Shown one piece after another: positions 1 to 64,000 of a DNA stretch of 64,000 nt (positions are counted from its first letter, which is position 1; each line of letters opens with the position of its first letter). This DNA comes from Acidobacteriota bacterium (GTDB lineage Bacteria; Acidobacteriota; JAAYUB01): assembly GCA_016935015.1 (NCBI GenBank), contig JAFGRT010000097.1:548-64547 (forward strand), written 5' to 3'. The notes beneath the pieces were generated by a model. That model searched no databases. It was not told where the DNA came from and saw nothing but the letters and a program-made list of their open reading frames with translations. A program made the translations under genes and the position numbers.

Positions 1-3
1 CCG

Positions 4-2013
4 TCAGTTGGGGATGATCAATCGTTCACCAGGGTGCAGCGTGCTGCCTGTCAGCCGGTTGGCGCTCTTCAGGGAAGATATGTCCGTGTTGTAACGCCGG
101 GCGATCCCATACAACGTGTCGCCCCGGCGCACCACATGGACGCGCGGAGCGGCGGCGGCGGTTGTCATGCCGCCGGGGACCGTCAGCCGCTGGCCGGCAT
201 AAATCCGGCTCTGGCGCGAGAGGCCGTTGCTCGCCAACAGCTGGTCGAGGGAGGCCCCCAGCTTGCGGCTGATCCCCCACAACGTGTCGCCACGGAGCAC
301 GGTATAGGATCCGGCGGTGGCGCTCCGGCCGGTGGTACCCTGGCTGGCGGGTGCCGGGCGGTCGGCCAGGTCGAGTTTCATGCCGACCCGCAACAGGGAT
401 GATTCCAGCGCGTTGCGCTGCTGGATGACGCTGACGGGGATGCCGCTTCGCCGGGAGATGCCCCACAAGGTATCTCCGCGCTGGACGGTGTAGGTGCCCG
501 GACGGATGGGTTGGCTCGGGGCGTCGTCGGCATAGGGCGTCGCCGACGGCGAAATATTGGAGAGCGGCACCAGCAGGACCTGTCCGATCCGCAGGATGGG
601 ATTGCGGCCAGGCAGGCTGTTGTAACTCTTGATTGCGGCAATAGATACGCCGTATTGACGCGAGATCTTCCACAGGTTGTCGCCAGCACGCACCGGATGC
701 TGGATCCATTTCAGGCGATCCTTCATGGGCAGAGCGAAAAGGTCGGCCAGTTTCTCCTCCCCGGCTTGTACGGGAATGCGAAGATCGTATGTCTCCGTAT
801 CGGGGGGCGTCACTCGCCGGCGCAGGGCCGGATTGAGCTCCTGTAGGCTTTCCAGGGGGACGGCCAGGGCTTCGGCCACGATCTGCAGATCCGTGGGCGA
901 TGGGATGTCCACCGTCCGATAGCGATAGGGTTCGGCCTTCTGCGGCGAAAAACCGAACCGCTGGGGATCCTTGCCGATGATGATGGCCGCCAGGATGGCC
1001 GGCACGTAATTGCGGGTCTCGCGCGGCAGCTGGCGCCGCTCGCAGATTTCCCAGTAGTCGAGGTTGGGATAGCGCTTGAGGGTGCGGCCGACACGACCTT
1101 CGCCCGAGTTGTAAGCGGCCAGGACCAGGTACCAGTCCTCGAACTGGGCGTACAGGTTCTTCAGGTAACGGCAGGCCGCCCGGGTGGATTTTTCCGGGTC
1201 GGAACGTTCATCCACCCACCAGTCGACGCGCAAGCCGTACTTGCGCCCCGTCCAGGAGATGAACTGCCAGATGCCTTTGGCCTTGGCCCGGGAATAGGCG
1301 CGGGTGCTGTAATTGCTTTCCACCAGCCCAAAATACATCAGGTCGACGGGCAGCCCCTCTTCCTGAAAGATGCGGGTGAACAGTTCACGGTAGCGGACCA
1401 GCCGGTCCAGGCCGAGGGCGACCCGCTCCCGTTTTTTGCCGGTGGTCAGGTAATGGATGTAGGTGATGACCTGCTTGTTGATATAGATGGGAAAATCATA
1501 CTTGCGGTTGAGGATGTCATCCTCGATGAGATGCTCGATGGCCGGATCGATGGCGGTCGGAATAAGGTTGCCGTCCACCATTTCCTCGATGGGAGATGTC
1601 TCGGAATCGGCGTCGGGATAATCGCCGTTGGCGCTCCACAGGGCGATGGTGGGCAGCTGCTCCTGGTAGGCGGTGGAACGGGCCAGCAGTTCTTCGAAGA
1701 CGGCGAAGACCAGCTCGTTTTCCTCCACGGGGATGCCGCTATAAAAGAAGCTCTCCAAGGCATAGAGAAACTCCTCTTCCGCCTGGAAGGGGTCGCCCAG
1801 GTCCAGGTAGAGCTCGCCGAGTTGAAATGCTTCCCGCGCCTCCAGCAGGAGACTCATGTCCGGAGTCGAGGCGGTCGATTCATCGAACAGCTGATATTCC
1901 TGAATTTGTTGCCGGAGAGGATTGCCTTCGTGGGCGGGAGGTGCCGATGCGGCAAGGAGAGGAATATGTAGTACACCATAAATGAAAAATGAAATAACAA
2001 GTTTTCTCTTCAT
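4..2013 (-). CDS. mltD: Membrane-bound lytic murein transglycosylase D-like (SLT domain + three LysM repeats), secreted
   Basis: N-terminal signal peptide MKRKLVISFFIYGVLHIPLLAASA. Central lytic-transglycosylase (SLT) region. C-terminal LysM repeats: GDTLWGISR.., YTVLRGDTLWGISRK, HVVRRGDTLYGIARRY. TGA stop at 4-6 on the minus strand. Confidence 0.8.
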   Translation of the reverse strand: MKRKLVISFFIYGVLHIPLLAASAPPAHEGNPLRQQIQEYQLFDESTASTPDMSLLLEAREAFQLGELYLDLGDPFQAEEEFLYALESFFYSGIPVEENELVFAVFEELLARSTAYQEQLPTIALWSANGDYPDADSETSPIEEMVDGNLIPTAIDPAIEHLIEDDILNRKYDFPIYINKQVITYIHYLTTGKKRERVALGLDRLVRYRELFTRIFQEEGLPVDLMYFGLVESNYSTRAYSRAKAKGIWQFISWTGRKYGLRVDWWVDERSDPEKSTRAACRYLKNLYAQFEDWYLVLAAYNSGEGRVGRTLKRYPNLDYWEICERRQLPRETRNYVPAILAAIIIGKDPQRFGFSPQKAEPYRYRTVDIPSPTDLQIVAEALAVPLESLQELNPALRRRVTPPDTETYDLRIPVQAGEEKLADLFALPMKDRLKWIQHPVRAGDNLWKISRQYGVSIAAIKSYNSLPGRNPILRIGQVLLVPLSNISPSATPYADDAPSQPIRPGTYTVQRGDTLWGISRRSGIPVSVIQQRNALESSLLRVGMKLDLADRPAPASQGTTGRSATAGSYTVLRGDTLWGISRKLGASLDQLLASNGLSRQSRIYAGQRLTVPGGMTTAAAAPRVHVVRRGDTLYGIARRYNTDISSLKSANRLTGSTLHPGERLIIPN

Positions 2014-2217
2014 AGTTCCGTAATGTAATAGATATTTTTCGTTTTGTCAATCAGTAAAGTTATTGTTTGGATCACTTGAATAAATAGGAAATTTCCGTGC
2101 CGGTTACCGAAATGGGTATGCTATACTGAAAATTCTTCCGCCACACTCCCCCGCGGGATTCCGTCCCGGTGGCGGGCTGGGTGAAAGCTGCCAGCCGTCC
2201 AAAAATGACCGGATCGG

Positions 2218-3006
2218 GTGACCGACATGCTGATCAGCAGCCGATCGAATGAAAAAGTCAAACAATTCATCCGGGTGAAACGCAACATCCTGGCCCATCA
2301 CCCTTGGTTCGTGGTGGAAGGAGAGAAGCTGTTGCGTGAGGCGGCCGCCTCGCCCCACCGCATCGTCACGGTGTTCGTTTTACAAAGCTGGGAGAGCCGG
2401 TTGGGCAACCTGCCGTCCTGTGAAATCCATTCAGTTACGGCGGAAGTGATGCAGAAACTTACCTCCCTGCGCCAGCCGACGTGGGTGGTTGCCCTGTGTC
2501 GTCGCGAAGGGACGCCGGCCCTCCCCGATCTGCTGGCACCTACGCCCTGGCTTATTCTGGACGGTCTGCAGGATCCGGGAAATGTGGGCACCATCTTCCG
2601 GGCTGCTGAAGCATTCGGTTCGCCGCCGCTGATCCTGCTGCCGCCGTCGCCGGCCCCTTTTCATGAAAAGGTGATTCGCGCCAGCGCCGGTTCGGTGCTA
2701 AGGGTGCCTTACTGGCGACCGGCCGACCATCAGCAGTTGCTGGATGAACTGCGCGAGCGGGAGATCCCCCTCTGGCTGCTGGAACCCGCCGGTGAAACGG
2801 CCCTGGACGATGTGAAACCGGGCGCCGCAACGGCCTTTCTGGTGGGGAACGAGGGGCATGGTCCCAGTCCGGCCCTGGCGGCCATGGTGCAGTGGACGAT
2901 CCGCATTCCCATGGCCGCCGGTGTGGACTCCCTGAACGCCGCCACGGCGGCCGCCATCCTGTTGCATCATCTCTTTCCGGTCCCATCCGCTGCGCCGCGA
3001 CCCTGA
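2218..3006 (+). CDS. TrmH/SpoU-family RNA 2'-O-methyltransferase
   Basis: SpoU_methylase motifs LILDGLQDPGNVGTIFRAAEAFG and IPMAAGVDSLNAATAAAILL. Start may be the GTG at 2218 or the ATG at 2227. Confidence 0.75.
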   Translation: MTDMLISSRSNEKVKQFIRVKRNILAHHPWFVVEGEKLLREAAASPHRIVTVFVLQSWESRLGNLPSCEIHSVTAEVMQKLTSLRQPTWVVALCRREGTPALPDLLAPTPWLILDGLQDPGNVGTIFRAAEAFGSPPLILLPPSPAPFHEKVIRASAGSVLRVPYWRPADHQQLLDELREREIPLWLLEPAGETALDDVKPGAATAFLVGNEGHGPSPALAAMVQWTIRIPMAAGVDSLNAATAAAILLHHLFPVPSAAPRP

Positions 3007-3060
3007 AGGAACCGGGATGCCGGGCGACACGACGGGCCGGCCGGGGTTGAAGTATACGCC

Positions 3061-4464
3061 ATGATGAATGACGCGAAACACGGCAAGAGCATGCAAGGCT
3101 CCCTGTTCGAGACGGATTCCACCCCGCCGCCGGCCGAGCGAGTGCCCCTGGCCCATCGGGTGCGGCCGCGGCACCTGGATTTGTTCGCCGGTCAGGAGCA
3201 TATCCTCGGACCCGGACGACCGTTGCGTCGGATGCTGGAATCCGGCAAGATCCACTCCATGATCCTGTGGGGACCGCCGGGAACCGGCAAGACGACCCTG
3301 GCCTGGATCATCGCAGAAATCATGCAAACGCACGTGGTGAGCTACAGCGCCGTGGTGACGGGCATTAAGGAAGTGCGGGATGTGATGTCCGACGCGGCCT
3401 ATTTCTTTGACAAGACCGGCCGCCAGACACTCCTGTTCATTGACGAGATCCACCGCTTCAACAAGGCCCAGCAGGATGCCTTCCTCCCGTTTCTGGAGAA
3501 GGGTCAGATCCTCCTGATCGGCACGACGACGGTCAATCCGAGTTTCGATCTGAACGCGGCCCTGCTCAGCCGCTTGAAGGTGTATGCTTTCCACAGTCTG
3601 TCCGATGTGGAGATTCAGTCCATCCTGGAGAGGGTCATGGAGAAGCAGGAACCCGCCATCGTGCCGGAAGGCATCCGGTTGGAAGCGGACCTGCTGCACA
3701 AGATCGCCCTGTTTTCCTCGGGTGACGCACGACGGGCCCTCAACTTGCTGGAACATCTTCTCGGATACCGGCCGTGGGCGAAGGGGGAGGGCCCGACGGC
3801 GCAGGACCTGGAGGCCGTTCTTCAGCAGAAGACCTTCCTCTACGACAAGGATGGCGAAGAGCATTACAATATGCTGTCCGCGTTTCATAAATCCATGCGC
3901 AACAGCGATGTGGATGCCACAGTCTACTGGGCGGTACGGATGCTGGAATCGGGCGAGGACCCGCGGAACGTCTGCCGGCGGATCGTCCAGTGCGCGTCGG
4001 AGGATATCGGCCTGGCCGATAACCACGCCCTCCAGCTGGCCAATCAGGCCTGGCAGGCCTATGAATTCCTGGGTATGCCCGAGGGCCGGTTGGCCATTTT
4101 GCAAGCGGCCATCTACAATGCGGTGGCGCCCAAATCCAACTCGGTCCTGCAGGCGTATCTGGCGGTGACGGATGATCTGCGGGCCACGCGTAATGAGCCG
4201 GTCCCCCTGCACCTGCGCAACGCGCCCACCCGGCTGATGAAAGAACTGGGCTACGGTGAGGAATACCTCTATGCCCATGACCACGAGGAAGGAACCACCA
4301 ACATGCCCTGCCTGCCGGCGGGGCTCGCGGAAAAGATATATTATTCCCCTTCCGGGGCTGGTCTTGAAATGAGAATTCGTGATAAAATAGCAGAGATCAA
4401 GCGAAGAAAAGCGGCATTCGGAGAACGGACACGGCCGGACAAGCGAAGTACGGAAGATCGCTAG
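3061..4464 (+). CDS. rarA: Replication-associated recombination protein A (AAA+ ATPase RarA/MgsA)
   Basis: Walker [12 protein letters not shown], Walker [13 protein letters not shown], MgsA C-terminal helical domain. Length 467 aa is typical. Confidence 0.85.
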
Positions 4465-4554
4465 ATTTTTATCATTCGGACGCATTTCGTGTTTACATCG
4501 TTTTTCGAATCATGTACTATTTCTTGAAAATAAAATCATTTAGAGGGTGCTCAC

Positions 4555-7500
4555 ATGAGCGACAGGAAATTATTGGTGGCTGATTACAATACCCGTGAAT
4601 TGCAGCGGTTGAGAAAATTATTCACCGAAAACGGGTATGAGGTCGTCGCCGTCCAGGATGGGAAAAGTGCACTGGACAAGTTTTTCGCCGAGAAACCCCA
4701 CGTGGTGTTGCTGTCGGCTATGCTGTCCAAAATCAATGGCTTCGATGTCTGCCTGCAGATCAAGAACAGCACCGAGGGCATGAACACACCCGTTATTTTG
4801 GCCACGGCCGTATACAAGGGGCAGAAATACCGGGCCAAGGCCATCCACGAAAACAAGGCCAGTGAATTCATTGAGAAACCCATTCCCGACGATAAGCTGC
4901 TGGAGATCATCAGCGAATTCTTCGGTGACACCCGCCAGCTGATCAGCCGGAAAAAGGGCGTTCTCATGGAAAAAGAGGCCGCTCCGGAAGAATCTACACC
5001 TGCGGAAGAGGCGGCGGAAACACGCGTTGAGATGGCGGCATTGGCCGAGTCCGCCGTGCCGGAACCGGAGGAGGCCCCGACGCTGGAAAGCGGGGGCGAT
5101 GATTCCCTGGATCGACGCCTGCAAGAAGAGATATCGGCGACGTTGCTGATCACCGAGGCCGATGTGGAAAAGACCGACGATTCGGCCGCCCTGGACAACC
5201 TGCTGAGCGAAACCCTGTCCGGTTTAGGAATTGATATGGGCCAGGGGCGGCCGTCGCCGCCGGCGGAAAAGACAATCGAAGCGACCATTTTGGAGGCGGC
5301 GAAAAAACCCGATACAGCCGAGCTGAAACTGGATGCGCTGGAGAAGGAAGTGGCCGAAGAGGTGGAGGAGGAGCATCCCGGAGAGGCCGCGGTCAAGAAG
5401 ATCCTGAGCTCATTCGATACCGATCTGGAGCGAAAGCTTAGTGATACGTTGAGTGGGGTGGGACTGTCCGATACCAGTATCGACCGGGTCGTGGACAAGC
5501 CCCATCCGGAGGACGAGGCGATTCCGGCGGCAGTTGAGGGGGAGCTTGAGGCCGAAGCGGCAGCCGGGGCTGAACCCGCAGTCGAGCCCGAAGAGATTCC
5601 GGAGGAGGAAGGCGTCAAGTTCGGCCACTATCTCCTGCTGGACAAAATCGGCACCGGCGGTATGGCCGAGCTTTTCAAAGCCAAGAAGCGGGGCGAGGAG
5701 GGTTTCCAGAAGATCGTGGCCATCAAGCGAATCCTGCCGCATCTGTCGGAAAACCAGGAACTGGTGACCATGTTCATCGACGAGGCGAAAATCGCCGCCC
5801 AGCTTTCCCATCAGAACATCGCCAATATTTTCGATTTCGGCAAGATCGACAAGTCGTACTTCATTTCCATGGAGTACGTCGACGGTTTTGATCTGCGCAA
5901 CATCCTCAGCACTGCCAAGAAGAAAAATGTCCCGGTCCCCCACAAGATCGCCGCCTACATCGCCATGCAGATCGCCAGTGCTCTGGACTACGCCCATCAC
6001 AAGAAGGATTTCGGCAACAAGGATCTGAACATTGTTCATCGGGATGTGAGTCCCCAGAATGTACTCATTTCCCGGGAAGGTGAAGTGAAGTTGGTGGACT
6101 TCGGCATCTCCAAGGCCGAGTCCAAGATTCATCATACCGTGAAGGGGGCGCTGAAAGGCAAGCTGCTGTATATGAGTCCGGAGCAGGCCTGGGGCAAGAA
6201 CGTGGACAAGCGCTCCGATCTCTATTCCCTGGGCATCGTGCTGTGCGAGATGGTCAGCGGCAAGGTGCTGTTCGAGGATTCCTCGGAGTTTGATGTATTG
6301 GAGAAAGTCCGCTCCGGCAAGATGCCCTTGCTGGAAAACACCATGAGCTCCATCCCGACCAATCTGAAGGCCATCATCGACCAGGCATTGAAGATCGACA
6401 TCGAGGAACGCTATCAGGACGGTGGTCAGATTGCCAAGCGGCTTCACGATTATCTGAACATGTCCCGTTCCGTGCCGACGCCCAAGGACATCCGTGCCTT
6501 TCTCACCAAGTTGTTTCCGGAAAACTTCGGCTTGAAGGATACGGACGTGATCAACCTCACGTTCGATGAATTTATGGAGGAAGAGGCGCCGGCCGAGGCG
6601 ACCAGCGGTTCCGAGACGGTGCTGCTGGACGCCGGGGAACTCGAAGGGCTGGAGGAACTGCGTGGTGAGGAGTTCCCCTCCGTGGATGAAACCATCCAGG
6701 TGGCGGTGACGGAAGAAGAGGAATTGCCCGTCGGGGCCGATTTCCAGGAGGAACGGCCGGCGGCGGAAAAGGTCGGTGAAGAGGTGCCGGCCGAGGACGA
6801 GGAAATCCTGGTGGCAGCAGAGGTTCCGCCGATGGCCGTGGAGGACGAAAGCGACTCCGGTCCGCAGGCCCTGGAATTTGAGGAAGAAGCGGTGGAGGAA
6901 GCGGACGAAGCCGTGGCCGCGCCGGTTGCCGCCAAGGCGACGCCGGTCAAGGAGACGACCTCGGTGTTGCATGCCCGGAAAAAGAAAGACATCGGGCCGC
7001 CCCCCAGTTTTGCCACACCGGCTCCTGAGCGGAAATCGTCTTCCAAAATGCCCCTCATTGTGGCGGCAGTAGCCGCAGTGGCGGTGATCGTCATTCTCAT
7101 TTTCATCTTCTTACCGGGCACCCAGGCCCCGCCTCCCCAACCGACATCGGAAGAATTGGCCGGTACGCCGGCTCAGCTACCGGCGGAAACCGGCGGACAG
7201 GCTGTGCCGGGCGAAACTCCCGCCGAGGGCGACCAGGTGACCGCCACGCCGGCGGAAGAGGGTGCCCCGGCAACCCCGACAGGAGAGACGATCACCCCGG
7301 CGGAAACGACGACCCAGGCGGCCGCACCAACGGCGGCAAAGCCGGAACCGCCGGTCCGCGAGGAACAGGCCCCTGCCCGTCCGGAACCGGTCCGCGAGGC
7401 GCAGGCGAAGGCCCAGGAAAAACCGGCCGCCACACCGACCCAACCGGCACCGAAACCGGCCGAGGCGGCGGTCAAACCCGTGGAGGCCACACCGCCGTCA

Positions 7501-8049
7501 CCGAAAGAACCTGAACCAAAAACGGAAGCGGCGGAACCGGTTAAGACGACGACAGAAACCACTGCGGCCAAGACGGAAACTTCACCCAAACCTGCCGCCA
7601 GTGAATCCAAACCCGAGCCCAAAACCCAGCCCAAGACCGAAAAACCGGCCTCTCCGCCGGCGGAGAAAGAAGTCAAGGCCGATACACCCGCCGGTTCAGG
7701 CCTGCAGATGACCCTGCCGCAGAAATCAGACGAATCCAAGGTCAAGGAAGGGGATATCGTTGCCGAAGGGGACGCCATTCCCCCGCAACTCCTGAAGCAG
7801 GTGCCGCCGCGATATCCGGATATCCTGCGCCGGATGAATCTGAAGAGCTGCAAGCTGATTTGCCGCATCCTCATTTCCCACACCGGCGCAGTGGAGGACG
7901 TCGTGGCGGTGACGGCCATCCCGTCTACCGCGAAGCAGGTTCTCGAACCCGAGGCCCAGCGGGCGCTGAAACAGTGGAAATACAAACCCGCGGAAAAGGA
8001 CGGAGTCAAGGTGAAAGTGTGGAAAACGGTCACCTTGTCATTCAAATAA
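4555..8049 (+). CDS. Multidomain signalling protein: atypical receiver (REC) + Hanks-type Ser/Thr protein kinase + single TM helix + Pro/Ala/Thr/Lys/Glu-rich spacer + TonB C-terminal domain
   Basis: REC-like N-terminus (KLLVADYNTRELQ..VVLLSAMLSKINGFD..IEKPI). Kinase motifs GTGGMAEL (Gly loop), VAIK, HRDVSPQNVL, DFGISK, MSPE. TM helix MPLIVAAVAAVAVIVILIFIFL. ~330-aa low-complexity PAPKPAE/PEPK region. C-terminal PPRYPDILRRMNLKSCKLICRILISHTGAVEDVVAVTAIP...VKVKVWKTVTLSFK resembles TonB_C. Confidence 0.8.
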   Translation: MSDRKLLVADYNTRELQRLRKLFTENGYEVVAVQDGKSALDKFFAEKPHVVLLSAMLSKINGFDVCLQIKNSTEGMNTPVILATAVYKGQKYRAKAIHENKASEFIEKPIPDDKLLEIISEFFGDTRQLISRKKGVLMEKEAAPEESTPAEEAAETRVEMAALAESAVPEPEEAPTLESGGDDSLDRRLQEEISATLLITEADVEKTDDSAALDNLLSETLSGLGIDMGQGRPSPPAEKTIEATILEAAKKPDTAELKLDALEKEVAEEVEEEHPGEAAVKKILSSFDTDLERKLSDTLSGVGLSDTSIDRVVDKPHPEDEAIPAAVEGELEAEAAAGAEPAVEPEEIPEEEGVKFGHYLLLDKIGTGGMAELFKAKKRGEEGFQKIVAIKRILPHLSENQELVTMFIDEAKIAAQLSHQNIANIFDFGKIDKSYFISMEYVDGFDLRNILSTAKKKNVPVPHKIAAYIAMQIASALDYAHHKKDFGNKDLNIVHRDVSPQNVLISREGEVKLVDFGISKAESKIHHTVKGALKGKLLYMSPEQAWGKNVDKRSDLYSLGIVLCEMVSGKVLFEDSSEFDVLEKVRSGKMPLLENTMSSIPTNLKAIIDQALKIDIEERYQDGGQIAKRLHDYLNMSRSVPTPKDIRAFLTKLFPENFGLKDTDVINLTFDEFMEEEAPAEATSGSETVLLDAGELEGLEELRGEEFPSVDETIQVAVTEEEELPVGADFQEERPAAEKVGEEVPAEDEEILVAAEVPPMAVEDESDSGPQALEFEEEAVEEADEAVAAPVAAKATPVKETTSVLHARKKKDIGPPPSFATPAPERKSSSKMPLIVAAVAAVAVIVILIFIFLPGTQAPPPQPTSEELAGTPAQLPAETGGQAVPGETPAEGDQVTATPAEEGAPATPTGETITPAETTTQAAAPTAAKPEPPVREEQAPARPEPVREAQAKAQEKPAATPTQPAPKPAEAAVKPVEATPPSPKEPEPKTEAAEPVKTTTETTAAKTETSPKPAASESKPEPKTQPKTEKPASPPAEKEVKADTPAGSGLQMTLPQKSDESKVKEGDIVAEGDAIPPQLLKQVPPRYPDILRRMNLKSCKLICRILISHTGAVEDVVAVTAIPSTAKQVLEPEAQRALKQWKYKPAEKDGVKVKVWKTVTLSFK

Positions 8050-8089
8050 GCATAAATACAACTATTTTACCAGATGGGAGGTAGCTTTG

Positions 8090-8341
8090 ATGGAACTTAC
8101 GAAGGAACAACGGAAATTCTATGAAGAGACACGGGAGATGTCCCGGAAGGAAATCGAGGACATCGACAAGAAGATCGAAGAAGAATTGTCACGAGTGAAG
8201 CTCCGTCTGATTGAACTCCAGAACGCCAAAAAGGCGGCCCGGCAGATATATGATGGTGCCTGCGCCCGACTCGGAGTCAAGAGTGAACTTTCCGACACGG
8301 GTGTGGATATTTCCAAGGAAGCAAAATCACTGGTGGAATAA
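8090..8341 (+). CDS. Small coiled-coil hypothetical protein (83 aa)
   Basis: GGGAGG RBS at 8076-8081, 8 nt before ATG 8090. Charged, heptad-like sequence EELSRVKLRLIELQNAKKAARQ. Followed by a rho-independent terminator. Confidence 0.5.
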   Translation: MELTKEQRKFYEETREMSRKEIEDIDKKIEEELSRVKLRLIELQNAKKAARQIYDGACARLGVKSELSDTGVDISKEAKSLVE

Positions 8342-8401
8342 TTTGCTCTGCGGCGGCTTTCGTCAAGCGCCGCTCGGGGAACGGGGCACGATCTGGATGG
8401 A

Positions 8402-8440
8402 GGATGCATCTGTCGGCAGACAGGTGCATCCCGTTTTTTT
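8402..8440 (+). terminator. Rho-independent terminator (13-bp stem with one mismatch, GGCA loop, T7 tract)
   Basis: ggatgcatctgtc-ggca-gacaggtgcatcc followed by cgttttttt. Lies downstream of the kinase/small-ORF unit. Confidence 0.6.
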
Positions 8441-8460
8441 CTAGAAAGAGGGGGGGGTAC

Positions 8461-9471
8461 ATGAAAGAAGCCTATCTTTACGAAAAACTGCCGGAGGGGG
8501 GCGTACGCTGCCAGTTGTGCAGCCATTACTGCCGAATCCAGCCGAACCGGCGGGGCATCTGTCATGTCCGCGAATGCCGGGGGGATCGCCTGGTAACCCT
8601 CGTGTATGACCGCGTCGTTTCCATGCAGGGCGATCCCATCGAGAAGAAACCGTTTTTTCATTTCCTGCCGGGAACCGACTCCCTGTCCATCGCCACGGTG
8701 GGGTGCAATTTTCGCTGTGAATTCTGTCAGAATTACAGCATCTCCCAGTATCCGCAGGAACACAACGACATTCCCGGCACTCCCGTTACGCCGGAGGAGA
8801 TCGTGGATATCGCCGCAGCGCGGGGCTTTCGCAGTATTTCGTACACCTATACGGAGCCGACGGTTTTCTTTGAATTGGCCTATGACACGGGCGTGTTGGC
8901 CCGCCGGCGGGGATTGCGCAACAATTTCGTGTCCAATGGATTCATGACCCCCCGGGCCATCGAAAAAATGAGCGATTTTCTCGATGCCGCCAATATTGAT
9001 CTGAAGAGTTTTTCCGACGAGTTTTATCGGAAGTACTGCGGCGGCCGCCTGGAGCCGGTTTTGGATTCCATCCGGCGCCTGCATGAGGCCGGCATCTGGC
9101 TGGAAGTGACCACCCTGGTAATTCCGGGTTTAAACAGCGAGGCCGATGAACTGCACCGACTGGCCGCCTTCCTGGCTGACGTCGACCCGAGAATCCCCTG
9201 GCATGTCTCGGCCTTTCACCCCGATTACCATATGACGGACCGGCCCCGGACGAGCATCCGTCATCTGGAGCAGGCCGTTACGGCCGGGCAGGAGGCCGGT
9301 CTCAGGTACATCTATTTCGGCAACACACCCGGCCATCGGTCGGAAAGCACGTTCTGTCCCCATTGCGGGCAACTGCTGGTGGAGCGTCGCGGGTTTGCGG
9401 TCATCAAGAACCGGTTGGTGAAACCCGTTTGCCCGGACTGTCGGGGGGAGATCGATATCATTCTTGATTGA
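8461..9471 (+). CDS. AmmeMemoRadiSam-system-type radical SAM enzyme (PFL-activase-like)
   Basis: MKEAYLYEKLPEGGVRCQLCSHYCRIQPNRRGICHVRE (N-terminal Cys cluster). Radical-SAM CxxxCxxC motif in GCNFRCEFCQNYSISQ. Poly-G/GGAGG-like RBS before ATG 8461. Track ORF start 8404 is probably too early. Confidence 0.7.
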   Translation: MKEAYLYEKLPEGGVRCQLCSHYCRIQPNRRGICHVRECRGDRLVTLVYDRVVSMQGDPIEKKPFFHFLPGTDSLSIATVGCNFRCEFCQNYSISQYPQEHNDIPGTPVTPEEIVDIAAARGFRSISYTYTEPTVFFELAYDTGVLARRRGLRNNFVSNGFMTPRAIEKMSDFLDAANIDLKSFSDEFYRKYCGGRLEPVLDSIRRLHEAGIWLEVTTLVIPGLNSEADELHRLAAFLADVDPRIPWHVSAFHPDYHMTDRPRTSIRHLEQAVTAGQEAGLRYIYFGNTPGHRSESTFCPHCGQLLVERRGFAVIKNRLVKPVCPDCRGEIDIILD

Positions 9472-9485
9472 CTGACAGGAGTCCC

Positions 9486-11405
9486 ATGTCGGATATCGTT
9501 CGTAGCAAGTACATGGTTATGGGAACCGCCGGGCACATCGATCACGGCAAGACCACCCTGCTGAAGAAACTGACCGGTATCGATGCCGATCGTCTCAAGG
9601 AGGAGCAGGAGCGGGGCATCACCATCGATATCGGCTTCGCTCCCTGGATCATTCCGCCCTATTTTGTCGGGGTTATCGATGTGCCGGGACACGAAAAATT
9701 CATCAAGAACATGTTGGCCGGGACGGGGGGGATCGACGCCCTGCTGCTGGTGGTGGCCGCCGATGAGAGCGTCATGCCCCAGACACGGGAACATCTGGAA
9801 ATTGCCAGCCTGCTGGGCATTCCCCGCGGCATTGTCGCCATCAGCAAAACCGATATGGCCGAGCCGGATCTGGTGGATCTGGTAGAGGAGGAGGTGCGCG
9901 AACTGGTGGCCGGTACGTTTCTGGAAAACGCTCCCGTCATTCGCACCAGCGGTGTGACGGGGCAGGGTCTGGATCGGCTGGAGGCCGCCATCCGGCAGAT
10001 TGCCGACGGGATGGAGGAGCGCGACGCCACCGGCCTGCCCCGCTTGTTCGTGGATCGGGTGTTCCTGATGCGGGGTTTTGGGGTGGTAGTCACCGGGACA
10101 ACATTTTCGGGAGTCTTCCGCAAAAATGACCCGGTGACGGTTTTTCCGGCGGATCGTCGCACCCGAATCCGGAATCTCCAGGTTTACGGGCAATCCACGA
10201 CGGAGGCGGGACCGGGGCAACGCACCGCCATGAATCTGCTGGGCCTCGATCCCAATGATGTGAGCCGCGGGATGACCATCACCCGACCGGGTGTCTTTGC
10301 ACCTACCACCATGTTTAACGCCCGATTTCATCTGCTTCCCTCCTTTGGCAAAAAACTGAAGCACCGGGCGCCGGTCCACGTCTATCATGGCAGCGCCGAA
10401 ATGCTTGGCCGGATCCACCTGTTGGGGTGCCCTCACCTCGAACCGGGCGAGGACGCCTGGGTGCAGATTCGTTTGGAGTCACCGGCTCTGATCTGGCCCG
10501 GCGACCGGTTTGTGGTACGCCAGTACTCCCCCCTGGTAACCATGGGCGGCGGAAAAGTGCTGGAAACGCATCCCGAGCGTTCCCGCAAGCGTCTGGAAAA
10601 CCATATGATCCGGCGTCTGGGGGAACTGAATGACGCTCCACCGGAAAAGGCGTTGCTGCTCTTGTTGGATGCCGGGGAGCAGAATGGCTTCACCGTCGCC
10701 GAACTGGTCAACAGGACCGGCCTGGCCGAGGAACGGGTGCAACGCATCCTGAAACACGCAGCGGAAGAAGGCCGAGTGGTCTCTCTGACGGACGAGAGCG
10801 GGCGCTGGCTCGCCGGCCGGGCGGTAGAGCAGGGGCGGACGGCGATCCGTCATGAATTGGCGGCTCATTTCAAAGCCAATCCCTTTTCGCCGGGTATTCC
10901 CAAGCAGGAACTGCGCACTCGTTGCCGGAAGCTGGAACCGGATGTGTTTGATTTCCTTTTGGTATTGCTGGAAAAGGAGGGCGAACTCACCACATCGTCG
11001 GGTCGCGTCACCCGGCCCGATAGTGAAACCGCTTTGGCGCCGGAGCTGGAGGAGCGACTGGCTGACCTGCAGCGGCAGATGGCCGCCGCCGGTCTGGAGG
11101 GTGTCTCCCGGGAGGCGGTGGAGCGGACGCTGTCCGGATCCGGTACAAACACCTCTTCCGTCATGGAGCTGCTCATCCATCGGCAGCGGCTCGTGCGGAT
11201 CCATGACGACTATTTCCTGGATCCTGCCACTTTCGAAAAACTGCTCCATGGTTTGCAGGGCAGACTGCGACGGGGACAGCTGTTCGGGGTGGGGGATTTC
11301 AAGGAATGGTTCGGATTGACCCGAAAATCTGCCATCCCTCTCCTGGAATACCTGGATCGCAAGGGATTCACCCTGCGGGTCGGAAACAACCGGCAGTGGT
11401 TGTAA
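9486..11405 (+). CDS. selB: Selenocysteine-specific translation elongation factor SelB
   Basis: G-domain MGTAGHIDHGKTTLLKKLTGIDADRLKEEQERGITIDIGFA, DVPGHEKFIKNM, ISKTD. ~640 aa with a long C-terminal winged-helix extension (SECIS-binding region). AGGAG RBS before ATG 9486. 11-nt gap from the upstream radical SAM gene. Confidence 0.85.
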   Translation: MSDIVRSKYMVMGTAGHIDHGKTTLLKKLTGIDADRLKEEQERGITIDIGFAPWIIPPYFVGVIDVPGHEKFIKNMLAGTGGIDALLLVVAADESVMPQTREHLEIASLLGIPRGIVAISKTDMAEPDLVDLVEEEVRELVAGTFLENAPVIRTSGVTGQGLDRLEAAIRQIADGMEERDATGLPRLFVDRVFLMRGFGVVVTGTTFSGVFRKNDPVTVFPADRRTRIRNLQVYGQSTTEAGPGQRTAMNLLGLDPNDVSRGMTITRPGVFAPTTMFNARFHLLPSFGKKLKHRAPVHVYHGSAEMLGRIHLLGCPHLEPGEDAWVQIRLESPALIWPGDRFVVRQYSPLVTMGGGKVLETHPERSRKRLENHMIRRLGELNDAPPEKALLLLLDAGEQNGFTVAELVNRTGLAEERVQRILKHAAEEGRVVSLTDESGRWLAGRAVEQGRTAIRHELAAHFKANPFSPGIPKQELRTRCRKLEPDVFDFLLVLLEKEGELTTSSGRVTRPDSETALAPELEERLADLQRQMAAAGLEGVSREAVERTLSGSGTNTSSVMELLIHRQRLVRIHDDYFLDPATFEKLLHGLQGRLRRGQLFGVGDFKEWFGLTRKSAIPLLEYLDRKGFTLRVGNNRQWL

Positions 11406-11506
11406 AGACGACCGTTCCCCGGTCGGACAATGGAAAATTTCCGTTGATTTTAACAGACACCGTGGGATAAGATGATGTGTCGGCAGGCAGACTGTGAGGT
11501 GCGACA

Positions 11507-11695
11507 GTGTTTCTATCAACTTTTGGCCCAACTGAATGGATTATCATCCTGGTGATCGTGCTGATTCTCTTTGGCTGGAACCGGATACCACAGCTCGGCA
11601 AGGGATTGGGGGAAGGGATCCGCAATTTCAGGAATTCATTGCAGGGGGATGACAAATCCGCAGAAGACGTGGAGAAGAAGCCCGGAAAAGAATAA
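11507..11695 (+). CDS. tatA: Twin-arginine translocase subunit TatA/E
   Basis: 62 aa with N-terminal TM helix WIIILVIVLILFG and amphipathic helix. Motif F-G-x-x-R-I-P-x-L-G-K-G-L-G-E-G-I-R-N-F. Confidence 0.8.
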   Translation: MFLSTFGPTEWIIILVIVLILFGWNRIPQLGKGLGEGIRNFRNSLQGDDKSAEDVEKKPGKE

Positions 11696-11696
11696 T

Positions 11697-12836
11697 ATGT
11701 CGCTTTCCGGAAATATTGGCACATTTCCTCTCGCCGAACTCCTCCAATGGTTCTCCCTCACCCGCAAAAGTGGCATTCTGACCATAGCGACCCGAACGGA
11801 TTCCGTCCATCTTTTTATCGACGGGGGAATTCTGGTCAGCGCCGACAGTGACGCCGCTGTCCGGCGCCTGGGGCAGTACCTCCTGTCGCGGGGTTTCATT
11901 ACCGAAGAGCAGTTGAAGCGGGCCCTGGACAGCCAGGAGAAATCCGGCAAGCGGAAATTGCTGGGCAATATTCTCCGTGAGCACGGCGTACTGAACGACC
12001 GGATCCTCGAGCAGGCCCTGCGGCAACGTTCCGAAGAAATCGTCTACGACCTGTTCCTGCTGGAGGACGGTCAGTTCGCGTTTCAGCAGGACGCCGATTT
12101 CCCCATCACCGCCCTCATCGCCGAGCTGAACCTCAGTCTCAACCAGCTGGTGCTGGAAGGAATGCGCCGCCTTGACGAATGGAGGGAATTCCGTTCGATT
12201 TTCCCTTCTGATGCCGTGCGGGTGAAATTGCTTCGGCCGGACCGCATTCCGGCGGACCGGGACGATACCCTGCCGGGCAAGCTGGTACAGCTGCTCTACC
12301 AGGAGAGAACCATCGGCGAGCTGGTCATGGCCACTCGTCGTTCACCGTACCAGGTTTATCATGCGCTCTACGAGATGGTGCAAAAGAAGCTGGTCGAGGT
12401 AGTGGCGGCCGCGGCCGTTATGGACGATCCCCCGGCGGCGGAGCCACTGGATCTGCGCCGGGAAGAACAGTGTTTGCACCGCCTGGTGAAGGAGCACCGC
12501 TTTTCGGAGGCCTGGACCCGGCTGGAGGAGATTCGCCAGCGAATCGTCGATCCGGCCTGGTGCCAAGGGCGGGCCCAGTGGCTCGAGGAAAAGGAGACCG
12601 GATTTCTTTACCAGGAGTTGCCTCGCAATTCCGTGCCGCGGCTGCAGCTCACCCTCGCCGAAGTTCGGCAGCTGGATCTCAACCCCAAGGAAGGATATAT
12701 CATCAGCCGGCTGAAGGAGGACATGGATGTCCGGACACTCTGCCAGATCATGCCCCTGTCGGAGCTGGACCTGCTGCGTGTTTTGTCGACGCTTTCGAAA
12801 AAAGGGGTGATTCGGCTCGGTGATTATTGTTCGTAG
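11697..12836 (+). CDS. DUF4388 (PATAN-like) domain protein
   Basis: N-terminal GNIGTFPLAELLQWFSLTRKSGILTI is the DUF4388 signature. ATG 11697 lies 1 nt after the tatA stop. Track ORF start 11571 is in-frame read-through upstream that overlaps tatA. Confidence 0.6.
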   Translation: MSLSGNIGTFPLAELLQWFSLTRKSGILTIATRTDSVHLFIDGGILVSADSDAAVRRLGQYLLSRGFITEEQLKRALDSQEKSGKRKLLGNILREHGVLNDRILEQALRQRSEEIVYDLFLLEDGQFAFQQDADFPITALIAELNLSLNQLVLEGMRRLDEWREFRSIFPSDAVRVKLLRPDRIPADRDDTLPGKLVQLLYQERTIGELVMATRRSPYQVYHALYEMVQKKLVEVVAAAAVMDDPPAAEPLDLRREEQCLHRLVKEHRFSEAWTRLEEIRQRIVDPAWCQGRAQWLEEKETGFLYQELPRNSVPRLQLTLAEVRQLDLNPKEGYIISRLKEDMDVRTLCQIMPLSELDLLRVLSTLSKKGVIRLGDYCS

Positions 12837-13390
12837 GAAAGGACGCGCATTTCCCCGGTTCTGGAAATGTAAATCTCCCGCCCCATCGTTTTCTTGATGA
12901 AATTGTTGGTGCTGAATTTGATGTAACAGCGGTACACGCTGTCCAGGGGGTCCTGGACCAGATCACTCGTTGGGCTGTCGGGTTGGGCAAGACGCCCGTC
13001 GGGTTCGAAGACCAGCACGCGGCTCAGTCCGTCCCGGACACCGAACTTAATGTCGTGAATGGTGACATCCTCGGGGACGGGGAAATTCATCCGGCTGGCC
13101 CGTTCCACCGCATTGGCACTATCGTAGGTGCTGTTCCAGACTTCATCCCGCCAGATATGCAACGCCGTGGTCGTGGAACTGTTCTCCACCTGCAGGCATG
13201 TGCGCGCGTTTTCGTACGAGGCGATGTATCGTGCCCGCTGCAGCGCCAGATTGAGCTGCTGGGTAAAACCTTCGAGGCGCGATTCGGCCATGGCGTCAGC
13301 CATGTACGGCACGCCGACCGCCAGCATGATCGTCAGAATGAGCACCACCATCAATAATTCCGTCAAGGAGAAGCCGCTTTTTTTGGGCAT
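12824..13390 (-). CDS. Prepilin-type N-terminal cleavage/methylation-domain protein (type IV minor pilin / GspH-like pseudopilin)
   Basis: MPKKSGFSLTELLMVVLILTIMLAVGV = class III signal peptide (G/FSLxEL.V). AGGAG RBS. 3' end overlaps the convergent DUF4388 gene by 13 nt. Confidence 0.75.
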   Translation of the reverse strand: MPKKSGFSLTELLMVVLILTIMLAVGVPYMADAMAESRLEGFTQQLNLALQRARYIASYENARTCLQVENSSTTTALHIWRDEVWNSTYDSANAVERASRMNFPVPEDVTIHDIKFGVRDGLSRVLVFEPDGRLAQPDSPTSDLVQDPLDSVYRCYIKFSTNNFIKKTMGREIYISRTGEMRVLSYEQ

Positions 13391-13470
13391 GGGTGCACTC
13401 CTGATTCAGGATATTCCATATTATTATAATCGACTTTTACAATAAAAGCGAATGCTTTGCAAACGGTTGT

Positions 13471-14568
13471 TCACAATATGTTTTGAAAAAGTGACAGATA
13501 ATCCGCAGCGACCCGATCCCAGTCGTAGCGTTCCAGTGCCCGCTGTCGTGCCGCAGCCCGGAGATGGGCGACGCCGGCCGGATCGTGAAATGCGGACTGA
13601 AACCGGGCCACGTCCGTTGCCGAAGCCCCGTGGAAAGGAATGCCGCAATCCCCGGCCACTTCCAGGTTTTCCGGCGTATCCAGGAAGAAAATCAGATTCC
13701 CCTGGGCCATGTTCTCGATAAGCGCCGGGTGGGTGCCACCCACTTCCGTGGCGTGGATGTAACAGAAGGGATTGGAGATAAGTTCCCTATAACCTTCGCC
13801 GTAGATGGCGCCGGGGAAACGGATGCGCGGATCCTTCGTTTGTTTCAGGGACTGGATATAGTCCCGGCTGTAAGGGGCGTCTCCCACCACCACCAGGGGA
13901 AACGGTGTGGCCAGCTGTTCAAACAACCGGACGACGAGGTGGGCGTTGTTTTCCGGTTCCAGGCGGCTGACATAGAGGCAGTAGCGGTTCGCCTCCAGGC
14001 CGAGGGAGGCCAGGGTCGTCCCGGGCGGGCAGGGCGTGGGGTCCGCCCCGTAGGGAATCATAACGGACGGCTGACCATGTCGCTTTTCATAATATTCCTG
14101 GATCGTATGGGCATCGGTGACGACGGCGTGGGGAAACAGGCAGGACAGTCGCTCCGATAACCGGTAGAAGGCGCGGCCCAGGCGGTTCCATTTCTTTCGT
14201 TTCCGCTCCAGGCCGTCGACGTTCAACACCACCCGCTTGCCCGTCAGCCGCGGCAGGAGGCAAAAAAGGGCGTTGGCAGCATTGCAAACCAGCACCACAT
14301 CGGCCCGTCGGAACAGCACATGCAGCATCGACAGAAAAGTGTGCGAGACCGTATCCAGATACTTGTGCCGCAGAGCGGGCAGCACCACCAGGCGCACGCC
14401 GCGGTATTCCCGGCGGGATGTATCCACGTAATGGGTGCGTCCGTAGACGACGACACGGTGGCCGTCCCGGACCAGCCGGATGGAAAGCTCTTCGGCGAAT
14501 GTTTCGAAACCGCCGTAGTTGGCCGGTATGCCGCGCGTTCCCAGTATGGCGATATCAAGGGGTTTCAT
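13471..14568 (-). CDS. Glycosyltransferase family 1/4 with DUF1972-type N-terminus
   Basis: MKPLDIAILGTRGIPANYGGFETFAEELSIRLVRDGHRVVVYGR. C-terminal GT1 fold with EGFGL-like region. Confidence 0.7.
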   Translation of the reverse strand: MKPLDIAILGTRGIPANYGGFETFAEELSIRLVRDGHRVVVYGRTHYVDTSRREYRGVRLVVLPALRHKYLDTVSHTFLSMLHVLFRRADVVLVCNAANALFCLLPRLTGKRVVLNVDGLERKRKKWNRLGRAFYRLSERLSCLFPHAVVTDAHTIQEYYEKRHGQPSVMIPYGADPTPCPPGTTLASLGLEANRYCLYVSRLEPENNAHLVVRLFEQLATPFPLVVVGDAPYSRDYIQSLKQTKDPRIRFPGAIYGEGYRELISNPFCYIHATEVGGTHPALIENMAQGNLIFFLDTPENLEVAGDCGIPFHGASATDVARFQSAFHDPAGVAHLRAAARQRALERYDWDRVAADYLSLFQNIL

Positions 14569-15832
14569 CGTTCGGATCGAAACGGAATCGGATTCGAACC
14601 AGCGAGGCGAGGCCCACCAGCGACAGAAACAGGATCAGCACTTCCGAATCGCCGAAGTTGTACTCGAACAGCCCGCTGACGAAGAGACACACAACGGCGC
14701 CGATGGCCATGGCCGGATAAAACATCACTTCACGGAGTTTTTGTCGCCGGAGCCGCCCGTAAAACCGGAAATTGGTGACGACGATGCCGCCCAGGAACCA
14801 GAACCAGAAAAGGAGGGTGGGGATGCCCCGTTCGGCCGCGATCTGGACGATATTGTTGTGGAGATGCATGTAGAAATCATCAGAAATGTTGGGATTGGCA
14901 CCGTAATTTCGTCGTTCCTCGGGGATCATCACCGGGCCGACACCGAACACCGGACGGTCCTCGACCATACGGATGCCCGTCCGCCACATGTCCAGCCGCG
15001 CCGCATTTCCCGCCTCTTGTACGTCGAAAAAATGTTCGAACCGGTTCTGAATGAAACCGGGGGACATAAGAAAGACCAGGATGGCCAGCACCGGCAGGAA
15101 CAAGGCCAGCCGGGGGCGCAACAGCAGCAGAACCACGACGCCGCCGGTGAAAAAGCCCAGCCAGGCGCTGCGGGTGAGGGTCAGGGTCAAGGCCGTCAAA
15201 CCCAGCAGGAACAACAGGAAAAAGAGCAGGTTGGACCGGGATCGCCATTTCTCACGGGAGACCAGATAGGCGACCATGGCCGTCAGGATGAGGGACAGCT
15301 GGCCGGCAAAGGTCATATGGTGGCCCAGGAAACCGTGGATCCGGTTCAGCATGTTGTGGTAGTTGGGAAACTGCAGAACGGCCACCATGGCGGAAAGGGC
15401 CATGGTGAAAAACAGCATGCGGCAGGTCCAGCGGCTCTGGGCGGAGTTTTCCAGCGCCAGCAGCATGATCAGGGGGATCAGGAACAGCACCACTTTTTTG
15501 AGATTCAGAAGACTCGTCGCGGGATCAGCGGCCATGAAGGCCGACAGCAGTGACCAGACCACGAAACCGATCATGGGCAGGAAATAGGCGGGCAGGGATC
15601 TCCAGCGCGGCAGCTGCAGCAGCGAAGGCTTGACCAACAATAGAAGAACGCAGAGTCCGAGAAAGATCTCGGCCGGCGTCACCCCCAACGGACTGGTGAT
15701 CAGGATGGAAGCGGCGCATACGGCCAGGGCCGAACGAAGGACGCTGCGCGGCACGATATCCCCGTCCGCCGGGTCCTGCAGCGTTTTTTCCCAGTAGCGT
15801 GAAAGTTTTGTCCAGTCCGTCAGTGACATCAA
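14555..15832 (-). CDS. O-antigen ligase/polymerase family (Wzy/WaaL-like) polytopic membrane protein
   Basis: About 10-12 hydrophobic segments. Conserved RSAWLGFFTGGVVVL periplasmic-loop motif of the O-antigen ligase family. Confidence 0.65.
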   Translation of the reverse strand: MMSLTDWTKLSRYWEKTLQDPADGDIVPRSVLRSALAVCAASILITSPLGVTPAEIFLGLCVLLLLVKPSLLQLPRWRSLPAYFLPMIGFVVWSLLSAFMAADPATSLLNLKKVVLFLIPLIMLLALENSAQSRWTCRMLFFTMALSAMVAVLQFPNYHNMLNRIHGFLGHHMTFAGQLSLILTAMVAYLVSREKWRSRSNLLFFLLFLLGLTALTLTLTRSAWLGFFTGGVVVLLLLRPRLALFLPVLAILVFLMSPGFIQNRFEHFFDVQEAGNAARLDMWRTGIRMVEDRPVFGVGPVMIPEERRNYGANPNISDDFYMHLHNNIVQIAAERGIPTLLFWFWFLGGIVVTNFRFYGRLRRQKLREVMFYPAMAIGAVVCLFVSGLFEYNFGDSEVLILFLSLVGLASLVRIRFRFDPNDETP

Positions 15833-16935
15833 TGCTTAAAAAATGCTTGGATGGTGTGGATAACGGTCCGTACTTCTTCCTCGCGAATGCCTTGATAAAG
15901 GGGCAGGGAAAGGACCGTCCGGGCATACTCCTCGGCCACGGGGAAATCGCCGGGGCCGTAACCAAGGGGGCGATAGGCCGGTTGCAGATGCAAGGGTACC
16001 GGATAATGTACCGCCGAGCCGATTCCTTGTCCGGTAAGGTATTCCCGCAGCTGGTCGCGCTGCCGGGTGCGCACGGTGAACAGGTGATACACGTGGGTCG
16101 CGCCGGGAGTGGTGGCGAAAAACTCCAGATCACCGATCCCCGCCAGTTCCTGCCGGTACAGGACGGCCATCTGGCGGCGTTGTTCATTCCAGTCCGGCAG
16201 CCGCTTCAGTTTTTCATGAAGCACACCGGCCTGGACGGCATCCATCCGGGCGTTGAAGCCTTCAAAATCATGACTGTAGCGGGCACTCTGGCCGTGATTG
16301 CGCAGGGCCAGCACTTTGTGGAGAATATCCTCTCGTGGGGTGGTCACGAGACCGCCCTCGCCGAAGGCGCCCATATTTTTGGTGGGATAGAAGCTGAAGG
16401 TGCCGGCGGTCCCGATGGAGCCGACGGGGGAGCCGTCATAGGCGGCGCCGTGGGCCTGGCAGGCATCTTCCACCACCCACAGGCCATGCTTGTCGGCGAT
16501 GGCCATGATTTCGCGCATGTGGCAGGGATTGCCGTACAGGTGGACGGGGATCAGGCCACGGGTGCGGGGCGAGATGGCCGCCGCCAGGGCTGCCGGATCC
16601 AGGGTGCAGGTGTCGGGATGGACATCCGCGAAACGGATGACGCCCTGGTTTTGCGAGATGGCTTCGGAAGTGGCGATAAAGGTGAAGGGTGTGGTGATGA
16701 TCTCGTCGCCGGGTTCAAGGCCGCAGGCCTGAATGGCCAGCCGGAGGGCGTCGGTGCCGCTGTTGACGGCGATGGCATGCGGCACCTGACAGAAAGCCGC
16801 GAAGCTTTCCTCGAATTCCTTGACATAGGGGCCGCCGATAAACGAGCTGCGCTCCATGATATCGGCGAAAATGGCCAGGGCTCGTTCGCGAATCTCGGTG
16901 TTCTGTCGGCTCAGATCCAGAAAGGGTACGTTCAT
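15829..16935 (-). CDS. DegT/DnrJ/EryC1/StrS-family sugar aminotransferase (PLP-dependent)
   Basis: N-terminal MNVPFLDLSRQNTEIRERALAIFADIMERSSFIGGPYVKEFEESFA. PLP-lysine region FSFYPTKNMGAFGEGG. 4-nt overlaps with both neighbours. Confidence 0.85.
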   Translation of the reverse strand: MNVPFLDLSRQNTEIRERALAIFADIMERSSFIGGPYVKEFEESFAAFCQVPHAIAVNSGTDALRLAIQACGLEPGDEIITTPFTFIATSEAISQNQGVIRFADVHPDTCTLDPAALAAAISPRTRGLIPVHLYGNPCHMREIMAIADKHGLWVVEDACQAHGAAYDGSPVGSIGTAGTFSFYPTKNMGAFGEGGLVTTPREDILHKVLALRNHGQSARYSHDFEGFNARMDAVQAGVLHEKLKRLPDWNEQRRQMAVLYRQELAGIGDLEFFATTPGATHVYHLFTVRTRQRDQLREYLTGQGIGSAVHYPVPLHLQPAYRPLGYGPGDFPVAEEYARTVLSLPLYQGIREEEVRTVIHTIQAFFKH

Positions 16936-17942
16936 GATGGGGTCTCCGTGGCAGGGGTTCTGTTTTCGTTGTTGCGGTACCAGTCGACGGTGATCGCCAG
17001 TCCTTTTTCCAAAGGAATGATGGGCGAATAGCCCAAAAGTTGCCCGGCCAGCGTGATGTCCGCCAGGGAGTGCATGACATCACCCGGCCGGAAGTCCTGA
17101 AAACGGGGTGGCAGATCCTTGCCCAGAATGCGGTTCAGTGCCGCCACCAGTGCGTTGAGATCCAGCCTTTCGCCGCAGGCGATGTTGAACACCCGTCCCG
17201 TCGCCTCCACCGGCGCCCGAACGGCCAGCAGGTTGGCCCGGACGACATTGTCGACGAAGGTGAAATCCCGGGACTGGTTCCCGTCGCCGTAAACGATGGG
17301 CGGTTCGTCGCGCAGCATCCGGGTGATGAATCGGGGAACGACGGCGGCGTAATGGGAAGTCGGCTCCTGGCGCGGGCCGAAGACGTTGAAATAGCGCAGG
17401 GCGATGGTCTCCAGGCCGTAGATGCGGGTGAAGATGCGGCAGTACTGTTCGCCGGCCAGCTTGGTCAGGGCGTAGGGTGAGAGAGGCTCCGGTGGCATGT
17501 CTTCCGTCTTGGGCAAGGTTGGTGTGTCGCCATATGCCGAGGAGGAGGCGGCGTAGATCACCCGCCGGACGCCGCCGTCCCGTGCGGCCAGCAACACGTT
17601 GAGTGTGCCGGTAATGTTATGCTCGTTGCTGATATCCGGATGCTCGACAGACTTCTGGACCGAGGGCACGGCGGCCAGGTGAAAGACGATGTCGGCGCCG
17701 CGCACTACCCGCCGGACGAACACCGGGTCGGTGACGCTGCCTTCCTCAAGCCGCAGCCGGTCCCGATGACGGACCAGCAGATCGAGGATATTCCCGCGTC
17801 GGCCGGTGCTGAAATTATCGATGATCACGACCCGGTGCTCCGCCGCCAATAACCCGCGCACCAGATGGTTCCCGATAAAACCGGCGCCGCCGGTGACCAC
17901 TGCCAAGCTCATGTTGTTCTCCCCGCGCGATGAAACTGACAT
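16932..17942 (-). CDS. NAD-dependent nucleotide-sugar epimerase/dehydratase (SDR, WbpP/GalE-like)
   Basis: VTGGAGFIGNHLVRGLL Rossmann motif and YAASKLAGE (YxxxK) active site. Confidence 0.8.
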   Translation of the reverse strand: MSVSSRGENNMSLAVVTGGAGFIGNHLVRGLLAAEHRVVIIDNFSTGRRGNILDLLVRHRDRLRLEEGSVTDPVFVRRVVRGADIVFHLAAVPSVQKSVEHPDISNEHNITGTLNVLLAARDGGVRRVIYAASSSAYGDTPTLPKTEDMPPEPLSPYALTKLAGEQYCRIFTRIYGLETIALRYFNVFGPRQEPTSHYAAVVPRFITRMLRDEPPIVYGDGNQSRDFTFVDNVVRANLLAVRAPVEATGRVFNIACGERLDLNALVAALNRILGKDLPPRFQDFRPGDVMHSLADITLAGQLLGYSPIIPLEKGLAITVDWYRNNENRTPATETPS

Positions 17943-18056
17943 GTTATCAAAAAGTACGCCCGGCGGCTACTGAATATTCGAAAATTATGTTTGCTTGCGC
18001 CGTTCAAATATGATAAGTTTCACGGTTTAAATCCCTTGTAGAAAGGAGGAGTGACT

Positions 18057-19208
18057 GTGGCGAAAGACGGTATCCATTTATTCTCATCCGAATCAGTGAC
18101 GGAAGGGCACCCTGACAAAGTCGCCGATCAGATCTCCGATTCCATCCTGGATGCGATTATGGCCCAGGATCCATACGGCCGCGTGGCATGTGAAACGCTG
18201 GTTACCACCGGACTGACCCTGGTGGCGGGCGAAATCACCACCGACTGTTATGTGGACATCCCGGAGGTTGTGCGTGAAACCATTAAGCGGATCGGTTACA
18301 CATCGGCCGAGTACGGGTTCGACTACTTGACATGCGCCGTTTTGACAAGTATCGATAAACAGTCGCCGGACATTGCCCAGGGCGTAGACCCGGGTGGTGC
18401 GGGCGACCAGGGCATCATGTTCGGTTACGCGTGCAACGAAACCAAGGAACTCATGCCGATGCCCATCTATCTGGCTCACGGTCTGACCCAGCGGATGGCC
18501 GAAGTCCGCCGGAAGAACATCCTGAATTTTATGCGGCCTGATGGAAAGAGCCAGGTGACGGTGGAGTATGAAAAAATGAAGCCTCGCCGGGTGACGGCCG
18601 TGGTGGTCAGCACCCAGCATCATCCCGAGTACACGCTCGAACAGATCCGGGAAGGCATCATCGAGGAAGTGGTCCGCCCGGTCATCCCCGCCGAGATGAT
18701 GGACGACACCACAAAGTTCTACATCAACCCCACTGGTCGCTTCGTCATCGGCGGACCGCAGGGTGATTGCGGTCTCACGGGCCGCAAGATCATCGTGGAT
18801 ACCTACGGCGGGGTGGGCAGCCATGGCGGCGGCGCCTTCTCCGGCAAGGATCCGACCAAGGTGGACCGCTCCGCGTCCTACATGGCCCGCTACATCGCCA
18901 AGAATATCGTGGCGGCGGGAATCGCCCAGAAGATCGAGCTGCAGCTGGCTTATGCCATCGGTGTTGCCGATCCGCTGAGCATCATGGTGGATACTCACGG
19001 CACTTGCCGGGTGGACGAGGACGACCTCAAGAAGGTCATTCGGGAGATCTTCCCGCTCACGCCGCGCGGCATCATCCAGCACCTCAACCTGCGCCGCCCC
19101 ATCTTTTGCAAAACGGCGGCTTACGGCCACTTCGGCCGGCGGGAGACCGGTTTCACCTGGGAAATCACCGACAAGGCGGAGGACCTGAAATCCGCGTTTA
19201 ATCTGTAA
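18057..19208 (+). CDS. metK: S-adenosylmethionine synthetase
   Basis: [34 protein letters not shown] matches the enterobacterial MetK N-terminus almost residue for residue. GTG start at 18057 sits 7 nt after AGGAGG. The track start at 18051 has no spacer to the RBS. Confidence 0.9.
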
Positions 19209-19240
19209 TTGTACCCGGATCGGCCCCCCCGAAAAGAAAA

Positions 19241-19273
19241 GGCGACTTCGTATGTACGGAGTCGCCTTTTTTT
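19241..19273. terminator. Rho-independent, probably bidirectional terminator between convergent metK and SHMT-like gene
   Basis: ggcgacttcgtatgtacggagtcgcc hairpin followed by ttttttt. Confidence 0.7.
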
Positions 19274-19354
19274 GTGGATTGGCCTGTCCGTGATTGGGGA
19301 CCGGCGGAGGGCCGGTCATTCAATCCGTACTCTCGACAAAAGACGAAGCCGGCC

Positions 19355-20839
19355 TCAACCCAGATCGCGCAGCGCAGCGGTGAACGCCTGAAAATAGGCG
19401 GAATCGGGGAAAATGCTCTGGAAGACTGCCGGCGCCAGCCGGAGCGATTCCTCCACCGTCAGGCAGAACCGCATGCTCTGGAAATGACGGCGGAATTCGG
19501 TGACCTCGTTCCCCACATCGCGGCCGCGAATGACCGTGTCGGCGATAAAGCGCGCCACGTGGTCGAAGTCATCCTGCTTCATACCGAAGCGCGTCATCTC
19601 CGATACGCCCATGCGAATGCCGCTGGGATGATAGAACGTCTCGTCATCGGGCAGCGCCTGGTAATTCGTGACGATGTTATTCGCTTCCAAACGATTGGCG
19701 ATCTCTTTGCCGTCACCGAAAGAGGACACGCGCACAACCACCTGGTGGGTTCGGGTGAAACCGTCTTCCTCACCACCTTCCACGGGGATGCCGTGACGAT
19801 GACAGGCGGCGGCGAACGCCCGGGCGTTGTTCACCACCTGGCGTTGGTATTCGTCCTTGAAGTGATTCATCTCCATGGTCGCCACCAGCATGGCCAGCAG
19901 CGTGCCCAGATGATGGTTGCTGGTGGAGCCGGGGAAGGCTCGGGAATTGATCTCCAGCCAAAGCTTGCGGGCGGGGTGTCCCTTGGAAAGGTTGGAGGCG
20001 ATGATGCCGCGCTGCGGGCCGAAGAAGGTCTTGTGGGTGGAGCCGGTTACCACATCGGCGCCTTCGCGGAGAGGATCCTGGAACCTGGGGCCGAGGATGC
20101 CCATTACATGCGCGGCGTCGTACATAATGATGGGATTGTAGTCTTCGAACTTGTCCACAAATTCGCGCAGTTCGCTGACGGGTTCGGGATGGAGGAACAT
20201 GCTCTTGCCGAAGATGATGAGGGGCGGACGATGCTCGCCAATGAGCTCCAGCATGCGCGGAACGTCGGTCTTGTAAGGGTTGCGCTCCTGGAGCGGGAAG
20301 TTGATGACCTCGTCTTCAACGAAATTGAACAGGGCGCCGAAAGGTTGGGCGCTCAGGTGGCCGCCGTAGTTCAGGTTGTTGTTCATGGCGGTGGGGATTC
20401 GGCCGGTGGCCGTCAGTCCGGAAAAACCTTCCTTGTCCGCGCCCAGGAATTTCACCATGGCCTTGAATACCACTTCGTTGGCCATCTGGCCGCTGATGGT
20501 CCGCGGCTCCACCTCCTCGGCGGAGATATAGCGGCCGAACTGCTCCTTCAGGGTTTCCTCGACATCGAAGATGAAATCCGTGCCCTGGTAATAGTAGATC
20601 TGGTTCCCCTTCAGGGCGCCGGTACCTTCCAGCGCCTCCCGCTCTTTCTTGAGGGCTGTCTTGTGTTCGGCATACCGTCCCGACGGATCGCTGATTTCGC
20701 ACAGCTTCACCAGCAGCGACGGTGTGTTCTCGGACGGGATCAGGTTGATGCAACGACGCTGACGCCAGACGTTGTTTTCCATGACTTTGCCCGTCAGTTG
20801 CCGGAGATCCTCAAACAAAGTGCTCATACCTGCCTCCAT
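19355..20839 (-). CDS. Serine hydroxymethyltransferase family protein (long, divergent GlyA-like, 494 aa)
   Basis: INLIPSENTPS (SHMT ELIASEN-type motif). PLP-lysine region TGSTHKTFFGPQRGII matches TTTTHKTLRGPRGG of SHMT. Confidence 0.65.
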   Translation of the reverse strand: MEAGMSTLFEDLRQLTGKVMENNVWRQRRCINLIPSENTPSLLVKLCEISDPSGRYAEHKTALKKEREALEGTGALKGNQIYYYQGTDFIFDVEETLKEQFGRYISAEEVEPRTISGQMANEVVFKAMVKFLGADKEGFSGLTATGRIPTAMNNNLNYGGHLSAQPFGALFNFVEDEVINFPLQERNPYKTDVPRMLELIGEHRPPLIIFGKSMFLHPEPVSELREFVDKFEDYNPIIMYDAAHVMGILGPRFQDPLREGADVVTGSTHKTFFGPQRGIIASNLSKGHPARKLWLEINSRAFPGSTSNHHLGTLLAMLVATMEMNHFKDEYQRQVVNNARAFAAACHRHGIPVEGGEEDGFTRTHQVVVRVSSFGDGKEIANRLEANNIVTNYQALPDDETFYHPSGIRMGVSEMTRFGMKQDDFDHVARFIADTVIRGRDVGNEVTEFRRHFQSMRFCLTVEESLRLAPAVFQSIFPDSAYFQAFTAALRDLG

Positions 20840-21105
20840 GTATAAACGATTGAATGTATTGCCGTATCATAACACTGCTGGCGCGAGTTCGGTTCCCCTC
20901 GCCCCGGCGCCCCTGTTTGCCCGGTCGCCAGACCGCTGTGCTGGTCGGAACGCGATGACCTGGCCGGATGTAACGTCGCAGTATAGTCCAATCTATTGAT
21001 GAAGGCAAACAGAAGATGGCGTGACGGCGGCGACCGGCTCCTGATTATTGAGGTCCGGTTCTGAAATGGGTCGTATTTCCACCGGTGGGGTGAGGCGCTG
21101 GTGCG

Positions 21106-21687
21106 TCAGTCGGGAAAACCGGCCCGCACTTTTTCCCCCTTGAAGGGGATGCTGAGCTCGCGGAAATCGCGGCGGATGCTCTTGCTGAACAGGTTGACCT
21201 GGGCCAGGCGGTCCAGCATGACGTCGAAGATCTCCTGGCGGACAGGTTCCATTTTGTAGTTGAAGAAACCCATCCGGATGGACAGAGACTCCATCTGTTT
21301 CAGTTCCTCGTCCAGGCCGTTGGGCTCGATGGCAAAGGCGGAACGAGGCCGGATGGTGACATAGGAACGGTACAGGTAATCACCGGGCAGGCCGGTGGCG
21401 ATACGCAACAGCGTGGGCTGGACCTCCCGCCTGTCGGCCAGGCGGAACGACAGGCCGGTGGCGTCGATGATCAGCTCCCGGTCGGTATAGTTGATGACGT
21501 TGATGATGGGCGAGCCGCTGACGTTGAAAGAGAAGGAGAAGACCACGTCATCGCTGATGTAAAGCTGGCAATGGGCGTCCTGTTTTTCCTCGGGCTTGGC
21601 CTCGATGACTCCGATCTGGGCCGCGGCGTCGGCGAAGATCCCCGCCAGGGTCAGCCACAACAGAACAAGCAGCCGAAATGTTTCCAT
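21106..21687 (-). CDS. Secreted hypothetical protein
   Basis: Signal peptide METFRLLVLLWLTLAGIFADAAAQ. Start abuts the stop of the upstream decarboxylase gene. Confidence 0.5.
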   Translation of the reverse strand: METFRLLVLLWLTLAGIFADAAAQIGVIEAKPEEKQDAHCQLYISDDVVFSFSFNVSGSPIINVINYTDRELIIDATGLSFRLADRREVQPTLLRIATGLPGDYLYRSYVTIRPRSAFAIEPNGLDEELKQMESLSIRMGFFNYKMEPVRQEIFDVMLDRLAQVNLFSKSIRRDFRELSIPFKGEKVRAGFPD

Positions 21688-21688
21688 A

Positions 21689-23173
21689 CTACGCCTCCTC
21701 CTTGACTAGATGAAGGAGATAGGCGCAAAGTTCTTCGAAATCCTCTTCCCGGGTCCGGTAATTCTGGAAATTGACCCGCAGGGCCAGGCGGTCGCCCGGC
21801 ATGCGGGTGATGGAAATCCAGAAGCGGCCCTCCCGTTCCAGTCGCTGGTGTAGGCGGCGGTTCAGCTCGTTGAAACGGGCGGCGGTCGGTGGGGAGTCCC
21901 CCCGGCATCGCGGGCGGGCGCGGAAACAGAGGATGCCCAGATCGGGCGGGTGAAGGAGCTCGAATGCGCCGGTGCCGGCCAGAAAAGCGTGCAACCGTAA
22001 GGCAAATCCTAGATGACGCTCCAGGATCCGCCGGTAATGATGCCGGCCGAAAAAACGGAAGGCCATCCAGATTTTTAAGGCCTTGAAACTGCGCGATCCC
22101 TGGAGGCCCATCTCGAAGGGATTGATTTTAGAGGGATCGTCTCGGCCCTGCTCCAGGTAATAGGCCGGCTGGACCTGAAAGGTCATCTGCAAAGCGGACG
22201 GGTCTCGAACCAGAAGAGCCGCCGCCTCGTAGGGAATGAAAAACCATTTGTGAGGATCCAGGGTGATGGAGTCGGCCCGGCCGATGCCGCGGAAGAGAGG
22301 CTGCTTGGCCGGCACCAGCAGGGCCGCCCCGCCGTAGGCGGCGTCCACGTGGAACCAGCAGTCGTGATGGCGGGCCAAATCGGCCAGGTCGTCCAGCGGA
22401 TCCACTGCGCCTGTGTTGGTGGTCCCGGCGATGCCGATGATCGCGGCCGGCCGGAATCCGGCTGCCCGGTCGGCGTGGATCATCTCGTCGAGGATTGTCG
22501 GCTGGATCCGGAACCGGTGGTCTGACGGCACGAGGCGCAGGTTGTCCAGCCCCAGGCCCAGAAATTCCATGGCTTTTTCGAAGGAGTAGTGGGACTGGTC
22601 CGAGACGTACACGCGCAGCGGCGGCGCATCGTAGAGGCCTGTCCGGCGGAGTGCCGGCCCCAGCGCCTGCCGCCGTGCCATCTGCAGGGCCGTGATATTG
22701 GCGATGGAGCCGCCGCTGACCAGAGTGCCGGCGGGTTGAGAACCCTCAAGGCCTACCAATTCCCACAGCCAGCGGATGACGGTCTTCTCTGTCTCGACAG
22801 CCGCCGGGCTCTGGTGCCAGAGGGAGCAGTTCTGGTTGAGGGCGGCGGCCAGGCTTTCGGCGAATACGGCGATCAGGGTCGGCGTCGGATTCATCATGCC
22901 CAGGTAACGTGGCGAGGCGATGCGGGTGATTCCCGGCAGCAACAGGCGGGTGAAATCATCGAGGATGTCGGTCAGCGAATGTCCTTCCTCGGGCAGGGGC
23001 ATACCTTGCAACTCCAGGAAATCCGCCGGTTCCTTGAGGGGCAGGACCGGATCATCACCGGATGACTGCCAGTAGTTCAGGATGACGTCGATGAAGTTGT
23101 CGGCCATGCGCCGGATCCGGAGCGGATCATCCGAAAGAGAGTCACTGAATTTCAACTCGTTTTCTTTGGTCAT
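21689..23173 (-). CDS. PLP-dependent group II amino-acid decarboxylase (glutamate/tyrosine/aromatic-L-amino-acid decarboxylase family)
   Basis: SITLDPHKWFFIPYEAAALLVRD (PLP lysine in HK). Start re-set to MTKENELKF: ATG 23173 preceded by GAGGG. The 53 upstream codons of the track ORF are Arg/Leu-rich read-through. Confidence 0.75.
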   Translation of the reverse strand: MTKENELKFSDSLSDDPLRIRRMADNFIDVILNYWQSSGDDPVLPLKEPADFLELQGMPLPEEGHSLTDILDDFTRLLLPGITRIASPRYLGMMNPTPTLIAVFAESLAAALNQNCSLWHQSPAAVETEKTVIRWLWELVGLEGSQPAGTLVSGGSIANITALQMARRQALGPALRRTGLYDAPPLRVYVSDQSHYSFEKAMEFLGLGLDNLRLVPSDHRFRIQPTILDEMIHADRAAGFRPAAIIGIAGTTNTGAVDPLDDLADLARHHDCWFHVDAAYGGAALLVPAKQPLFRGIGRADSITLDPHKWFFIPYEAAALLVRDPSALQMTFQVQPAYYLEQGRDDPSKINPFEMGLQGSRSFKALKIWMAFRFFGRHHYRRILERHLGFALRLHAFLAGTGAFELLHPPDLGILCFRARPRCRGDSPPTAARFNELNRRLHQRLEREGRFWISITRMPGDRLALRVNFQNYRTREEDFEELCAYLLHLVKEEA

Positions 23174-23486
23174 GGCCCTCAGGTTTCGTCCACTCCGCCG
23201 CGCCAGATTATGCTGCGGCGCCGGGTGTCGGAACGGGCGTCTTCCATGGAGATCCAGGTTTCCCGCCGTCAATCCCCGGACTGCCAACAATAACCAAAAC
23301 CGGCGCAAAAGTCGAGGTATTTTATACCACAACCTCCTTGAATTACACTGGGATTGGAGTTGAAAAACTATAGTGCAAAATAGAGATAATAGTGCTTTAT
23401 TTTTTTAGTATATCGGGTACAATTGGTGGTTCTTCAGATGGATGATCCCGGCGGATCAAGCCAAGAAATTCTTTCGGAGTCAACGC

Positions 23487-25304
23487 ATGAATTTAGCGGA
23501 AAGATCATTTATCACCAAGCTTTGCCAATCCTGCGGCAAGGATCCCCATCGTCTCATGGACATCATCATCGGGGTCCAGGGAGCATATGCCCGGGTGTCC
23601 GGCGACGCCATGAACCTCATCGCCGCTGAACTGGGCCTGCCGCGGGTGGATGTGGAGAGCGCCGTTTCCTTTTACCAGTTCCTGTCCAAGGAACAAAAAG
23701 GGCATGTCCGTATCCGTCTCTGTGACGACATCATCGACCGGATGTACGGATTCGACCGAATACTCAAAGCCTTTTCCGAGGAACTGGGGATCGGCCTCAA
23801 CCAGACCACCCCCGACGGCAAGTTCACCTTCGAGACCACGGCCTGCATCGGCATGTGCGACCAGGCGCCGGCCGCCCTTATGAACAACGTGGTGGTCACC
23901 AACCTCAACAGCGATTCAGTGCATGACCTTGTGGAATCGCTGCGCAAAAACCTCAATCCCGAACAGTTGGTCAAAAAAACGGGTAATGGCAACAATTCCC
24001 ACCCGCTGGTCCGGGCCATGGTCCAGAACAACATACGTCGCCGGGGGCCCGTCATTTTCCAGGATTTCACGCCGGGGGAGGCCCTGCGCAAGGGCTTGGC
24101 CATGTCGCCCATGGAAGTGATCCGCAGCGTCAAGACGGCCCGTCTGCGCGGCCGTGGCGGCGCCGGTTTCCCCACCGGGATGAAGTGGGAATTCACCCGG
24201 GCGGCCGCCGGGGACAGGAAGTTCATCATGTGCAACGCCGACGAGGGTGAGCCCGGCACCTTCAAGGATCGGGTGATCCTGACGGAAAAGCCGAATCTCA
24301 TCTTCGAAGGCATGACCTTGGCCGGGTATGCCATCGGCGCTGGCGAAGGCATCCTCTACCTGCGCGGCGAGTACACCTACTTGCTCGATTTTCTCAATGA
24401 AACCCTGAAGGAGCGCCGGGCCAGCGGTTTGCTCGGTAAGAGCATCCTGGGCAAGGACGGATTCGATTTCGACATCCGCATCCAGCTGGGCGCCGGCGCC
24501 TATATCTGCGGCGAGGAGACGGCCCTGATCTCCTCCTGCGAGGGGTTGCGCGGCGACCCGAAGAACCGTCCGCCCTTTCCGGCGCAGAAAGGCTATCTCG
24601 GATACCCGACGGTGGTCAACAACGTCGAGACCTTCTGCTGCGTCTCCCGCATCATCGAGCACGGTGCGGGCTGGTTCGCCGAACACGGCACCAAGGGGAG
24701 TTCCGGAACCAAGCTGCTGAGTGTCTCCGGTGACTGCCGGATGCCCGGTGTTTACGAGGTGCCGTTCGGGATATCCATCCACGAGCTGCTGGAAATGGTC
24801 GGCGCCGACGATACCTACGCCGTTCAGATCGGCGGCCCCAGCGGTCAGCTGATCGGTCGGGCCGATTTCCAACGCACGATCTGCTTCGACGACTTGGCCA
24901 CCGGTGGCGCCGTCATGATCTTCGACGAAGACCGGGATGTCCTGGAAATCGTTCAGGCTTTTATGGATTTCTTTGTTCATGAAAGCTGCGGCTACTGCAC
25001 CCCCTGCCGGGTGGGCAACGTCCTGCTGAAAAAGAAACTGGAAGAGATCCGGGCCGGCAAAGGTGAGCCCTCCGATCTGGAATACCTGAAGAGCCTCGGT
25101 GAAACCATCAAGGCCACCAGCCGCTGCGGCCTGGGACAAACCTCACCCAATCCCATCCTGACCTCCATGGCCCATTTCCCCGACGCATATCTAAAGCTCC
25201 TGCACGAGGACAAGCAGGGCTACCAGCCGACCTTCGATCTGGACGAAGCAGTGGCCACCGCGGCCCGAATCGCCGGACACGGTCGGGTTCATCACGAAGA
25301 CTAA
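23487..25304 (+). CDS. hoxF: NAD-reducing [NiFe] hydrogenase diaphorase subunit HoxF with fused N-terminal HoxE/NuoE-like domain (NuoF-like 51-kDa FMN/NAD/4Fe-4S)
   Basis: NuoE-like TTACIGMCDQAPAALMNNV. NuoF-like GRGGAGFPTGMKWEF (FMN), GAGAYICGEETALISSCEG, C-terminal ESCGYCTPCRVG cluster. Alternative start ATG 23442. Confidence 0.8.
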   Translation: MNLAERSFITKLCQSCGKDPHRLMDIIIGVQGAYARVSGDAMNLIAAELGLPRVDVESAVSFYQFLSKEQKGHVRIRLCDDIIDRMYGFDRILKAFSEELGIGLNQTTPDGKFTFETTACIGMCDQAPAALMNNVVVTNLNSDSVHDLVESLRKNLNPEQLVKKTGNGNNSHPLVRAMVQNNIRRRGPVIFQDFTPGEALRKGLAMSPMEVIRSVKTARLRGRGGAGFPTGMKWEFTRAAAGDRKFIMCNADEGEPGTFKDRVILTEKPNLIFEGMTLAGYAIGAGEGILYLRGEYTYLLDFLNETLKERRASGLLGKSILGKDGFDFDIRIQLGAGAYICGEETALISSCEGLRGDPKNRPPFPAQKGYLGYPTVVNNVETFCCVSRIIEHGAGWFAEHGTKGSSGTKLLSVSGDCRMPGVYEVPFGISIHELLEMVGADDTYAVQIGGPSGQLIGRADFQRTICFDDLATGGAVMIFDEDRDVLEIVQAFMDFFVHESCGYCTPCRVGNVLLKKKLEEIRAGKGEPSDLEYLKSLGETIKATSRCGLGQTSPNPILTSMAHFPDAYLKLLHEDKQGYQPTFDLDEAVATAARIAGHGRVHHED

Positions 25305-25318
25305 TCAAGGGAAGAGCA

Positions 25319-26038
25319 ATGAGCAATACGATTACATTTTCAATCGATGGCAAAGAGATCGAATGCAAGGCCGGCCGAACTATTCTCGATGCAGCCGAGG
25401 AAAACGGTATCTACATTCCCCGCCTCTGTCACCGCAAGGGCGTCAGTCCCCACGGCAGCTGCCGGGTGTGCACCGTCATCGCCAACGGCAAGCCCATGGC
25501 GGCCTGTACCACGCCGGTGACGCCGGGCATGGTGGTGGAGAACGACGCGGAGGAAGTGACCGCCATGCGCAAGGCGATCATCGAGATGCTGTTTGTCGAA
25601 GGGAACCACTTCTGCATGTTTTGCGAGAAGAGCGGTAACTGCGAACTGCAGGCGCTGGCCTACCGCTTCGGCATCGCCGCGCCGCGGTATCCGTATCTGT
25701 TTCCCCACCGGGAAATCGACTTCGGCCATCCCGATGTGTTCATCGACCACAACCGCTGCATCCTGTGCGCCCGGTGCATCCGCACCTCCCGCGAAATCGA
25801 CGGCAAGGAAGTGCTGGGCTTCGTGGAGCGCGGCCCCCGGAAGAAAGTGGCGGCCAACGCCGAGCACGGTCTCCGGGAAACGGAAATCGCCGTCGGCGAC
25901 GAAGCCATGGCGGCCTGCCCCGTGGGGGCGTTGATGCCGAAACATGTCGGCTATCAGGTGCCCATCGGCAAACGGGAATTCGATCACGAGCCCATCGGGT
26001 CGGATATTGAAAAAGAAGCCAAAGCAAGTACGAAATAA
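25319..26038 (+). CDS. hoxU: Hydrogenase diaphorase subunit HoxU (NuoG N-terminal-like 2Fe-2S + 4Fe-4S ferredoxin)
   Basis: TFSIDGKEIECKAGRTILDAAEENGIYIPRLCH..GSCRVCTV (2Fe-2S) and HFCMFCEKSGNCELQ, CILCARCIR motifs. Confidence 0.8.
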   Translation: MSNTITFSIDGKEIECKAGRTILDAAEENGIYIPRLCHRKGVSPHGSCRVCTVIANGKPMAACTTPVTPGMVVENDAEEVTAMRKAIIEMLFVEGNHFCMFCEKSGNCELQALAYRFGIAAPRYPYLFPHREIDFGHPDVFIDHNRCILCARCIRTSREIDGKEVLGFVERGPRKKVAANAEHGLRETEIAVGDEAMAACPVGALMPKHVGYQVPIGKREFDHEPIGSDIEKEAKASTK

Positions 26039-26050
26039 GTGGGGAGCGTT

Positions 26051-26596
26051 ATGTCAAAACCGAAAATAGCTACTGCCTCCCTGGCCGGGTGTTTCGGCTG
26101 TCACATGTCTCTTTTGGACATTGATGAACGGATCCTGGACCTGGTGGAGCTCGTGGACTTCGACAAGTCACCCATCAATGATCTGAAAAAATTCACCGGC
26201 AAGGTGCAGATCGGGCTCATCGAAGGCGGCTGCAGCACCGATGAGAACGTCCAGGTGTTGCGCGACTTCCGCCGGCACTGCGAAATCCTGATCTCGGTGG
26301 GCGATTGCGCCACTCAGGGCGGCATCCCGGCCATGCGCAACACCGTTCCTTTGCTTGAATGCCTCGAGGAGGCCTATTGCAACGGACCGACGGTTTACAA
26401 TCCCAGCGGGGCCATTCCCAACGACCCGGAAGTGCCGCTGCTGCTGGACAAGGTCTACCCCTGCCACGAAGTCGTCAAGATCGATTACTTCCTGCCGGGT
26501 TGCCCGCCGTCGGCCGACACCCTTTTCCAGGCCATCGTCGCCCTGTTGAAGAATGAGCCGGTGGACCTGCCCTATGAACTCATCAAATATGACTAA
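26051..26596 (+). CDS. hoxY: [NiFe] hydrogenase small subunit HoxY (NuoB-like)
   Basis: KIATASLAGCFGCHMS..GGCSTDE..GDCATQGGIP..LPGCPP proximal cluster Cys motifs. Confidence 0.8.
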   Translation: MSKPKIATASLAGCFGCHMSLLDIDERILDLVELVDFDKSPINDLKKFTGKVQIGLIEGGCSTDENVQVLRDFRRHCEILISVGDCATQGGIPAMRNTVPLLECLEEAYCNGPTVYNPSGAIPNDPEVPLLLDKVYPCHEVVKIDYFLPGCPPSADTLFQAIVALLKNEPVDLPYELIKYD

Positions 26597-26610
26597 TATC
26601 GAGGAATACC

Positions 26611-28053
26611 ATGGCACAGTCAATTGAAAAACTGAATAGAATCGCCATCGAGCCCGTCACCCGCGTGGAAGGGCACGGAAAGGTCACCCTCCTGCTGGAC
26701 GACCGGAACCACGTCCGGCAGGCCCGGTTCCATATCGTGGAGTTTCGCGGCTTCGAACGCTTTATCCAGGGACGTCCTTACTGGGAGGTCCCGGTCATCG
26801 TCCAGCGGCTCTGCGGCATCTGTCCCGTCAGCCATCACCTGGCGGCGGCCAAGGCCATGGACGGCATCGTGGGTGTGGATCAGCTGACCCCCACCGCCGA
26901 AAAGATGCGACGGCTCATGCATTACGGCCAGATTCTCCAGTCCCATGCTCTCCACTTCTTCCACCTTTGCTCGCCCGATATCCTGTTCGGTTTCGATGCC
27001 GATCCGCAGATCCGCAATGTCATCGGCGTGGCCGCCAAGCATAAGGACCTGGCGGTGCAGGGCGTCATGCTGCGCAAATACGGCCAGGAAGTCATCAAGC
27101 GGACGGCCGGTAAGAAGATCCACGGCACGGGCGCCATTCCCGGCGGCATCAACAAGAACCTGTCCATCACGGAGCGAGACGAACTCCTTAAGGATCTGGC
27201 GCAGATGAAAGAGTGGGGCCTCGGCGCCCTGAAGCTGGCCAAGGACTACACCGTGGAGCACCTCGACTGGCTGGCCGATTTCGGCTCCTTCCCGTCCAAT
27301 CATCTGTCCATCGTGCGCGAAGACGGAGCCATGGATCTCTATCATGGCCGGTTGCGGGCCATCGATGCCGAGGGGAACAAGATTTTCGACCAGGTCGCCG
27401 TACCCCGCTACATCGATTACATCGCCGAGGAAGTTCGTCCCTGGTCATACATGAAGTTCCCCTTCATCAAGTCGTTGGGTGCGGAGAAGGGCTGGTACCG
27501 GGTCGGGCCGCTGGCACGGGTCAACACTGCCGATTTCATCGACACGCCCCTGGCCGAAGAAGCTCGCCGCGAGTTTATGGCCGTCACCGACGGCAAGCCC
27601 AACAACATCACCATGGCGTATCACTGGGCACGGATGATCGAACTGGTGCACTGCATTGAAAAGATTGACGAACTCCTGCACGACGGCGATCTCCAGGGCG
27701 AAGACCTGGTGCTCAAGGGCGAGCGGCGGCCCGAGGCCGTGGCCATCGTCGAGGCGCCGCGCGGTACCCTGTTCCATCATTACAAGGTCGATGAGAACGA
27801 TCAGGTGGTGATGGCCAATCTGATCGTGTCCACCACCAGCAACAATGAGCCCATGAATCAGGCCGTGCGCAAGGTGGCCGACCAGTATCTGGACGGACAC
27901 CAGATCACCGAGGGTTTGCTCAATCATATCGAGGTGGCCATCCGGGCCTACGATCCGTGCCTGTCCTGCGCCACCCACGCCCTGGGACGGATGCCCCTGC
28001 TGGTGCAGCTCTTTGACAGCCGGGGCAACCTGCTGGACCGGAAGACGCGGTGA
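26611..28053 (+). CDS. hoxH: [NiFe] hydrogenase large subunit HoxH (group 3d), cysteine-type, not Sec
   Basis: N-terminal PVTRVEGHGKV..RLCGICPVSHHLA (RxCGxC). C-terminal DPCLSCATHALG (DPCxxCxxH) Ni-binding motif with Cys codons. Confidence 0.85.
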   Translation: MAQSIEKLNRIAIEPVTRVEGHGKVTLLLDDRNHVRQARFHIVEFRGFERFIQGRPYWEVPVIVQRLCGICPVSHHLAAAKAMDGIVGVDQLTPTAEKMRRLMHYGQILQSHALHFFHLCSPDILFGFDADPQIRNVIGVAAKHKDLAVQGVMLRKYGQEVIKRTAGKKIHGTGAIPGGINKNLSITERDELLKDLAQMKEWGLGALKLAKDYTVEHLDWLADFGSFPSNHLSIVREDGAMDLYHGRLRAIDAEGNKIFDQVAVPRYIDYIAEEVRPWSYMKFPFIKSLGAEKGWYRVGPLARVNTADFIDTPLAEEARREFMAVTDGKPNNITMAYHWARMIELVHCIEKIDELLHDGDLQGEDLVLKGERRPEAVAIVEAPRGTLFHHYKVDENDQVVMANLIVSTTSNNEPMNQAVRKVADQYLDGHQITEGLLNHIEVAIRAYDPCLSCATHALGRMPLLVQLFDSRGNLLDRKTR

Positions 28054-28538
28054 GTGAGTCGGCTCCGGTCAGGGTACTGGTTCTCGGCTACGGCAATCCG
28101 GGCCGCTGCGATGACGGGCTGGGCCCCGCCCTGGTGGAAAGTCTGGCCGCCGAGGCGCTGCCCGGTGTTACCATCGACGCCGATTATCAGCTGGCAGTGG
28201 AGGACGCCGCCGTGATCGCCGAGCACGACGTGGTGATCTTCGTGGACGCCGCCGTCAAGGGAACCGAGCCGTTCTATTTCCGGCCGGTGATCCCTTCGCC
28301 GGTAGTGAGCTTCAGTACCCACAGCCTCAGCCCGGAGTCGCTGCTGGGATTGGCGCGGGATGTCTTTCAGAAGGAACGGCCCGGCTATGTCCTCGGCATC
28401 CGTGGGTACGAGTTCAATGAGTTCGGCGAGCGGCTTTCGCCGCGGGCCGCCGCAAACCTGGAACGGGCGCGCGACTTTATCGGCCGGGTGCTGCGGCAAG
28501 GGAACTGGGCGGCCGCGGTGACCGGCAGTGATGAATGA
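28050..28538 (+). CDS. hoxW: Hydrogenase maturation endopeptidase HoxW/HycI family
   Basis: VLVLGYGNPGRCDDGLGPALVESL..VIFVDA motif of hydrogenase C-terminal proteases. 4-nt overlap with hoxH. Confidence 0.75.
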   Translation: MSESAPVRVLVLGYGNPGRCDDGLGPALVESLAAEALPGVTIDADYQLAVEDAAVIAEHDVVIFVDAAVKGTEPFYFRPVIPSPVVSFSTHSLSPESLLGLARDVFQKERPGYVLGIRGYEFNEFGERLSPRAAANLERARDFIGRVLRQGNWAAAVTGSDE

Positions 28539-28570
28539 AACAAGGAAAACCGAAGGATAGAGGGTCAACA

Positions 28571-28948
28571 ATGAAAGACGGAAAGTATGTGATTATGTAT
28601 GTGGATGACGATCGGGACATGCTGGATACCATGCGCATGCTGCTGGAATCCAGCGGATACATCATGGTGGAGGCCCTCAGCGCCGAAGAGGGTCTGAAAG
28701 TCTACAAACGCGAAGATCCCGATCTGATCGTGGTGGACCTGATGATGGAGGAAGTGGACGCCGGCACGTCCCTGGTCAAGGAGCTGCTGGCCATCGGCAA
28801 CAAGAAGCCGGTGTACATGTTGAGTTCGGTGGGCGACACCATGTCCATCACCACCGATTACAGTAACCTCGGCCTGGCCGGGGTGTTCCAGAAACCATTG
28901 AACTTCAAGTTTTTCCTTAATATCCTCAAGAAAAAACTGGGCAATTGA
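28571..28948 (+). CDS. Single-domain CheY-like response-regulator receiver
   Basis: YVDDDRDML, LIVVDLMM (phospho-Asp), YMLSSV, FQKPL: all canonical REC residues present, no output domain. Alternative start 28535. Confidence 0.7.
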   Translation: MKDGKYVIMYVDDDRDMLDTMRMLLESSGYIMVEALSAEEGLKVYKREDPDLIVVDLMMEEVDAGTSLVKELLAIGNKKPVYMLSSVGDTMSITTDYSNLGLAGVFQKPLNFKFFLNILKKKLGN

Positions 28949-28979
28949 TGATTTTGCCAACGGTGCCGGCGCCCGCCCC

Positions 28980-29014
28980 GGCGCTGGCCGGTCCCTGCCA
29001 GCGCCTTTTCTTCC
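28980..29014 (+). terminator. Rho-independent terminator ending the hox-REC operon
   Basis: ggcgctggc-cggtccct-gccagcgcc perfect 9-bp stem followed by ttttcttcc. Confidence 0.6.
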
Positions 29015-29382
29015 CTTGCTTTTGAGTGCGGCGGCTGGCCTGACCTCCCCGGCCTTGACGAAGGAGGCACGTCTCTTTGTTAAACGCGGATGGATGCGGA
29101 TCAGGCAGAAGGCAGAAGGATAAGAAAACGATTGATCTCAGTGCCCACGGAAGTCGATTGGCTGCGGCCGGCGAGAATCTGATCGTCCGCGCCCTGTGCG
29201 GATTGACTTGGCCGAGAGGCCGGCCGTATAATGACCGGCATGTATACCAAATCGATAAAGGACCGCGCATTACACATCATATTCTCTCGCCGCTGCACCC
29301 TCCGTTCCCGACAGGCACCAAAGACGTGGGTGACCCGCCACAACATACTGTCCGGACCGGCTGATGGCCCCGGAGTCCGCTC

Positions 29383-30462
29383 ATGAACGCCGGGCCCTTT
29401 CCCCTGGCCGAGGTGACGCGGAGCGGCCTGACGGAATGCATCCATCACGGGCACGTGGTGGTGACCGACCCGGACGGCCGGATCCTCCATGCGGTGGGCG
29501 ATCCGCACGTCCGCACCTACATGCGCTCGGCGGCCAAGCCCATCCAGGCCATGGCTGTGGTGCGCTCGGGCGCCGCCGACGCCTTCGCCCTTACCGACAC
29601 CGAGTTGGCGGTGATCTGCTCGTCCCACTACGGTGAGCCGTTTCACGTGCAGGCGGTGCAGGGGATCCTGGCCAAAACCGGTCTCTCTTTTGCCGACCTG
29701 CGCTGCGGCCGTGCGACGTCGCTGAGCCCGGACTACGCCTTGCAACTGGCCCGTCAGGGCGTCGATCCGGCACCCCAGTACAACGATTGCTCGGGCAAGC
29801 ACGCCGGCATGCTGGCGGCATGCGTGCACCACGGCTACTCCCGGGGCGATTACCTCGACCCCGACCATCCCCTGCAGCGCGAGAACCGGCGGAACCTGGC
29901 CGCGGTGAGTGGATTGCCCGAGGCGGAAATCGGCATCGGCGTGGACGGTTGCTCGGCCCCGGTCTTCGCCCTGCCCCTGGCGGCCATGGCCCGGGCCTAT
30001 GCCCGACTGGCCGTGCCGGCCACCCTGCCGCCGGAACTGGGTGCAACGGTACCGCGCATCTGGCGGGCCATGACCATGCACCCCGAGATGATCGCCGGCA
30101 CGGGCGGCTTCTGCACGGAACTCATGCGCCACACGGGCGGCAAACTGCTGGGCAAGCTGGGCGCCGAGGGGGTCTACTGTATCGCTGTCCGCCCACAGGG
30201 GGTAGGCCTCGCCCTCAAGATCGCCGACGGCAACGCGCGGGCCATTCCGCCGGTGGCCTTACGGGTGTTGGAAGCGCTGGATGCCCTGACGGTGATGGAA
30301 AGGAAGGTCCTGGCCCCGTTCGCCGTACGGCAGAATGTCAACGATGCGGGCACGGTGGTGGGCGAGATCCGGCCGGCCTTTCGGCTGCGCTGGGGCCAGC
30401 CGGGGCCGCTGGACCCCGGTGGAGCACCGCGGAGCCCTCGACAACGGCCTTTCGTCAGATAA
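29383..30462 (+). CDS. Asparaginase_II (PF06089-like) family protein
   Basis: TRSGLTECIHHGHVVVTDPDGRILHAVGDPHVRTYMRSAAKPIQAMAVV. 359 aa. Confidence 0.6.
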   Translation: MNAGPFPLAEVTRSGLTECIHHGHVVVTDPDGRILHAVGDPHVRTYMRSAAKPIQAMAVVRSGAADAFALTDTELAVICSSHYGEPFHVQAVQGILAKTGLSFADLRCGRATSLSPDYALQLARQGVDPAPQYNDCSGKHAGMLAACVHHGYSRGDYLDPDHPLQRENRRNLAAVSGLPEAEIGIGVDGCSAPVFALPLAAMARAYARLAVPATLPPELGATVPRIWRAMTMHPEMIAGTGGFCTELMRHTGGKLLGKLGAEGVYCIAVRPQGVGLALKIADGNARAIPPVALRVLEALDALTVMERKVLAPFAVRQNVNDAGTVVGEIRPAFRLRWGQPGPLDPGGAPRSPRQRPFVR

Positions 30463-30538
30463 TCGGCAGGGACAGTGTTTTTCGGTGCTATCCGCCGGCC
30501 GGTGCGAAAACAGACAGAATATCACGGAGGGTACCGAC

Positions 30539-31228
30539 ATGGCAGAATGGTGGGCCAGCGTAGCGACCCTGGAAAAGGTATTCTGGTATATCGCCGTCCC
30601 GTTCACGGTGGTGTTCGTCTTGCAGCTGGTGTTGTCCATCATCGGCATCGATCACGAATCGGATGTGGATGGCGGTCACGTGGGCTTCGGCCACGACGTG
30701 GACGTTGGCCATGACGTAGCCATGGGGCACGACATGGACATGGGGCACGATTTCGGCGACCACGATGCTGCTGGCGCCCACGATCACGGCCATGCCCATC
30801 ATTCGGGCGAATTGGTCCCCTTCCAGCTGATCACCTTTCGCAACATCGTGGTCTTTTTCACGATTTTCGGTTGGACGGGGATCGTGGCCACCAACTATGG
30901 CTTCGGACTGTTCGTGACCATGCTCCTGGCCCTCCCGGCTGGCCTGCTCATGATGGTGGCCGTTTCAGCCCTGTTCTACTATGCCGCCCGGTTGACGGAG
31001 AGCGGCACCCAGGATATCCGACTTGCCTTGCTGAAATCGGGAACGGTGTACCTGACCATCCCCGGCCACCGCCAGGGAGCGGGCAAGATTCATGTGGAAT
31101 TCCAGGGCGCCCTGCGCGAACTGGAGGCCGTAACCGAGGGCGATACCCTGCCGACGGGGACCGAAGTCCGGGTGGTGGAGGTCCTGCCCGACGCAGTCGT
31201 GGTTGTGACGAAACAGGTAAATCTTTGA
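30539..31228 (+). CDS. NfeD-like membrane protein (SPFH-partner) with an internal His-rich tandem-repeat region
   Basis: GGAGG RBS before ATG 30539. N-terminal TM. HESDVDGGHVGFGHDVDVGHDVAMGHDMDMGHDFGDHDAAGAHDHGHAHH. Two further TM helices. C-terminal OB-fold GTVYLTIPG..GKIHVEFQGALRELEAVTEGDTLPTGTEVRVVEV typical of NfeD. Confidence 0.65.
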   Translation: MAEWWASVATLEKVFWYIAVPFTVVFVLQLVLSIIGIDHESDVDGGHVGFGHDVDVGHDVAMGHDMDMGHDFGDHDAAGAHDHGHAHHSGELVPFQLITFRNIVVFFTIFGWTGIVATNYGFGLFVTMLLALPAGLLMMVAVSALFYYAARLTESGTQDIRLALLKSGTVYLTIPGHRQGAGKIHVEFQGALRELEAVTEGDTLPTGTEVRVVEVLPDAVVVVTKQVNL

Positions 31229-31282
31229 TCGGCCGAAACGTTCTTTTACTACGTGTCTGGTTGTGCTGATAAAGGAGGAATT

Positions 31283-32719
31283 ATGGGAGAGTTTTTTTTG
31301 GTCATCCTGATCACCATGGTGCTGGTCATCATGTTCGGGATGATGGTCGTTCTGTTTTCACGCTTCAAGCGATGTCCATCGGACCAGATCCTGGTCATCT
31401 ACGGCAAGATCGGCAAGGATTGGGCTGGAGAGTACCGCTCGGCCAAGTGTATCCACGGCGGCGCCGCTTTCGTCTGGCCGGTCATCCAGAGTTACCAATT
31501 CCTGGACCTGACGCCCATGTCCATCGAGGTGAACCTGCAGAAGGCCCTCAGCCGCCAGAATATCCGCGTCGACGTACCGTCGCGCTTCACGGTGGGTATT
31601 TCCACGGAGGTCGGCGTCATGGCCAATGCCGCTGAACGCCTGCTGGGACTGAAAATGCAAGAGATCCAGGAGCTGGCCAAGGATATCATCTTCGGCCAGC
31701 TGCGACTGGTCATCGCCACCATGGACATCGAGGAGATCAACTCCGACCGCGACAAGTTCCTGACCAACGTCTCCAAGAACGTGGAAGCCGAACTGAAGAA
31801 GATCGGTTTGAAGCTAATCAACGTCAACGTAACGGACATCAAGGACGAGTCGAGCTACATTGAGGCGTTGGGCAAGGAGGCCGCGGCCAAGGCCATCAAC
31901 GACGCCAAGAAGAGTGTGGCCGAGAAGAACCGTGACGGATCCATCGGTGAGGCCAAGGCCATGCAGGACCAGCGGGTGCAGGTTTCCGAGGCCAACGCCA
32001 AGGCGGTGGAAGGTGAGAACCTGGCCAAGATCTCCGTGGCCAACTCCGATGCCCAGCGGCGCATCAAGGAGGCGGAAGCCCTGCGGCTGGCCACGGCCGC
32101 CGAGAACGTCCAGAAGGCCAAGAGCCTGGAGGAGTCCTACTTCGCCGAGCAGGCCGCCGAGAGCGCCCGCGCCGAGAAGGAAAGGGCCACCCGGGTGGCC
32201 GATATCGTGGTGGCCGCCGAAATCGACAAGAAGCGGGTGGAGATCGAGGCCGAGGCCGACGCCGAGCGGGAGCGCCGCCGGGCCAAGGGTGAGGCCGACG
32301 GTATCCTCTTCCTCAAGCAGGCCCAGGCCCAGGGCGATTTCGAGATCCTCAGCAAGCAGGCCGAGGGTTTCACAACGTTAGTGCGGGCCGCAGCCAACGA
32401 TCCGAGCAAGGCGGTCATGCTCCTCATCGCCGACAAGCTGCCCGAGTTGGTGAAGACCCAGGTGGAAGCCATCAAGAATATCAAAATCGACAAGGTGACG
32501 GTCTGGGATTCGGCGGGCGGCAATGCCGATGGATCCACGGCCACAGCCAGTTTCCTGTCGGGCCTGATGAAATCCCTCCCGCCGCTGGACGACCTGTTCA
32601 AAATGGCCGGCATGGAGCTGCCCAGCTACCTGAAGGGTGAGGCAAAAAAAGAGGAACCGAAGAAAGCTGGGCCGAAGAAAGCCGCGCCGCCCCAGGCGGA
32701 GACGGTTGACCAGGCCTGA
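31283..32719 (+). CDS. Flotillin-like SPFH/band-7 protein (FloT/YqiK family)
   Basis: AAGGAGG RBS before ATG 31283. N-terminal TM helix. SPFH domain. Long Ala/Glu/Lys-rich coiled-coil (EAEADAERERRRAKGEADG). Confidence 0.8.
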   Translation: MGEFFLVILITMVLVIMFGMMVVLFSRFKRCPSDQILVIYGKIGKDWAGEYRSAKCIHGGAAFVWPVIQSYQFLDLTPMSIEVNLQKALSRQNIRVDVPSRFTVGISTEVGVMANAAERLLGLKMQEIQELAKDIIFGQLRLVIATMDIEEINSDRDKFLTNVSKNVEAELKKIGLKLINVNVTDIKDESSYIEALGKEAAAKAINDAKKSVAEKNRDGSIGEAKAMQDQRVQVSEANAKAVEGENLAKISVANSDAQRRIKEAEALRLATAAENVQKAKSLEESYFAEQAAESARAEKERATRVADIVVAAEIDKKRVEIEAEADAERERRRAKGEADGILFLKQAQAQGDFEILSKQAEGFTTLVRAAANDPSKAVMLLIADKLPELVKTQVEAIKNIKIDKVTVWDSAGGNADGSTATASFLSGLMKSLPPLDDLFKMAGMELPSYLKGEAKKEEPKKAGPKKAAPPQAETVDQA

Positions 32720-32750
32720 CCGGATTTGCTCGTATCATCCACTGTAAAGA

Positions 32751-32780
32751 AAAGCGCCCCCGGCCGGGGCGCTTTTTTTG
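32751..32780. terminator. Bidirectional rho-independent terminator between convergent flotillin and DUF302 genes
   Basis: aaagcgcccccggccggggcgcttttttt: GC-rich palindrome flanked by an A-tract and a T-tract. Confidence 0.75.
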
Positions 32781-32866
32781 CGGGCATTCCGGGTGGCGGG
32801 ACCCACGTTGCCCGGCCAACGCGGGCGTCGCCGGCCAGACCGATACACAGCCGGCCGGTGGCCGGG

Positions 32867-33385
32867 CTATTGGGCCAGGACATCGGCCATGATCTTTTCT
32901 TCATCGGCCGATACCTTGCTGCCCATGACCTCGGCGATGGTCCCGCCGAACATTTGGCCCATCAGACCGGTATTCATTTTGGACACATACGTCCGGCCGT
33001 CGTCCCCCTCCCAGACGGAGACAGCACAGGGCATAAGGCAGCTGATGTAGCGGTCGCTCTGCAGTACCTCCCGGGCATGGTGGGGCTGGCACAAGTCAAT
33101 GACCTGTACGCGTGGGTCAAACGGCACGCCCTTTTTTACCAGGGCGTCGGTCAAGTCTATCTGGCCGGGCGAGGACCAGCCATGGCTGGTGATGGCGTGG
33201 TGGAGGCGTGCCACGGTCTGCTCGAAATCGTGCGGACTGGCCTCGGTGATGATCATCATGCCGGGTAACAGGTGATAGGCCAAAAGGCCGCAGCCGATGA
33301 AACCTACCAGCAGACCCACCAGAAACGACAGCCAGCTCCGGCGCCCCCGTTTCGTGTTTGGGGGATTTTTCATCTCTACCGTCAT
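32867..33385 (-). CDS. DUF302-domain protein with N-terminal membrane anchor
   Basis: TM LSFLVGLLVGFIGCGLLAY. Then SPHDFEQTVARLHHAI..VIDL..VSVWEGDDGRTYVS pattern of DUF302. Confidence 0.5.
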   Translation of the reverse strand: MTVEMKNPPNTKRGRRSWLSFLVGLLVGFIGCGLLAYHLLPGMMIITEASPHDFEQTVARLHHAITSHGWSSPGQIDLTDALVKKGVPFDPRVQVIDLCQPHHAREVLQSDRYISCLMPCAVSVWEGDDGRTYVSKMNTGLMGQMFGGTIAEVMGSKVSADEEKIMADVLAQ

Positions 33386-33690
33386 TCTTCCTCCTCACAG
33401 ATGAGAATAAAATTATCGTCGTCCGGATACACCACGGATGCATCCAGTATGCAACAGGCGAACCTGAGGTGGTTCGGCATGCAAACAACGGACCTATTTC
33501 GATGCAGGGAACGTCCGGCCGGATACCACACGTTCTCTGCTGAAACGGGCGACCGGCAATCCGGACTACGGCATAGGACAACGTCTGTCCGGCTCCGGTG
33601 CCAAAACCATTTGACAGGCCGGGAGTTTTGTACTATTTTCGACTGTTCGACAGCCATCCGGCCCGAATCCGCAGCATCCGAGCATGAGCC

Positions 33691-34698
33691 ATGAAAGTAA
33701 TCGACATCATCCGGACTTCCTCAGCTCCCATTCTTTCCTTCGAGATCACTCCGCCCGAGAGGGGCCATGGGATCGAGGAGATCTTCCGGACCATCGACGT
33801 GCTGATGCCCTTCCAACCGCAATTTATCAATGTGACGTACCACCAGCCCCAAGTGGAATATGTGGAGGAAAACCAGGTCATCCGCCGACTCCACAAGCGG
33901 AAAAAGCCGGGGACGGTGGGCATCTGCACCGCCATCAACCACAAGTACAAGGTGGAGCCGGTGCCGCACCTCATCTGCGGCGGATTCACCAAGTACGAGA
34001 CGGAAGACGCCCTCATCGACCTGCAGTACCTGGGGATCGAGAACCTGCTGGCCCTGCGCGGGGATCCGCCGCCGGGCCAGAAAAAATTCATCCCTGAGTC
34101 CGACGGCCATCACTACGCGGCCGGTCTGGTGGAGCAAATTGCCCGCATGAACCGGGGCTTCTACCTGGAGCCGCTGGACAACGCCGTGCCGACGGATTTC
34201 TGTGTCGGCGTGGCTGGCTACCCCGAACGGCACTTCGAATCGCCCAATTTTGAACGCGACATGCAGCATCTCAAGCATAAGGTGGAGTGCGGGGCGGATT
34301 ACATCGTTTCACAAATGTTTTTCGAATATGAGTCCTTTGTCCGGTTTCGCGAGCATGCCCGGGACATCGGGATTACCGTGCCCATCCTGCCCGGGATCAA
34401 GCCGGTCAGCCGCCTGTCCCAAATGGAAATGCTGCCCAGCCTGTTCCATATCAGCATCCCGGACCGCCTGCTGCGCCGGATGGAAGAAACACGCACCCGC
34501 CAGGAGGAGCGCGAGGCGGGCATGCGCTACATGGCGGAACTGTTGGAGCGGTTGTTGCAGGCGGATGTACCGGGGGTACATATCTATACCATGGGCAAAG
34601 CCCTGGATACCCGCCGGCTGCTGGAATACGTATTCGGAACTCAAGTCGACGAAGCGGAGGAAAAACGGACCTATGTCACGAAAAAACCCGTTGACTGA
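33691..34698 (+). CDS. metF: 5,10-methylenetetrahydrofolate reductase
   Basis: SFEITPPERGHGIEEIF..FINVTYH..LALRGDPP..YPE motifs of the MTHFR family. Confidence 0.85.
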   Translation: MKVIDIIRTSSAPILSFEITPPERGHGIEEIFRTIDVLMPFQPQFINVTYHQPQVEYVEENQVIRRLHKRKKPGTVGICTAINHKYKVEPVPHLICGGFTKYETEDALIDLQYLGIENLLALRGDPPPGQKKFIPESDGHHYAAGLVEQIARMNRGFYLEPLDNAVPTDFCVGVAGYPERHFESPNFERDMQHLKHKVECGADYIVSQMFFEYESFVRFREHARDIGITVPILPGIKPVSRLSQMEMLPSLFHISIPDRLLRRMEETRTRQEEREAGMRYMAELLERLLQADVPGVHIYTMGKALDTRRLLEYVFGTQVDEAEEKRTYVTKKPVD

Positions 34699-35548
34699 AA
34701 AACGCCTGGCCCTGGCGCTCAGCCTGATCATCCCCCTGCTGGTCCTGAGCCTGGGATTCATTTCATGGACGGAGACAACGGCGGGCTCCACGCCGTCTGC
34801 CGCCGCGGCGGGCGATACCGTCCCGCCGGCACCGGCTGCGTTCACCAATGAGTTCGGCATGGACTTCGTGTATCTTCCGCCCGGCGAGTTCATGATGGGC
34901 TCCGATCAGGGGGCGCCCAACGAGCGACCGGTCCACCGGGTGCAGATCACCCGCGGCTACTATCTCCAGACGACGGAACTGACCCAGCGGCAGTGGACGG
35001 CGGTCATGGGCACCCGGCCATGGGAGGCGGTGCGCCATGCCCCATCCGGACCCGACTACCCGGCGGTGGGTGTCTCCTGGGAGGACGCCCGGGCCTTCGT
35101 TGCCGCCCTGTCGGAAAAGTCGGGACGAACCTACCGCCTGCCCACCGAGGCCGAGTGGGAGTATGCCTGTCGCGCCGGAACCACCACCGAGTTCTATTAC
35201 GGTGATGAACGGTCGGGGCTGGGTGATTACGGCTGGTACGTCGACAACACGGTGAGGGTCGGACTGGAGCACGCCCAGCCGGTGGCCCGGAAGAAACCCA
35301 ATGCTTGGGGACTGTACGACATGCACGGCAACGTCTGGGAATGGTGTGCCGATCACTTCAGCGAGGACTATTACGCCCGGTCACCCCTGGCTGATCCCGC
35401 CGGTCCGGAATCCGGCTATCCACGGGTGTTGCGCGGCGGAGCCTACGACCAGCCGCCCCGCTACTGCCGTTCGGCCATCCGCATCAAATATTTCGCGGAC
35501 AACAGCTACGCGTATATCGGCTTTCGCATTCTGGCCGAGGCCGAGTAA
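34673..35548 (+). CDS. Formylglycine-generating-enzyme (FGE/SUMF1) sulfatase-modifying-domain protein with N-terminal membrane anchor
   Basis: ERPVHRVQITRGYYLQTTELTQRQWTAVMG..VGVSWEDARAFVAALSEKSGRTYRLPTEAEWEYACRAG..GLYDMHGNVWEWCAD..VLRGGAY. ATG 34673 overlaps the metF stop by 26 nt. The first 157 codons of track ORF 34202 are out-of-frame overlap with metF. Confidence 0.75.
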   Translation: MSRKNPLTEKRLALALSLIIPLLVLSLGFISWTETTAGSTPSAAAAGDTVPPAPAAFTNEFGMDFVYLPPGEFMMGSDQGAPNERPVHRVQITRGYYLQTTELTQRQWTAVMGTRPWEAVRHAPSGPDYPAVGVSWEDARAFVAALSEKSGRTYRLPTEAEWEYACRAGTTTEFYYGDERSGLGDYGWYVDNTVRVGLEHAQPVARKKPNAWGLYDMHGNVWEWCADHFSEDYYARSPLADPAGPESGYPRVLRGGAYDQPPRYCRSAIRIKYFADNSYAYIGFRILAEAE

Positions 35549-35573
35549 CCGGAACACGGAGGGGCTCTTTCCC

Positions 35574-36320
35574 ATGCTGGATTTTTCCGACAAATCGGCC
35601 ATTGTTACCGGCGGCACCCGCGGCATCGGCCTGGCCGTCAGCCGCGTGCTGCACAGGCTGGGCGCCCGTGTTATAGCCGCCTACCGGTCCGACGAAGCGG
35701 CGGCGCGGACGCTGATGGACGAATGCCCCGGTGTGCGCACCTTCGCCGGCGATCTGGCCGAGGCCGATACCGCGCGCGCCATGGTTGGCCAGGCCTGGGA
35801 CGCCTTCGGCCGGGTGGATATCCTGGTCAACAACGCCGGCATCTGGAACTCCTTGCCGGCTGGAGTCATGGACGTCGAGAACTGGGACCGGATGATCCGG
35901 ACCAACCTGCGGGCCGTCTACCTGGTCACCGACGAGCTGGTCAGTCGATGGCTGGCAGACAAGCGGCCGGCGGTGGTGGTGAACATCTCCTCCACTGCCG
36001 GCCAGCGGGGCGAGGCCGGGCATGCCCACTACGCCGCCTCCAAGGGGGCGATCATTTCGTACACCAAATCTCTCGGCGCGGAATTGGCATCCCGGGGTAT
36101 TCGGGTAAACTGCGTCGCTCCGGGCTGGGTGGAGACAGACATGACGACCGACGCCTTCCGCGACGGCGGCCGGGAACGCGTAGCCGCGGGCATCCCCCTG
36201 GGCCGGGTGCCGCAGCCGGAAGAGATCGCCTGGCCGGTGGTTTTTTTGGCCTCCGACCTGGCCTCGGCGGTGGTGGGCGAGATTTTCAACGTGAACGGTG
36301 GCAACGTGCTGTGCGGCTGA
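35574..36320 (+). CDS. Short-chain dehydrogenase/reductase, 3-oxoacyl-ACP reductase (FabG)-like
   Basis: AIVTGGTRGIGLAV (TGxxxGIG), NNAG, YAASKGAI (YxxxK). GGAGGGG RBS before ATG 35574. Track start 35301 is read-through of upstream sequence. Confidence 0.8.
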   Translation: MLDFSDKSAIVTGGTRGIGLAVSRVLHRLGARVIAAYRSDEAAARTLMDECPGVRTFAGDLAEADTARAMVGQAWDAFGRVDILVNNAGIWNSLPAGVMDVENWDRMIRTNLRAVYLVTDELVSRWLADKRPAVVVNISSTAGQRGEAGHAHYAASKGAIISYTKSLGAELASRGIRVNCVAPGWVETDMTTDAFRDGGRERVAAGIPLGRVPQPEEIAWPVVFLASDLASAVVGEIFNVNGGNVLCG

Positions 36321-36392
36321 TCTGCCCCGGCCGTGCCTGGCGGCCGGCGGAAGCGGGGCCCGGGCGGCGTGCGGCCGGGAGAGAGCGGGGTC

Positions 36393-37049
36393 ATGAAACC
36401 GTTGCCGGACAAGTTGTGTGTAAGCATCGCCGTGGCCGATCCGGCCCGCTGCCGGGAACTCCTTTCAAAATATACGTTTGCCGAGATCCGGTTGGACGCC
36501 CTGGCCGGTGACCTGGTGGATATCGGGCGGATCTTTGCCCTGCCGGTCACCCTTATCGCCACCTGCCGGCCGGGTCCCCATGATGACGTAATCCGGGAAC
36601 GACGCCTACGGGCGGCCATCGAGGCCGGCGCGGCCTGGGTGGATGTGGAGCGGGAGGCGCCGGACGCCTGGCGTGAGGCCGTGGCTGCCGCAGCTTGCCG
36701 GCATGGTAGCCGGGTCATCGTTTCCCACCATGATTTCGCGGGCACGCCTGACTTGCCGGAACTGCGCCGGTTGGTGGCCGACTGTTTCACCCATGGCGCC
36801 GACCTGGCCAAGGTGGCCTGCCGGGTGCGGGCGCCGCGGGAGAACGCCCGCCTGCTGGCCCTGCTGGACGACGATTGGCCGGTGGTCCCCGTCGGCATGG
36901 GAACGGCCGGGCGCCTGACAAGAATCATGGCACCGTTGCTGGGCAGTCCCTTTACCTTTTGCGCGCCGGATGACGGACCGTCCACGGCGCCGGGGCAACT
37001 GACGCACGCTGAGATGCTGGCCGCCTGGGAGTGTTTGGCCGATGAATGA
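36393..37049 (+). CDS. aroD: 3-dehydroquinate dehydratase, type I
   Basis: KLCVSIAV..EIRLDAL..WVDVE..VIVSHHDF..GADLAKVA. Type I DHQase pattern including the Schiff-base Lys region. Confidence 0.7.
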   Translation: MKPLPDKLCVSIAVADPARCRELLSKYTFAEIRLDALAGDLVDIGRIFALPVTLIATCRPGPHDDVIRERRLRAAIEAGAAWVDVEREAPDAWREAVAAAACRHGSRVIVSHHDFAGTPDLPELRRLVADCFTHGADLAKVACRVRAPRENARLLALLDDDWPVVPVGMGTAGRLTRIMAPLLGSPFTFCAPDDGPSTAPGQLTHAEMLAAWECLADE

Positions 37050-38358
37050 TCTCCGCCTCTACGCCGTGCTGGGACAGCCGGTGCTGCACAGCCGCAGCCC
37101 GAACCTGTTCAACGCCGCCTTTCAGGCCAACCAGATCCCGGCGCACTATACCCGCCTGCTGGCGCCGACGGCGGCCGCCGGACTACGCCTCGCCACCGAC
37201 GTGGGGTTCCGGGGCCTGAACGTGACGACGCCCTTCAAGGAAGCCATAATGCAGAGCCTGGATCGGGTGGATCTGACCGCCCGGCGGATCGGCGCCGTGA
37301 ACACACTGCTGCGTAACGGCCGGCGCTGGGCGGGCTTCAACACCGACTGGATCGGTGCCACGGGAGCCCTCACCCGGCATGGCGTCCCCATCGCCGGCCG
37401 CACGGCTCTGGTGCTGGGGGCCGGCGGCGCCGGGCGAGCGGCTGTGCACGGCCTGTTGGCGGCGGGGGCACGCGAGGTCTGGCTCGCCAATCGTACCGCG
37501 TCCCGGGCCCGGGAGTGGGCGGCCCGGCTGGGCAGCCGCTGGTGCACCCTGGCGGAGGCGGCCGCACGGGCGGCCGGCGTGGACATTGTGGTCGATTGCA
37601 TCAGCGATGATCGGGCCGCCGCAGAAATCGTCCATTCCGTCACTGGTGACGCGCTGCTGCGGGCCGCTTACCGACGCGGGACAACCGCCGCTCCCCCTGC
37701 GTCAACCGTGAAACAGGTGGACGGGCTGGCCTGGTTGCTGCATCAGGCCCTGCCGGCGTACGAACTGTTCGAGATGCAACCGGCGGAGCGTGAGACCATG
37801 GCCGCGGCGCTACTGCAACCGCCCCCCGGTGGCGAGGCCCACTCGCCGCGCAACATCGCCCTCATCGGCTTCATGGGCGCCGGCAAAACGGCGGTGGGGC
37901 GGGAATTGTCCCAACGACTGGGATTCACCCTGGCCGACCTCGATGCAATGATCGAAAGCCGTGATGGGCGACCCATCCCGCAAATTTTTGCCGAGGGTGG
38001 CGAGGCTGAATTCCGGCGGCGGGAGAACGCCGCCCTGGCTGACGCTGTCGCCGGCTCCCGGCAGGTCATCGCCTGCGGCGGCGGCGTCGTCGGGTCGGCC
38101 GCCAACCGGGATCTGCTGGGCCGCCGGACGGTGGTCGTCTGGCTGTGGGCGCCCCTGGAGACCTGTCTGCGGCGGGTGGCCGGCACCCCGCGGCCGCTGC
38201 TGGCCGTGAGCGATCCCATGTCTGCGGCGCAGCGACTGGCAGCTGAACGCCACGCGGCCTATGCCGCTACCGCCCGGCTTGTGGTCGGAACCGACGAAAC
38301 GGGACCGGCGGAGGTGGCCGCGCAGCTGGCGGCGGAGTTCAGGAATCTTTGGACGTAA
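37042..38358 (+). CDS. Bifunctional shikimate 5-dehydrogenase / shikimate kinase (AroE-AroK fusion)
   Basis: N-terminal LRLYAVLGQPVLHSRSPNLFNAAF plus GAGGAGRAAVHGLL (AroE). C-terminal NIALIGFMGAGKTAVGRELSQRLGFTLADLD (AroK Walker A). 8-nt overlap with aroD. Confidence 0.8.
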   Translation: MNDLRLYAVLGQPVLHSRSPNLFNAAFQANQIPAHYTRLLAPTAAAGLRLATDVGFRGLNVTTPFKEAIMQSLDRVDLTARRIGAVNTLLRNGRRWAGFNTDWIGATGALTRHGVPIAGRTALVLGAGGAGRAAVHGLLAAGAREVWLANRTASRAREWAARLGSRWCTLAEAAARAAGVDIVVDCISDDRAAAEIVHSVTGDALLRAAYRRGTTAAPPASTVKQVDGLAWLLHQALPAYELFEMQPAERETMAAALLQPPPGGEAHSPRNIALIGFMGAGKTAVGRELSQRLGFTLADLDAMIESRDGRPIPQIFAEGGEAEFRRRENAALADAVAGSRQVIACGGGVVGSAANRDLLGRRTVVVWLWAPLETCLRRVAGTPRPLLAVSDPMSAAQRLAAERHAAYAATARLVVGTDETGPAEVAAQLAAEFRNLWT

Positions 38359-38421
38359 CGGCGGCGGCGTGACTGTCTCCAACGGTCAGGCCATCGCCCG
38401 GCAATCTTGAGGAGGTCAGCC

Positions 38422-39417
38422 ATGAATTCGTTCGGCCGGATTTTCCGGGCCAGTATTTTCGGCGAATCCCACGGCGCTGGGATCGGTGTCCTCATCGACG
38501 GTTGTCCCGCCGGCCTGCCGCTGGCGGAAGAGGATTTGCGCCGCGACCTGGACCGGCGGCGCAGCGGAGCGCCGGGCACCACACCGCGGCGCGAACCCGA
38601 CGCGCCGCAAATCCGGAGCGGGATTTTTCAGGGGCGGACCACCGGTGCGCCCATCCTGCTGATCATCAACAACCGGGATGTGGATTCCAGGGATTATGAA
38701 TCCATGCGCTGGACACCCCGACCGGGACACGCCGATTTCGTGGCGGAGAAAAAGTACGGCGGCTTTCACGATTATCGCGGCAGCGGCCATTTCTCCGGCC
38801 GGTTGACGGCCGGTCTGGTCATGGCCGGGGCCGTCGCACGCAAGCTGATCCGGCCGGTGCAGGTGACCGCCGTGCTGGAGGAAGCGGGCGGGTTTCCCCA
38901 GATTGAGGAGGCCGTCCAGGACGCCGTGGACAACAAGGATTCCATCGGCGGCGTCGTCGGTTGCCGCGTTACGGGCCTACCGGCAGGGCTGGGTGAGCCG
39001 TTCTTTGATTCGGTAGAATCCCTCATGAGCCACGCCGTTTTCGCCATTCCGGCCATCAAGGGCATTGAGTTCGGCAGCGGTTTTCGCCTGGCGCGCATGC
39101 GCGGCAGCGAGGCCAACGACGTCATCCTCGACGCCAAGGGGACCACGGCCACCAACCATGCCGGCGGCATCCACGGTGGCATCACCAATGGCAACGACCT
39201 GGTGTTCCGGGTGGTTGTCAAGCCGACGTCCAGCATCCCAAGGGAGCAGCGGACCGTGGACATGCGGACGGGCCAGCCGGCGGTCCTTCAGGTGGAAGGC
39301 CGGCATGACGCCTGCATCGCCCTGCGCATGCCGGTGGTGGTGGAAGCGGCTACGGCGCTGGTCCTGGCCGACCTGATGCGGGTGGCGGGACTTATCCCGC
39401 CGGTTGTGACAGAATGA
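38422..39417 (+). CDS. aroC: Chorismate synthase
   Basis: MNSFGRIFRASIFGESHGAGIGVLIDGCPAG, GGRSSARETA-like region, HDACIALRMPVVVEA. GGAGG RBS 6 nt before ATG 38422. Confidence 0.9.
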   Translation: MNSFGRIFRASIFGESHGAGIGVLIDGCPAGLPLAEEDLRRDLDRRRSGAPGTTPRREPDAPQIRSGIFQGRTTGAPILLIINNRDVDSRDYESMRWTPRPGHADFVAEKKYGGFHDYRGSGHFSGRLTAGLVMAGAVARKLIRPVQVTAVLEEAGGFPQIEEAVQDAVDNKDSIGGVVGCRVTGLPAGLGEPFFDSVESLMSHAVFAIPAIKGIEFGSGFRLARMRGSEANDVILDAKGTTATNHAGGIHGGITNGNDLVFRVVVKPTSSIPREQRTVDMRTGQPAVLQVEGRHDACIALRMPVVVEAATALVLADLMRVAGLIPPVVTE

Positions 39418-39449
39418 TCATGACGGACTGATGGCCCGATGGACGACCT

Positions 39450-40802
39450 TCAGGCCTGGCGGGGATCGGTGCGCTGGATGATATCGCTGACCGTTTTCTG
39501 GTTGAAGCCCTTAAAACCGTCGGTGCGCTGGATGATTTCCAGATGGCTCCCCACCGCTCCATGGGCGCCGAACTCCTCGGCCTGTTGCGGAGTAATCCGT
39601 TTCAGACGCAGCAGGGTGTCAATGCGCCGCGGATCTACCGCCCAGGTTTCCCCCCGGGTAAAGGCCTGCTTGAGAAAATCGAAATCACTGAACGGATCCA
39701 TGATCTCCACTTGCCGCTCGGGCAGGCGGTCGCTGGCTCGTCGGAAATCGGTCCGCACGGCCAGATGATGCAGGCCGGCTTGAAGGACGGAGTCGCCGTG
39801 AAGGCCGCACCACAGCCCGATGGTACCCAGCTGCTCCAGCTCGGGCAGGCGTTCCCGGCTGAAATCGCCCTGCACTTCTTCGGGCGACAGATCGATATCC
39901 AGGAACAGGGTGAAGCCGGACCCGGCGTGCTCCATGACCTGGGCTCCCCAGCCGGCCTCGGCACCTGCATAGAAGCGCTCCCGGCGCGTGAAACCGAGGG
40001 TTTCCATCAGGGTGACCAGGTGCGGCAGCAATTGCCGGGTGCAACGGAAGGTGTGGTGGTCGTGGTTGGCCCAGCCGATGCCCAGCCGCTCCTGGCGGAT
40101 GCGCTGGCGCTGGGCGGCCCGGTTCCGGTTCTGCCAGTATTTTCGCTCGGCTTCCAGCACCAGATGGGCCGCCACGTCCTGGCCCAGCAGATCGACCAGC
40201 TGTCGGGCCAGCTGGATGGCCTGGTCCAGCAGCTCGACGGGGTGGCCCTGCCGGGATCTCGTTTCCCACATCTCCCGCGCCCGGAAATAGTTGGGCAGAT
40301 AGCCGGTGTCCGGGTAATCCGGCTCGAAGATCCCGAAGCTGCGGCGCTCCACCGCCCAGACGGAGATGTCGTTGTCGCGGGTCAGATGGCTGCGCCGCAG
40401 GCGGCTGTAGGGGCGGCCCTCCATTTCCCGGGCGAAGCCCTGGGTCAGCAGAAAATCGGACAAGCGTTCCACCCGCACGGCCGCCCCCTCGCCGAGCCGG
40501 CCGTTGGGGGCGTCCACCAGCACCCGGGGCAGGTAGGTGCCTGGCGCGGCGTACACAGTGAATGAGGCGTACTGCATCTCGCGGCGCAGGCCAAGGGTTT
40601 GGAGGCGATCCACGAAGACCTCATCCCGGGGCATGGTGAAGTGATCCACCATGTCGAACAGATCAATGTCCGCCACTTCGCGAAAATCCGCCGCCATCCG
40701 CCGCAGCAGGCCGTTCTTGCGCGTCATGTCCCGCAGAAGTTCCCGCAGAAAGTTTTCTGTACCGGGATAACGTCGCCAGTTGAATTCACCGTTGTCATCC
40801 AT
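39450..40802 (-). CDS. Conserved hypothetical protein (450 aa), possibly DUF1338/VOC-type metalloenzyme (tentative)
   Basis: Protein-like composition begins at MDDNGEFNWRR (ATG 40802) with a GGGAGG RBS 7 nt upstream. The upstream 401 codons of the 851-aa track ORF overlap mqnB on the opposite strand and are Gly/Arg/Pro/His-rich. Confidence 0.5.
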   Translation of the reverse strand: MDDNGEFNWRRYPGTENFLRELLRDMTRKNGLLRRMAADFREVADIDLFDMVDHFTMPRDEVFVDRLQTLGLRREMQYASFTVYAAPGTYLPRVLVDAPNGRLGEGAAVRVERLSDFLLTQGFAREMEGRPYSRLRRSHLTRDNDISVWAVERRSFGIFEPDYPDTGYLPNYFRAREMWETRSRQGHPVELLDQAIQLARQLVDLLGQDVAAHLVLEAERKYWQNRNRAAQRQRIRQERLGIGWANHDHHTFRCTRQLLPHLVTLMETLGFTRRERFYAGAEAGWGAQVMEHAGSGFTLFLDIDLSPEEVQGDFSRERLPELEQLGTIGLWCGLHGDSVLQAGLHHLAVRTDFRRASDRLPERQVEIMDPFSDFDFLKQAFTRGETWAVDPRRIDTLLRLKRITPQQAEEFGAHGAVGSHLEIIQRTDGFKGFNQKTVSDIIQRTDPRQA

Positions 40803-40994
40803 GCAAACACCTCCCTCAGTTCCTTCGGTTGGATGATGAGGCCGGGAATAGGATTTAAACTTGCGGCCGGGCCGGCGCGTTCCGGCTTGCAGGGCGCAAA
40901 GGAAGCCCGCATTGCGGCGGGATTGGGGTATAATGGGTCCCGTCGTCCCCGACCGGGACGTGGGCCACTCTTTCAGACAGGGACACAGGTAATA

Positions 40995-41801
40995 ATGGCG
41001 GAAAAGGAGATTCCTCTGGCTGACATGGCGAGCGGCGGGCAGCCGGTTGTGGTGGCCGTGGCCACGGAGCCGGAGCTGCGGCCCCTGCGCGACCGGCTGG
41101 CCGATGGCCGGACCGTAACGGTGGGCGGCCGGCGCTGCCATTTCGGAATCCTGGGCGGCCGGCCGGTGCGCTTGCTGCTGACGGGGCCGGGCGCCGTCAA
41201 CGCCGCCCAGGCTGTCACCGCCCTGCTGGAGCGTACGCGGCCGGCCCTGGTGGTGGGGATGGGCTGCGCCGGCGTGTTCCGGCCCAGCGGACTGCGACCG
41301 GGCGATGTGGCCGTGGCCCGGGAAGAGATCGACGTGCAGTCGGGTATCGAGGCCGCGAACGGTACGGGTGCAGTGATCGAGTACCCTTTTCCGCTGCTGG
41401 AGCGCGACGGGCGGGGCTACACACGGCGCTTTCCCTGCGCCACGCCGTGGGATGCCACCGCCGGCGAGGTGATCCGGCGGGCTCTGGCGCCAGAAGAGGT
41501 CATGGTGGAAAGGGGCGCGTTCATCGCCGTGGCCACCATCACGGCCACCCGGGTACGCGCCGACATGCTCTGGGCGGCGTATCAGCCCCTCATGGAAACC
41601 ATGGAGGGGGCGGCCCTGGCCCAGGTCAGTCTGCATTACGGCGTGCCTTTTCTGGATATCCGGGCCGGCAGCAACTGGGTGGGGCCGCGCGACCGGGATT
41701 CCTGGCAGGTGGAGTTGGCCAGCCGGCGGGCCGCGCGCGGTGTGGCGGCCGTGATCGCCGAACTGCATCGCTGGCCGCCGCTGGCCGGCCGCGGCGGATA
41801 G
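40995..41801 (+). CDS. mqnB: Futalosine hydrolase (PNP/MTA-nucleosidase fold)
   Basis: VVVAVATEPELRPL..LLLTGPGAVNAAQAVTALL..VVGMGCAG pattern of MqnB/MTAN family. Adjacent to mqnD. Alternative start ATG 41025. Confidence 0.65.
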   Translation: MAEKEIPLADMASGGQPVVVAVATEPELRPLRDRLADGRTVTVGGRRCHFGILGGRPVRLLLTGPGAVNAAQAVTALLERTRPALVVGMGCAGVFRPSGLRPGDVAVAREEIDVQSGIEAANGTGAVIEYPFPLLERDGRGYTRRFPCATPWDATAGEVIRRALAPEEVMVERGAFIAVATITATRVRADMLWAAYQPLMETMEGAALAQVSLHYGVPFLDIRAGSNWVGPRDRDSWQVELASRRAARGVAAVIAELHRWPPLAGRGG

Positions 41802-41810
41802 AGGAGAATC

Positions 41811-42647
41811 ATGGCAACGACGCTGAACCTGGCCTATTCCCCGTGTCCCAATGACACCTATATTTTTCACGCCCTGGTCCACGGCCTGGTGGAGTGCGCG
41901 GTGTGCCGCTTCGCCGTGACACTGGACGACGTGGAGTCCCTCAACCAGGCCGCCCGGGCCGGGCGCTTTGAAGTCACCAAGCTGTCCTATGCCGCCCTGG
42001 GGCACCTGCTGGATCGCTACGTGCTGCTGCGCAGCGGCTCGGCCCTCGGCCGGGGCTGTGGTCCCCTGCTGGTGGCCGCGCCGGGCCGGACTCTTGCCGG
42101 ACTGGGTGATGCCACGATCGCCGTACCGGGCCGCTGGACCACGGCCGCCCTGTTACTGGGCCTTTACCAGGGGCGGCCGCCGGACATGGCGGCCATGCCG
42201 TTCGAGACCATCATGCCGGCCGTGTCCCGGGGGGATTACGCCTACGGGGTGATCATACACGAAGGCCGCTTCACCTTTTCTCGCTTCGGACTGGACTGTT
42301 TGCTGGATTTGGGCCGCTGGTGGGAAGAGAACACCGGGCTGCCCATTCCCCTGGGCGGCATCGCCATCCGGCGCGATCAGCCGGCCGAACTGGCGGCCGA
42401 AGTGGAGGCGGCCATCCGGCGCAGCATCGAATTCGCCCGGGCGCACCCCGATCGTTCGGCCGACTACATCCACCGTCATGCCCAGGAGATGGCACCGGAC
42501 GTCATCCGGGGTCATATCGAGCTCTATGTTAATGAATTCAGTCTGGATATCGGACCGGAAGGGGAGGCGGCCATCCGCCGCCTGTACACCGCTGCCGCGT
42601 TGGCCGGACTGCTTCCCCGGGTGACGCAATCCCTGTTCCTCGACTGA
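41811..42647 (+). CDS. mqnD: 1,4-dihydroxy-6-naphthoate synthase
   Basis: LNLAYSPCPNDTYIFHALVHG N-terminal signature of MqnD. Periplasmic-binding-protein-like fold, 278 aa. Confidence 0.75.
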   Translation: MATTLNLAYSPCPNDTYIFHALVHGLVECAVCRFAVTLDDVESLNQAARAGRFEVTKLSYAALGHLLDRYVLLRSGSALGRGCGPLLVAAPGRTLAGLGDATIAVPGRWTTAALLLGLYQGRPPDMAAMPFETIMPAVSRGDYAYGVIIHEGRFTFSRFGLDCLLDLGRWWEENTGLPIPLGGIAIRRDQPAELAAEVEAAIRRSIEFARAHPDRSADYIHRHAQEMAPDVIRGHIELYVNEFSLDIGPEGEAAIRRLYTAAALAGLLPRVTQSLFLD

Positions 42648-42660
42648 TCTGCATTTTCCC

Positions 42661-43581
42661 TCAGTCCAGGTCCCGGGTGGTGTCAAAGATGGCCACCAGC
42701 GGCAGATGATCACTGATGCGCCGCTCAAACGCATCCGCCGGGTAGTTTTTGTCCCAGTCGCGAATGGGCAGGATTTCCCGGAACTCTTCCTGCCGCAGCG
42801 AGGGTGTCAGGGCGATATGATCGATGAAGGACAGATTTCGGTCCCCGTCCCGGTCATACCAGATATTGGAATACTCGTCGTCGCCCAGGGTGTCAGTGGC
42901 GAACTCCACATAACCGGCCGCCAGTAACCGCTCACTGGAAATCCCCGATCGGAAGGCGTTGAAGTCGCCGGCAATCATGATGTCTTCCTCGGCGCCGGGC
43001 CGGGCCAGCTCATCGGCCAGCCACCGGTTGATGGCATCGTACTGGACGTTGCGGATCTCCACACTCCGTTCCGCCTCGGGAATGGCTTTGAGATGGACCA
43101 CTATCAGGGAGAAATCGAAGGCGCCACTTTGCAGACGGAACACCAGCGGCTGGCGTGACTCGGAACTCAAACCGGTGAATGCCACCTTTTCCAGCGAGCG
43201 ATAGGCGTTTTCATCGAAGAAAACATTCTTCACTTTACCCGGGGCCCAGATCAGGGCCAGCTTCTGGGGGATGCGCTGCGGGCTGATATACCATTGGAAA
43301 TCCAATTCCTCAGCCAGGTTCTCCAAGGTGCAGGGGCAGGTGATTTCCTGCAGGGCGACAATATCCAGTTTCAGTTCGCGGATAATGGCGGCAATCTCGC
43401 GGATATCATCGGGCGAACGGCCCAGGGCGCCGAACCACTCCAGGTTCCAGGTGGCCAGTCGCAATTCGTCCGGCTGATCGTTGGGGGGCGGCACCGGTAC
43501 AGGTCCCCGGGATATGATGGCGATCACCAGAACCAGGATCAGCCCGATTCCCAGCAGGATCAGAATTTTCTTCATGTGCAC
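42661..43581 (-). CDS. Secreted endonuclease/exonuclease/phosphatase (EEP) family protein
   Basis: Signal/TM KKILILLGIGLILVLVIAII. LRLATWNLEWFG..DIVALQEI EEP catalytic motifs. Confidence 0.75.
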   Translation of the reverse strand: MHMKKILILLGIGLILVLVIAIISRGPVPVPPPNDQPDELRLATWNLEWFGALGRSPDDIREIAAIIRELKLDIVALQEITCPCTLENLAEELDFQWYISPQRIPQKLALIWAPGKVKNVFFDENAYRSLEKVAFTGLSSESRQPLVFRLQSGAFDFSLIVVHLKAIPEAERSVEIRNVQYDAINRWLADELARPGAEEDIMIAGDFNAFRSGISSERLLAAGYVEFATDTLGDDEYSNIWYDRDGDRNLSFIDHIALTPSLRQEEFREILPIRDWDKNYPADAFERRISDHLPLVAIFDTTRDLD

Positions 43582-43845
43582 CTCCGGAATCAGCCCATAT
43601 TGTAAAGCAGAATGTCAGTGGCGCAATCATAAAATCCGGATGATGTTTTTCGAAAAGAGGACCAGCATCCATTGTCCCCCGGGGGGGAGGGCGGCCGTCA
43701 GGTGGTTTCCCGGGCTGCGGTCCTTGTTCACAATCCCATGCTGTCCAACCTGCGTGCCACTATGCTTCCCCTTTCAGACGGATCATGGTAAGATGTCGGC
43801 ATTAGTAATACCGGCCACCGATGAAAACCAGACGGGAGCGTGATA

Positions 43846-45564
43846 ATGGGCAATTACCCCTGGTATGAAGTCGTCAATATTTGCGATTTAAAGGACATGC
43901 TGCGTAAAAGCGTCGACCGCTTCGGTACGCAGAACGCATTTCTCAACCGGCGGGCCGATGGGGAATACGAGGGGCTGACCTATGCCGAGTTCGGCCACCG
44001 GGTCATGGCCCTGGGCGCGGCGCTCTTCGCACGGGGATTCGCGCCCGGCAGCACCATGGGCATCTATTCCGAAGGCCGTTGGGAATGGGGACTGACCTAC
44101 CTGGCCGTGGCCGGCGGCAACGGCATCAACGTGCCCATCGACAAGGAACTCAAGGAACAGGATATCCGCCACATTTTGGGTGAAACGGGAACCACGTTTC
44201 TTGTGACATCGGCCCGCTTCCTGGATGTGGTGCGGGAGTTGCAAGGACGGTTGCCGCATCTGAAGACGGTAATCTCCATGGATCTACCCGAACATGAGGA
44301 GCGTGCCCTCTCGCTGTCCTTACTCCTGCAGGAAGGTGACCGGCTGCTGCAGGATAATGAAACCGCCTATCCTTCGGTGAAGGTCGATGCCGAGCGTCCC
44401 GTTTCCATCATTTATACCTCGGGCACCATGGCTATTGCCAAGGGTGTCGTCCTGAGCCAGCGCAACATCACCGCCAACATGATGGACATGTGCCGGGCCG
44501 CCTACATCGACGATCAGGACATATTCCTGTCGGTGCTGCCCCTCCACCATACCTATGAATGCACCTGTGGTCTGCTGACGCCGCTCTACCGTGGCTGCAC
44601 CATCTCCTACTGCGACAACCTGCGGCGACTGGCCGACCAGATGCGCGAGGTCCGGGCGACCATGATGCTGGGTGTGCCCCTGCTGTTCGAATCCATCCAT
44701 CGCAAGATCCAGGAAGGGATTGAGCAGAAAGGGCGCGGCAAGTTCCGGCTGGGGATGGGCATCGCCAATGTCAGTCAGAAATGGCTCAAACTGAACCTGC
44801 GCAAGAAAATCTTCGCCACCCTGCACCAGAGGTTCGGCGGCCGGCTGCGGCTGCTGATCTCGGGTGGTGCGGCCATCGATCCTGAGGTGATCCGGTTTTT
44901 CCGACAGATCGGCATCCACTGTATGCAGGGTTATGGGCTGACGGAGTCCTCGCCCATCATCGCCGTCAACCGCAACGAGTGGTACAAGGACGAAGCGGCC
45001 GGTTATCCGCTTCCCTCGGTGGAAGTGAAGATCGTGGACGGCGAGATTTGCGCCTGCGGTCCCAACGTGATGCTCGGCTACTACAAGAATCCCGAGGCCA
45101 CGGCCGAGGTGATCCGAGACGGCTGGCTGCACACCGGTGACCTGGGTTTTGTGGATGAGGACGGGTTTGTCCACATCCGCGGCCGCAAGAAGGCCGTGAT
45201 TGTGCTGGCCAACGGCAAGAACGTCTATCCCGAGGAGGTGGAATTCCACCTGAACAAATCACCCTACATCCTGGAGAGCCTGGTGTGGGAGGGACCCGAA
45301 GCTGTGGACGGCAAGGTGGAGGAAGTCCAGGCTATGATCGTCCCCAACATGGAACGTTTTGACGCATACAGCCAGGAAAAGCAGCTTTCCCTCTCCGATG
45401 ATCTGGTCGAGCAGGTGCTGCGGGAGGAGGTCCGGCGGGAATGCCGGCCGCTGCCGCACTACAAGCGGGTGCGCAAATTTACCATCCGCTGGGAAGAGTT
45501 CGACAAGACCACCACCCGCAAGATCAAGCGGTACCTGTATACCCAGAAAGTGCGCAAGACGTGA
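43846..45564 (+). CDS. Long-chain-fatty-acid--CoA ligase (AMP-dependent synthetase)
   Basis: IIYTSGTMAIAKG (AMP-binding core). QGYGLTE, WLHTGDLG, GRKK motifs. GGGAG RBS before ATG 43846. Confidence 0.85.
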   Translation: MGNYPWYEVVNICDLKDMLRKSVDRFGTQNAFLNRRADGEYEGLTYAEFGHRVMALGAALFARGFAPGSTMGIYSEGRWEWGLTYLAVAGGNGINVPIDKELKEQDIRHILGETGTTFLVTSARFLDVVRELQGRLPHLKTVISMDLPEHEERALSLSLLLQEGDRLLQDNETAYPSVKVDAERPVSIIYTSGTMAIAKGVVLSQRNITANMMDMCRAAYIDDQDIFLSVLPLHHTYECTCGLLTPLYRGCTISYCDNLRRLADQMREVRATMMLGVPLLFESIHRKIQEGIEQKGRGKFRLGMGIANVSQKWLKLNLRKKIFATLHQRFGGRLRLLISGGAAIDPEVIRFFRQIGIHCMQGYGLTESSPIIAVNRNEWYKDEAAGYPLPSVEVKIVDGEICACGPNVMLGYYKNPEATAEVIRDGWLHTGDLGFVDEDGFVHIRGRKKAVIVLANGKNVYPEEVEFHLNKSPYILESLVWEGPEAVDGKVEEVQAMIVPNMERFDAYSQEKQLSLSDDLVEQVLREEVRRECRPLPHYKRVRKFTIRWEEFDKTTTRKIKRYLYTQKVRKT

Positions 45565-45734
45565 CCGGGCTGGCCCGCCAGGCCAACGCCTTGCCCGAAA
45601 GAGCGGCCACCGGGCGGTTCTGCTTCCTCTACCGCCGGTATGCCGCCATCATTCCCAGACTTGGCGGCGGATCCCTGCAAACAATGATCCCTCCCTTGCC
45701 GTATACATCCTGACCCTCGGCGAAAGGATGCATC

Positions 45735-47153
45735 ATGAGTAAATGGCGATGGCAATGGTCGGCCATGGTGACGCTGGCCGTGCTGCTGTGGGGCGGTATA
45801 TTTGCCCGGGGGGACGAGGCGCTCGTCCCCGGGCAAATCCATGAAAACGTCGCCTGCACCGGCCATCCGGGGGATAGTTATGCCCTTTATCTCCCCGAAA
45901 TCTACGATCCGGCCCGGAAATGGCCGGTGGTCTACTTTTTCGAACCGGCAGCCCGCGGCAAACTGCCGGTGGAGAAGTACCAGGCTGTCGCCGCTGAATT
46001 TGATACCATTCTCATCGGCTCCAACACCTCCCGCAACTACGATAACGCGGCGGTCCTCCAGGCCGCCGAGGCCATGTGGGCCGACAGCCGCCGCCGGCTG
46101 GCCATCGATCCGGAACGGGTGGCGTTCTGCGGTTTTTCGGGCGGCGCCCGGGTGTCGGCCAGCCTGGCCGGCTTGCACGGCGGCGTGCGCGGCGTCATCG
46201 GCTTCGGTGCCGGCTACCAGGCCGAGGACCCCCACATACGGCAGCATCCCTTTTTGTATTTCGCGGCGGTGGGGGTGCGGGACATGAACTATTTGGAACT
46301 GAAAGCATTGGACCGCAAGCTGGACCGCCTGGGCGTGACACACCGGATCGTCACTTTCGACGACGACCATGTCTGGCCGCCGGAGGAAATATTCCATTCC
46401 GCCCTGGAATGGCTGCAGATCCATGATATAAAAGCCGGTCGGACACCGCGGGATGACGAATGGCTCCGCCGGGTTTACGAGCGTCGCTGGCGGGAGGCCG
46501 GCCGGCTGGAAGAGATCGATCGCCAACTGGCCGCTGTGGAGGAATACTCTCACCTGATGGCGGATTTCGAGGGTCTGCTGGATGTGGCCGGTGCCCGTGA
46601 GGCAACGGATCGCCTGCAAGCCGGGAAGGTGGTGCAGCGGGCGGCCCGGCGCGAACTGGAACTGTTGCAATTTGAAGAGGAAATTTACGCCGACCTGGTG
46701 GGTCGCTTCAGACGTTTGCGCGGCGAAGCGTTGACTCAAAAGGATCTTCCGGGCGCGCGGAAGTGGTGGCAGAAAAAGGTAACGGAATTGCTGGCGATGT
46801 CGCGCCGGCAGAAGGAGCCGGGAAAGATGCGGGTGGCCGAACGGATGCTCTCCTACATCGGTCTGCGTGCCTATGAAGAGTCGGTTTACTACTTCCGCAA
46901 CGGCGATTTTGTCAGGGTGGCGCTGGTGGAACAGCTGCGGCTGCTGGTCGACCCTCGTTCGCCTCATGCCCATTATGATCTGGCCTGCGCCTTCGCCCGG
47001 CTGGGCGAAACGGATGTGGCGCTGACCCATCTCGAACAGGCGGTGAAGAATGGTTTCAAACGGGTGGATCTTCTTGAAAAGGATGATGATCTGGATAATC
47101 TGCGCCGACTCCCCCGTTTCGAGAGGCTGTTGGCCGGCCTGCGGGGGGAATGA
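45735..47153 (+). CDS. Secreted alpha/beta-hydrolase (esterase/depolymerase-like) with C-terminal TPR-like region
   Basis: Signal peptide. GFSGG (GxSxG nucleophile elbow). C-terminal HAHYDLACAFARLGETDVALTHLEQAV TPR-like helices. Confidence 0.55.
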   Translation: MSKWRWQWSAMVTLAVLLWGGIFARGDEALVPGQIHENVACTGHPGDSYALYLPEIYDPARKWPVVYFFEPAARGKLPVEKYQAVAAEFDTILIGSNTSRNYDNAAVLQAAEAMWADSRRRLAIDPERVAFCGFSGGARVSASLAGLHGGVRGVIGFGAGYQAEDPHIRQHPFLYFAAVGVRDMNYLELKALDRKLDRLGVTHRIVTFDDDHVWPPEEIFHSALEWLQIHDIKAGRTPRDDEWLRRVYERRWREAGRLEEIDRQLAAVEEYSHLMADFEGLLDVAGAREATDRLQAGKVVQRAARRELELLQFEEEIYADLVGRFRRLRGEALTQKDLPGARKWWQKKVTELLAMSRRQKEPGKMRVAERMLSYIGLRAYEESVYYFRNGDFVRVALVEQLRLLVDPRSPHAHYDLACAFARLGETDVALTHLEQAVKNGFKRVDLLEKDDDLDNLRRLPRFERLLAGLRGE

Positions 47154-47275
47154 CCGGTCGGATCCATCCATCCCGCCATGAATCCCTGGTTGAATTATCG
47201 CTCGGATCACCGTATCCTATACCAACGCCGGGTGGCCCGGTCGTTGATCCCAGCCTGTTTTCAAGGAGGATACCC

Positions 47276-48850
47276 GTGTGCAAACCCCTGATTATCCTGT
47301 GTGCGTTGAGCATCCTGTTTATCAGCGCCGGCACCGGTCCGGTACTGGGCTGCACGTCCATCATGGTGGGCACCAAGGCCTCGGCCGACGGTTCCGTCAT
47401 GACGTCCCATACCTGCGACAGCCACCGCACCAGTTCAGCCATCGAAGTGGTCCCGCCGGCGCAGTATCCGGCCGGGGCGACCATCACCCTCACCAAACGG
47501 AGCGATGACAACAGCGGCCCCATGGAGCGGTACGGTCGCGAGGTTACCGGCACCATTCCCCAGGTGGCCGAAACGTACGGGTATCTGAATCCGGCCTATG
47601 CCTGTATGAACGAGTTTCAGGTAGCCATCGGCGAGTCGACCTTCGGCGGCCGCGAGGAACTGCAGAGTGACAAGGGGCTCATCGACTGCGAAACCCTGAC
47701 GCGTCTCATGCTGGAGCGGGCCACGACCGCCCGGGACGCCATACGCATCGGCGGCGCCCTGATCGAGGAATACGGCTGGAACGACGCCGGGGAGGTGCTG
47801 ACCATTTCCGACGAGAAGGAAGCGTGGGCCATGGAAATTATCGGCCCGGGCAAGGACAAGGTCGGGGCCATTTGGGCGGCCCAGCGGGTGCCCGACGATC
47901 ATGTCGCCGTCTATGCCAATGCCGCGCGCATCCGGCTCATCGATCTGGACAATCCTGAATTTTACATGACCTCGGCCAACGTCATCTCCACGGCCGTGGA
48001 GATGGGGTTCTACGATCCGGAGAGCGGTTTCCCATTCCAGTTCTGCTACGCCTATGACCCGGGCGGACGGCGCAGCATGGCCGCCAAACGGCGCGAGTGG
48101 CGCGCCCTGGACCTGCTGGCCCCGTCCCTAAAACTGCATCCCGAGAGCGAGAATTATCCCTTTTCGGTGAAACCGGAGGAGCCGGTCACGCCCCTGCGCG
48201 TCATGGAGATCTTTCGCGACACCTACGAGGGGACGGATTATGATTTTGTGAAACATTTCACCGTGACGGACGAGAAGACAGGCCAAACCGTCAAGAGCCC
48301 ATTGGCCAATCCGTTCATGCCCTACGACGCCAACAAACTGTTCAAAATCAACGGTGGCTGGGGCTGGCGCGGCGAACGCACTATCGCCCGCTGGTACACC
48401 ATGTACGCCACCATCACCCAGTCGCGGGCCTGGTTGCCCGACGCCGTGGGCGGCATCGTCTGGTTCGGCTACGACAATTGCGCCATGACCACGTTCGTCC
48501 CCATTTATGCGGGCGTGACGGACCTGCCGGAGGATTACCGGACCGACGGCCGCACCACAGGCTTCAGCCGCGATTCGGCCTGGTGGGCCTTCAACCGGGT
48601 GGCCACCCTGGCCGCTCACCGGTGGGGAGACATGCGCCAGGATGTGGCCGCAGTGCGCGACCCGCTGCAGGAGCAGTTCCTGACGGGCGTCACCGGGATC
48701 GACGCCACCGCCGCCCGGTTGTACCAGGACAACACGGCCGAGGCCCGGGCCTTCCTGACGGGCTACGTCAAGGGGGCCTGCCAGGCGGTGGTCAAGGCAT
48801 ACTGGGATCTGGGCGACCGGCTCTGGACCCAATACGACGAAAAATGGTAG
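47276..48850 (+). CDS. Peptidase family C69 dipeptidase, secreted
   Basis: AAGGAGGA RBS 5 nt before GTG 47276. Signal peptide ends ...GPVLG, then CTSIMVG (C69 N-terminal Cys nucleophile). Track ATG 47150 has no RBS and adds 42 non-signal residues. Confidence 0.7.
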   Translation: MCKPLIILCALSILFISAGTGPVLGCTSIMVGTKASADGSVMTSHTCDSHRTSSAIEVVPPAQYPAGATITLTKRSDDNSGPMERYGREVTGTIPQVAETYGYLNPAYACMNEFQVAIGESTFGGREELQSDKGLIDCETLTRLMLERATTARDAIRIGGALIEEYGWNDAGEVLTISDEKEAWAMEIIGPGKDKVGAIWAAQRVPDDHVAVYANAARIRLIDLDNPEFYMTSANVISTAVEMGFYDPESGFPFQFCYAYDPGGRRSMAAKRREWRALDLLAPSLKLHPESENYPFSVKPEEPVTPLRVMEIFRDTYEGTDYDFVKHFTVTDEKTGQTVKSPLANPFMPYDANKLFKINGGWGWRGERTIARWYTMYATITQSRAWLPDAVGGIVWFGYDNCAMTTFVPIYAGVTDLPEDYRTDGRTTGFSRDSAWWAFNRVATLAAHRWGDMRQDVAAVRDPLQEQFLTGVTGIDATAARLYQDNTAEARAFLTGYVKGACQAVVKAYWDLGDRLWTQYDEKW

Positions 48851-48887
48851 ACCGCCGCTCACCGGCGACGATCGGGAGGAATGTGGT

Positions 48888-49709
48888 ATGCGAGCAGTAG
48901 ATCCGGGGATCTTTCTGGACGAAATGCGACAGCGGCAGCCGCTGGTTCATAACATCACCAATTACGTGGTCATGAATTCCACCGCCAACATCCTGCTGGC
49001 GGCCGGGGCCGCGCCGGTCATGGCGCATGCCGTAGAGGAAGCGGCCGAGATGGCTGGCCTGGCTTCGGCGCTGGTGCTGAATATCGGGACCCTGTCGCCG
49101 CCGTGGATCGAGGCCATGAAGATCGCCGGCCGGCGGGCGGCGGGACGCATTCCCATCGTGCTGGACCCGGTGGGGGCCGGCGCGACCTCGTTCCGGACGG
49201 AAACCGCCCGGCAGCTGCTGGACGAGCTACCGGTGACGGTCCTGCGGGGCAATGCTTCGGAAATCATGGCCTGCACCGGCATGACGGCTAACACCCGGGG
49301 GGTGGATTCCGCCGCCGCCGCTTTGGACGCCCGGCTGGCGGCCGAGGAACTGGCCGTGCAGAAGCGGCTCGTGGTGGCGGTGACCGGCGCAACGGACATT
49401 GTCACCGACGGCCGGACCACCATTCTGGTGAGCAACGGACACCCGCTGATGGGCCGGGTGACGGGCACCGGCTGTGCCGCCACCGTGCTGGTGGCCGCCT
49501 TTTGCGCCGCATCGTCCAACACCCTCGCCGCCACGGCGGCAGCGCTGGCCTATTTCGGGGTGGCCGGTGAGCGGGCCGCTGTCTCCGTCGCCGGCCCCGG
49601 CAGCTTCCAGGTGGCCCTCCTCGACGAACTGCATCGTCTGACCGCCGCCGAACTGGACGGACAGGCCCGTATCCACGTGGTCCACGCCGGCGATACGGAA
49701 AATGTCTGA
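48888..49709 (+). CDS. thiM: Hydroxyethylthiazole kinase
   Basis: PLVHNITNYVVMNSTANILLAAGAAPVMA signature and GTGC motif. Confidence 0.85.
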   Translation: MRAVDPGIFLDEMRQRQPLVHNITNYVVMNSTANILLAAGAAPVMAHAVEEAAEMAGLASALVLNIGTLSPPWIEAMKIAGRRAAGRIPIVLDPVGAGATSFRTETARQLLDELPVTVLRGNASEIMACTGMTANTRGVDSAAAALDARLAAEELAVQKRLVVAVTGATDIVTDGRTTILVSNGHPLMGRVTGTGCAATVLVAAFCAASSNTLAATAAALAYFGVAGERAAVSVAGPGSFQVALLDELHRLTAAELDGQARIHVVHAGDTENV

Positions 49710-49860
49710 CGGGCGGTATCCGGTGGGTTGGGATATGCATCTTCTCAAGAAGGATGGAAGGCGCCGGCCAGCCAAACGTTGCCCAGACATGGCCGGGGTA
49801 TGGGTCACTGCCGGGCGATGAAGATCCGTACAATGGTCCGGCGGCCAAAAGGAGAAGCCG

Positions 49861-50379
49861 ATGAATTTGTTCGAAATATTGGGATTATCCTCCCGCCTGG
49901 ACCGAACGGACGATCTGGAACGGGGTAGTCTGTATGAGCAGTTGGAAAATTGTCTGTCCGGTCTGCCCGAGAACGAGATCAGGTTCGTCGCCGGCCTGGC
50001 CGGTCTGCTGGGCCGGGTGGCCCTGGCCGACATGAAACTGGAGACCGAGGAAATCGAGGAAATCCGCCGGATCCTGCGGGAGGAATCCTCCCTGACCACG
50101 GAGCAGGTGGAACGCGTCCTGCGGCTCATTGAACTCCATGCCGACGAGTATTTCGGAGCCGAAAATGTTTACTATACCCGCCTGATCAATCAAGCCGCCA
50201 CCAAGATCCAGAAACTCGAAGTGCTGCACGCTGTGTTCGCCGTCGCCGCGGCCAACGGTTCCATTTCCGTCCAGGAGGAGGCGGAGATTCGCACCATCGC
50301 CAGCGGATTGCTGCTCACCCACCAGGAGTATATCGAGATCCGGATCCAGTTCCGCGATCAGCTGGATGTCCTGCGCTGA
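49861..50379 (+). CDS. TerB-like (tellurite-resistance TerB / DjlA N-terminal-type) domain protein
   Basis: Paired helical repeats ADMKLETEEIEEIRRILREE and AANGSISVQEEAEIRTIA with the acidic pattern typical of TerB-like domains. Assignment tentative. Confidence 0.4.
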   Translation: MNLFEILGLSSRLDRTDDLERGSLYEQLENCLSGLPENEIRFVAGLAGLLGRVALADMKLETEEIEEIRRILREESSLTTEQVERVLRLIELHADEYFGAENVYYTRLINQAATKIQKLEVLHAVFAVAAANGSISVQEEAEIRTIASGLLLTHQEYIEIRIQFRDQLDVLR

Positions 50380-50526
50380 CGGCCTCGGCCGGTCCGCTCT
50401 CTTTTTTCCCCCTCCTTGCAACGTCATGATGCCGCCGCAAGCGGCCGGAACCCCCGGAGGATGTCGCTCCGAACTCAGGATCAGCAAGGGTTGGGAACGG
50501 ATTCCGGCAAAGACGGCCTTGCGGAA

Positions 50527-51213
50527 CTATTTTATGAGGGCTTCCTTGATGGAGCCGGCCAATTCCCCGACATAGACATTGTAGTCGGCAATACTGCGTC
50601 GGATGACTTCGTGAGCTTCCGCCCGGTTGTAGATATGGGTGATCTCGCAGGTGCCCTCCGAGGCGTCGGGGGGCAGTTTGTAGGTCAGGAAGTAGTGCCG
50701 CAGTCGATCCAGCAATCCCGGCGGGCAATCGTTGATGTCGCGCCAGTCGCCGTATACGGCGTCGTCCCGCATGACAGCGATGATCTTGTCGTCGGCCTCG
50801 TGGTTGTCCAGCATGCGCAGTCCGCCGATGGGGATGGCGTGGATGATGAAGTCGCCGCGGGAAAACTCCTTCTCGGCCAGCACGCAGATGTCCAGGGGAT
50901 CCCCGTCGCCCACGATTTCGGCCCGGCCGCTGCGCTGGCGGCAGAACTCGGCCACCGATTCGCCGCAAAAGGTCTGCGGGATCAGGCCATACAGGGACGG
51001 GGTTACATTGGAGTATTTTTGCGGACGATCCACCTTGAGGATGCCCGAATCCTTGTCCAGCTCATACTTGACCGTATCGGCCGGAACGATCTCAATATAG
51101 GCGTGCACCGTGTCCGGCGCTTCGTCGCCGATGTCGATGCCGTGCCAGGGGTGTGCCTGGTACAGCAGACCCATGATCTTGCGCAGCGGATCGATGAGGG
51201 CGTTGGTAATCAT
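50527..51213 (-). CDS. ppa: Inorganic pyrophosphatase (family I)
   Basis: AYIEIVPADTVKYELDKDSG, GDGDPLDICVL, IIAVMRDDA: family I PPase active-site acidic clusters. Confidence 0.85.
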   Translation of the reverse strand: MITNALIDPLRKIMGLLYQAHPWHGIDIGDEAPDTVHAYIEIVPADTVKYELDKDSGILKVDRPQKYSNVTPSLYGLIPQTFCGESVAEFCRQRSGRAEIVGDGDPLDICVLAEKEFSRGDFIIHAIPIGGLRMLDNHEADDKIIAVMRDDAVYGDWRDINDCPPGLLDRLRHYFLTYKLPPDASEGTCEITHIYNRAEAHEVIRRSIADYNVYVGELAGSIKEALIK

Positions 51214-51429
51214 CGGGTGACTCCATTTCGCCGGCTACAGCGTTGGCCGCGGGGGCTGGCGGCCGGGCATCCGGTTGTGAAGTGATCAGTTCCGCGCGGA
51301 ATTATACCACGCGTCGGGACAAGGACGGCAGGTTTTTACCGCCGTCCGGACAGAATGGTTGGATGTCAATCCCGAATACGGCGGTGCGGATAGACACGGG
51401 CAGAGTCGCGGGTTTCGAATGCCACCGGA

Positions 51430-52758
51430 TCAGGGGACCCTGTGGCGACGGGTGATGAGTTCCAGCCCATCAGCAGGCTCCCGACGGGAGGTCGGCTGCC
51501 GCCGCATCGGGGGCATGCGCGTCGGCGCACCGGAGTTTTTCTTGCCGGTGGTGACGAAGAGAGGCAGGGGTGGGAAATCCCCTGCCAGAATTTCCGCGGC
51601 CAGTGCGGGGGTGGCCCCGAACCACTGCTGCAGCACCGAGGCATACACCTGGCGAAAATCCACTACATGGATCATGTTCCCGGCGTCGTCCAGGTCGCGC
51701 AGATCGGGTTGGGCACCGCAGAAACCGCCCCGTACGTTCCGGCCGAAGAGAAACAGCGGCGCCGCCGTCCCGTGATCGGTACCCGAGCCATTGTCGCGGA
51801 CACGCCGGCCGAACTCCGACATGGTCATCAGGACGACCTGGTCGGCGATGCCCAGCGCGTCCAGATCGGCCAGGAAGGCGGCCACGGCGCCGGCCACCGT
51901 CCGGAGCAGCCCAGGGTGTACCTGGGACTGCTCCACGTGGGTATCGAATCCACTCAGGAGCACGGAGTATACGGGTGTGGCCAGTCCACCGGCAATGAGA
52001 CGGGCGACCATGGAGAGTTCCGTCGCCAGCGGGGTGGCGGGGTAGCTGACCGCGTTGACGGCGGCGGTAAAGGCGGAGTAGATCTTTTCGGCGTAAACGG
52101 AGGAGGTTTCGGCCAGGGATCGGACGAACACCAGCTCGTCGCCCGCCCGGCCGGCGGGTGCCGGTGTCTGGTGAACGGTCAGCCAGCCGCTGGTCAGTTG
52201 ATAAAGGGCCTCGGGATCATTGACGGCCATGCCCATCCCCTGGTTCTGGCCGCGCAGCAGCAGCGTGTCGGCGCTTTTAACCTCGATGGCCAGCGGCGCC
52301 TCCGGCCGGACGTCGGGATAGTCGGGGTAGAGTGTTTCCAGGTACCGGCCCAGCCAGCCGGTAGCGATAACGGGTGCCGTGGAGCCGCCCCGCCAGATAT
52401 CCGTGGAACGGAAATGGGAGAGGTCCGGGTCGGGGTACCCCACGCCGAGCACGACGGCCATTTCACTGCCGGACCACAGCGGCTCCCAGGCAACCAGTCC
52501 GGGGTGCAGGCCAAGGCGGTCGTCCAGCGGTCGCACCTCGTCCTCGGCGACAGCCACCGTGGGGCGTTGGTCGTAATAGGTGGCCTCGCTGTAAGGGATG
52601 ACGGTATTGAGGCCGTCGTTGCCGCCCAGCATCTCCAGGATCACCAGCACGGGTGACGGCGCGGCCGCCGGCGGGGGGGAACCCCAGGCCGGGCGACATC
52701 CGCCCGACAGGGTAGCCATGCCGCTCAGTTTCAAAAACCAGCGTCGGTCAAGTTTCAT
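51430..52758 (-). CDS. DUF1501 (sulfatase-like fold) protein with Tat signal
   Basis: MKLDRRWFLKLSGMATLSG twin-arginine signal. Conserved GGNDGLNTV and DTH motifs typical of DUF1501. Downstream partner of DUF1800 gene. Confidence 0.75.
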   Translation of the reverse strand: MKLDRRWFLKLSGMATLSGGCRPAWGSPPPAAAPSPVLVILEMLGGNDGLNTVIPYSEATYYDQRPTVAVAEDEVRPLDDRLGLHPGLVAWEPLWSGSEMAVVLGVGYPDPDLSHFRSTDIWRGGSTAPVIATGWLGRYLETLYPDYPDVRPEAPLAIEVKSADTLLLRGQNQGMGMAVNDPEALYQLTSGWLTVHQTPAPAGRAGDELVFVRSLAETSSVYAEKIYSAFTAAVNAVSYPATPLATELSMVARLIAGGLATPVYSVLLSGFDTHVEQSQVHPGLLRTVAGAVAAFLADLDALGIADQVVLMTMSEFGRRVRDNGSGTDHGTAAPLFLFGRNVRGGFCGAQPDLRDLDDAGNMIHVVDFRQVYASVLQQWFGATPALAAEILAGDFPPLPLFVTTGKKNSGAPTRMPPMRRQPTSRREPADGLELITRRHRVP

Positions 52759-52768
52759 GGGCCGTCTC

Positions 52769-54244
52769 CTAGTGAAGCTGGTATTCGGCCATCTGCATCA
52801 CGGCCTGGAGAAAGAGCCGCACCCGCGTCATGGCCTCGGGCCGGTAGGGATTCCATTGGTTCGGCGGCAGGGAGCCTAGCAGGATGGCCACCAGTTCCGC
52901 TTCCGTTTGCTCATCGAGGGCCAGCGGCAGGAAATCGGTGGTCACATGCCGCACCAGTTGGCGCGGGTCCTCCGGATGGGGCAGCTGATGCAGGAAACGA
53001 TGGTAATCCATGATAAACAGCCGGCTGGGATAGATGACGGCCTGGGCCAGCATCTGGCGAAAGGGGAGGGAGGACGTGCTCAGCCAGTCGCGGTGCCCCG
53101 GCCAGCCGGCGACGTTGGGCGGATCGAAGGGCGTCTGCCCCAGCACGCTGAGGATCAGGCCCATGAAGGGCCAGTCGATCTTGGTGGCGTGGAACTGCCG
53201 CAGCACACCGAGCAAGAAATCGATGGGGCTCTTGATGTCACTGCCGATGAGTTCGTCGGCCATGAAGTGGGCGCTGCCCAGCAGGTCTTTCAGCACCGGT
53301 TCCAGCTCGAAGTCGGAGGCGATCAGCCGATCGGCCAGCGCCTGGACCAGGTCCTCGTCCGCCACCGGGCTCACGAAGTGCCGGTAGATACGGCCGGCGA
53401 GGAAAACGGCGGTGGCGCGCTGTCCGAAGATGATATCCACGATATCCTCGTCATTCCAGTTGCCGGTATGGCCCAGGAACGTCTTCTGGCCATTGTCGTG
53501 AAGAAGGGGATGACGATAGGCGCCGAGCAGGGTCGGATTGATGCGCCAGCCGGTCAGCGCCCGCGCCGCCTCGGTCACGTCCGTCTGGGTGTAGTGACTG
53601 CGGCCCATGGTGAACAGTTCGAGCAGCTCGCGGGCGTAATTTTCGTTGATGCCATATTTTGTGTTGAGGTTGCCGTCCAGGTAGATGAGCATGGCCGGGT
53701 TTTGACCGACTCTTTTGGTCAGGTCACGGATGTCCCCCGCTGCTGCGTCGCGAAACAGACGGTTGATGCTGAGGATCAACCGGGCGACGAATACTTTCTC
53801 CATTTCCACCACGAAATGGTTGCTCCAGAAAAAGACCAGCCGTTCGCGGATGCTGCCGTCCACATAAGCCTGCCGCAGCCACCAGGTCACCAGTTCCTGC
53901 CGCATCCGGTATTCGGCCTCGAAATCGAGAGGCAGTTCAACGGGCTCATCGGCCCAGGCCGGCAATACGGGTGAAGGCGGAAAGCGGAACAATTCCGCCA
54001 CCGCTTCCGCAGGTCCCAGTTTCATGAACCGGTCGATTTCGGAGCGACGGGGCGGGCCGAGGCGGGCACGCCGCAACAGATGGGCCGCCCGACGGCGGTT
54101 CCAGGGTTGCTGCGTCGTCGGGCGATAGGGCTCCAGCCCGGCGCTGATCTTTTGGTGGGGCGACGGTGCGGGATCACGACGTCGCCCGGCCTGTTTTCGC
54201 CCGGTGACGGCCAGCGTCAGCAGTTCACGTCGATCCATGAGCAT
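52769..54244 (-). CDS. DUF1800 domain protein
   Basis: 491 aa. NYARELLELFTMG and GRIYRHF motifs characteristic of DUF1800. Forms the usual DUF1800-DUF1501 gene pair (10-nt spacing). Confidence 0.7.
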   Translation of the reverse strand: MLMDRRELLTLAVTGRKQAGRRRDPAPSPHQKISAGLEPYRPTTQQPWNRRRAAHLLRRARLGPPRRSEIDRFMKLGPAEAVAELFRFPPSPVLPAWADEPVELPLDFEAEYRMRQELVTWWLRQAYVDGSIRERLVFFWSNHFVVEMEKVFVARLILSINRLFRDAAAGDIRDLTKRVGQNPAMLIYLDGNLNTKYGINENYARELLELFTMGRSHYTQTDVTEAARALTGWRINPTLLGAYRHPLLHDNGQKTFLGHTGNWNDEDIVDIIFGQRATAVFLAGRIYRHFVSPVADEDLVQALADRLIASDFELEPVLKDLLGSAHFMADELIGSDIKSPIDFLLGVLRQFHATKIDWPFMGLILSVLGQTPFDPPNVAGWPGHRDWLSTSSLPFRQMLAQAVIYPSRLFIMDYHRFLHQLPHPEDPRQLVRHVTTDFLPLALDEQTEAELVAILLGSLPPNQWNPYRPEAMTRVRLFLQAVMQMAEYQLH

Positions 54245-54497
54245 ACCTCCCGGGTGTATTTCCGTGGAATGCCGAACAGGATGGGCACCAAGCAGGCCAA
54301 GTCATCATGAGGGTTTAATCGTCAGCCGGGCGAAAAGTTTCAATCCGGAATGATTTTTTTGGAGAATGATCCACAGTTGCCGGATAAACGGAGTCGCCGG
54401 ATCCTGTATAACTTTCCCGGATACGGACGCTCGGGTACGATTCGGGATCGGTGAGCCGGTTGGGCGTTTTCCCGATGGGTTGCAGTCCGCGGAGCAA

Positions 54498-55400
54498 CTA
54501 GCTCTGGTTGAAAGTGGGCCGGACCTGCCGCCGCAATGCACCGGCCGTCTGTCGACCGGACGGGTGCATCACCGTCGCCTCCCCTCCGCGTGTGAGTTCC
54601 CGGGTTCGGCTCAAAACAAGCAGCCGCTGCAGGTAGATCCTTTCCAGTTCCTGCAACAACCGGATGGTGGCGAACGGCCGATAGATCACCCGGATCTCCG
54701 AATGGCGGAAACTCAAAGCCTGGCGGGCCAGGGACGGATGATAGGTCCATTCCTTTTCACCCAAATCCATCAGAGCCACATCAATGGCCGCCGGTCCGGC
54801 CGCCCGCACCAACCGGTTAAGTTCCGCCGGCCGGGTGCTGTACACGGCCGTCAGGCGGTCGGTGTTCCGAAAGCGGTTGTAATCCGTCAAGCAGGAGTTC
54901 TCCACCTCGTAGAAGCATCCGTTCGCCATGGTTTGCTGGATGGATTGGGCGGCGTCGCTGTCCTGACTGCCATGCAGCAGCAACAGTTCACGGCCGCCGA
55001 CGGTTTTCCGGAAGAGCCGCCTGAAGGACTCCCGCCCGGCGGCATGAGCGACCCGGAATTCAGCCTTGTATCGCCGGCTCAGAGCGGCCAAATCCCGGCA
55101 GAATCCGTTCAGCTCCTCCACGGTGGCCGGGGCGATTTCAGTGATGGACGAGAGTGCTTTCATCTGATTCTGAATGGGATGGATATCCTGGTCAGGAATC
55201 ATGGCTTTCTGACACAGCGGCGGCAACGATTCACTGAGGAACCGGAACAGGCGCTGCCACTCCTCCTGCATGGATTCCGGCAGGGCCGTCCGCCCGGCCC
55301 GGGTCATGGTCTCCACACAGGCAAAGATGCCCGCCAAGCCGCGAATAAATGGGAATGCCAGGTCTTTGGCCGGGATGGGCTGGATTCGGATCACATTCAT
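54498..55400 (-). CDS. Hypothetical protein, divergent from lysR
   Basis: 300-aa ORF with protein-like composition. Divergently arranged to the LysR gene across an AT-rich 166-bp spacer. Confidence 0.45.
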   Translation of the reverse strand: MNVIRIQPIPAKDLAFPFIRGLAGIFACVETMTRAGRTALPESMQEEWQRLFRFLSESLPPLCQKAMIPDQDIHPIQNQMKALSSITEIAPATVEELNGFCRDLAALSRRYKAEFRVAHAAGRESFRRLFRKTVGGRELLLLHGSQDSDAAQSIQQTMANGCFYEVENSCLTDYNRFRNTDRLTAVYSTRPAELNRLVRAAGPAAIDVALMDLGEKEWTYHPSLARQALSFRHSEIRVIYRPFATIRLLQELERIYLQRLLVLSRTRELTRGGEATVMHPSGRQTAGALRRQVRPTFNQS

Positions 55401-55566
55401 TTTTCCCCTCCAACGGGATCATTGGGAGTCTTCCCCCTGAGCACGGCTGTCAATCGATGGTTACGGGCGGGATGATTCCTTCATGTTATTTATATTATTG
55501 ACAAATAGATTTGTAAACAGTATATAATTTAATAACACGATATTGTAATTCATATCAGGGATAGCC
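55401..55566. promoter_or_regulatory. AT-rich divergent promoter/LysR-operator region
   Basis: About 35% GC island (ttatttatattattgacaaatagatttgtaaacagtatataatttaataacacgatattgtaattcat) in a 65% GC genome. Contains TTGACA and TATAAT-like hexamers and T-N11-A-type dyads. Confidence 0.5.
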
Positions 55567-56484
55567 ATGTTTTTTCAACAACTTCGTACGTTTGTTATCT
55601 CGGCGAAATTTGAAAATTTCAGTCGGGCCGCCGATACACTGCACCTGACCCAGTCGGCCGTCACTCATCAGATCAAGTTGCTGGAAGAGCATTTCGGCTT
55701 GAAACTGTACCACCGTCATCGGCGCGGGATTCGGCTGACGGACGAGGGGCGGAAACTCCTGGAGCATGCCCGGGAAATTCTGGCGGGGGTGCGGGATATG
55801 GAAGAATTGGCCCGGTCCCTGCAGGGCCGGGATAATGTGTCCCTTTCCATTGCGGCACACCGGGGGATGGTGCGCTATCGCCTGCCGGACGTGATCAAGG
55901 CTTTCCGTACGCGTTACATCGGCGCCAATATCACCATCTTCACCCGGGTGGTCGATGATGACATCATCGGACTGGTGATGTCCGGCGAAGCCGATTTCGG
56001 GATCGTCACCTCCTGGAACACGTTCCGTCAGATTCATTTCCATGAGTTCGTCTCTTATGACATGATGCTCTGTGTGGGTGATCAGTACCGGGCGGAACAT
56101 CCCCGAATTCATTGGGATCGGCTTTCCCTGGAGGAGATTGCCGCTGTACCGCTGGTGTTGTACGAGAAGGTCAATCCCATTCGGCGGGGCATCGACCGGG
56201 TGTTTGAAGAGCACCATCTGACACCCCGGGTAATCATCGAGATCGGGGGGCCTGATATTCTTCTGGAATACGCCCGAATCGGGCTGGGTGTTTCCATCAT
56301 ATCAGCCCTGCCCTTGCACCACCGGAAAATTGAGGGCGTGAAGGTGATTCCGGTCACCCACTATTTCGGACGCCTGGGCTATGGCGTGATATATCGCCAG
56401 GACAAATATTTCTCCCCGGCGCTAGTGGATTTTCTGAGCATTCTCGATCCCCAGCTGGTGGTGGACGGACGGCTGCCGCGCTGA
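55567..56484 (+). CDS. LysR-family transcriptional regulator
   Basis: N-terminal HTH LRTFVISAKFENFSRAADTLHLTQSAVTHQIKLLEEHFGLKLYHRHRRGIRLTDEGRKLL. C-terminal LysR substrate-binding domain. Confidence 0.85.
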   Translation: MFFQQLRTFVISAKFENFSRAADTLHLTQSAVTHQIKLLEEHFGLKLYHRHRRGIRLTDEGRKLLEHAREILAGVRDMEELARSLQGRDNVSLSIAAHRGMVRYRLPDVIKAFRTRYIGANITIFTRVVDDDIIGLVMSGEADFGIVTSWNTFRQIHFHEFVSYDMMLCVGDQYRAEHPRIHWDRLSLEEIAAVPLVLYEKVNPIRRGIDRVFEEHHLTPRVIIEIGGPDILLEYARIGLGVSIISALPLHHRKIEGVKVIPVTHYFGRLGYGVIYRQDKYFSPALVDFLSILDPQLVVDGRLPR

Positions 56485-56762
56485 ATGCCGCAGGCAACCT
56501 TGTTGTGCCCGGCCATATCGAAGGCGCCCCAGTCGCCGGCCGGGATTTCCATCCAGGTGACGAAAGCGTGCATCCTTCGACGTGCCTGCCGGCAGCCTCG
56601 CCTGTTATCAGGGGAGGCTGTTTTCATCTGCCAATAAAGAAAGCAGAGATGCATAGCGCAAGGCAACGCCTGATGGGTGAGAAAAAAGTCATTGATTGCA
56701 TTGGGCTCCGGCTATTTGTATAGTGTATGTTTTAAGTGCCCGGTGAAAGGGTTCATATCGGC

Positions 56763-59606
56763 ATGCATTCCGGTCCGTCCATCTTTTTCCGCCGCGCCCG
56801 GGAGGAGGCCAGCCGTTACGGGGAGGATCCCTGGGTCTTCCTGCGTGAGCTGGTCCAGAACAGCCGCGACGCCGACGCGACGCGTATCGATTTCACGGTC
56901 GCGATCGACGGGGACTGGCAGACGCTGGTGTGCCGCGACAACGGCTACGGCATGACCCGGGAGGTCATCGAGGAATACTTGCTGCGCTTGTACGCCTCCA
57001 ACAAGGAGGAGCTGGCCAGTGCCATCGGCCTGTTCGGAGTGGGTTTCTGGTCGGTGCTGTTGTTTCAACCGGCTATCATCCGCATCACCTCCGGCGACGG
57101 CCGGGAATGCCATGCCCTGGAAATCGACTGTCGCGGCCACGCCGTGCGCTCGGTTGCGCCCCCATCTCAGCCCCTGGCGGGCACGGAAATCGTCCTGCGC
57201 CGCGTCGCCGGTTCGTCCCTCGATGCCCGCCGGTTGCACGCCCTGGTGGAGGAGAAACTGATCCTGTTCGCCGGACATATCCGGCCGGGGCCCGGCGGGA
57301 AGCAGCTGGACATTTATTGCCAGGGCCGCCGACTCAACCGTCCCTTCGCGCCGCCCGACGTTTTCGGCCGCCGGTTTCGCACCCGCGAATTCGACGGGGT
57401 GCTCGGTTTCGATACCGTTCCCAGTGTCCGAATTTACAAGGGCGGCATCCTGGTGCGGGATCTGACCGGATTGGAGGAGGTCATCCCCAGCCGGCGACGG
57501 ATCCGGCTACCGGAATCGGGCTGGGGACTCTATCCCGTCATTCGCCTCAATGCCGACAGGATCCAGCTGCTCATGGACCGTCAGACCATTTTTGAGGATC
57601 CCGTCCTCCACCGGGCGGTGGATTATTGCGAGAAGGAACTGCTGCGCTTGCATCGGCGCCTGATTCGCCGGTTGTTCCCCATGGATCTCGCCAATCGCTT
57701 CACCTCTTTGTGGATTGGTATGCGAGGCAAGGCCATCGCCTTCCTGGCCGGTTTTTTCCTGGTGCTGGTTTTGGGTGTCATGGGCGTTCTGCTGGGGCGA
57801 CCGGATGATCTGATCCGGAGCCGGGTGGATCAACCTCCGCTGCTGGGGCAGGCGCCGGCGGGAGAAACCGTGACATCCGTCCGCCTGAGTGTGGACCGGG
57901 CCCTGACCGGATGGCGCGGGATGTTTCTGAATGTCCCGGGTGAACGGCCCGTCCGGTGGGACTTCCACTACGAAGGGGGCGGTGACCACCTGTTTCGGTT
58001 ACGTTCCTTCACGGCGTATGATCCGCAGCAGGGGCTGCGACCCGTGCCCCTGGCGAAGACGGGGGACCTTCCGTCAATGAGCGCTGCGGGAGAGGCAATG
58101 TTTATCACCATCGGCGTCACCGGCCGGGGTGACCCCTTCGTCCTGCCGTGTCCGCCGGACCATACCGTCGTAGTCGAAAGCCTGCGGCATGCAGACCAGG
58201 AACCGGTGGCCCTGTGGCGCAGTCTAGCCGGCGAAGCGGTCGCGCGAACGGATGCGCCCGGTCGACTGACCTATGCGGTTGTGCCGCTCAGGGAAGCGGT
58301 GTCGGTCGATCCGTTTTTGACGGGAGCCGCCCGACTCGAGTGGCCACCCGACTGGCAACAATTCATCGACGAAACCCTCGCCGCGTCTCCCGCCGAGCGG
58401 GTGGTGCGGGCGGTCCGCCGGATTCGGGAACGATTGGTGTACGCCCGGGATGAAGATCTGTCGCGCCGCTTCGCCCAGTCCGAGGGTACCTGGCTGGAAC
58501 GCACGATCCGGATGGGAGCGGGAGATTGCGATGTGCTCAACGGTGTGCTGGTTTTGTTGCTCCAGGCTCTTGGGATTCCCGCCCGGCTCGAGGCCGGTCT
58601 GGTGGGAGTGGAGGGTCGGGCCATGCCGGCATTGCATGCCTGGGCCCGGTGTTACCTGGGCGAATGGCGAACCCTTGACGTCTCCACCGGCTATGATTCC
58701 CAGACCAGCGACGCCCGTTTTCCGGCGGAACGGTTACTGGGCATCGTCGGCCCGGCGGCGGCGCGCCGGGCGGTCGGGCAGGGCGCACGTGACCGGAAAT
58801 CCCTGTCGGCCACGGCGGATTCCACTGACGGGGCTGTCGGCCCCCCCTGGGCTTGGCTGCTGATAGGCGGCGCCCTGGCTGCCGTGATCGGGATGGGGAT
58901 GTTATGGTGGTGGCGGCGCCGGCGGCCGGTGGTGGATCAGCCGCAATATATTCGCGAATTGTTCCGGCATCATCTGACGTACGGCCAGAGCGGAGGACCG
59001 CTGAAGCTGCAGTTCCGGCCTGTGCTCCCCACCCTGGGTAGCGGCTGCCTCAGTCTGCATCAGGTCCAGAGGCTGGCCGGCCGGGCGCGGTTGCTGGGCA
59101 CGGACCCGAACTGCCCCCTGGCCGTTCAGCTGCGTGGCCGGCGGCGCATGCTGGATGCCTCGGCCGATATCGTGCGCGAACTGGTTCCTTTTCTGCCGCC
59201 CGTCACCTGGTTGGAAGACTGGCGGGCGGTGCTGGCCGAGCCGTCCCTGTCGCCGGCCTGGCGCCAGGTGCAGGCCGTACTGGATGAACTGGAACCGGAT
59301 ATTCGCCTGTACCGCCTGGCGGGCCAAAACGGTTTTGCCGAGGCTTACCTCCCGTTTCGGGATGTCGGCCGCGGCCGGTTTCATCTGCAGGTGGGCGATG
59401 GCCATCCCGTCTGGGCGTGGGCGGAGGATGAAATCATGGCCAACGGCCGGCAGGGTCTCTTCACGGTACTGGAAAAACTGACGGGAATGATGACCATTCG
59501 GCCGGCGCGGCGGTATCGTTTGCTGGCCGGCGCGGCGCGGCAATTGCTGGTCTCTGAAGGTCAGGAATGGACGGTCATCCGACCGGAAAAGGGACAGCTG
59601 CCATGA
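56763..59606 (+). CDS. Membrane protein with N-terminal Hsp90/MORC-type GHKL ATPase domain and a transglutaminase-like (Cys-His-Asp) domain flanked by two TM helices
   Basis: GHKL motifs: N-box ELVQNSRDADATRIDF, G1 DNGYGMT, G2 IGLFGVGFWSVLLF (compare Hsp90 GQFGVGFYS). TM1 IAFLAGFFLVLVLGVMGVLLG. Transglutaminase core GAGDCDVLNGVLVLLLQALGIPARLEAG...ALHAWARCYLGEWRTLDVSTG with Cys, His and Asp all present. TM2 WAWLLIGGALAAVIGMGMLWWW. About 220-aa C-terminal region. Alternative GTG start 56736. Confidence 0.7.
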   Translation: MHSGPSIFFRRAREEASRYGEDPWVFLRELVQNSRDADATRIDFTVAIDGDWQTLVCRDNGYGMTREVIEEYLLRLYASNKEELASAIGLFGVGFWSVLLFQPAIIRITSGDGRECHALEIDCRGHAVRSVAPPSQPLAGTEIVLRRVAGSSLDARRLHALVEEKLILFAGHIRPGPGGKQLDIYCQGRRLNRPFAPPDVFGRRFRTREFDGVLGFDTVPSVRIYKGGILVRDLTGLEEVIPSRRRIRLPESGWGLYPVIRLNADRIQLLMDRQTIFEDPVLHRAVDYCEKELLRLHRRLIRRLFPMDLANRFTSLWIGMRGKAIAFLAGFFLVLVLGVMGVLLGRPDDLIRSRVDQPPLLGQAPAGETVTSVRLSVDRALTGWRGMFLNVPGERPVRWDFHYEGGGDHLFRLRSFTAYDPQQGLRPVPLAKTGDLPSMSAAGEAMFITIGVTGRGDPFVLPCPPDHTVVVESLRHADQEPVALWRSLAGEAVARTDAPGRLTYAVVPLREAVSVDPFLTGAARLEWPPDWQQFIDETLAASPAERVVRAVRRIRERLVYARDEDLSRRFAQSEGTWLERTIRMGAGDCDVLNGVLVLLLQALGIPARLEAGLVGVEGRAMPALHAWARCYLGEWRTLDVSTGYDSQTSDARFPAERLLGIVGPAAARRAVGQGARDRKSLSATADSTDGAVGPPWAWLLIGGALAAVIGMGMLWWWRRRRPVVDQPQYIRELFRHHLTYGQSGGPLKLQFRPVLPTLGSGCLSLHQVQRLAGRARLLGTDPNCPLAVQLRGRRRMLDASADIVRELVPFLPPVTWLEDWRAVLAEPSLSPAWRQVQAVLDELEPDIRLYRLAGQNGFAEAYLPFRDVGRGRFHLQVGDGHPVWAWAEDEIMANGRQGLFTVLEKLTGMMTIRPARRYRLLAGAARQLLVSEGQEWTVIRPEKGQLP

Positions 59607-61027
59607 GGGAATCGGAATATCATTTGTCCATCGATCTGGAGGCGGAACTTCGCAAAATTACCCGCAACCAGCATCTCAACCGGGTGCACTACCTGGTACA
59701 GCTGATCCGTCACGCCGTGCTGCTGGAGCCGCGGGAAATCCACGTTCACAGCCGGCGCCGGCAGGTGGAGTTCAGCCAGGATGGACGCGCGGTGTCGGCC
59801 GCCGAGTGGCAGTTGCTGGAATTATTGTTCGGCCGCCATCGCGTTCCGGCCGATACCCAGCAGCAGGCGCTCTCCCGCCTGGAGGAACGCTACGGCATCG
59901 CCCTGCTATCGCTCGTGTTGACCTTTCCGGAAGTGTATATCGGGTCGGGCACGCGTCGTCTGGCCGCTACGACGGCCGGGGTGGAATTTCAGATCAGTGA
60001 GAACCATGTGGCCGGCTATCGGGTGACGGTGATCCGGCCGGCGGCTTTTCGCGCCGACGAGGAACGGGAGATCCGCTATTTTTGCAGCGGCATGGAAGTG
60101 CCCCTCTATTTCAACGGGGAACGGATCAATCAGGCCATCCCCTTTACCGGTCAGATCCTGGCCCGGCGTTTCGCCGATGATTTCGGCCGGGGCGCAGTGG
60201 GTATCCCCGGCAGCGGCGATTTGTGTGCCTATGATTTTTTCAAGAACGGCATCCGCTTCGGGATCAAGCAGTTTATCCCTGCCGACGGCCGCATCGTGCG
60301 CGGGATCTGGGACTCGTGCCTGCGGGACTATGAGCGGCAGTATCGGGCCAGCATCCAGCACGGCGAGGCGCAGCAGCGGCGGCAGACGGCCCGGCTATAC
60401 GGCGCGTTGCGGCGGCAGTTCGTCGCCCTGGACGGCCCGGATAAGCTGCGCATCAAGAAGATCCTGCTCGGCCTGGACCGCGACAGCTGGCGGGCGAACT
60501 GGGGCGATATTCCCCTCTTCCATGCCCAGGCCTATGAATTTTGTTTCAGTCTCGAGAACCTGCTTCGCCTCAAGATCCGCTATGGCGGGATCCCGTTCAC
60601 CGCCCAGCCGGACGCATCCGCGCCGGCGGATGTTCCCCGTCTGCTGCCCGAAGACGTGTATTTCCTGCGAAACGATCTGGCCGAACCGGTACGCCTGTAT
60701 CAGGGGGGATGTGACCGACCCTCGATCCGGCGCCGGCTACGGCGATGGTTGGACCGATACCGCCCGCCCGTCCAGGAAGCCGTGGCGGTTCCCGCTCGCC
60801 TGGGGTGGGTGATGGAACGACTGAACCACGATGACCAGCGCCACCGGTTTTGTCTGTGTCGCGGAGCCAGCCGCATCGTTCCGGACCGACGCGGTTTTGA
60901 CGTGGTGTATCTTTCCTTGCAGAGCATGGCTGTGCGCCGCCTGCTCGACCGGTTGGCCCGGGAGCCCCATCAGTTGACTGCCATCCGCTACGCCCTGCTG
61001 TCGCTGGCTGCCGCTACCACTCCCTGA
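59603..61027 (+). CDS. Degenerate GHKL-fold paralogue (partner of the upstream ATPase/transglutaminase protein)
   Basis: ATG 59603 overlaps the TGA stop of the upstream gene (ATGA coupling). N-terminus HYLVQLIRHAVLLEPREIHVHS..QDGRAV..ERYGIALLSLVL aligns to the upstream ELVQNSRDA..DNGYGM..GLFGVGFWSVLLF but has lost the N-box Asn/Asp and the G1 glycines. Confidence 0.55.
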   Translation: MRESEYHLSIDLEAELRKITRNQHLNRVHYLVQLIRHAVLLEPREIHVHSRRRQVEFSQDGRAVSAAEWQLLELLFGRHRVPADTQQQALSRLEERYGIALLSLVLTFPEVYIGSGTRRLAATTAGVEFQISENHVAGYRVTVIRPAAFRADEEREIRYFCSGMEVPLYFNGERINQAIPFTGQILARRFADDFGRGAVGIPGSGDLCAYDFFKNGIRFGIKQFIPADGRIVRGIWDSCLRDYERQYRASIQHGEAQQRRQTARLYGALRRQFVALDGPDKLRIKKILLGLDRDSWRANWGDIPLFHAQAYEFCFSLENLLRLKIRYGGIPFTAQPDASAPADVPRLLPEDVYFLRNDLAEPVRLYQGGCDRPSIRRRLRRWLDRYRPPVQEAVAVPARLGWVMERLNHDDQRHRFCLCRGASRIVPDRRGFDVVYLSLQSMAVRRLLDRLAREPHQLTAIRYALLSLAAATTP

Positions 61028-61054
61028 TTCCACAGAAGACGTTTGGTGTACCCG

Positions 61055-62557
61055 TCATCCCATGTGCTGACCGGTGCGGCGCTCGATGGCCAGGCGGTAG
61101 ATCTGCTCGTACAGGCGGGCCGACTCGGCCCAGCTGAAACGCAGGCTCATGATCCGCCGGCGCATGGTCCGGAGCGCCTCCCGCCGGTGATACCAGTTGT
61201 GCACGGCCCAGCCGATGGTGTCGAAGAGGGCGTCGGGCGTGAGATCGTAAAATTTGAAGCCGCTGCCGTGCCCGGTCGCTTCATCGAAATTCTGCACCGT
61301 GTCGTCCAGGCCGCCCGTGGCCCGCACGATGGGGATGGTGCCGTAGCGCATGCTGTACATCTGGTTGAGTCCGCACGGCTCGAAGCGCGAGGGCATCAGG
61401 AAAAAATCGGCGCCCGCCTCGATCTGATGGGCCATGGCGTTGTCGAACCCGATGCCGCAACCGAACCGCCGGGGATACTCTGCCCGAATGTCCCCGAAAT
61501 AAAAATGGGCCCACGGCTCGCCCGTGCCCAGCAGCACGAGCTGCACATCCAGGGCCAGAATGCGGTGGATGGCGGCGGCCAGGATGTCGATCCCTTTCTG
61601 CCAGACCAGGCGGCTGATGACGCCGATGAGGGGCACCCGGGGATTTCGGGGCAGCCGGAACTGCTGCTGCAGGGCTTCCTTGCAGACGGCCTTGCCCGAG
61701 AGGTCATCGGCCGAATACCGGGCCGGCAGGTGCGGATCGGTGCGCGGGTCCCACTCCGTTTCGTCGATGCCGTTGAGGACGGCGAACAGGTCGTTGGCCC
61801 GGTCGCGCAGTACGCCGTCGAGGCTGTGACCGTAGCCGGGGGTCATGATCTCCCGCCGGTAGCCCTCACTGACGGTGTTGATGGCCGTCGCGTGATAGAT
61901 ACCGCCCTTGAGGAGATTGACCTGAGCGAACCATTCCAGCTCCCGCCAGTGGAAATGCTCCCGGCCCACGTCCAGCACGTCCATGAGGCCTTCGTGGAAA
62001 ACGCCCTGATGCTGGAGGTTGTGGATGGTCAGCAAGGTGGCGGCCTCGCCCAGCAGCGGATCCTGACGGTAGAGGGTGTTCAGGAACAGGGGGATCGCCG
62101 CCGTGTGCCAGTCGTTGACATGAATGATGTCCGGCCGCCAGGCCAGCCGGCGGCAGAGCTGCAGGGCGGCGCGGGACAGAAAGACGAACCGGTGGTCGTT
62201 GTCGGCGTAACCGTCGCCGTAGGCGGTGGTGTAGAGGCCGTCCCGGCCGTAGTACTTTTCGTGCTCGAGGAAATAGACGGGCACCGGGGAATCGGGCAGC
62301 CGCCCCTCGAGGACGGCGCACCCTTGTTCGCCCAGCACGCCCATGGGCACACCCAGTGGATCGCCCGCCGGTCGCAGTCCCCATCGGTGGCGGTTGACGA
62401 CATAATAGCGGGGCATCACCACCCGGACGTCGTGGCTGCGGGCGGCCATCTCCCGGGCCAGGGTGCCGGCCACGTCGGCCAGACCGCCCGTCTTAGCGAA
62501 GGGCGCCACCTCCGCGGCGACCAACAGAATGGATAACGGCTCTCCCGTCATGAACAC
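61055..62557 (-). CDS. glgA: Glycogen synthase (ADP-glucose type)
   Basis: LSILLVAAEVAPFAKTGGLADVAGTL N-terminal signature. GT5/GT1 fold. 500 aa. Confidence 0.85.
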   Translation of the reverse strand: MFMTGEPLSILLVAAEVAPFAKTGGLADVAGTLAREMAARSHDVRVVMPRYYVVNRHRWGLRPAGDPLGVPMGVLGEQGCAVLEGRLPDSPVPVYFLEHEKYYGRDGLYTTAYGDGYADNDHRFVFLSRAALQLCRRLAWRPDIIHVNDWHTAAIPLFLNTLYRQDPLLGEAATLLTIHNLQHQGVFHEGLMDVLDVGREHFHWRELEWFAQVNLLKGGIYHATAINTVSEGYRREIMTPGYGHSLDGVLRDRANDLFAVLNGIDETEWDPRTDPHLPARYSADDLSGKAVCKEALQQQFRLPRNPRVPLIGVISRLVWQKGIDILAAAIHRILALDVQLVLLGTGEPWAHFYFGDIRAEYPRRFGCGIGFDNAMAHQIEAGADFFLMPSRFEPCGLNQMYSMRYGTIPIVRATGGLDDTVQNFDEATGHGSGFKFYDLTPDALFDTIGWAVHNWYHRREALRTMRRRIMSLRFSWAESARLYEQIYRLAIERRTGQHMG

Positions 62558-62868
62558 CTCGTGAAAGAGGCATTATACACCACTTCACATGCCCGGCCAA
62601 ATCAGGCCATACGACACGATAATCATTGGACATGGCTGAAAGGGAAAGGTCTCTCTGTCCCGGTGAAATTCGGCAAGAATGAACACCCCTGACAGTTGGT
62701 AGACAGCCAATATGGCAATTCCTCATGAGGGATATTCCGGCGTCGTCATTTCTTGGAGGCGGCTACCCCGCCGGCCGGCCGAAATCCGGCCCAAAATGCC
62801 AGTTTTATCGGTCTAATCACGCATCATGGTGTATAATTTAACCAACCCGATCATGAAGGAGCGAGTCG

Positions 62869-64000
62869 ATGAAAACCCGGCGCATGTTTTCTGTTTTCAT
62901 TCTGGTCTTGGCCGCATATGGCATTTTTGTTGTGGCCGATCAAAAGGTGCATCCCCTGGCCGTGCCCGAATTCTATCCCGACGGCGTGGAATGGTATCCC
63001 CTGGTGGATGACGCCCGTTTCCTGCTGCGGGTGGCCTGCCCGGACGGGACGGTGCTGGAGCGGTCGTTCGAATTCGGCTACGCCCCGGTGTTTTCCGTCC
63101 TCGACCAGGAGGGCAGTGTGACCACGGACGGCCTTTACACCTACGAGCTGGTCCGGATTCCCCTGGGCCCACCCCGCAGCCAAAGGGATGCCTTGGCTGA
63201 AAAGCAGATGGCGAGGTCCGGTCAGCCGGTGGCCCAGAGCGGTCATTTCCGGATCATGGACGGGGTCGTGGTGACCTCCGGCGAAGCCGATGAGGGTGAC
63301 GCCCGCAAGGATATCGTCCATGCCGACGATGTCATCATCGACGGCAGTCTCTGCGTGGGCAACGACTGTTACAGCGGCCTGGCCTTCGGTTTCGACACCC
63401 AGGTCTTCATGGAAAACAACCTGCGCATCTTTTTCGACGACACCAGCACTATCCAGAACTATCCCCGCAATGACTGGCGCATCATCGTCAACGACTCTAT
63501 CGACGGCGGCGGCGACTATTTCGCCATCGAGGATGCCACGGCGGCCGAACAGATTTTCAAGCTGGAAGCCGGCGCGCCGGCCAATTCGCTGTATGTGGAC
63601 AGCCACGGCGATGTCGGGATCAACACCGCCACGCCGTACTACGAGCTGCACATCGTGGACGGGGATTCGCCGGCCGTTCGTCTGGAGCAGGATACTTCCT
63701 ATGGTTGGCCCTCCCAGAAATGGGACTTGTGCGGTAACGAAAGCAATTTTTTCATCCGCGACGCCACCCACGCCTCCAAGCTCCCCTTCCGGATCGAGCC
63801 CGAGGCGCCGACCAACACGATTTTCCTGCAATCCGACGGCAACGTGGGGATCGGTACGGGGGTGCCACAGGCCAGCGTGCATATCCAGGCTACGGGCGAC
63901 CGGGCCACCCTGCTGCTGGAACGGACCGACGGCGCCACCACTTTTTTCGCCTCCAAAACCAACAATGCCAATTTCGGGTCGGCTTCCAACCACCCCCTCA
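62869..64000 (+). CDS. Secreted repeat protein, tail-fibre/beta-helix-like (5' partial; runs off window end)
   Basis: TATAAT at 62832 and AAGGAG RBS 7 nt before ATG 62869. Signal peptide MKTRRMFSVFILVLAAYGIFVVA. Open frame to 64000 with no stop. Repeats DSHGDVGINTATPYYELHIV and SDGNVGIGTGVPQASVHIQ of the G-[DN]-V-G-I-[GN]-T...P...H-I type. Confidence 0.6.
   Translation, partial: MKTRRMFSVFILVLAAYGIFVVADQKVHPLAVPEFYPDGVEWYPLVDDARFLLRVACPDGTVLERSFEFGYAPVFSVLDQEGSVTTDGLYTYELVRIPLGPPRSQRDALAEKQMARSGQPVAQSGHFRIMDGVVVTSGEADEGDARKDIVHADDVIIDGSLCVGNDCYSGLAFGFDTQVFMENNLRIFFDDTSTIQNYPRNDWRIIVNDSIDGGGDYFAIEDATAAEQIFKLEAGAPANSLYVDSHGDVGINTATPYYELHIVDGDSPAVRLEQDTSYGWPSQKWDLCGNESNFFIRDATHASKLPFRIEPEAPTNTIFLQSDGNVGIGTGVPQASVHIQATGDRATLLLERTDGATTFFASKTNNANFGSASNHPL

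Follow-up and report, generated by a model that had tools for sequence, protein, structure and literature searches.

The window analysed here, a stretch of 64,000 nucleotides from an Acidobacteriota bacterium (contig JAFGRT010000097.1), carries two genes, ORF1 and ORF2, which form a strictly co-inherited, translationally coupled pair. Both code for divergent Hsp90/HtpG-like proteins. ORF1 joins an intact ATPase to a transglutaminase-like enzyme that is predicted to lie on the other side of the membrane, and ORF2 corresponds to the cytoplasmic parts of ORF1 with a degenerate ATPase site. Searches of the literature turned up no publication on this architecture, in agreement with the statement of an earlier note, made from the letters of the window, that no characterised family is known to have this combination.

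Organization of the gene pair

The two genes and their parts are as follows; residue numbers of ORF1 refer to the 956-aa frame that begins with the GTG at 56736.

56763..59606, + strand: ORF1, membrane Hsp90-like ATPase fused to a putative periplasmic TgpA-like transglutaminase, 947 aa from ATG
56775..57275, + strand: ORF1 N-terminal GHKL (Bergerat-fold) ATPase domain, residues ~14-180
57276..57728, + strand: ORF1 middle (transducer-like) domain, residues ~181-331
57735..57791, + strand: TM1, residues 334-352, predicted N-in to out; hydropathy 2.79, conserved across the family
57873..58715, + strand: ORF1 putative periplasmic TgpA-like domain with a beta-rich subdomain (380-520) and the transglutaminase core (525-660)
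58833..58889, + strand: TM2, residues 700-718, predicted out to in, followed by WWWRRRR; conserved across the family
58944..59555, + strand: ORF1 C-terminal domain, predicted cytoplasmic, residues ~737-940; homologous to the ORF2 C-terminal domain
59603..61027, + strand: ORF2, soluble paralogue of the ORF1 cytoplasmic parts with a pseudo-ATPase, 474 aa (P0083)
59651..60481, + strand: ORF2 degenerate GHKL N-terminal plus middle region, residues 17-293, from alignments and family statistics
60446..61018, + strand: C-terminal domain of ORF2, residues 282-472, a homologue of that of ORF1

The longest ORF1 frame (56736..59606, 956 aa) starts with GTG. In public databases the product begins with the ATG at 56763 and is 947 aa long (P0001, 100% identical), and this ATG is aligned with the start codon of the closest relative, locus L091.

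The ATPase of ORF1 is closest to Hsp90

ORF1 contains all three GHKL motifs in intact form: the N-box with E38/N42/D45 (ELVQNSRDA, starting at residue 38), G1 with D68-G70-G72 (DNGYGM, residue 68) and G2 with G98-G101-G103 (GLFGVGFWS, residue 98). These ten residues, counting K90, are invariant in 50 of 50 ORF1 homologues with 21–73% identity. Pfam HATPase_c_3 matches residues 35-130 with 42.7 bits (cutoff 25). On these sequence features ORF1 is a member of the GHKL (Bergerat-fold) ATPase superfamily with motifs I, II and III, and the intact ATPase described in the earlier note is confirmed. A sensor histidine kinase was considered and rejected, as Pfam found no HisKA/DHp domain and HATPase_c stayed below its cutoff.

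By sequence profile and by modelled fold (AF2, mean pLDDT 83.6), the N-terminal and middle domains of ORF1 are closest to Hsp90/HtpG/TRAP1. With hhalign, the ORF1 profile matched two HtpG sequences with 98.9% probability (E 3e-17, 147 columns, 32% identity), and the top ATPase matches in a PDB sequence-profile search were HtpG, GRP94, TRAP1 and Hsp90. The top 50 Foldseek matches, of 350-458 columns, all belonged to the Hsp90 family, and in structural alignments 336-458 positions are covered, spanning the N-terminal domain and the middle domain. ORF1 lies below the curated HtpG cutoffs of NCBIfam (NF003555, 33.5 bits versus 371; NF010683, 28.4 versus 455), and Pfam HSP90 (PF00183) did not match it.

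Hsp90-family proteins are known as soluble homodimeric chaperones. ORF1 shares with them the Bergerat-fold N-terminal motifs and the order of N-terminal, middle and C-terminal domains. However, it is membrane-embedded, with a TM–enzyme–TM insertion of ~400 residues between the middle and C-terminal domains; an obligate pair of active ATPase and pseudo-ATPase takes the place of the homodimer; and no co-chaperone genes are linked to the pair. The catalytic-loop arginine in the middle domain of Hsp90 is R380 in yeast, in the motif NxSRE. A candidate counterpart in ORF1, as far as sequence can indicate, is R282 (57579-57581), which is invariant among the homologues within the motif LMDRQ.v.ED. It aligned with the SRE arginine of HtpG only in a collinear segment that is not significant alone (E 0.24).

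Other GHKL proteins were matched as well. The N-box region shows profile matches with MORC and paraMORC (E 6e-7), but this similarity covers ~45 residues round motifs I-II, and ORF1 has neither DNA-related domains nor a restriction-modification context. The N-terminal ~90 residues match sacsin-like HATPase_c_3 proteins below the curated cutoffs (P_loop_sacsin of NCBIfam, 44.1 bits versus 50; SACS of Pfam, 22.3 versus 32.8).

A transglutaminase-like enzyme between two membrane segments

The transglutaminase region is flanked by the only two TM segments of ORF1 (334-352 and 700-718), both hydrophobic and conserved in the family. The 15-residue flanks of TM1 contain on average 3.56 K+R on the N side versus 1.38 on the C side, and those of TM2 1.44 versus 4.29 (n=45). 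These counts obey the positive-inside rule and thus predict an N-in / transglutaminase-out / C-in topology, the same arrangement of cytoplasmic ATPase and extracytoplasmic transglutaminase that had been proposed earlier.

Pfam Transglut_core (PF01841) matches residues 549-648 with 39.8 bits (cutoff 23). The motifs GDCDVLN, HAWARCY and WRTLDVS, starting at residues 596, 634 and 644, provide the triad C598 (58527-58529), H634 (58635-58637) and D648 (58677-58679). The triad and the flanking D597, D599 and N602 are invariant in 50/50 homologues. Judged by score and Cys-His-Asp triad, ORF1 is a member of the transglutaminase-like superfamily (PF01841, papain fold). With Transglut_core present and HisKA absent, it is not an ordinary histidine-kinase or Hsp90 fragment devoid of a transglutaminase core, a case that the earlier note had raised against itself.

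A PDB search with the single sequence of the periplasmic region gave no match. TgpA was reached only by profile (E 1e-10) and fold searches, and the domain has the fold of TgpA (PDB 6g49/6g4h). TgpA (PA2873) of Pseudomonas aeruginosa has transglutaminase activity in vitro, is periplasmic and essential, and its gene is transcribed jointly with PA2875 and PA2874 (PMC3507681). An inner-membrane anchor and an intact triad are common to TgpA and ORF1, whereas a DUF3488 polytopic N-terminus and a DUF4129 are absent from ORF1 (Pfam). Operons that combine genes for a MoxR AAA ATPase, DUF58 and a transglutaminase (TGM) have been described (PMC12067865). As in these clusters, a transglutaminase is linked here to a chaperone-type ATPase; the ATPase, however, is GHKL/Hsp90-like and fused in one polypeptide instead of being a separate AAA+ MoxR. 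MoxR and DUF58/vWA neighbours were found in none of the loci with called genes.

The C-terminal domain of ORF1 is modelled with pLDDT >90. It matched no Pfam family and, by sequence, did not match HtpG.

ORF2 is an ORF1 without the membrane insertion

ORF2 does not retain the full set of GHKL motifs I-III. At the ATPase sites it carries the substitutions E to Q, Mg-binding Asn to H, G1 Asp to Q and second G1 Gly to A. Among 149 ORF2-family sequences, the Mg-binding Asn is found in none; the catalytic Glu is kept in 77 and replaced by Q in 48, and the G1 Asp is retained in 46. ORF2 matched nothing in Pfam and NCBIfam. A Pfam scan of 95 family members gave weak HATPase matches in 6-7 of them and no other recurrent family.

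The ORF2 family profile aligned with the ORF1 N-terminus (hhalign, 98.5% probability, E 3e-15) and with ORF1 residues 737-929 (92.6-95.5% probability, E 5e-7 to 1.6e-8). The alignment to ORF1 consists of two abutting matches, residues 22-331 and 737-929, which means that ORF2 equals ORF1 minus the TM–periplasm–TM insertion. The view of ORF2 as a degenerate GHKL paralogue stands, but the homology extends over the whole length and not only over the N-terminus. The ORF2 profile also aligned with HtpG over 322 columns (E 5e-8), and the ORF2 C-terminus appears to resemble the C-terminal dimerisation domain of HtpG. In the ORF2 model the N-terminal and C-terminal domains are confidently folded; residues 178-395 are poorly modelled (pLDDT <50).

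Word-indexed searches for ORF2 homologues returned five proteins with the single sequence and seven with a 12-sequence profile. The family was recovered only through neighbourhood extraction and an exhaustive HMMER search, and then amounted to 459 representatives at 50% clustering. Neither ORF2 nor the shared C-terminal domain currently has a family model in Pfam or NCBIfam.

The pair is inherited together

Relatives of the pair are present in 416 species genomes, mainly from Acidobacteriota and Myxococcota, which also predominate among the best-matching loci; the family is thus not rare. In all 85 loci whose contig runs on beyond the ORF1 homologue, spread over several phyla, an ORF2 homologue follows immediately 3'. 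This bears out the co-conservation on which the idea of a two-gene module depended. In the window the ATG of ORF2 overlaps the TGA of ORF1 as ATGA, as had been pointed out before; a start codon that would give the same -4 overlap is present in 52 of 77 loci, and one that would give -8 in 12 of 77. Pairwise identities of ORF1 and ORF2 co-vary (r = 0.94, 2556 pairs), with a lower mean for ORF2 (25%) than for ORF1 (32%). One apparent homologue, P0089, was rejected as a frameshifted fusion of an ORF1 C-terminus and an ORF2 N-terminus and was left out of the alignments.

A third conserved gene was not detected: in an all-against-all clustering of 2468 neighbouring ORFs, no cluster occurred in more than 12 of the 85 loci, and the largest clusters were generic families or reflected synteny within a clade.

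Upstream region and neighbourhood

Four features precede the pair.

54498..55400, - strand: gene of 300 aa divergent from lysR, no assigned family, retained alongside lysR within the clade of the window
55567..56484, + strand: LysR-family regulator (Pfam HTH_1 and LysR_substrate), clade-specific neighbour outside the conserved core
56593..56628, + strand: terminator-like hairpin downstream of lysR with 12-nt arms and a 4-nt loop, followed by TTTTCATCT
56694..56733, + strand: conserved upstream block with a -10-like TATAGT (56719-56724), candidate promoter of the ORF1-ORF2 operon

The link to LysR drawn in the earlier note holds in part. The lysR gene lies upstream on the same strand and is retained in the window's own acidobacterial clade (L091 and L092, 62-88% identity), but it is missing from seven distant loci with called genes, and LysR was therefore rejected as a core component. 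Elsewhere the upstream neighbours vary by clade and include an ECF sigma with FecR, a LiaF-like protein and a Trans_reg_C-TPR protein. The divergent 54498..55400 gene, which matched nothing in Pfam and NCBIfam, has homologues at the same position in L091 (71% identity) and L092 (32%, E 3e-52).

The 56694..56733 block is near-identical in L091, a relative with 74% identity, whereas the flanking intergenic DNA has diverged. From its sequence we infer a candidate promoter for the operon. The hairpin looks like a terminator. A consensus promoter scan did not flag the block, a terminator scan did not report the hairpin, and the matches of both scans were not above shuffled expectation. No Rfam family for a leader RNA was found in 56300-56900.

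The neighbours in the window are housekeeping genes (glgA, a pyrophosphatase, a thiM-like kinase and DUF1501/DUF1800). A C69 peptidase is encoded at 47150-48850 of the window. Peptidase genes also lie near the pair in some other Acidobacteriota, namely Zn_peptidase_2, Peptidase_C69 and Tricorn in L001 and Tricorn in L092.

Possible function of the pair

The most likely interpretation of the sequences and models, to which we give an even chance, is that ORF1 and ORF2 pair into an asymmetric heterodimer of the Hsp90 type and that its ATP cycle is relayed across the membrane to control a periplasmic transglutaminase or protease. Such a heterodimer would be intrinsically asymmetric and reside at the inner membrane, held together through the C-terminal domains, which are homologous to each other and HtpG-CTD-like, and through an ATP-dependent closure of the N-terminal domains, with the site of ORF1 as the only hydrolysis-competent one. 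Since both TM helices exit precisely at the hinge between the middle and C-terminal domains, the clamp motion driven by ATP could pass through them to the periplasmic Cys-His-Asp enzyme and gate its action on envelope substrates, whether protein cross-linking, deamidation or cleavage. No ATP is available locally to enzymes of the periplasm. The outcome would be inside-out control of a transglutaminase-fold enzyme in an ATP-free compartment, and the pair thereby suggests a new route for ATP-dependent control across the inner membrane.

In the LapD-LapG system, the activity of a periplasmic cysteine protease of the papain/transglutaminase fold is tied to the cytoplasmic nucleotide state via TM helices. 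The likeness would be a functional analogy only: LapG is a separate soluble protein sequestered by LapD whereas the ORF1 enzyme is fused, and the signal is binding of c-di-GMP and not ATP hydrolysis, with no GHKL domain involved.

More tentatively, and with somewhat less than even confidence, the pair may stand for a previously unrecognised class of machine, a transmembrane Hsp90 made of an obligate active and a dead protomer whose clamp cycle powers or gates a periplasmic covalent protein-modifying enzyme. If true, no Hsp90-family member before it would have been found to work across a membrane. The asymmetric ATPase cycle that is under debate for Hsp90 and TRAP1 would be hard-wired here by nature, and the pair would serve as a natural model for one-site (asymmetric) Hsp90 cycles. 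The pair also connects to the so far unexplained fact that TgpA is essential, and to the repeated association of transglutaminases with ATPases of the chaperone type in MoxR-DUF58-TGM operons.

The signal could also run from the outside to the inside. The periplasmic domain would then bind or covalently capture an envelope ligand or a damaged protein and switch the cytoplasmic heterodimer, which would act on a client in the cytoplasm, for example a regulator. Regulators or envelope-stress sensors often lie upstream, as such a sensor would lead one to expect, but they change with the clade, and there is no conserved client or partner gene. Moreover, the invariance of the triad and of D597, D599 and N602 argues for catalysis and not for binding alone, and Pfam found no DHp/HisKA, phosphotransfer or output domain in ORF1. 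We regard this sensor reading as unlikely.

Quite unlikely, in our estimate, is membrane quality control in the manner of FtsH, in which the heterodimer would be a cytoplasmic holdase or remodeller of membrane or secretory proteins and the periplasmic domain would trim or cross-link the same clients, the two being co-localised but not mechanically coupled. The Hsp90-family fold and motifs of ORF1 would suit such a role, as would the recurrence of proteases and peptidases nearby in some Acidobacteriota (L001, L092 and the C69 gene of the window). However, these neighbours are not conserved beyond one phylum, and linked co-chaperone genes are absent. That the insertion falls precisely between the middle and C-terminal domains, at a junction with a counterpart in ORF2, suggests mechanical coupling.

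The earlier note had pointed to stress-sensing and conflict systems. In an anti-phage or conflict system the GHKL ATPase would sense invasion, the transglutaminase-like peptidase would be the effector and the inactive paralogue the regulator. Pairs of an ATPase and an inactive paralogue do occur in defence systems, and the ORF1 N-terminus (residues ~17-108) matches the N-terminus of Tiamat TmtA (PADLOC, best E 7e-10) and, weakly, MzaB (NCBIfam). Yet TmtA is a soluble protein of 1300-1650 aa with another architecture, the matches in PADLOC-DB v2 are limited to ~90 residues of the GHKL core, and ORF2 has none. No full-length homologues were found among 72,556 plasmids or 50,697 phage records. 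The context in the window is housekeeping, and the flanks, which vary elsewhere, contain no defence genes except for a faint AbiEii match 8 kb off in L008. The effector domain would be on the periplasmic side, and homologues of the two genes have diverged in parallel; the best loci are mostly in Acidobacteriota and Myxococcota. The suggestion is thus unsupported, and we consider an anti-phage function very unlikely.

Finally, that ORF2 is a decaying, functionless tandem duplicate and ORF1 acts alone is hardly credible: its ATPase motifs are lost, it evolves faster than ORF1 and no Pfam model recognises it, but an intact homologue is present in every sufficiently long locus of several phyla, the family has hundreds of representatives, the overlap of start and stop by 4 or 8 nt is conserved, and ORF2 keeps conserved positions and confidently folded terminal domains.

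The heterodimer with a relayed ATP cycle and its alternatives are open to experiments, because two cultured hosts carry the pair, Enhygromyxa salina DSM 15201 and Paraliomyxa miuraensis SMH-27-4.

Gene calls and domain content

The two open reading frames claimed by the earlier note are real and lie where it had placed them, and all motifs quoted from them were found in position.

56736, GTG start of ORF1, 956 aa (the frame used for residue numbers)
56763, ATG start of ORF1, 947 aa; the start used by P0001, and in alignment also where the closest relative begins
59603, start of ORF2, 474 aa; ATGA overlap with the ORF1 stop

The database protein P0001 ("ATP-binding protein", from an Acidobacteria MAG) is 100% identical to ORF1 and begins at the ATG. 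ORF2 corresponds to P0083 (474 aa); the stretch GGAAAAGGGA is located upstream of its start. In ORF1, Pfam HATPase_c_3 (residues 35-130) and Transglut_core (549-648) each exceeded the gathering cutoff. ORF2 had no match in Pfam or NCBIfam.

A word-indexed homologue search with ORF1 retrieved 82 clusters, mostly of 885-1046 aa. HATPase_c_3 was found in every cluster except the weakest match, P0082 (589 aa), which also had no transglutaminase match; Transglut_core was present in nearly all. Relatives occur in 416 species (scan with one genome per species). Acidobacteriota (Holophagae, Thermoanaerobaculia, Aminicenantes) and Myxococcota (Nannocystales, Polyangia) together account for the labels of most of the best 80 loci; a few are labelled Fermentibacteria, Eisenbacteria or Chrysiogenia. 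The cultured carriers are two strains, Enhygromyxa salina DSM 15201 and Paraliomyxa miuraensis SMH-27-4.

In an alignment of 50 homologues with 21-73% identity to the window protein, the ATPase residues R37, E38, Q41, N42, R44, D45, D68, G70, G72, M73, K90, G98, G101, G103, F104 and W105 were invariant, as were R282 of the middle domain and D597, C598, D599, N602, H634 and D648 of the transglutaminase. This invariance indicates that both active sites of ORF1 are under strict selection.

Mean pairwise identity of the ORF1 regions
N-terminal ATPase domain, 43.5%
Middle domain, 33%
Transglutaminase core, 32%
C-terminal domain, 24%
Periplasmic beta subdomain, 22%

An Hsp90-like ATPase with a periplasmic insertion

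Compared with PDB sequences, the ORF1-family profile matched the N-terminal domains of HtpG, GRP94, TRAP1 and Hsp90 (E from 3e-10), whereas the likeness to MORC2 was confined to the surroundings of motifs I-II. In a Foldseek search with the AF2 model of ORF1 (mean pLDDT 83.6), Hsp90-family chains filled the top 50, and the 350-458 aligned columns covered both the N-terminal and the middle domain. By hhalign, the ORF1 N-terminal profile aligned to two annotated HtpG proteins with 98.9% probability (E 3e-17, 32% identity). A second, collinear segment, non-significant alone, paired VRIYKGGILVRD...LMDRQTIFEDPVL with HtpG IKLYVKRVFITD...NVSREMIQDSPLL; by this pairing, R282 would be a candidate equivalent of the catalytic-loop arginine in Hsp90. 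ORF1 did not pass the curated models for HtpG and sacsin. It is Hsp90-like and not an HtpG orthologue.

Throughout the family the transglutaminase region is flanked by two hydrophobic segments (residues 334-352 and 700-718 in the window protein). Among 45 sequences, the number of K+R per 15-residue flank was 3.56 before versus 1.38 after TM1, and 1.44 before versus 4.29 after TM2. These counts fit an N-in, loop-out, C-in layout, which by prediction places the ATPase and C-terminal domains in the cytoplasm and the transglutaminase domain in the periplasm.

TgpA is likewise an inner-membrane protein with a periplasmic domain; its transglutaminase activity in vitro does not depend on Ca, the protein is essential for P. 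aeruginosa, and its gene is co-transcribed with PA2875 and PA2874 (PMC3507681). Whereas TgpA has the DUF3488 membrane domain, ORF1 does not.

ORF2 is a degenerate paralogue

Each of seven distant ORF1 homologues had a same-strand downstream ORF of 380-557 aa, abutting or overlapping. In this survey of neighbourhoods Pfam matched none of the seven; all of them could be aligned with ORF2. In an exhaustive HMMER search with an ORF2 profile, 459 representatives passed E ≤ 1e-3, of which 297 also passed E ≤ 1e-10, with lengths of 218-553 aa among the matches listed. Pfam recognised 6-7 of 95 family members, and these weakly.

When a profile of 149 ORF2 sequences was compared with the ORF1 alignment by hhalign, two abutting matches resulted: ORF2 17-293 with ORF1 22-331 (98.5% probability, E 3e-15) and ORF2 282-472 with ORF1 737-929 (92.6-95.5%, E 5e-7 to 1.6e-8). 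Thus, as judged from these profiles, ORF2 is ORF1 without residues 332-736, the TM1-periplasm-TM2 insertion; it has no TM segment. The ORF2 profile also aligned to HtpG over 322 columns (E 5e-8).

Asn at the Mg-binding position was found in 0/149 sequences. The catalytic Glu remains in 77, while 48, the window protein among them, have Gln in its place; the G1 Asp is kept in 46 of the 149. These substitutions point to a pseudo-ATPase family overall, with the window's clade among the most degenerate. Nucleotide binding may be retained in some clades. The ORF2 homologue of locus L007 (10801-12330), one of the seven above, reads ELVKTAFKRGA, with the N-box Glu kept, DNGSGI, a near-canonical G1 box, and GEYGAGLL; it barely exceeds the HATPase_c_3 cutoff (25.3 bits, E 1.8e-5) and lacks the Mg-binding Asn.

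The two genes are co-conserved: in 85/85 fetched loci whose contig continues past ORF1, the next ORF on the same strand belongs to the ORF2 family, and the five loci without ORF2 are on contigs that terminate within or at ORF1. In 52 of 77 loci there is a start codon that overlaps the ORF1 stop by 4 nt; 12 loci have one that overlaps it by 8 nt. Across 72 loci the pairwise identities of ORF1 and ORF2 were correlated (Pearson 0.94, Spearman 0.78), with ORF2 diverging faster. No third conserved gene was found around the pair. In P0089 (402 aa, from an NCBI assembly), the C-terminal domain of an ORF1 homologue runs into the first ~30 residues of an ORF2 homologue and then into low-complexity sequence; the likeliest cause is a frameshift or an assembly error where stop and start overlap.

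Possible mechanism and novelty

Our analysis establishes the architecture, the homologies, the topology (from sequence) and the obligate pairing of ORF1 and ORF2. GHKL ATPases act via ATP-driven dimerisation of their N-terminal domains, and Hsp90 dimers are held together by their C-terminal domains. Because the N-terminal, middle and C-terminal domains of ORF1 and ORF2 are homologous and the genes are always encoded together, the simplest reading is that an active ORF1 protomer and a dead ORF2 protomer would pair as a heterodimer in which only one site hydrolyses ATP. Since the TM helices exit ORF1 precisely where the middle and C-terminal domains meet, motions of the clamp would be passed through them to the periplasmic enzyme, and so gate a transamidase or protease with a Cys-His-Asp triad whose targets would be envelope proteins.

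Outside-in sensing is possible, though on the unlikely side, and we consider it unlikely that the pair is a quality-control machine in which the activities are co-localised. A defence system, in line with the conflict-system idea of the earlier note, is improbable: the window neighbourhood is not a defence island, PADLOC matched the N-terminal domain only (to Tiamat TmtA), and full-length homologues were not found in plasmid or phage collections, where the sole matches were htpG genes matching this same domain. That ORF2 is functionless is very improbable.

The individual domains are already known, and the pair is akin to Hsp90-family ATPases and TgpA-type membrane transglutaminases. Novelty appears to lie in how the domains are combined, in the interruption of an Hsp90-like scaffold by a membrane insertion, and in a pseudo-ATPase as obligate partner. 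Our literature searches turned up no account of the ORF2 family or of a transglutaminase fused to a GHKL or Hsp90-like ATPase, and in databases the proteins bear generic names ("ATP-binding protein", "transglutaminase domain-containing protein", "hypothetical protein"). There is a substantial chance that ORF1-ORF2 is a new kind of trans-membrane machine.

Genomic context and regulation

In the window the pair is placed between lysR and a convergent glgA.

54498-55400, minus strand, gene divergent from lysR, no Pfam or NCBIfam match (283-300 aa in the clade)
55567-56484, plus strand, lysR, upstream of ORF1
56593-56628, terminator-like hairpin and T-run, after lysR and before ORF1
56694-56733, 40-nt block with a -10-like TATAGT, almost identical in L091, the relative with 74% ORF1 identity

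Generic promoter and terminator scans flagged neither the hairpin nor the block, and the ORF1 leader matched no Rfam family. The pair probably has its own promoter, for which the block is the candidate.

The position beside lysR noted earlier holds for the window, L091 and L092, but other clades have different upstream genes. lysR and the divergent gene also lie upstream in L091 (3850-5831) and, with the remaining flanks different, in L092 (4047-5986; 44% ORF1 identity); LysR is more conserved between the window and these loci (62-88% identity) than ORF1 (44-74%). The two form a conserved pair in one acidobacterial clade despite differing outer flanks, and were missing in the other clades examined. 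There, the upstream genes include those for an ECF sigma factor with FecR, a LiaF-like protein, a Trans_reg_C-TPR protein, Zn_peptidase_2, PETase-like hydrolases, an SLT lytic transglycosylase or MBL-fold proteins. They have a cell-envelope flavour, and a single recurring partner is absent.

The SLT gene of L037 (5728-6966; similar in L046 and L050, all labelled Myxococcota or Bdellovibrionales) overlaps the start of the ORF1 homologue by 4 nt, which may indicate a connection of this clade's module to peptidoglycan or the envelope. In loci labelled Aminicenantes or Chrysiogenia, namely L040 (6218-6967), L083 (6067-6933) and an 11-locus cluster (e. g. L063-L066, L073, L077, L084), the ORF1 homologue is preceded on the same strand by an abutting MBL-fold (Lactamase_B_3) gene that overlaps it by 5 nt.

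Farther upstream in the window are DUF1800/DUF1501, pyrophosphatase, thiazole kinase, C69 peptidase and AMP-binding enzyme genes. In several Acidobacteriota the vicinity of the module repeatedly contains peptidase genes (Zn_peptidase_2, Peptidase_C69, Tricorn), which may reflect lineage synteny instead of functional linkage.

L001 7216-7911, 12005-13642 and 17855-18745, peptidase genes
L092 10340-13654, peptidase gene
Window 47150-48850, C69 peptidase, 8 kb upstream of the module

The DUF1800/DUF1501 gene pair (51430-54244, minus strand) is syntenic in L091. At 39450-42005 on the minus strand, an 851-aa ORF without Pfam match overlaps three plus-strand ORFs of 278-400 aa.
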